A program made the position numbers and the translations under genes. The notes below the pieces were generated by a model. It made no database searches. It was not told the origin of the DNA and saw only the letters and a program-made list of their open reading frames with translations. A stretch of 21,072 bases of DNA from a virus (taxonomy: Duplodnaviria; Heunggongvirae; Uroviricota; Caudoviricetes), in the IMG/VR virus record IMGVR_UViG_2547132035_000002; one strand, given 5' to 3'. Below are positions 1 through 21,072 of the stretch, piece after piece; position 1 is the stretch's first letter; each line of letters starts with the position of its first letter.

Positions 1-789
1 TCAATATTTATTTAATTTAGCATTAAATAACTCATTTAAATTATCAATACATTTTCCATCATCTAATCGACATCTTTTTTGGATATCATCAAATCCGTTG
101 TACTTGATTAATTTATAACCATCATGATATTCTGATTTTTCATTGCTTAACAGTTTGCTGAGCCACACTTCTCGGCTATCTTCATCATAACCGGGAACAA
201 TAAGACAGCTTTGCATATAATCATAATCTGTCTTAATATCTGTAACCTTTTCAAAATCAACCTTATCTGGACATACAAATTCTCCTAATCCCGTAAAAAC
301 TCCCTTTTCATTAAAACTACTGATTCCTCCACCACTAAAAAATCCGGTGTCAAGAACACTGCTAATTCCAGATGAAAGTAATTCACTTTCAGTATCTGCT
401 ATTTCAAGATTTAAATGGTCATCATGCAATTCCTTATTTGACATATTCTTATATTTATCACCATATTTTTCAATTAACTTTGTTTTTACATCTTCCATAT
501 ACACATAATCAAAACGAGCACAACTCACAATCTTATCATTTTTAACATAGAGCATTAACCCATCCCAAGTGTTCTTTCCGTTTTCATCTAATTTTGTTAA
601 TGAATAGACTCCATTATATTTATTATTTCTTTTTGTCTTCACCTTATATGATGTGTCGTTTTGAGCACTGCTTGTCTTATAATTTGCATATAGCTTATAT
701 CCGCCAAAACAAACTGCGATAATACAAATCAATGCAATGATATCCTTTAAGAAATCTTTTCCATCTTTTTTTAATTTTTCCTTTCTCAT
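1..789 (-). CDS. Membrane-anchored hypothetical protein, paralogue A of 3320-4027
   Basis: 262-aa ORF. GGAGG RBS lies upstream, and there is an N-terminal hydrophobic segment (IIALICIIAVCFGGY). It shares the blocks DTSYKVKTKRN.KYNGVY.LTKLDENGKNTW.GL and GYDEDS.E.WLSKLL with 3320-4027. The stop TGA is at 1-3. Confidence 0.8.
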   Translation of the reverse strand: MRKEKLKKDGKDFLKDIIALICIIAVCFGGYKLYANYKTSSAQNDTSYKVKTKRNNKYNGVYSLTKLDENGKNTWDGLMLYVKNDKIVSCARFDYVYMEDVKTKLIEKYGDKYKNMSNKELHDDHLNLEIADTESELLSSGISSVLDTGFFSGGGISSFNEKGVFTGLGEFVCPDKVDFEKVTDIKTDYDYMQSCLIVPGYDEDSREVWLSKLLSNEKSEYHDGYKLIKYNGFDDIQKRCRLDDGKCIDNLNELFNAKLNKY

Positions 790-796
790 TTTTGTT

Positions 797-880
797 AACC
801 TCCATATATAAAGAGGATAAAATCATATCCTCACATCGTTTACTTTAACAAGTTTATTATATCATACTGAAGATGGAATT
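797..880. repeat. 84-bp perfect direct repeat, copy 1 (promoter plus 5' leader of paralogue A)
   Basis: Identical to 4037-4120 by direct comparison. It contains a minus-strand extended -10 TGATATAAT (856-864), the hairpin GAGGAT-N8-ATCCTC (813-832) and the GGAGG RBS. Confidence 0.95.
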
Positions 881-893
881 TCTATATTGTTTA

Positions 894-902
894 TGATATA
901 AT
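894..902 (+). promoter_or_regulatory. Extended -10 promoter (TGATATAAT) for a plus-strand antisense transcript
   Basis: Perfect TGnTATAAT, followed about 170 nt later by a plus-strand terminator-like hairpin (1047-1079). Confidence 0.55.
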
Positions 903-910
903 AGAATGGT

Positions 911-937
911 AAAAGAAAACCCACTAAAAGAAGTGGG
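911..937 (-). terminator. Intrinsic terminator of the small-peptide mRNA
   Basis: Minus strand reads CCCACT-TCTTTT-AGTGGG then TTTTCTTTT, and overlaps the TAG stop at 924-926. Confidence 0.65.
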
Positions 938-1037
938 AAAGAATTTTTACAATAAGCAGAATTATTTCAAGAACTTTTTTGGTGCGCATTTGTTTATCTG
1001 CTTTTTTCTTTTTTATGTTTTTATATTTAGAGGCCAA
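924..1037 (-). CDS. 37-aa basic/hydrophobic peptide, candidate type I toxin (MASKYKNIKKKKADKQMRTKKVLEIILLIVKILSHFF)
   Basis: Not in the ORF track. Perfect RBS GGAGGTGA (1042-1049) lies 4 nt before a TTG start, with an alternative ATG at codon 17. Lys-rich N-terminus and hydrophobic C-terminal helix. It has its own terminator, a 5' hairpin that touches the RBS, and an overlapping antisense unit. Confidence 0.6.
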   Translation of the reverse strand: MASKYKNIKKKKADKQMRTKKVLEIILLIVKILSHFF

Positions 1038-1046
1038 TGCCTCACC

Positions 1047-1079
1047 TCCGAGGGAAAACAACACCCTCGGATTTATTTT
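1047..1079 (+). terminator. Hairpin TCCGAGGG-N9-CCCTCGGA plus T-rich tail; antisense-RNA terminator and, on the minus strand, the 5' hairpin of the peptide mRNA
   Basis: Perfect 8-bp GC-rich stem followed by TTTATTTT. Confidence 0.55.
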
Positions 1080-1080
1080 A

Positions 1081-1118
1081 ACTTGTTTTATGAATAAAAC
1101 AAGTATAACTTGAGTTAT
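1081..1118. promoter_or_regulatory. Two adjacent palindromes in the promoter region of the small-peptide gene
   Basis: ACTTGTTTTA-TGAA-TAAAACAAGT (1081-1104) and ATAACT-TG-AGTTAT (1105-1118). A minus-strand TAAAAT lies at 1075-1080. Confidence 0.35.
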
Positions 1119-1135
1119 CTTAATAAAAAAGGACC

Positions 1136-1786
1136 CTACTGAAATATTTCTACATTTATAGGTACCCCTACAGAGTTATACTTGTAGTCTAAATCAAGAA
1201 TTTCCACTATTTTAGAAATCTGTTTTTGAATTATATTTTGATATTCTTGTATTGGAGCATCCCAGTATTTTGGAATTTGAGTATATATTTCTCGATATGT
1301 TTCATCTCCACCACAGATTGTAATGTATTCATAATTTTTATCTGTGTATTCTTGGGTTTCCTTATTTGTATTTATAGTGAGTTTCCTAAGATATTGCCCT
1401 TTATTATCTTTACTACCAATAATAAAATTATAAATACCATCACTGTACTCTGGCTTGGAATAAAGTAATTTTATAAATAAGCATTCAAAAAAATCTTTAT
1501 ATGTCATATTTTCATCTAGATACTTTTCTATGTAATCCTCTAAATTTATTTTAAACTGAGCTGAAAACAATTCATTGTTTCCATATGTAACAAATATAAA
1601 ATGACTATTCTTAAAAATCTTCCTTATTTTTCCTCTTTGAACATCTTCTTCATGATGACCATCTTTAAATGTTATTGTTGCTTTACTATCTGCGAAACCA
1701 ATGATTCCCTCTTTTGTGTTGTGAAGCCCAACAAAACTCATGTTACTCATATCCTTTCTTTGACAGCTTGATTGACTTATTGTCAT
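1136..1786 (-). CDS. Proteasome-beta-like Ntn-hydrolase family protein, copy 1 (Ser-type; internal/mature start 1741)
   Basis: After Met16 it reads SFVGLHNTKEGIIGFADSKAT, giving Ser1 and Asp17, then RKIFK (Lys33-like), FVTYG and a C-terminal SVGVPINVEIFQ. This resembles the T-x-x-G...G-V-V-x-A-A-D-x-R-x-T start of proteasome beta/HslV. Confidence 0.75.
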   Translation of the reverse strand: MTISQSSCQRKDMSNMSFVGLHNTKEGIIGFADSKATITFKDGHHEEDVQRGKIRKIFKNSHFIFVTYGNNELFSAQFKINLEDYIEKYLDENMTYKDFFECLFIKLLYSKPEYSDGIYNFIIGSKDNKGQYLRKLTINTNKETQEYTDKNYEYITICGGDETYREIYTQIPKYWDAPIQEYQNIIQKQISKIVEILDLDYKYNSVGVPINVEIFQ

Positions 1787-1790
1787 TATT

Positions 1791-1816
1791 TCATCTCCAG
1801 CAGAATCTTACTGCTA
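1791..1816 (-). promoter_or_regulatory. Conserved Ntn leader element, copy 1
   Basis: TAGCAG-TAAGATT-CTGCT-GGAGATGA, with TGTTATAAT at 1832-1840 upstream. Confidence 0.8.
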
Positions 1817-1840
1817 TTTTTTTCTATTTACATTATAACA

Positions 1841-1869
1841 AAAAAATCAGCATTTACTGCTGATTTTTT
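1841..1869. terminator. Bidirectional intrinsic terminator overlapping the NERD stop codon
   Basis: Perfect 12-bp inverted repeat AAAAAATCAGCA-TTTAC-TGCTGATTTTTT. Confidence 0.75.
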
Positions 1870-2702
1870 AGTATATTCTTTATTCTATCTATATCTGCAC
1901 CATTTAATGCATTTTCCTTGCCAGATGATACAATTTTATGTATAAGACTTCTTTCATCAAGAAAAATCTTCTCTGAACCGACATAGCATTGACTTTCTAG
2001 AATATAAACATATGAATCAATCCAGCAGTTAATATTATTTTCTTTTAATATTTGTGAAAGAATATATGTCTGTCTCTTTGCCTGCTTTAATGGATTTTTG
2101 ATTGATGAAGTATATTCTTTTCCCTGATTGGATATTTTTGTAAAACTCCACTCACTATCTTCTTCTTTCCCTCTAAGAGTTCCTTTATAGCTTTTTGTTT
2201 CAACTATAACAATTCCCTTTGGGCTTAAAATAAGATTATCAATTTCTGCCACCTTATCTTCATACTTAATAGATACATTAGATAAAATAGTATAATCTGC
2301 GGGTAATTTTAAGAGAGTTTTTTGAGTAGCTCTTTCGCCCTTTAATCCTGATTTTAGAATTTTATAACGTTTTTGACAAAAAGCAAATACAACAGCTGAA
2401 ATCATAAAAATTGCAAACAATGGTGCAAATCCACTAAATAAATTAATATTTTCATTTATAGCATTTGAAAAAGCTACATGGTCATCAAATAATTTAGCTG
2501 TCTGCGTTTGGTTATAAAACATGAATACAAAATATAAAAAATATGAAACCACACCACATATACTTAAAACCATACCCCAAAAATAATATTTTATTTTCTT
2601 CTCATTATCAATTAAGAGTTTTGTCTTATAATTTGATGAAACAAACTTTACCCCTACCCCTATACAAATAATTGAAACAAATAAAATAATAAGATATTTC
2701 AT
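1854..2702 (-). CDS. Membrane-anchored NERD-domain nuclease-related protein
   Basis: N-terminal TM segments followed by the NERD/PD-(D/E)xK motif EIDNLILSPKGIVIVETKSYKG and NPLKQAKRQ. RBS AAGGAGG. Confidence 0.85.
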   Translation of the reverse strand: MKYLIILFVSIICIGVGVKFVSSNYKTKLLIDNEKKIKYYFWGMVLSICGVVSYFLYFVFMFYNQTQTAKLFDDHVAFSNAINENINLFSGFAPLFAIFMISAVVFAFCQKRYKILKSGLKGERATQKTLLKLPADYTILSNVSIKYEDKVAEIDNLILSPKGIVIVETKSYKGTLRGKEEDSEWSFTKISNQGKEYTSSIKNPLKQAKRQTYILSQILKENNINCWIDSYVYILESQCYVGSEKIFLDERSLIHKIVSSGKENALNGADIDRIKNILKNQQ

Positions 2703-2833
2703 AAAAATTCCCTCCTTGTTATTATTCTACAGCAATATGTTAAAAATTGGTAGTATTTGTCGATATAAACTTTTATTCTAAGAGTTTAAATGATATAATA
2801 TTGAAAAACAAATAATCCAAAGGAGCATAAAGA

Positions 2834-3223
2834 ATGAAAAGAAATATTGGAATTTTATTAATTTGTATTGGTTGTTTAGGAACACTCTACTCTGGATTTC
2901 ATATGATAAATAACCAAGATTCTTCAGACAATAAGACTAATAACATGCAGAACAAATTTAATGAACAGGCTGAAAATATTAAAAAACAGCAGCAGGAAGT
3001 TCAGAAAGAATATGATAAGAAAAAAGCTGAATTTGAAAAGCAGAAAAAGGAAATTGAAAAAAAGTCAAAGCAGATTCAATCAGAAGTTGAAAAGCAGAAA
3101 GAAGAGACAAATCAAAAAGTCAATGAAATCCAAAAAGAGATTGAAAATTCCGAAAACGCACAAAAACAGGTTCGAGACAATATGGCTGAAGTCATTGATG
3201 GGTTAGAGAATTCAACCCAATAA
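2834..3223 (+). CDS. Signal-anchored coiled-coil hypothetical protein (129 aa)
   Basis: AGGAG RBS at 2821-2825 and TGATATAAT at 2791-2799. N-terminal hydrophobic segment and a Q/E/K-rich heptad region. It is followed by a terminator at 3287-3310. Confidence 0.75.
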   Translation: MKRNIGILLICIGCLGTLYSGFHMINNQDSSDNKTNNMQNKFNEQAENIKKQQQEVQKEYDKKKAEFEKQKKEIEKKSKQIQSEVEKQKEETNQKVNEIQKEIENSENAQKQVRDNMAEVIDGLENSTQ

Positions 3224-3286
3224 ATCTGTAAAATTATAATATATCAGATACTTATTTGATTGAGTACTGCTACTTACAATAGCATA

Positions 3287-3310
3287 AAAAAGGAACAGTC
3301 GTTCCTTTTT
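3287..3310. terminator. Bidirectional intrinsic terminator between convergent genes
   Basis: AAAAAGGAAC-AGTC-GTTCCTTTTT. Confidence 0.8.
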
Positions 3311-3319
3311 AGTATCTAT

Positions 3320-4027
3320 TTAATTTTCATCCAAGCCTGCATTAAATTCATCATTTAAGATTAACATACAAATACCATCTTCGATACCACAGTTATTGTA
3401 TAAATCTGTGCTATTCTTATAATGAATTAATTTATAGCCTTCACTATACTCAGATTGATTATTCTTCAATAACTTACTTAACCAGATTTCCTTGCTGTCT
3501 TCATCATAGCCTGCTACAACTTTACATCTTTTCAGATTATCATAATCTTTATTGATGTCTACTTCTCTGTCATAAAAAACAATTTGACCCTTTCCGACTG
3601 TGGCTCCTTTTTGTGTTAAGGTCATATCTCCTCCTGAGACATTAAATCCAGAATTAACATTTCCTACACTTCCAAGGTCAGGTTTTATTGAAGCATTTTG
3701 GAGTATTTCAATGCTGCTAGCATCCTTTTTACCATTCAGTTTATTATTGATAATATCTTCTCTTGATTCAAACTCTGCTAGATTAGCACTGATAATTTTA
3801 TCATTCTTCACATACATGATGAGTCCATTCCATGTGTTTTTTCCGTTCTCATCTAATTTTGTTAACGTATAGACACCATTATATTTTTTGTTTCTTTTTG
3901 TTTTAACTTTATATGATGTATCTCCATCTGCCTTTTTGCTATTGTAGTATTCAAACCCTTTTACTAATCCAAACGCAATGGCAAGAACAACAGCAATTGC
4001 TAAAACACTTTTTATAAATCCTTTCAT
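3320..4027 (-). CDS. Membrane-anchored hypothetical protein, paralogue B of 1-789
   Basis: 235-aa ORF with an N-terminal TM segment. It shares conserved blocks with 1-789 and has the identical 84-bp upstream region. Confidence 0.8.
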   Translation of the reverse strand: MKGFIKSVLAIAVVLAIAFGLVKGFEYYNSKKADGDTSYKVKTKRNKKYNGVYTLTKLDENGKNTWNGLIMYVKNDKIISANLAEFESREDIINNKLNGKKDASSIEILQNASIKPDLGSVGNVNSGFNVSGGDMTLTQKGATVGKGQIVFYDREVDINKDYDNLKRCKVVAGYDEDSKEIWLSKLLKNNQSEYSEGYKLIHYKNSTDLYNNCGIEDGICMLILNDEFNAGLDEN

Positions 4028-4036
4028 AATATTTTA

Positions 4037-4120
4037 AACCTCCATATATAAAGAGGATAAAATCATATCCTCACATCGTTTACTTTAACAAGTTTATTAT
4101 ATCATACTGAAGATGGAATT
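4037..4120. repeat. 84-bp perfect direct repeat, copy 2
   Basis: Identical to 797-880 (offset 3240 bp). Confidence 0.95.
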
Positions 4121-4235
4121 GCTATATGATGGTTAGTAGTTCGGCACTGAAGTGTTAATTTAGTGTTACTGTTCAGTGCTATTAGTGGTTATAGTTATAA
4201 TTTAGAGTTTTAGGAGGATATGAAAATATCTATTC

Positions 4236-4985
4236 TCATATATTCTTACATGAGACTATATTATTTGAATGAATAAGTTTTCCTTGTCGATTTATTTGTG
4301 CCCACTGTATAGGTCCACCAACTTTTCTCTCGTCTATTGGTAACTTTGATTCTAATTTACTATATTTTTTTATGATTTTAAATACTTTTTCTTTTATAAA
4401 TAATATTTTTACTGTCTTGAAGAATTTAGTATTTATCTCATACCAATACGTGCCAAAAGATGTAAAATTCAGATTTATACGCTCTGTCAATTCATAACTG
4501 TATGTTCCCGAAGTATTTTTCACAATTTCAAATGCTCTGCTTATTATAGTTTGATTTGTTACATCATAATAAACAATAAAATATTGTACTACTTTTTCAT
4601 AATCATTATTCAATCTCATATCATTAATAAACTTATACGATTTTTCCAACAATTCGTGTAAACATTCTTGAAAATTATAACCATTATATCTCTGAACAAA
4701 TGCATTCATAAAATCTAGGATATTTACAATATCTCCATTATCATATGTAGCAGAATTTTCTCCAGCACTCGATAAAATACATGGGAATTTTTTATTAATG
4801 GTAATTTTTTGAATCATATGATTATGGATTGAACTTGTATTCCATGAGTCACTAGCTACTAATGTTTTATACTTATTTCTAGCATGTATTAAACAGGTCA
4901 TTCTTCTTCTATCCCTTCTTATACTATTATAACTCATTGAAATGGGCTTATTGTTTCTATAACTATTACTTCTGATAAAAATCAT
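4236..4985 (-). CDS. Proteasome-beta-like Ntn-hydrolase family protein, copy 2 (Thr-type; internal/mature start 4901)
   Basis: After Met29 it reads TCLIHARNKYKTLVASDSWNT (Thr1, Asp17), then QKI, SSAG and a C-terminal KVGGPIQWAQINRQG. Confidence 0.7.
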   Translation of the reverse strand: MIFIRSNSYRNNKPISMSYNSIRRDRRRMTCLIHARNKYKTLVASDSWNTSSIHNHMIQKITINKKFPCILSSAGENSATYDNGDIVNILDFMNAFVQRYNGYNFQECLHELLEKSYKFINDMRLNNDYEKVVQYFIVYYDVTNQTIISRAFEIVKNTSGTYSYELTERINLNFTSFGTYWYEINTKFFKTVKILFIKEKVFKIIKKYSKLESKLPIDERKVGGPIQWAQINRQGKLIHSNNIVSCKNI

Positions 4986-5004
4986 CTCCAGCAGTTGACT
5001 GCTA
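4982..5004 (-). promoter_or_regulatory. Conserved Ntn leader element, copy 2
   Basis: TAGCAG-TCAA-CTGCT-GGAGATGA, with TGTTAAAAT at 5010-5018. 4982-5018 is identical to 10515-10551 (37 bp). Confidence 0.8.
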
Positions 5005-5032
5005 TACTTATTTTAACAAATTAAAAATTTGA

Positions 5033-6166
5033 TTATGTTATATTCCTCCATGACTTAAGTAATTTATTGAGAATTATTCCAACTCTTAAACGTTCCTTAT
5101 AAACTTGAGTTTTCTTATTAGTTTCAGTTTTAATATAATGATAATCTTCTGTTTCTTGTAATTGCTTTTCAATATCCTTTATATTCTCCATTGCATAGTT
5201 TTCAAATTGGATTCTCTCTTCATTTGATATATAAAGAAGAACAACGTTTTGCAAACATCTTAAAGCATGATTCTGTTCAGGATTACTCTCATCATAAAGG
5301 AAGTTTAAAAGCCTATATTTATTATCATTTACGATATAATATCTATATGAATAAAAATTGTGTTGAAAAATATCTCTATAAATAAAACCAGGTGTAGGAG
5401 TAGGGATAGATAAACGTCTAGCATCTAATTCAACAATTTGATAGCTCTTTAATTTTGTGTAATTATAATAAATATTTAATAATCCAAATGCTGTACTTTC
5501 ATTAGTCATAGCATATGAATAAAATTCATCTATAGGTCTATCAATTTCATCATATTCTTTTTGAAGAGTATACTCTGGCCTATATATATTATAAAAATAA
5601 TTATCATTCTCCACCCACTCTAATTTATTTTCTAATCTATCATATATGTAGTCCAAATGGGATTTTGTTAAACCCAATCTTTTTTTCCAAAGATTTTCTA
5701 TTTCATCTATGTCTGCATTCCCATCATTTTGTGTATTTCTGTCTCCATTGCGGACATAAATACAACCTGCTTTCATCCTTCCATAATGGTTTTTCAAATA
5801 TATAGGAGTCTTATCTGTATTATAGATAATCAATACATCTAATTCGATATTATCATACAGTATGGTATCAACTTCTACTTTAGGATAATTGTCTCCTGCA
5901 AAATGTAGTTTTGAAATTGCATCAATAATATCTGCCTGTTTTCTTCTGTTTTTTCTCATACCTACAATTTCTAAATTATCAGAGATACCAAAAATAAGAT
6001 AACAGTCCTCATTATGAACTGTATTACTAAAGCATATTATATCTTTTATTAAATCTTCGATTCTTTCATGCCACTCCTGTTTAAAATCCCAATATTCTCC
6101 TTCCTTTCCCTTTCTGATAAAAAAATCAATAAAATCTGCTCCTTTATAAAGTTTTAATGTACTCAT
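5033..6166 (-). CDS. Schlafen/AlbA_2-domain protein (putative nuclease, defence-associated)
   Basis: N-terminal EGEYWDFKQEW...LIKDIICFSNT...YLIFGISD is the characteristic AlbA_2 pattern, with IYVRNGDRN later in the domain. RBS AGGAG. Confidence 0.8.
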   Translation of the reverse strand: MSTLKLYKGADFIDFFIRKGKEGEYWDFKQEWHERIEDLIKDIICFSNTVHNEDCYLIFGISDNLEIVGMRKNRRKQADIIDAISKLHFAGDNYPKVEVDTILYDNIELDVLIIYNTDKTPIYLKNHYGRMKAGCIYVRNGDRNTQNDGNADIDEIENLWKKRLGLTKSHLDYIYDRLENKLEWVENDNYFYNIYRPEYTLQKEYDEIDRPIDEFYSYAMTNESTAFGLLNIYYNYTKLKSYQIVELDARRLSIPTPTPGFIYRDIFQHNFYSYRYYIVNDNKYRLLNFLYDESNPEQNHALRCLQNVVLLYISNEERIQFENYAMENIKDIEKQLQETEDYHYIKTETNKKTQVYKERLRVGIILNKLLKSWRNIT

Positions 6167-6191
6167 ATGTTTCTCCTAAATTTTTTATATT

Positions 6192-7733
6192 TTAGTTAAT
6201 CAAACCATCTGCTTGTTTAAGCATTTCTAACTCTCTTTCATATTGCATAATAGCATTCTTCATTAGCCATTTTCTTCTATCATAATCCCAGGTATCCAGA
6301 TATTCTTGATTATAAAATAATGAAAAATTATGGATTGTTGATATAATTTGGTCATGCTTCTGTGACCAATCATGCAAGCGTCTTGGAGCAAGTGGTAAAT
6401 CATTATGCTTAAAAAATAACATTGATATTTGTTTACCAATAGGCTCAACTCTACTTACAAGTTCTTCTTCACATATAACATTATTAATATATTCTCTAAA
6501 AATTTTAATATATTGTTCCGCTGCATATATAATCTCAACTGTATATTTTTTAGTTAATTCTATAAACTCATTATCACTCATATTACTTTGTTGCATTGTC
6601 TTTATCAATTTATATGCATTGTTTGTCTGAATATAAACATTGTTTTTTATTTTGGCATTTTCTCCCATATAATACCATTCGTTCTTATCCTGAGCATCAT
6701 CCACCCATGTTGCATTATAAGCAAAGTTACTATTAACTATGTCATCTTCATCATATCCAAAATAATAAAAAACAACATTAGGTGGATTATTCTTATAAAT
6801 TCTTTCAGCTGTTTCATTTTGATATACTTCACAATCTGAGATTGTATTTTTTATTTCTTTTGCTATTTCTCCAACTTGTTCTTCTGTAGATTGATATCTT
6901 AATATTACCTTGACTGCAAACCTCTTTGATTTTGAATTATGTAAAGGTTCAACAGAATAAATAATATAATCTTCTGTGTCTACGTATACCTTTTGAACTT
7001 TATAGGGGTTATATTCTTCAACATCAAAAAATATTGTTCCTCCTATACTTGAACGAAATACAGGATTTTGAATATTTCTAGAATTATTTTCTTTATCCAA
7101 TGCTTTTTTATTGGCTATTTCTGCAAATCTGAAAACAGCTTCATTAATAGACTCTAGAGATTTTCGCCCTTCCCTAATAAGAGAACGTACTAAAAAGGCA
7201 TCACAGACAAAACTGGTATAAAGGCTTATCTTTCTTTCAGCATGAAACCAAGAAAATTGGTCTACACCACATGAAGCCATTACAGCAAATCCATGTCCCA
7301 CAAACTGTTCTATAGTTTTTTCAATACTAATTGCGGGAGTTTTATCCAACTCAAAGTTTCCTGAATGACAACTATCTATAATTGCTATTTTATTTTTCGC
7401 AGGAATACTATCTATTTTGTTAAGTAGGCCCTGTAGAAAAACATTATCAATACTTAGACATAAGCAACCATTTCCACCATGACCCGAGAAATAAAAAATG
7501 TATGTATCATCTTCTGTAATTCCAATTATAGATTTATTTATAGTCTCTTTAAATGTATTTGATAATACAATTCCTGATTCTCCACACATTAGAATATTTT
7601 CTGGCTTTACATTAATTCCTTGAATCAATGATTTTCTCATAGCATATAAATCGTTTTTACATAAAGGTAATGATGTACAATCTCTTCTACGATAATCGCT
7701 AACAGCAACTAAAACTGCTTTCACTTTTCCCAT
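6192..7733 (-). CDS. Caspase-like (peptidase C14) protein with an uncharacterised C-terminal region
   Basis: KAVLVAVSDY...CKND, with catalytic dyad motifs YFSGHGG (His ~7479-7481) and IIDSCHSG (Cys ~7368-7370). Confidence 0.85.
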   Translation of the reverse strand: MGKVKAVLVAVSDYRRRDCTSLPLCKNDLYAMRKSLIQGINVKPENILMCGESGIVLSNTFKETINKSIIGITEDDTYIFYFSGHGGNGCLCLSIDNVFLQGLLNKIDSIPAKNKIAIIDSCHSGNFELDKTPAISIEKTIEQFVGHGFAVMASCGVDQFSWFHAERKISLYTSFVCDAFLVRSLIREGRKSLESINEAVFRFAEIANKKALDKENNSRNIQNPVFRSSIGGTIFFDVEEYNPYKVQKVYVDTEDYIIYSVEPLHNSKSKRFAVKVILRYQSTEEQVGEIAKEIKNTISDCEVYQNETAERIYKNNPPNVVFYYFGYDEDDIVNSNFAYNATWVDDAQDKNEWYYMGENAKIKNNVYIQTNNAYKLIKTMQQSNMSDNEFIELTKKYTVEIIYAAEQYIKIFREYINNVICEEELVSRVEPIGKQISMLFFKHNDLPLAPRRLHDWSQKHDQIISTIHNFSLFYNQEYLDTWDYDRRKWLMKNAIMQYERELEMLKQADGLIN

Positions 7734-7750
7734 GTTCTATTCTCCAATTT

Positions 7751-8863
7751 TTATTTTTTAAATCCAATATCGATAGGTTGATATTTATTTTTGATATATC
7801 TTGCAATGCTATCAAAATCCCCATAAATGAATTTTTCATTAATTCCCATCAAATCTAATTCTTCTAATATTTTATCCTTGTTTTCTACAACTATTATCAT
7901 ATCGGGCCATACTCTTTGTTGAGAGATAATGTGACTTCCAAAAGTACTTTCATCATATGAAAGATATGCCTGATAGATGAATAAGCCCTGTTGATTTCGC
8001 CCCCTTTCGAAAGATAAGATAGGATTATAAATAAAATTCGGAATACAATTGAGCCACCAAACAATTCCCTCATCCTCAACTATCTTTTTTAAAAAATCCT
8101 GCAACATCAACAAATATTCCAACACAACAATTTCTTTTGAATGATAATTATGTTCTATTTCCGTATATAACTCCTTATTCTTTTGAATAAATGTATAATC
8201 TATATAAGACTCATATAATCCCTTATTAAACTTTGGAAATCTTGACCTTTTTGGTGTTATAGGTTCCTTGTCAATGAAGTAATATCTATAGTCATCATAT
8301 AAACACTTAAAATATACATAAAATTCATATGGAAACTGCCTATAAAAACTCAAAAATTTATCATAGAAGTTTAAAATAATATTCCCATCATTTTTTATTA
8401 AACTCATTAAGATATTTTTATCCTCGTTTTTTAAAACAATGTCTGTGACATCAATAAGTCTATTTTTGACTATGTATACAAATCCTCGTTCTTCATCATA
8501 GCTTTCATCAGTATTATGAAAAGACTGACATGCAAAAAACAATGCTACTAATGGAGAATATGTAAAGTCTATTAAATTTGTTGGAATTCCATGATGCTGA
8601 GAAAAAGCAAGAAAACTCCCCTGCTCAGTTGAACTAATCTTATAAGAAACTTCTCTGTTAAAATCATTTATCATCTTAATAAATGGATATTCACCATTTC
8701 TTAATCCAGAAGATATAGTTTCCAAGAAGTTAGTTGGCTCACCTCTATAAATACAACTATCAAACTTGTTATCTGAAAACAATTTTATATAATCTGATAA
8801 GTTTCTAATTACTTTCTCGTTTGGCGTTTTTAAGTTTTTTATATCTCTTTTAGAATATCTCAT
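7751..8863 (-). CDS. FRG-domain protein
   Basis: IYRGE plus QHHGIPTNLIDFTYSPLVALFFAC (FRG signature), R..NQQGLF, and the C-terminal ILEELDLMGINEKFIYGD. Confidence 0.9.
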   Translation of the reverse strand: MRYSKRDIKNLKTPNEKVIRNLSDYIKLFSDNKFDSCIYRGEPTNFLETISSGLRNGEYPFIKMINDFNREVSYKISSTEQGSFLAFSQHHGIPTNLIDFTYSPLVALFFACQSFHNTDESYDEERGFVYIVKNRLIDVTDIVLKNEDKNILMSLIKNDGNIILNFYDKFLSFYRQFPYEFYVYFKCLYDDYRYYFIDKEPITPKRSRFPKFNKGLYESYIDYTFIQKNKELYTEIEHNYHSKEIVVLEYLLMLQDFLKKIVEDEGIVWWLNCIPNFIYNPILSFERGRNQQGLFIYQAYLSYDESTFGSHIISQQRVWPDMIIVVENKDKILEELDLMGINEKFIYGDFDSIARYIKNKYQPIDIGFKK

Positions 8864-8900
8864 ATTATTCCTTCTTTCTATAATAAACTGACTATTATTT

Positions 8901-8914
8901 TTATTTTAACACAA
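8901..8914 (-). promoter_or_regulatory. Extended -10 promoter of the FRG-caspase-Schlafen operon
   Basis: TTGTGTTAAAATAA, identical over 14 bp to 10541-10554 upstream of leader copy 4. Confidence 0.5.
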
Positions 8915-8969
8915 GAATATATTAGGACATACTCTTTTATAAATTTCTTTAATATTATCAATTCTATAA

Positions 8970-8998
8970 TAAAAAAACAAAAAGAGGCTTGAGCCCCT
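8970..8998 (-). terminator. Intrinsic terminator after Ntn copy 3
   Basis: Minus strand reads AGGGGC-TCAA-GCCTCT followed by TTTTGTTTTTTT, overlapping the TAG stop. Confidence 0.65.
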
Positions 8999-9650
8999 AC
9001 TGAAATATTTCTACATTCACAGGTTTCCCTACATCATTGTACTCAATTTCAGAAAATACATCTTTTGCATCAATAATTGTTTCAATATAATTTTTAATCA
9101 TATCAGCATATTTAGATATTTCGATATGATTATAAAATGTTTGATTATTATATAAATGACAATAAAACTCACTACCTCCATAAAAAACCTGTTTTCCATA
9201 TTCCTTTTTTGAAAAAACAATTCTTTTATCATATTCTATGAAACATCGAAGCAAAAAATATTTATTGTTCTTGTTTTTGCTTCCTATTATAAAAGCATAT
9301 TTTCCATCATGATAATCGCCTTTATCATTTTGGATAGCCTCATCAAGAGATTTAAAAAAAATTTCATAGTCAATTCCGTTTTTTAAATGTTCAGCAATAT
9401 AATCTTCTATATTCACTCTATTCTTTTCAGAAAAGATTTCATTATGACCATGTGTAACAAAAATAAATTTATCATTTTTAAATATTTTAGTTATCTTTCC
9501 TCTTTGGACGTCCTCACCTATCACACCATTTGCAAACCTTAATGTTGCTTTACTATCCGCAAAACCAATGATTCCCTCTCTTGTATTATGCAAGCCAACA
9601 AAGCTCATATTTTCTCCAACCTTTCTTATGCTATTTGTTTTACATTCCAT
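8997..9650 (-). CDS. Proteasome-beta-like Ntn-hydrolase family protein, copy 3 (Ser-type; internal/mature start 9608)
   Basis: After Met15 it reads SFVGLHNTREGIIGFADSKAT (Ser1, Asp17), then TKIFK, FVTHG and a C-terminal VGKPVNVEIFQ. Confidence 0.75.
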   Translation of the reverse strand: MECKTNSIRKVGENMSFVGLHNTREGIIGFADSKATLRFANGVIGEDVQRGKITKIFKNDKFIFVTHGHNEIFSEKNRVNIEDYIAEHLKNGIDYEIFFKSLDEAIQNDKGDYHDGKYAFIIGSKNKNNKYFLLRCFIEYDKRIVFSKKEYGKQVFYGGSEFYCHLYNNQTFYNHIEISKYADMIKNYIETIIDAKDVFSEIEYNDVGKPVNVEIFQ

Positions 9651-9654
9651 TATT

Positions 9655-9677
9655 TCATCTCCAGCAGAGTACTGCTA
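9655..9677 (-). promoter_or_regulatory. Conserved Ntn leader element, copy 3
   Basis: TAGCAG-TACT-CTGCT-GGAGATGA, with TATAAT at 9685-9690. Confidence 0.8.
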
Positions 9678-9690
9678 TATATTTATTATA

Positions 9691-10509
9691 TTAAAAATTC
9701 TCTTCAACGCCATTCATATAGGTACAGACATTTCCTTGAATATCCATATAAACCTCATAAATAGGATTTCCTATAGTTTTATCTGCTTTGTTATTCTTTT
9801 TTTCTCTATCATTTTTTTGAATCTGTTGCCTAATCTTGTTGAATACAATTTTTTGTATATTATCTGTTTCCTTTGGAATTTTTTTTATATGCCTTTTATT
9901 AGTATTAAATAATTCAGCATATGTTCCTATGCAATTAAAAGCAGGATTGCCCTCTTTTGTGAAGTCAATAATATACATATAATATTCTTTGCTTGTCCCT
10001 ATCTCATTTAAAACTAAATTTTCATTTTTTATGAGCTGTGCCTCTTTCACTTTTTTGATTTCCACTCTCTTTGTTTTTATTTTTCCTTCATCTATCCAAG
10101 CAATATAATATTGAATAAACTTTGCTCTGTCTTCAATATCCATATCCTCTAAAAACTCTGCTGATTTTAAAATAAGATTATTGTACAATACATCAAAGGA
10201 AGTATAAGCATTTAGCAACTCTGTAATTATATCTTTAACATAAATAATATTAAAATCATCATATGATTTAGAATTATCTCCAGCACTTGCTATAATTACG
10301 CTTTTATCTTTGTTAACGAACAGTTTCTGGATAAAATGATTGTCTCTTGGATTTGTATTCCATGAGTCTGCACCGATACATATACTCTTCTTAGTCTGCA
10401 TACCTATAATACTTGTCATATCATAAAAATTCCTTTCTATACTCACATCTAATTTCTTAGAATAATCAACAGGCATAATTGAACGCGAATGTGATTCTTT
10501 TCTAGCCAT
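9691..10509 (-). CDS. Proteasome-beta-like Ntn-hydrolase family protein, copy 4 (Thr-type; internal/mature start 10419)
   Basis: After Met31 it reads TSIIGMQTKKSICIGADSWNT (Thr1, Asp17), then QKLF, IASAG and a C-terminal TIGNPIYEVYMDIQG. Confidence 0.75.
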   Translation of the reverse strand: MARKESHSRSIMPVDYSKKLDVSIERNFYDMTSIIGMQTKKSICIGADSWNTNPRDNHFIQKLFVNKDKSVIIASAGDNSKSYDDFNIIYVKDIITELLNAYTSFDVLYNNLILKSAEFLEDMDIEDRAKFIQYYIAWIDEGKIKTKRVEIKKVKEAQLIKNENLVLNEIGTSKEYYMYIIDFTKEGNPAFNCIGTYAELFNTNKRHIKKIPKETDNIQKIVFNKIRQQIQKNDREKKNNKADKTIGNPIYEVYMDIQGNVCTYMNGVEENF

Positions 10510-10514
10510 TTACC

Positions 10515-10537
10515 TCATCTCCAGCAGTTGACTGCTA
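10515..10537 (-). promoter_or_regulatory. Conserved Ntn leader element, copy 4
   Basis: TAGCAG-TCAA-CTGCT-GGAGATGA. The TGTTAAAAT at 10543-10551 overlaps the stop codon of the NACHT gene. Confidence 0.8.
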
Positions 10538-10545
10538 TACTTATT

Positions 10546-13500
10546 TTAACACAATAAGAATTCAATACATTTTAATAAACTTTCAAAAAGCTTAATACTC
10601 ATCTCTTTATCTCCTAAATAGGCGAAAACCTTTATCATCTCACCAAAACCATCATGTCCTCCTCCATTTTCTATAAGATACTTCATCATTTCTGATTTAG
10701 ATAATGGATTTTTTAAGGCTGCAGCAACAGTCATCCAAAAATTCAAACTATTATTTGAATATCTATTGGTACTTGGATAATGATAATCCTTAAACATATT
10801 AACAATTTTGTTAACATTTCCTGTAATATCCAAAGACTTTTGAATAAGGACTTCATTTATTTCAATAGAATCTAGCTTATGTGCTCTTCGAATCTCCTGA
10901 ATAAATGAATTTAGAGCTTCTTCTTTATTGATTGCCTTAAGTATTTCTAAGGAATTAATTTTATTAGTTTTATGAATTTCAGTAGGATAATTACTAACTC
11001 TCTTTTTAACATCTACTTGTTTATTAAATTCATTACACAATTTTATATACAGATTATATTCAGCTTCATTTAATTCTTTATTCCAGCCACTATCAACCAT
11101 AGATTTAATAACTTTTTCAGCCTTATCAAAATATTCTCTTTGTGTGTTTTTATCATAAAAATCACATGATGCAATTTTTAAATATACATTAATTTTATGA
11201 TAGAAATAATCCAAATTAAATTTTTGAAAATAATCATTAATTAAATATCTTGCATTTTTAAGACATTCTTCAGCCAATTCAATTTTTTGTCCTCTGCTTA
11301 CAATCCCCAAAGCCATTTCATAATGGACTCGATTATCATCAATAATTGATGATGATTGCCTATAACAATATATAGCCATATCAAAATCATATTGAATAAG
11401 TATATTTATTAGCATACTATGAGTGGAATTTTGGATATTATATTTTTTCATTTGGACCGTTATCTCCAAAATTTTATCCAAATAAGCTTTTAATTTTTCA
11501 GAAGTTAGCCAATTGTTTTTAATAATACACTTCAATCCAGGAATGAGCACACTATCTGCTAAACTGTCCTTGCTCTCATCCATTCTCATAACCACACTTC
11601 TTATTCCTTGCATTAATAAATTATATCCCTGTATACTTTCTTTAGAAGATGTTATGAAGGATAATTGGAAAAGTGATTCACTTGTTGATATATAATCAAT
11701 ATCATAATAAATATCTTCTCTATTCAACTGTTCTATCATAGATGAATTAATAAGCTTATCGTATTGTTGAGAATTATATGATTTTAATGTAAAATAAACT
11801 TTTAATAAGTTTTCGTTGTCCGTATTATAATTAACATAATCTATTACATTTTTTAGTTCTACTATATCCAAACTTGCAAATGCTATTGCTTTACCTATGA
11901 GTTTCTGACCCAGATATTTCATCTTTTTTGCATTATTTAGGTATTCAACAAGTTGAGACGCAAAATACTGTAAAGAGCAGTCGCAAGTTATGAGTCTATA
12001 ATAGTCTCTGTACAACATTATATAATCTATTATTGATGCATGTCCCTTTGCTTTGACATTAAGTGGTATAAATAAGAAACTGATAAAGTCAATATTATCT
12101 TCATTTAATGAAAAGTAGTCAAATTTTTGCCCTTCCAGGAAAATTGTCAAAGACTCTCTTTCATTTACTGTCAATTGCACATTTATAATACCTTTTAAGG
12201 CTATACAAGCCAGACTGCTCAATTTGTTTCCAGTAATTTCATCAGCTAAAACTGTTTGAAGAGTTTTTAGAATGACATTATTATTTAAAATTCTTTCCAG
12301 ACATTCCACTGTAGCCATAGAAACAATAAATATACTTAATTGATTGTAATTCATTTCAGAAATGGTTTTTGCACATTTCTGTGGATAATACATAATGAGA
12401 TTATAATAAATAGCAGTTATTTGATTTATAGATATATCATTATTGTTCTTAAGTAAATTATCAATATTTATATCTTTGCTATTCTCTATTAAGTTATCTA
12501 ATATTTTATCAACATCGCAATTCAAAATAATCATTTTAATATATACTAGATTCCTCCAGACAAGAAAATTATCTCTTACAGATGCATTATAATAGTATTT
12601 ATTGCCTTGGCTTAAGTTGTCGATTGTAAGAAATTTATCTAAATATATAGATAAATACTCTCTTTTTCCATATTGATACATTAAAGAAATTAAGCTTATA
12701 AAATTTCTATAAAAATAATCTAAATCCTGGTAATTGGTATTTCCAGTTTGTAATAAAGAAATAGTTTTATCCCCCATATAATTAAAGAACTTATGAATAG
12801 GCAATGAAGTATCATTAAGAACAATCTCAAATAAATCATGAGAAAGTCCTGCAATTGCATAAACTATGTAATTAGACCAATAGTAAGGATACTTATCAAC
12901 TCCCCAATTGTCATCATTATCTAAATAAACATTAAATAAACTGATTTCAAATGCTAAGGGTAAATCATTATTCTTTTCTGATTGATTTTGGAGATGAGGA
13001 ATAAGTAAATTTTCAAACATATCATAATTAACGATTATATCTTTCTTTCTTAAAAAACATAAATCTTCTTTCATCATTGTTTCAAATTTTAAAATTGCAA
13101 AGTATTCTAAAAAACGTCTATGCTGATAAGAAAAAATAAAGCTATTATCAGTTAAATTATAATCAAAAAAGCAGTCAGATAAATATGAAATAATATTATT
13201 TTGTGATTGATAATCACACTTTGGATAATATTTAGAAATAATACTTATTAGTCTTTCTCGTGTGAAACTGAATTCATTATCTATAAATAGCGAATAGGAT
13301 AATTCCTTATTTATTTTTAAAATTGCATTTTCTTTCGGATTAGGCAGATTAAGTCCATCCAAATACTTTTTGTAATGGATATCATTAAGTGTTGTATGAA
13401 TACTTAGATTTAATAAATCAGAAAGAAAATGAGTATGCTTTATTTGAAGGATATATTCCCAAAACAGAGATAAGGTTAGAATATCTGGTAGATTATCATA

Positions 13501-14616
13501 TAAGTTTTCATTGTTTTCATAAAAAATTTCAAATTGTCTACTTCTATCTATGTCATTTTTACTTTGAAAATACTTATTTATTAAATCCTTAGATAAATCA
13601 ACAATTGTATATTCTTCAATGTTTTGAAATGTTGCTTTAAGGATAAATTTATTATGACTTGATATTCGAGATGAAATAATTATCTTTTTTGTTTGGTCTT
13701 TATCCAAAAGTCCTTCTATAAATAATAGAGTTTGTGTGACAATTTGGTTTGGCACTTCATCAAAACCATCAAGTAAGTATATAAATTTATTTATTGAAGT
13801 ATTTGCATAATACATTTTTTTATAGTTATTTATTATCTTTTCCAGATTATCGAAAGATGTGTTATTAAGATTTATAAATACACATAACGCATTCACAGAT
13901 TCAATTTTTCGAAGTTGATTATCAGCTGATTCTTCTTCTAATCCTGAAAAAATGTTAGAGATTTTTCTCATACAAACACTTTTTCCAGTTCCCGCATTTC
14001 CTGTTAATAGAAACAGTTTGGAATTTTTTTCTAAAATTTCATTACAAAAATGAGTTATTGTTAAAACATCCTTATTATTTTTTAATTGCAACTCAAGATA
14101 TTCTTTTGAATGTAAAAGAGTATTCATTCTAACACTTTTGCTATCTGCAATCGCTTCTAAAAGATTGGTATCACCAAAAAAGAATTCTGCCAAGTCTAAA
14201 TTATTAGGCTGATTGAGTTCAACTTCAAAGTTTTGAGGTAAATACCATATAAGTTCTATATTTTCTTTCCTACAAATATCCTCTATTTTTTTGGCAGCAT
14301 TACATGTTGTTTTGACAAATAGATTTACATACACAATGATATAATCGAGGTTTTTATATGCTTTCACAGCTTTTGATATTGATTGACTAATATTTAAGTA
14401 ATTCATATTCTTCTCAAAGAATTTACTTTGAAATCCCCACCATTTTCCATCACAATCCTGAATAGGTTCAGTTTCTAAACCAACTTGATTAAAATCTGTA
14501 TGGATGCCTTCAGTTATTTGAAACTTACGACAAAACAAAAAATAACACAAACTCTCAAACGCTTCTGTAGTATTTTTATTTTTAAGTTGAAATTTACTCC
14601 AATTTATAGTAATCAT
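10546..14616 (-). CDS. AVAST-like STAND/NACHT NTPase with an N-terminal PD-(D/E)xK (Mrr-like) nuclease and a long helical C-terminal region
   Basis: Walker A GNAGTGKS (~13978-14001), Walker B YLLDGFDEV, sensor IIISSR and F.HRRFLEYFA. The N-terminus carries FESLC...GLE...GFQSKFF (E..E..QxK). The start was moved to 14616 because GGAGGAG lies 8 nt upstream; the ORF-track start is 14634. Confidence 0.8.
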   Translation of the reverse strand: MITINWSKFQLKNKNTTEAFESLCYFLFCRKFQITEGIHTDFNQVGLETEPIQDCDGKWWGFQSKFFEKNMNYLNISQSISKAVKAYKNLDYIIVYVNLFVKTTCNAAKKIEDICRKENIELIWYLPQNFEVELNQPNNLDLAEFFFGDTNLLEAIADSKSVRMNTLLHSKEYLELQLKNNKDVLTITHFCNEILEKNSKLFLLTGNAGTGKSVCMRKISNIFSGLEEESADNQLRKIESVNALCVFINLNNTSFDNLEKIINNYKKMYYANTSINKFIYLLDGFDEVPNQIVTQTLLFIEGLLDKDQTKKIIISSRISSHNKFILKATFQNIEEYTIVDLSKDLINKYFQSKNDIDRSRQFEIFYENNENLYDNLPDILTLSLFWEYILQIKHTHFLSDLLNLSIHTTLNDIHYKKYLDGLNLPNPKENAILKINKELSYSLFIDNEFSFTRERLISIISKYYPKCDYQSQNNIISYLSDCFFDYNLTDNSFIFSYQHRRFLEYFAILKFETMMKEDLCFLRKKDIIVNYDMFENLLIPHLQNQSEKNNDLPLAFEISLFNVYLDNDDNWGVDKYPYYWSNYIVYAIAGLSHDLFEIVLNDTSLPIHKFFNYMGDKTISLLQTGNTNYQDLDYFYRNFISLISLMYQYGKREYLSIYLDKFLTIDNLSQGNKYYYNASVRDNFLVWRNLVYIKMIILNCDVDKILDNLIENSKDINIDNLLKNNNDISINQITAIYYNLIMYYPQKCAKTISEMNYNQLSIFIVSMATVECLERILNNNVILKTLQTVLADEITGNKLSSLACIALKGIINVQLTVNERESLTIFLEGQKFDYFSLNEDNIDFISFLFIPLNVKAKGHASIIDYIMLYRDYYRLITCDCSLQYFASQLVEYLNNAKKMKYLGQKLIGKAIAFASLDIVELKNVIDYVNYNTDNENLLKVYFTLKSYNSQQYDKLINSSMIEQLNREDIYYDIDYISTSESLFQLSFITSSKESIQGYNLLMQGIRSVVMRMDESKDSLADSVLIPGLKCIIKNNWLTSEKLKAYLDKILEITVQMKKYNIQNSTHSMLINILIQYDFDMAIYCYRQSSSIIDDNRVHYEMALGIVSRGQKIELAEECLKNARYLINDYFQKFNLDYFYHKINVYLKIASCDFYDKNTQREYFDKAEKVIKSMVDSGWNKELNEAEYNLYIKLCNEFNKQVDVKKRVSNYPTEIHKTNKINSLEILKAINKEEALNSFIQEIRRAHKLDSIEINEVLIQKSLDITGNVNKIVNMFKDYHYPSTNRYSNNSLNFWMTVAAALKNPLSKSEMMKYLIENGGGHDGFGEMIKVFAYLGDKEMSIKLFESLLKCIEFLLC

Positions 14617-14733
14617 TATGAAAACTCCTCCCATATATATTTCTATAATACAACATTTTTCACACCAATATAGAATAAATAGATATTTTTATTAAAAAAC
14701 AGACTATCTTCTTGCTTTATCTTTATACAAGAT

Positions 14734-14783
14734 AAAAAGAAGCCTTGAATACTGATAATATTAACCAGTATTTAAAGCTTCTT
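14734..14783 (-). terminator. Long intrinsic terminator after Ntn copy 5
   Basis: 18-bp imperfect inverted repeat AAGAAGCCTTGAATACTG (14737-14754) / CAGTATTTAAAGCTTCTT (14766-14783), with a T-tract on the minus strand. Confidence 0.7.
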
Positions 14784-14809
14784 CTATCACCTAAATAAAT
14801 TTTATCTTT

Positions 14810-15451
14810 CTACTGAAATATCTCTACATTTACAGGGAGCCCTACAGGATTGTAGGAAGAAAACTTATCTACATCTTTGATTATATTTTCTATTTTATCT
14901 TTTATCTCATTTTGAATTAGCAATATTTGATTAAGTCTAAAATTAAAAGTATATGTCAAATGGGTATAGTAATCGTTTCCCATAGTATAAGTTTGCAAAT
15001 CTCTAAACTTCTTACAAATAATTATTTGATTATTTATAATATCAACATGCTGTACATAATAGCCAAATTCATCTTTACTCCCAATTATAAATTTATATAA
15101 ATTATTAAAATTCAATTGATTTGAAGATATTCTACATAATAGTTTTTCAAAAAAATCAAAATAATTGTTGTAGTTATTAATATTATCTAACATAAAATTC
15201 TCTATATTTATATTAAAATTGCTTTCATCAAAGAATGTGTTGGCATTACATGTTACTAAAACATAATGATTGTTTTTAAAGACTTTTTGAATGTTTCCTC
15301 TTTTTGTATCTTCTTTGCTATTTCCTAATGCATCTCTTATAGTTCCTTTGCTATCTCCAAATGCTACAATACCATCATCACATATTGTCATTCCTACAAA
15401 GCTCATACTATTCATATCCCTTCTTATATTGTTTGATTGAACTGTTATCAT
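14810..15451 (-). CDS. Proteasome-beta-like Ntn-hydrolase family protein, copy 5 (Ser-type; internal/mature start 15406)
   Basis: After Met16 it reads SFVGMTICDDGIVAFGDSKGT (Ser1, Asp17), then QKVFK and a C-terminal PVGLPVNVEIFQ. Confidence 0.75.
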   Translation of the reverse strand: MITVQSNNIRRDMNSMSFVGMTICDDGIVAFGDSKGTIRDALGNSKEDTKRGNIQKVFKNNHYVLVTCNANTFFDESNFNINIENFMLDNINNYNNYFDFFEKLLCRISSNQLNFNNLYKFIIGSKDEFGYYVQHVDIINNQIIICKKFRDLQTYTMGNDYYTHLTYTFNFRLNQILLIQNEIKDKIENIIKDVDKFSSYNPVGLPVNVEIFQ

Positions 15452-15455
15452 TATT

Positions 15456-15478
15456 TCATCTCCAGCAACTGACTGCTA
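15456..15478 (-). promoter_or_regulatory. Conserved Ntn leader element, copy 5
   Basis: TAGCAG-TCAG-TTGCT-GGAGATGA, with one G-U wobble in the stem. No canonical -10 was seen. Confidence 0.75.
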
Positions 15479-15504
15479 TCTTGTTTAGCAAGTGAATCCC
15501 ATAA

Positions 15505-16665
15505 TTATATGATACACCAATAAATATAGTTTCCAGTTGTAAATTCTAGATATGCAGTCTTATCATTACAGAAAGATTTATCAAAATTCACAAATTCTCT
15601 ATTTATTAGCACCTCCGATTGATAATCTTTTAGTAATATTTCTTTATTAACAAGTTTATTATCTAATCCTTCCAATAATATGACTGGTTTTTCATAGCAT
15701 TTATCTTTTATATACCCAAAAATTGATTTATCCTCAACTATATATTCTTTCTTTAATTTATTTTGACTCTTAAACTTCTTTTCTTCAAATGAAAATGTAT
15801 TGTCAAAACACAATATTTGAATATCAGTCAAATCTTTTAATAATTTACTAAATTTATCCTTAGCTTTGCAGTCATAAATGGATATATCTGATAGTACATA
15901 AAGTATATAACTATATTTTTTACTAAAATCTAATTTAGTTAAATCTTTTGTTCGTTTCTCTTCTTTTCCTTCTTCTTTATAAAAATACATAGCGTTTGAA
16001 TAATTGTTTTTCAAGAATGTATATGCACTTTCCAATTTTGATATTTCTTCAAGTTTAAACGTATTCTTTGATAAGATATTCTTTTGAATTCTATTGATAA
16101 TATTACAATATTCTTGTGTAATATTGACATCATGAATAATTATGTCTTGAGAGGAAAAGAATTCATTAGCTCTCAAAAATGGAATTGGTATAATTATTGA
16201 GTCAAGATATATCTGAACTATATCCTCCAACTCATTTATGTTATCTTCAAATAAGTCATCTAATTCATTTAAATTATTCATAATTTTTAAACTGTTAAAT
16301 AACTCTTTTTCCATATCAGAATGCAACAAATCATCTTTATCTCCAATGCTATATCCAATGCTAGAACTGATACCAGTTGAAGTTCCTGAACTACTTGAAC
16401 ATGATACACCATGTGACATCCCCGAAGATTCACTCCAAGATGCTCCATATCCAACATCTGAACTATGTACTCTTCTTGTATTTACACCCTTTAACTCACT
16501 CTGAATAATCTTATAATTTTCAATCTGGTCTAAAACTTCCTGCTTTAGATGTTTCCCCTCTAAGGCATCTTTTATATTACTATAATACTTTCTTTTATAA
16601 TAAAATCCATTTGTATCCTTTGGATACAGATTAATACTGCTAATATCTACTTTCATTATCTCCAC
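15505..16665 (-). CDS. Hypothetical protein (386 aa) with a Ser/Gly-rich alternating segment
   Basis: RBS GAGGTGGAG and TGATATAAT at 16685-16693. Residues ~68-108 read SSDVGYGASWSESSGMSHGVSCSSSSGTSTGISSSIGYSIG. No family recognised. Confidence 0.7.
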   Translation of the reverse strand: MEIMKVDISSINLYPKDTNGFYYKRKYYSNIKDALEGKHLKQEVLDQIENYKIIQSELKGVNTRRVHSSDVGYGASWSESSGMSHGVSCSSSSGTSTGISSSIGYSIGDKDDLLHSDMEKELFNSLKIMNNLNELDDLFEDNINELEDIVQIYLDSIIIPIPFLRANEFFSSQDIIIHDVNITQEYCNIINRIQKNILSKNTFKLEEISKLESAYTFLKNNYSNAMYFYKEEGKEEKRTKDLTKLDFSKKYSYILYVLSDISIYDCKAKDKFSKLLKDLTDIQILCFDNTFSFEEKKFKSQNKLKKEYIVEDKSIFGYIKDKCYEKPVILLEGLDNKLVNKEILLKDYQSEVLINREFVNFDKSFCNDKTAYLEFTTGNYIYWCII

Positions 16666-16733
16666 CTCATAATTAATATATCTTATTATATCATAAGATG
16701 TTGAGAAGTTCTTCCAAGTCCAAACTCAGATAA

Positions 16734-17450
16734 TCAGTTAAAGAATGTTTCTTTTCCATTGATAAAAGTTTTTCCTTTTCCATATTTATTAAGTATAACA
16801 GTATACACATTTCCCCCTACTGTTGTGAGTCTTGTATCATCTATTGCCTCTTTGATAATGTTTGAAGTTATAGTCTCAGGTAATGAAGTATAAAACTTAT
16901 TAACAATAATGTCATCAACACCTTCTCCTGTATCCAACATATAATTATTAAATTTATATTTAGAATAGTTTTTTAAATCAATTTTACCAAAAGGGTAGAC
17001 GGAAACTGATTCATCACATCCAAGATTCCTTCTACTATAGCGAATTTCTAAAGCATAGCAATAAAATTCAAAATTATCCACCCAGAGAAATATTAATTTT
17101 GTGGGATTATCCAATTTAAATATTGAAAAAAGGTCTCTCATATCATTCTCAATGCCTAAAATTATATCCAATATATTCTCCCCAGTATATAAATCTAGAT
17201 ATTCGCGGATGCAATCTTTTAAATAAATTGTCCCTTTGTATGTTAAAACTTCACAAGTTCCTAACATTCCTATCATTAGCCCATTTTTATAAAACAATTT
17301 CCTATTATGAAAACTGATAATATTTAATTCTTTATTTGTAAACATGGAATCTGCTGAAATAGCTAATTGTTCTTGATTAGCCACAGCACATATTCTTGTC
17401 ATATGTTCTCCTTCTTTCATTTTTTTTTGCCAACTTATATTATCACTCAT
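16734..17450 (-). CDS. Proteasome-beta-like Ntn-hydrolase family protein, copy 6 (Thr-type; internal/mature start 17402)
   Basis: After Met17 it reads TRICAVANQEQLAISADSMFT (Thr1, Asp17), then RKLF, GMLG and a C-terminal TVGGNVYTVILNKYG. Confidence 0.75.
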   Translation of the reverse strand: MSDNISWQKKMKEGEHMTRICAVANQEQLAISADSMFTNKELNIISFHNRKLFYKNGLMIGMLGTCEVLTYKGTIYLKDCIREYLDLYTGENILDIILGIENDMRDLFSIFKLDNPTKLIFLWVDNFEFYCYALEIRYSRRNLGCDESVSVYPFGKIDLKNYSKYKFNNYMLDTGEGVDDIIVNKFYTSLPETITSNIIKEAIDDTRLTTVGGNVYTVILNKYGKGKTFINGKETFFN

Positions 17451-17458
17451 TCATTTTC

Positions 17459-17482
17459 TCATCTCCAGCAGAAGCACTGCTA
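17459..17482 (-). promoter_or_regulatory. Conserved Ntn leader element, copy 6
   Basis: TAGCAG-TGCTT-CTGCT-GGAGATGA, with TGATATAAT at 17490-17498. Confidence 0.8.
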
Positions 17483-17508
17483 TACATATATTATATCAAA
17501 ATATAATT

Positions 17509-18099
17509 TCATTTTATCCCCAGCTTCTTTGATATGATTTGATTGCTATTATTATTACAACTTATAATAAGTGGAGACCCGATAATTCTCTTGCTATCAA
17601 TATCTACTGAAGTAACCCAAACTATTAATTCGACAGAAAATTCCTCATTCATTAAAAAAAATGCACCTGAAGAAATCCTATATTTTTCACTCACAGTCCT
17701 ACTAAATAATTCAATATTGTTTGCTGAACATTTGATATCAATGCTTGTATAATTAGGATTTTGAGACTTAATGTGAAAATCTATTATCTCATCTGAATTA
17801 AAGACATCTTTTTCAAGTCCAGACATTTTTCCAGAAATATAATAATATGAGAACAATTTTATTTCTTTTATATCATTTTCAAATTTAAGAAGCTGGTTAT
17901 TCTTTCTTAATATTTTTATAATATAATTAAATTTATCAATAAATTCAATACTGTCATTTGCACGTCTAATTTCACCATGCAAACTAAGAGTGCTAGATTT
18001 CAACTCTATTTTTCTTACTCTTAAAAAACCTATTTTACGAGATAACTTCATTTCAGTAAATAAATTCTCAATTTTTTGTTTTGATAAATATATAATCAT
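17509..18099 (-). CDS. Hypothetical protein (196 aa), possibly DUF7019/SAVMC3_10250-like
   Basis: Clean ORF. The N-terminal IYLSKQKIENL and C-terminal IIGSPLII recall that family. The family call is from memory of the motif only. Confidence 0.55.
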   Translation of the reverse strand: MIIYLSKQKIENLFTEMKLSRKIGFLRVRKIELKSSTLSLHGEIRRANDSIEFIDKFNYIIKILRKNNQLLKFENDIKEIKLFSYYYISGKMSGLEKDVFNSDEIIDFHIKSQNPNYTSIDIKCSANNIELFSRTVSEKYRISSGAFFLMNEEFSVELIVWVTSVDIDSKRIIGSPLIISCNNNSNQIISKKLGIK

Positions 18100-18344
18100 A
18101 CTATTTCACTCTCTTTCATAAAATTATTTTTTATCTATATAAAAAGAATACCATATATTTTTTAGGAATTAAACTCTTATATCAAAAGCATTAAAACATA
18201 TTATAATTACATATTTTGACATAATTTTACTCTTCTTATTTACCATTCACAATATTTGTGATATATTTCACTTGGGAATATACTCTTATTTTAAAAGTAT
18301 AACTGTCTATACTACTCGCTAGTGTATATTCCTATCTATTTCCC

Positions 18345-18369
18345 GAGGAGTCCCAGCTCCTCTTTTTTT
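18345..18369 (+). terminator. Plus-strand intrinsic terminator-like hairpin with no plus-strand CDS upstream
   Basis: GAGGAG-TCCCAG-CTCCTC-TTTTTTT. Confidence 0.55.
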
Positions 18370-18380
18370 ATAAACATTTC

Positions 18381-19418
18381 TTATTTTTTATTCACATTTA
18401 TTTTACAGTTTTCTATTTTCACAACTATCTTGTCATATTCTTCTAAATACATGAATTCTCCACTCTTAACTGTATAAATCTTAATATTATCTTCAGTTTT
18501 TTCATCTGTTATCTCCATAATCAGCTTCTGATTATCTGTATTTTCTAATAATAAGTATTTCAATCCTGCTATCTCAACTATTTGGTTTTCATCTTCATTG
18601 AAAAGCATACTCATACCTTCTTTTTTGAAGTTATTTATTGATGTAGTGGCATAAATGATAACCGCTGAAAGGAGAAAGAACATTATAAATACAGAAGTCA
18701 TCATATTTATAATTGGCTCTATTCTTATATCCATCGCTTTCATTTTTTGAGTATTCTTATCTCTTGGAAAGATTTTAAAAAATGTTTTCTCAAAAGACTC
18801 ACACATAGTTGGTATAAACAAGACCGCTAATATAATTCCACCCAAAAAAATAATATCAAAATCAATACCTACTAAGGCAATAGTTGCAAAAACGAAAATG
18901 GAATAATAAAGGACTTTAAACTTATTGAGTAGCATTTCTAAAATAGTTATAGCAAATATCACTCCAAAAGCACAAACAAATTCAAATGACTTTATCCTAA
19001 ACAAATAGAATAAGATTGATAATAAAAAACAGATTTCTGTAAATATACAACAAGCAAACAAGAATTTATCTAATATCTTCTCTTTGTTTCTTGCAAAAGC
19101 AAACATTTCAATAAATAATAGCAAAATAATAAATAAAGCAAAGAGAACATACAACCAATAAGAGAAGTAAGTTAACTTTATTGTGACATGACTCAATCCT
19201 AATCCCTCACTATATCCCTGCATAATAAAAGTCTGTATGGAATCAATAATTATACCAATAGCAGCTGTCATAATTGTAACAAACACTCCAAAGGATGCTC
19301 CGTTTTTTAATAGAAAGTATAAAGTAGGATACTTGAATTTTATCTTATTTTCAATTAGATTGTTTTTCCCTTTTCGTTTCGTTGAATCTTTTTTGTTTTT
19401 GTGGTCGTTTTTACTCAT
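18381..19418 (-). CDS. Polytopic integral membrane hypothetical protein (345 aa)
   Basis: RBS AAGGAGG. About 6-7 hydrophobic segments, a basic N-terminus and a soluble C-terminal tail. Confidence 0.8.
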   Translation of the reverse strand: MSKNDHKNKKDSTKRKGKNNLIENKIKFKYPTLYFLLKNGASFGVFVTIMTAAIGIIIDSIQTFIMQGYSEGLGLSHVTIKLTYFSYWLYVLFALFIILLLFIEMFAFARNKEKILDKFLFACCIFTEICFLLSILFYLFRIKSFEFVCAFGVIFAITILEMLLNKFKVLYYSIFVFATIALVGIDFDIIFLGGIILAVLFIPTMCESFEKTFFKIFPRDKNTQKMKAMDIRIEPIINMMTSVFIMFFLLSAVIIYATTSINNFKKEGMSMLFNEDENQIVEIAGLKYLLLENTDNQKLIMEITDEKTEDNIKIYTVKSGEFMYLEEYDKIVVKIENCKINVNKK

Positions 19419-19522
19419 AATATGACCTCCTTACTTTAGCTATTATAATCTATTCACATCGCTTTTTGGAAGTCTTGCAAAATATTTTTTAAAGTATGTT
19501 CTTTACTTTTTTTATTTGCTAT

Positions 19523-19559
19523 AAAAAAAATATTAGCCACGTATCCCCTTACGTGGCTA
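19523..19559 (-). terminator. Minus-strand intrinsic terminator
   Basis: Perfect 10-bp stem TAGCCACGTA-N6-TACGTGGCTA (19534-19559), followed on the minus strand by ATATTTTTTTT. Confidence 0.6.
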
Positions 19560-19859
19560 TTTAACCGCATTCAATTTTTTCTCTAACGATATATTTACTT
19601 ATTGCAAACATCGTCTTGAAACTCCCACTTTTACGTGGCTTTTTTTTACCCTCTTTTTCATTTCGTCTTAAAAACTTAATGTTACTAAATATAATATTTT
19701 GTCTTTCTTCTCCCCTTCTTGAAAATATTATAAATGACATATTCTGCCATTTACCTTTTTATTTTACACCAACACACTCTTGATTTCAAAGTTTCTTGAA
19801 ATACTTTCTACTCAAATTTGTTGTAAATACTCACAAGATTGGTAATCTATTTATTATGT

Positions 19860-19884
19860 AAAAAAAAGATGCCAAAGCACCTTT
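19860..19884 (-). terminator. Terminator downstream of dnaE
   Basis: Minus strand reads AAAGGTGC-TTTG-GCATCTTT with a continuing T-tract. Confidence 0.55.
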
Positions 19885-19920
19885 TTCTCTCTTTTGAAAA
19901 GAGTTTCGTATATTCTCTTT

Positions 19921-21072
19921 CTAAACAGATACAAATTTTATTTTGTATTTATTAAAAATATTTAAAGCCTTCACATAATCTACATAATATGCCTGTTTAT
20001 AGCATTGTCTATGAACTGTATCAACTCCAATCACTTCAGCAATCCCATTTATATTCACAAATTCTCCTTCTATTTTTTCTAAATCATTTATATCTACGTA
20101 GAATCTTAATGCACTACTTAATGCATGTCTTGCTGTATTGACAATAATAGATATACTTTCTTCACCATTGTCCTCCTTAATTTGTATCTTCCCATTAAGA
20201 ATCAATACTGAATCTTCTTTTAAAAGATTCTCAATATCTGCATAAGCTTTAGGGAAGACAATAGCTTCACAGAAATCGTATTCATCTTCTATTTTTAGAA
20301 AAGCCATTGGCTCTCCACTTTTCTTTGTAAAAATCTGCTGTATAGAATTTATCTGACATAGAATTTGAATATCGTCTCCATCATTTAAATCTTGTATATC
20401 TGAAATCAGAGTATCATAGCCTTTTAGAACTCCTCGAATCTGCTCTAAGGGGTGTCCACTGATACAGCAATGAAGAACTCTTTTTTCATTATCGAGCTTT
20501 TCCTTAAAACCATATTCTGTACCATCATAGAACGCTTCACCACTTAAGCCATCCAAAATAGATGATTTATATATACTCTTAATCTGATTATGGTATTTCA
20601 CTGTTTCAAGAATTGATGGAGCTATCTCTCTCATCTTTTTTCTGCAGCCAAATATATCAAATGTCCCAGAATAGATAAGATTTGTAATCTGGTTATTGCG
20701 AATATTTGGACATTGGCTGATAAAATCATAAAACGTTTCACAATTGGAAAGCGTTTCAATAGTTTTTGCAATGTCTTCACCTATACCATCAATTCCGATA
20801 TATCCATAGCGAATAGCTGATTGGCCCTCGCTCTTTTCCACAGTGAACTTTGTTTGAGAGAATCTGATAGATGATGGAAGGATTTCTATACCCATCGCTT
20901 TTATCTCTGCTAAACATGATATAAGCTTATCCTTATTATCACTATTGATAGTACAGTTTGCAGCCATAAATTCTACAGGATAATAAGCTTTCAGGTATGC
21001 AGTTTCATAGGCGATGAGTGCATATGCTGCTGAATGAGATTTGTTAAATCCATACTCAGCAAATTTCTTTAT
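19921..21072 (-). CDS. dnaE: DNA polymerase III alpha subunit, C-terminal part (5'-truncated by the window edge)
   Basis: The frame is open to the window end and reads KFAEYGFNKSHSAAYALIAYETAYLKAYYPVEFMAA (DnaE signature). It continues with an HhH-like IGIDGIGE, SGHPL and the OB-fold TKKSGEPMAFLKIEDEYDFCEAIVFP. Confidence 0.92.
   Translation of the reverse strand: MKKFAEYGFNKSHSAAYALIAYETAYLKAYYPVEFMAANCTINSDNKDKLISCLAEIKAMGIEILPSSIRFSQTKFTVEKSEGQSAIRYGYIGIDGIGEDIAKTIETLSNCETFYDFISQCPNIRNNQITNLIYSGTFDIFGCRKKMREIAPSILETVKYHNQIKSIYKSSILDGLSGEAFYDGTEYGFKEKLDNEKRVLHCCISGHPLEQIRGVLKGYDTLISDIQDLNDGDDIQILCQINSIQQIFTKKSGEPMAFLKIEDEYDFCEAIVFPKAYADIENLLKEDSVLILNGKIQIKEDNGEESISIIVNTARHALSSALRFYVDINDLEKIEGEFVNINGIAEVIGVDTVHRQCYKQAYYVDYVKALNIFNKYKIKFVSV

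Follow-up and report, generated by a model that had tools for sequence, protein, structure and literature searches.

A repeated hairpin leader before proteasome-fold genes that look dual-start in a defence hotspot of a Coprobacillus cateniformis replicon

The window, by which we mean the whole 21,072-nt stretch of DNA analysed here, is part of a defence hotspot on a large, plasmid-like replicon (~200 kb) of the gut bacterium Coprobacillus cateniformis. It contains six genes of the proteasome-beta fold, distant from one another, all on the minus strand and each preceded by a hairpin leader element. These lie at 1136..1786 (gene 1), 4236..4985 (gene 2), 8997..9650 (gene 3), 9691..10509 (gene 4), 14810..15451 (gene 5) and 16734..17450 (gene 6), and the ORFs 3' of the elements, 213–272 aa long, belong to a single family with a proteasome-beta/Anbu fold (TM about 0.5, E about 1e-6). 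Equivalents of Ser1/Thr1, Asp17 and Lys33 are kept across the family, the latter two being conserved in gene 1, and comparison of sequence and fold places its members among the Ntn-hydrolases and predicts them to be catalytic. The family numbers 278 clusters at 50% identity; it is not recognised by PHROGs, PADLOC or Pfam, and no relative was found among phage records and IMG/VR viral contigs. Two stretches of cargo, also on the minus strand, accompany these genes: a block at 5033..8863 encoding FRG (PDC-S15-like), caspase and Schlafen/AlbA_2 (PDC-S50) proteins, where other strains carry an AAA_15 pair instead, and an Avs4-like NACHT/STAND gene at 10546..14634, which is missing in L114 together with gene 4 and its leader (E4).

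Six copies of the element had been recognised in the first-pass annotation, and all six are present, on the minus strand, at 1791..1816 (E1), 4982..5004 (E2), 9655..9677 (E3), 10515..10537 (E4), 15456..15478 (E5) and 17459..17482 (E6); 100 shuffles yielded no match. The full replicon has at least ten copies (contig OFMJ01000037 plus the window), and no match was obtained in PLSDB and phage records. As had been claimed, every copy precedes an Ntn gene, six of six standing before an ORF of the one proteasome-beta/Anbu-fold family, and the element is better conserved than the genes: outside the loop its 19 bases are identical except at a single position in one copy, and the six proteins are 20–47% identical in pairwise comparison. 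Each copy is 23–26 nt long and joins a hairpin to a ribosome site (SD1); we count the stem as 6 bp because its initial U is paired with the G that opens that site. Loop length is indeed variable, at 7, 4, 4, 4, 4 and 5 nt in E1 to E6, and the G-U pair ascribed to the fifth copy occupies the innermost position. The -10 boxes reported for five copies were also recovered, as consensus or one-off hexamers at 1832-1837 (E1), 5010-5015 (E2), 9685-9690 (E3), 10543-10548 (E4) and 17490-17495 (E6), ending 15, 5, 7, 5 and 7 nt upstream respectively; E5 has no such hexamer within 17 nt upstream. E3 itself follows the gene 4 stop by 13 nt, and the hexamer of E4 overlaps the stop of the Avs4-like gene. A look-alike within gene 4 (10270-10298; E 0.5) was treated as a coding coincidence.

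The genes downstream look dual-start, because an ATG or GTG with its own ribosome site precedes Ser1/Thr1 and the upstream frame is open. Immediately before the nucleophile, 33 of 36 family genes have ATG and the other 3 have GTG, and in all 36 the frame stays open for at least 14 codons upstream of the nucleophile start (the other frames are open for at least 11 codons in 12/36 and 8/36). A purine-rich ribosome site lies upstream of the internal start in these 36 genes (p about 1e-16), and among 182 family proteins residue -1 is M in 168, V in 9, L in 3 and T in 2. The two in-frame starts are 11–220 codons apart, and the second ribosome site (SD2), at the start of the catalytic form, is found 54–103 nt downstream of SD1. 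Within the window, internal starts at 1741, 9608 and 15406 (genes 1, 3 and 5) lead to Ser1, and those at 4901, 10419 and 17402 (genes 2, 4 and 6) to Thr1; the long form of gene 1 is 216 aa, and the upstream in-frame start of gene 2 is probably non-canonical or overlaps SD1. N-terminal extensions have a coding-like composition and a median length of 45 aa in distant members. Judged on sequence, SD1 would not be the ribosome site of the catalytic N-terminus but would head an extended isoform, and the genes look to specify two products, one mature and one lengthened by a hypervariable extension; the long form of the enzyme is probably blocked and the form from the internal start is expected to be active. 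The earlier reading had overlooked both the SD1-started extended isoform and the second site for the catalytic form. We regard this family as more interesting than the hairpin marking it: its members lack annotation, have the proteasome fold and are encoded on large plasmid-like elements in Firmicutes common in the gut, and almost every one has two in-frame starts and an extension that evolves fast.

Covariation, the variable loop length and the spacing of the -10 boxes all lend support to the proposal of an RNA hairpin that sits next to a Shine-Dalgarno, at or close to the 5' end. Across seven related replicons the check for covariation in homologues was positive: the stem pairs in 100% of 127 cells, four of five pairs are changed on both sides, and the covariation score is 0.568 compared with 0.04–0.26 for slid controls. 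Loops range over 3–8 nt in these replicons and take lengths of 4, 5 and 7 nt within the window replicon. One copy on L123 has an A-A mismatch in the stem. The covariation is mostly between replicons, amounting to about five independent events, and a co-evolving protein would give likewise. When leaders are folded the hairpin forms and SD1 is left open, although the folds are weak (-4 to -7 kcal/mol; z about -0.7 to -1.9); the adjoining SD is strong, with a start codon, mostly canonical, 11–16 nt past its first base. Of 29 copies, 18 have a -10 hexamer 4–15 nt upstream (background 5%); the other 11 have no close -10 and several sit 0–13 nt past an upstream stop, and such copies would therefore need processing to become 5'-terminal. 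About ten family genes have no hairpin. Because the stem covaries while the loop varies, the evidence favours a predicted RNA hairpin at the transcript 5' end, adjoining the ribosome site.

Two other readings bear on the same features. A palindromic DNA operator lying just past the promoter, to which a plasmid repressor binds in a regulon of EGeRS2/Reg576 or CUP type, would account for a position between -10 and SD typical of operators, a commonest spacer of 4 nt and a replicon-specific sequence, and such regulons are known on Firmicute plasmids (PMC8708921); however, the spacers of 4, 5 and 7 nt in the window and 3–8 nt elsewhere do not hold a fixed geometry, two stem pairs are exchanged between copies of the single L122 replicon, promoterless copies still keep the element, and the departures from the palindrome, in E5 and every L250 copy, are G-U on the sense strand. 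Hence we consider an operator distinctly improbable. A resemblance to CIRCE/LexA boxes was dropped because of spacing. Those same G-U pairs become A-C mismatches on the opposite strand, where the element might instead weakly terminate antisense transcription; a terminator-like site on the plus strand is listed for four copies, yet the T-rich tail is the AT-rich promoter spacer and the element runs directly into the ribosome site of the sense strand, which leaves this reading barely credible. The RNA interpretation stands, in more modest terms than 'novel cis-regulatory RNA', which is an overstatement because a 6-bp hairpin plus SD is modest and of known type. An Rfam search gave five weak hits, none at the element, in keeping with the expectation of no existing match, and, taken by itself, the hairpin is a minor, uncatalogued instance of a leader type already known. 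Scanning viral and genome collections for the exact pattern returned 20 and 93 single hits, none encoding a family member, the 93 being treated as noise because they are near a rough chance estimate of about 60; three further genomes gave no match to the element, an uninformative result.

Stem sequence tracks the replicon and not the gene tree. The sister genes cop_E5 and r250_f (98/91) have differing stems, paralogs on either side of the deepest branch share one common stem, and the ten copies on the window replicon have fixed arms and variable loops, which suggests either gene conversion or a replicon-specific binder. If the latter, the hairpin RNA could be the site of a replicon-specific protein that controls initiation at SD1, which the hairpin touches, and so switches all paralogs between the extended (blocked) and mature (active) isoform. 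Against this, gene conversion is seen directly, in an E1 that carries in some strains a loop identical to that of E3 and in chimeric copies; on L250 the -10 region is homogenised as well; unlike stems occur on one replicon (L122/L123 and L126); and no candidate protein was found in the part of the replicon covered. We rate such a protein as unlikely, if worth keeping in view.

Among strains, deletions and cargo swaps end at the element with differing crossover points. E2 is the right boundary of a swappable cargo slot (5006-8994), the left boundary being the conserved 3' end of gene 3; six contigs carry other cargo ending 1 nt before E2, and E6 is the left partner in E6|E2 and E6|E3 deletions; the loss in L114 likewise has its junction in or at the element. 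Promoter sequence upstream is unlike between copies and travels with the cargo. Misassembly is an improbable cause of the L162/L232/L176 junctions, since no more than 10–14 nt is shared and one junction recurs in two assemblies. A dedicated attC-like hairpin recombination site, defining the cassettes of an integron-like array, could explain why several independent junctions fall in the element or 1 nt before it and why tandem genes start 0–13 nt after the preceding stop. Yet L162/L232 crossed over in the left arm and L176 in the right, with no fixed point; the element is much shorter than attC and is without conserved bulged bases; and no integrase was seen in the window or flanks, an unrelated inserted element in L116 aside. 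Exchanges are just as exact where the genes end in a conserved 3' sequence (8995) and in the unrelated 119-nt leader repeats, and therefore cargo exchange appears to be PeSL-like short-homology shuffling, making a dedicated site very improbable. The recombination role suggested earlier thus holds in that junctions do occur at the element, but the process looks generic. Repeated leaders and conserved gene ends form a scaffold for exchange of defence genes (Avs4-like, PDC-S15-like, PDC-S50, caspase) with no integrase in view.

We assign a probability of about 0.58 to the element being a structural mRNA leader that combines a 5' shield, SD1 for the long form, SD2 for the mature form and short-homology recombination between copies. 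The hairpin leader most likely protects the message and starts the longer enzyme form. An extended -10 promoter would usually start the transcript 0–8 nt before the 6-bp hairpin, to judge by spacing, and the hairpin with a ribosome at SD1 would shield the 5' end from RppH/RNase J, like the B. subtilis aprE leader. SD1 would start the long isoform, whose variable N-terminal extension is protein-like, and SD2 with its ATG/GTG would start the mature Ser1/Thr1 enzyme; both sites are present in the architecture, and their use is proposed. Recombination over the short repeat common to otherwise diverged paralogs would keep copies alike within a replicon and delete or swap the cargo between them, as the junctions indicate. 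Each of the three roles first suggested retains some support; that of 5' stabiliser is the best supported, by the stem-loop, covariation and adjoining strong SD, and is putative by analogy. A structural role alone leaves unexplained the fixed arms within a replicon while loops drift. In a more speculative version, which we consider improbable, each gene makes two enzyme forms and the shared hairpin, read by a factor specific to the replicon, acts as the switch that fixes the proportion of the two in every paralog. At its boldest, and by analogy, the long form might resemble the Connectase amide intermediate, its variable peptide being a bait or tag put on other proteins; if true, the transferred peptide would act in plasmid-phage-host conflict.

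In the lambda S gene, holin and antiholin arise from a pair of in-frame starts, each served by its own ribosome site; a hairpin lies close by, and the two forms differ in activity. The window genes likewise have two in-frame starts and a nearby hairpin, a resemblance only: the lambda starts are 2 codons apart, compared with 11–220 here, and the window product is a putative protease or transpeptidase. In fold and in Ser/Thr1, Asp17 and Lys33 equivalents the family is similar to Anbu, Connectase and FC1-5, and Connectase also has Met immediately before the nucleophile (PMC8665760, PMC7980362). The published survey of proteasome-like families places propeptides only in proteasome beta and HslV (PMC8665760, PMC7980362), whereas the window family, which we liken to but do not equate with FC1-5, combines an internal start with a hypervariable extension in the same frame.

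Known 5' stabilisers consist of a 5' stem-loop plus SD (Hambraeus 2002, as cited in PMC3997798), and the Firmicute aprE leader of B. subtilis has a similarly short 5' hairpin beside a strong Shine-Dalgarno (PMC3997798). Relative to aprE as described there, the window element is repeated, homogenised within the replicon and attached to a set of paralogs; a translated extension would begin from it, and some of its copies lie within operons. On conjugative-type replicons, as here, sequences are repeated upstream of genes in EGeRS2/Reg576 (PMC8708921) and IncN CUP (PMC3490853); CUP repeats also cause deletions, and the leaders of p576 contain short hairpins proposed to prolong the life of the RNA (PMC8708921, PMC3490853). 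In contrast, the window element, at 23–26 nt, is no fixed-geometry operator, no cognate repressor was identified in the part of the replicon covered, and its flanking cargo is defence-like and not anti-defence. PeSL cassettes of T4-type phages (PMC2839356, PMC4122927) are likewise repeated promoter/stem-loop/SD units in a variable region, where inter-copy recombination deletes or swaps modules and yields chimeras, as it does at the window element. PeSL stem-loops are terminators, whereas the window hairpin is placed after the -10 and before the SD, lacks a U-tract on the sense strand and drew no sense-strand terminator call; the repeated unit often does not include the promoter, and it accompanies a single gene family on a plasmid-like replicon.

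The leader element is a real repeat. Its six copies in the window (E1 to E6) lie on the minus strand at 1791-1816, 4982-5004, 9655-9677, 10515-10537, 15456-15478 and 17459-17482, as the first-pass annotation had placed them, while 100 shuffles produced no match, and the comparison with Rfam that it proposed matched no existing family. A gene of 213-272 aa belonging to one proteasome-like family follows all six, and the element is, as was claimed, more alike than the genes, since the six proteins are just 20-47% identical in pairwise comparison. The stem comprises 6 bp, its first U pairing with the G that opens the purine-rich site, and is present in the predicted fold of every leader, with only 5 bp in E5; these predicted hairpins are weak (-4 to -7 kcal/mol) and leave the ribosome site open.

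An RNA hairpin had been preferred to a fixed-spacing DNA operator, and this preference is upheld by loops of 3 to 8 nt, by covariation and by the sense strand of the deviations from full pairing, which are G-U in E5 and L250, a related replicon; another, L123, has a single A-A mismatch in the stem. In an alignment of 27 rows, with leaders gathered from seven other replicons, all cells are paired and four of five pairs are altered on both sides, slid control alignments scoring far below the real register. Because the rows are related, representing about five independent changes that are mostly between replicons, it is loop-length variation that tells more strongly against a DNA operator.

In 18/29 copies, compared to a background of 5%, the element is preceded by a -10 hexamer whose end is 4-15 nt away, a spacing at which the stem would stand at the transcript 5' end or only a few bases from it, much as the first-pass annotation envisaged; other copies come 0-13 nt after an upstream stop codon. 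The suggested covariance-model search found matches almost only before family genes. Both exceptions occur in L247: an orphan element (4946-5135) before a 54-aa ORF, which resembles an N-terminal extension without the enzyme core, and a weaker match before a YdjM gene. A weak look-alike (E 0.5) within the gene 4 coding sequence, at window 10270-10298, is probably a coincidence with a conserved protein motif. A third leader of replicon L126 (14970-15000) combines a GNRA-type tetraloop with a shorter stem, its 3' arm and SD being unchanged.

The importance of the locus rests mainly on the gene family, which profile searches extend to 278 clusters and in which dual starts are family-wide but the hairpin is not, about ten genes lacking it. 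Structure comparison of an AlphaFold model (pLDDT 93) finds matches among proteasome subunits and Anbu, and Ser1 (Ser1/Thr1 in the gene set scored for starts), Asp17 and a Lys at the Lys33 position are invariant. The ribosome site adjoining the hairpin (SD1) is not the one that starts the catalytic N-terminus; 11-16 nt beyond it comes an in-frame start, which departs from the canonical codons in three cases. In 36/36 genes scored, the codon preceding Ser1/Thr1 is ATG or GTG, a purine-rich site (SD2) stands at the right distance from it, and no stop interrupts the upstream frame for at least 14 codons; of the two alternative frames, one stays open over 11 codons in just 12/36 and the other in 8/36. 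Among 182 proteins, residue -1 is only Met, Val, Leu or Thr, and 10 have no extension. The extensions are mutually unrelated in sequence (median 45 aa in distant members), contain more Asp, Glu and Gly and less Leu than random DNA would encode, and are, within one cluster, 2.5 times more variable than the core with the frame kept. They reach at least 50 aa in 66/140 of the distant members against 4% expected by chance, a figure for which cluster representatives may be biased to long gene calls, although the DNA frame test is independent of calls. We infer two products per gene, an extended and a mature form, the Ser1 amine of the former being blocked unless it cleaves itself. A survey that described 22 new proteasome-like subfamilies reported propeptides for proteasome beta and HslV alone (PMC8665760). 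Single paralogs look dispensable, since gene 4 (9691-10509) is frameshift-split in many strains, with pieces on about 95 contigs, and gene 6 is split in L114 and has an integrative element (integrase, MobA/MobL) inserted in it in L116.

A match at 100% to the window is found in scaffold GL636582.1 of GCA_000186525.1, and many gut contigs of 190-206 kb match it too. The family proteins encoded here carry the label hypothetical in Coprobacillus cateniformis; relatives occur in Thomasclavelia ramosa and Massilimicrobiota. Related contigs encode RepA_N, ArdC, ParA/ParB, TraG, DnaE and RadC, and the host elements are therefore probably large plasmid-like replicons; none of them is present in PLSDB. 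In all strains the replicon DnaE is divided between two called ORFs of 454 and 734 aa (window 19921-21072, L114 1868-6078), and in related replicons it is a single 1164-aa protein. Four further copies stand in a second cluster of the window's own replicon (L240 and L207, on one contig with L162). Between the paralogs lie PDC-S15-like, caspase and PDC-S50 genes and an Avs4-like STAND gene (10546-14634; PADLOC E 4e-34, N-terminal part), the last being split in the NCBI scaffold, absent in L114 and represented in L247 by a 68%-identical homologue. A 386-aa ORF (15505-16665) without family match contains a Ser/Gly-rich stretch, at about residues 70-110, built of small motifs enriched in the family's N-terminal extensions.

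Several rearrangements have their junctions at the element. The region upstream of E6 is joined to E2 in L162 and L232, with loss of 12.5 kb and crossover in the left arm, and E6 itself to E3 in L176 (7.8 kb), with crossover in the right arm. In six contigs an AAA_15 pair replaces 5006-8994, between the 3' end of gene 3 and the nucleotide just ahead of E2. The stretch 9679-14809 is missing from L114, with boundaries of the same kind, and in L247 a different paralog comes after a NACHT homologue and a leader like E4. Equally precise exchanges occur at gene 3' ends and at a second repeated leader (769-887 and 4009-4127; 119 nt, 91% identical), which carries an extended -10, a hairpin and a strong SD. 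Its copies precede two paralogous genes without assigned function (1-789, 3320-4027). A stretch like window 894-1118 recurs downstream in L257. As the crossover moves and several kinds of repeat take part, these events point to short-homology recombination.

Stem sequence tracks the replicon rather than the gene tree: replicon labels need 22 changes, about equal to the 23.3 for shuffled labels, and stems differ between sister genes of two replicons. Gene conversion can produce such likeness within a replicon, and it is visible where the E3 loop is present in E1 of some strains. The main rival explanation is a binding protein, specific to the replicon or host, which could have the same effect. 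The best system for studying concerted evolution is L250 (9150-13770), where six tandem family genes each have a near-identical extended -10 and their own version of the hairpin.

To the established repeat, covariation, paired ribosome sites with in-frame starts and junctions we would add a mechanism in which transcripts start near the stem, the hairpin protects the mRNA from RppH/RNase J in the fashion of aprE, both SD1 and SD2 starts are used, and the long isoform is inactive. The element failed the tests for membership of the PeSLs, of attC sites and of fixed operators. Protective 5' leaders have a precedent in the aprE type (PMC3997798), and short-homology shuffling may be likened to that at T4 PeSLs (PMC2839356) and CUP repeats (PMC3490853); we propose that the element acts like an aprE leader doubling as a PeSL-like shuffling point.
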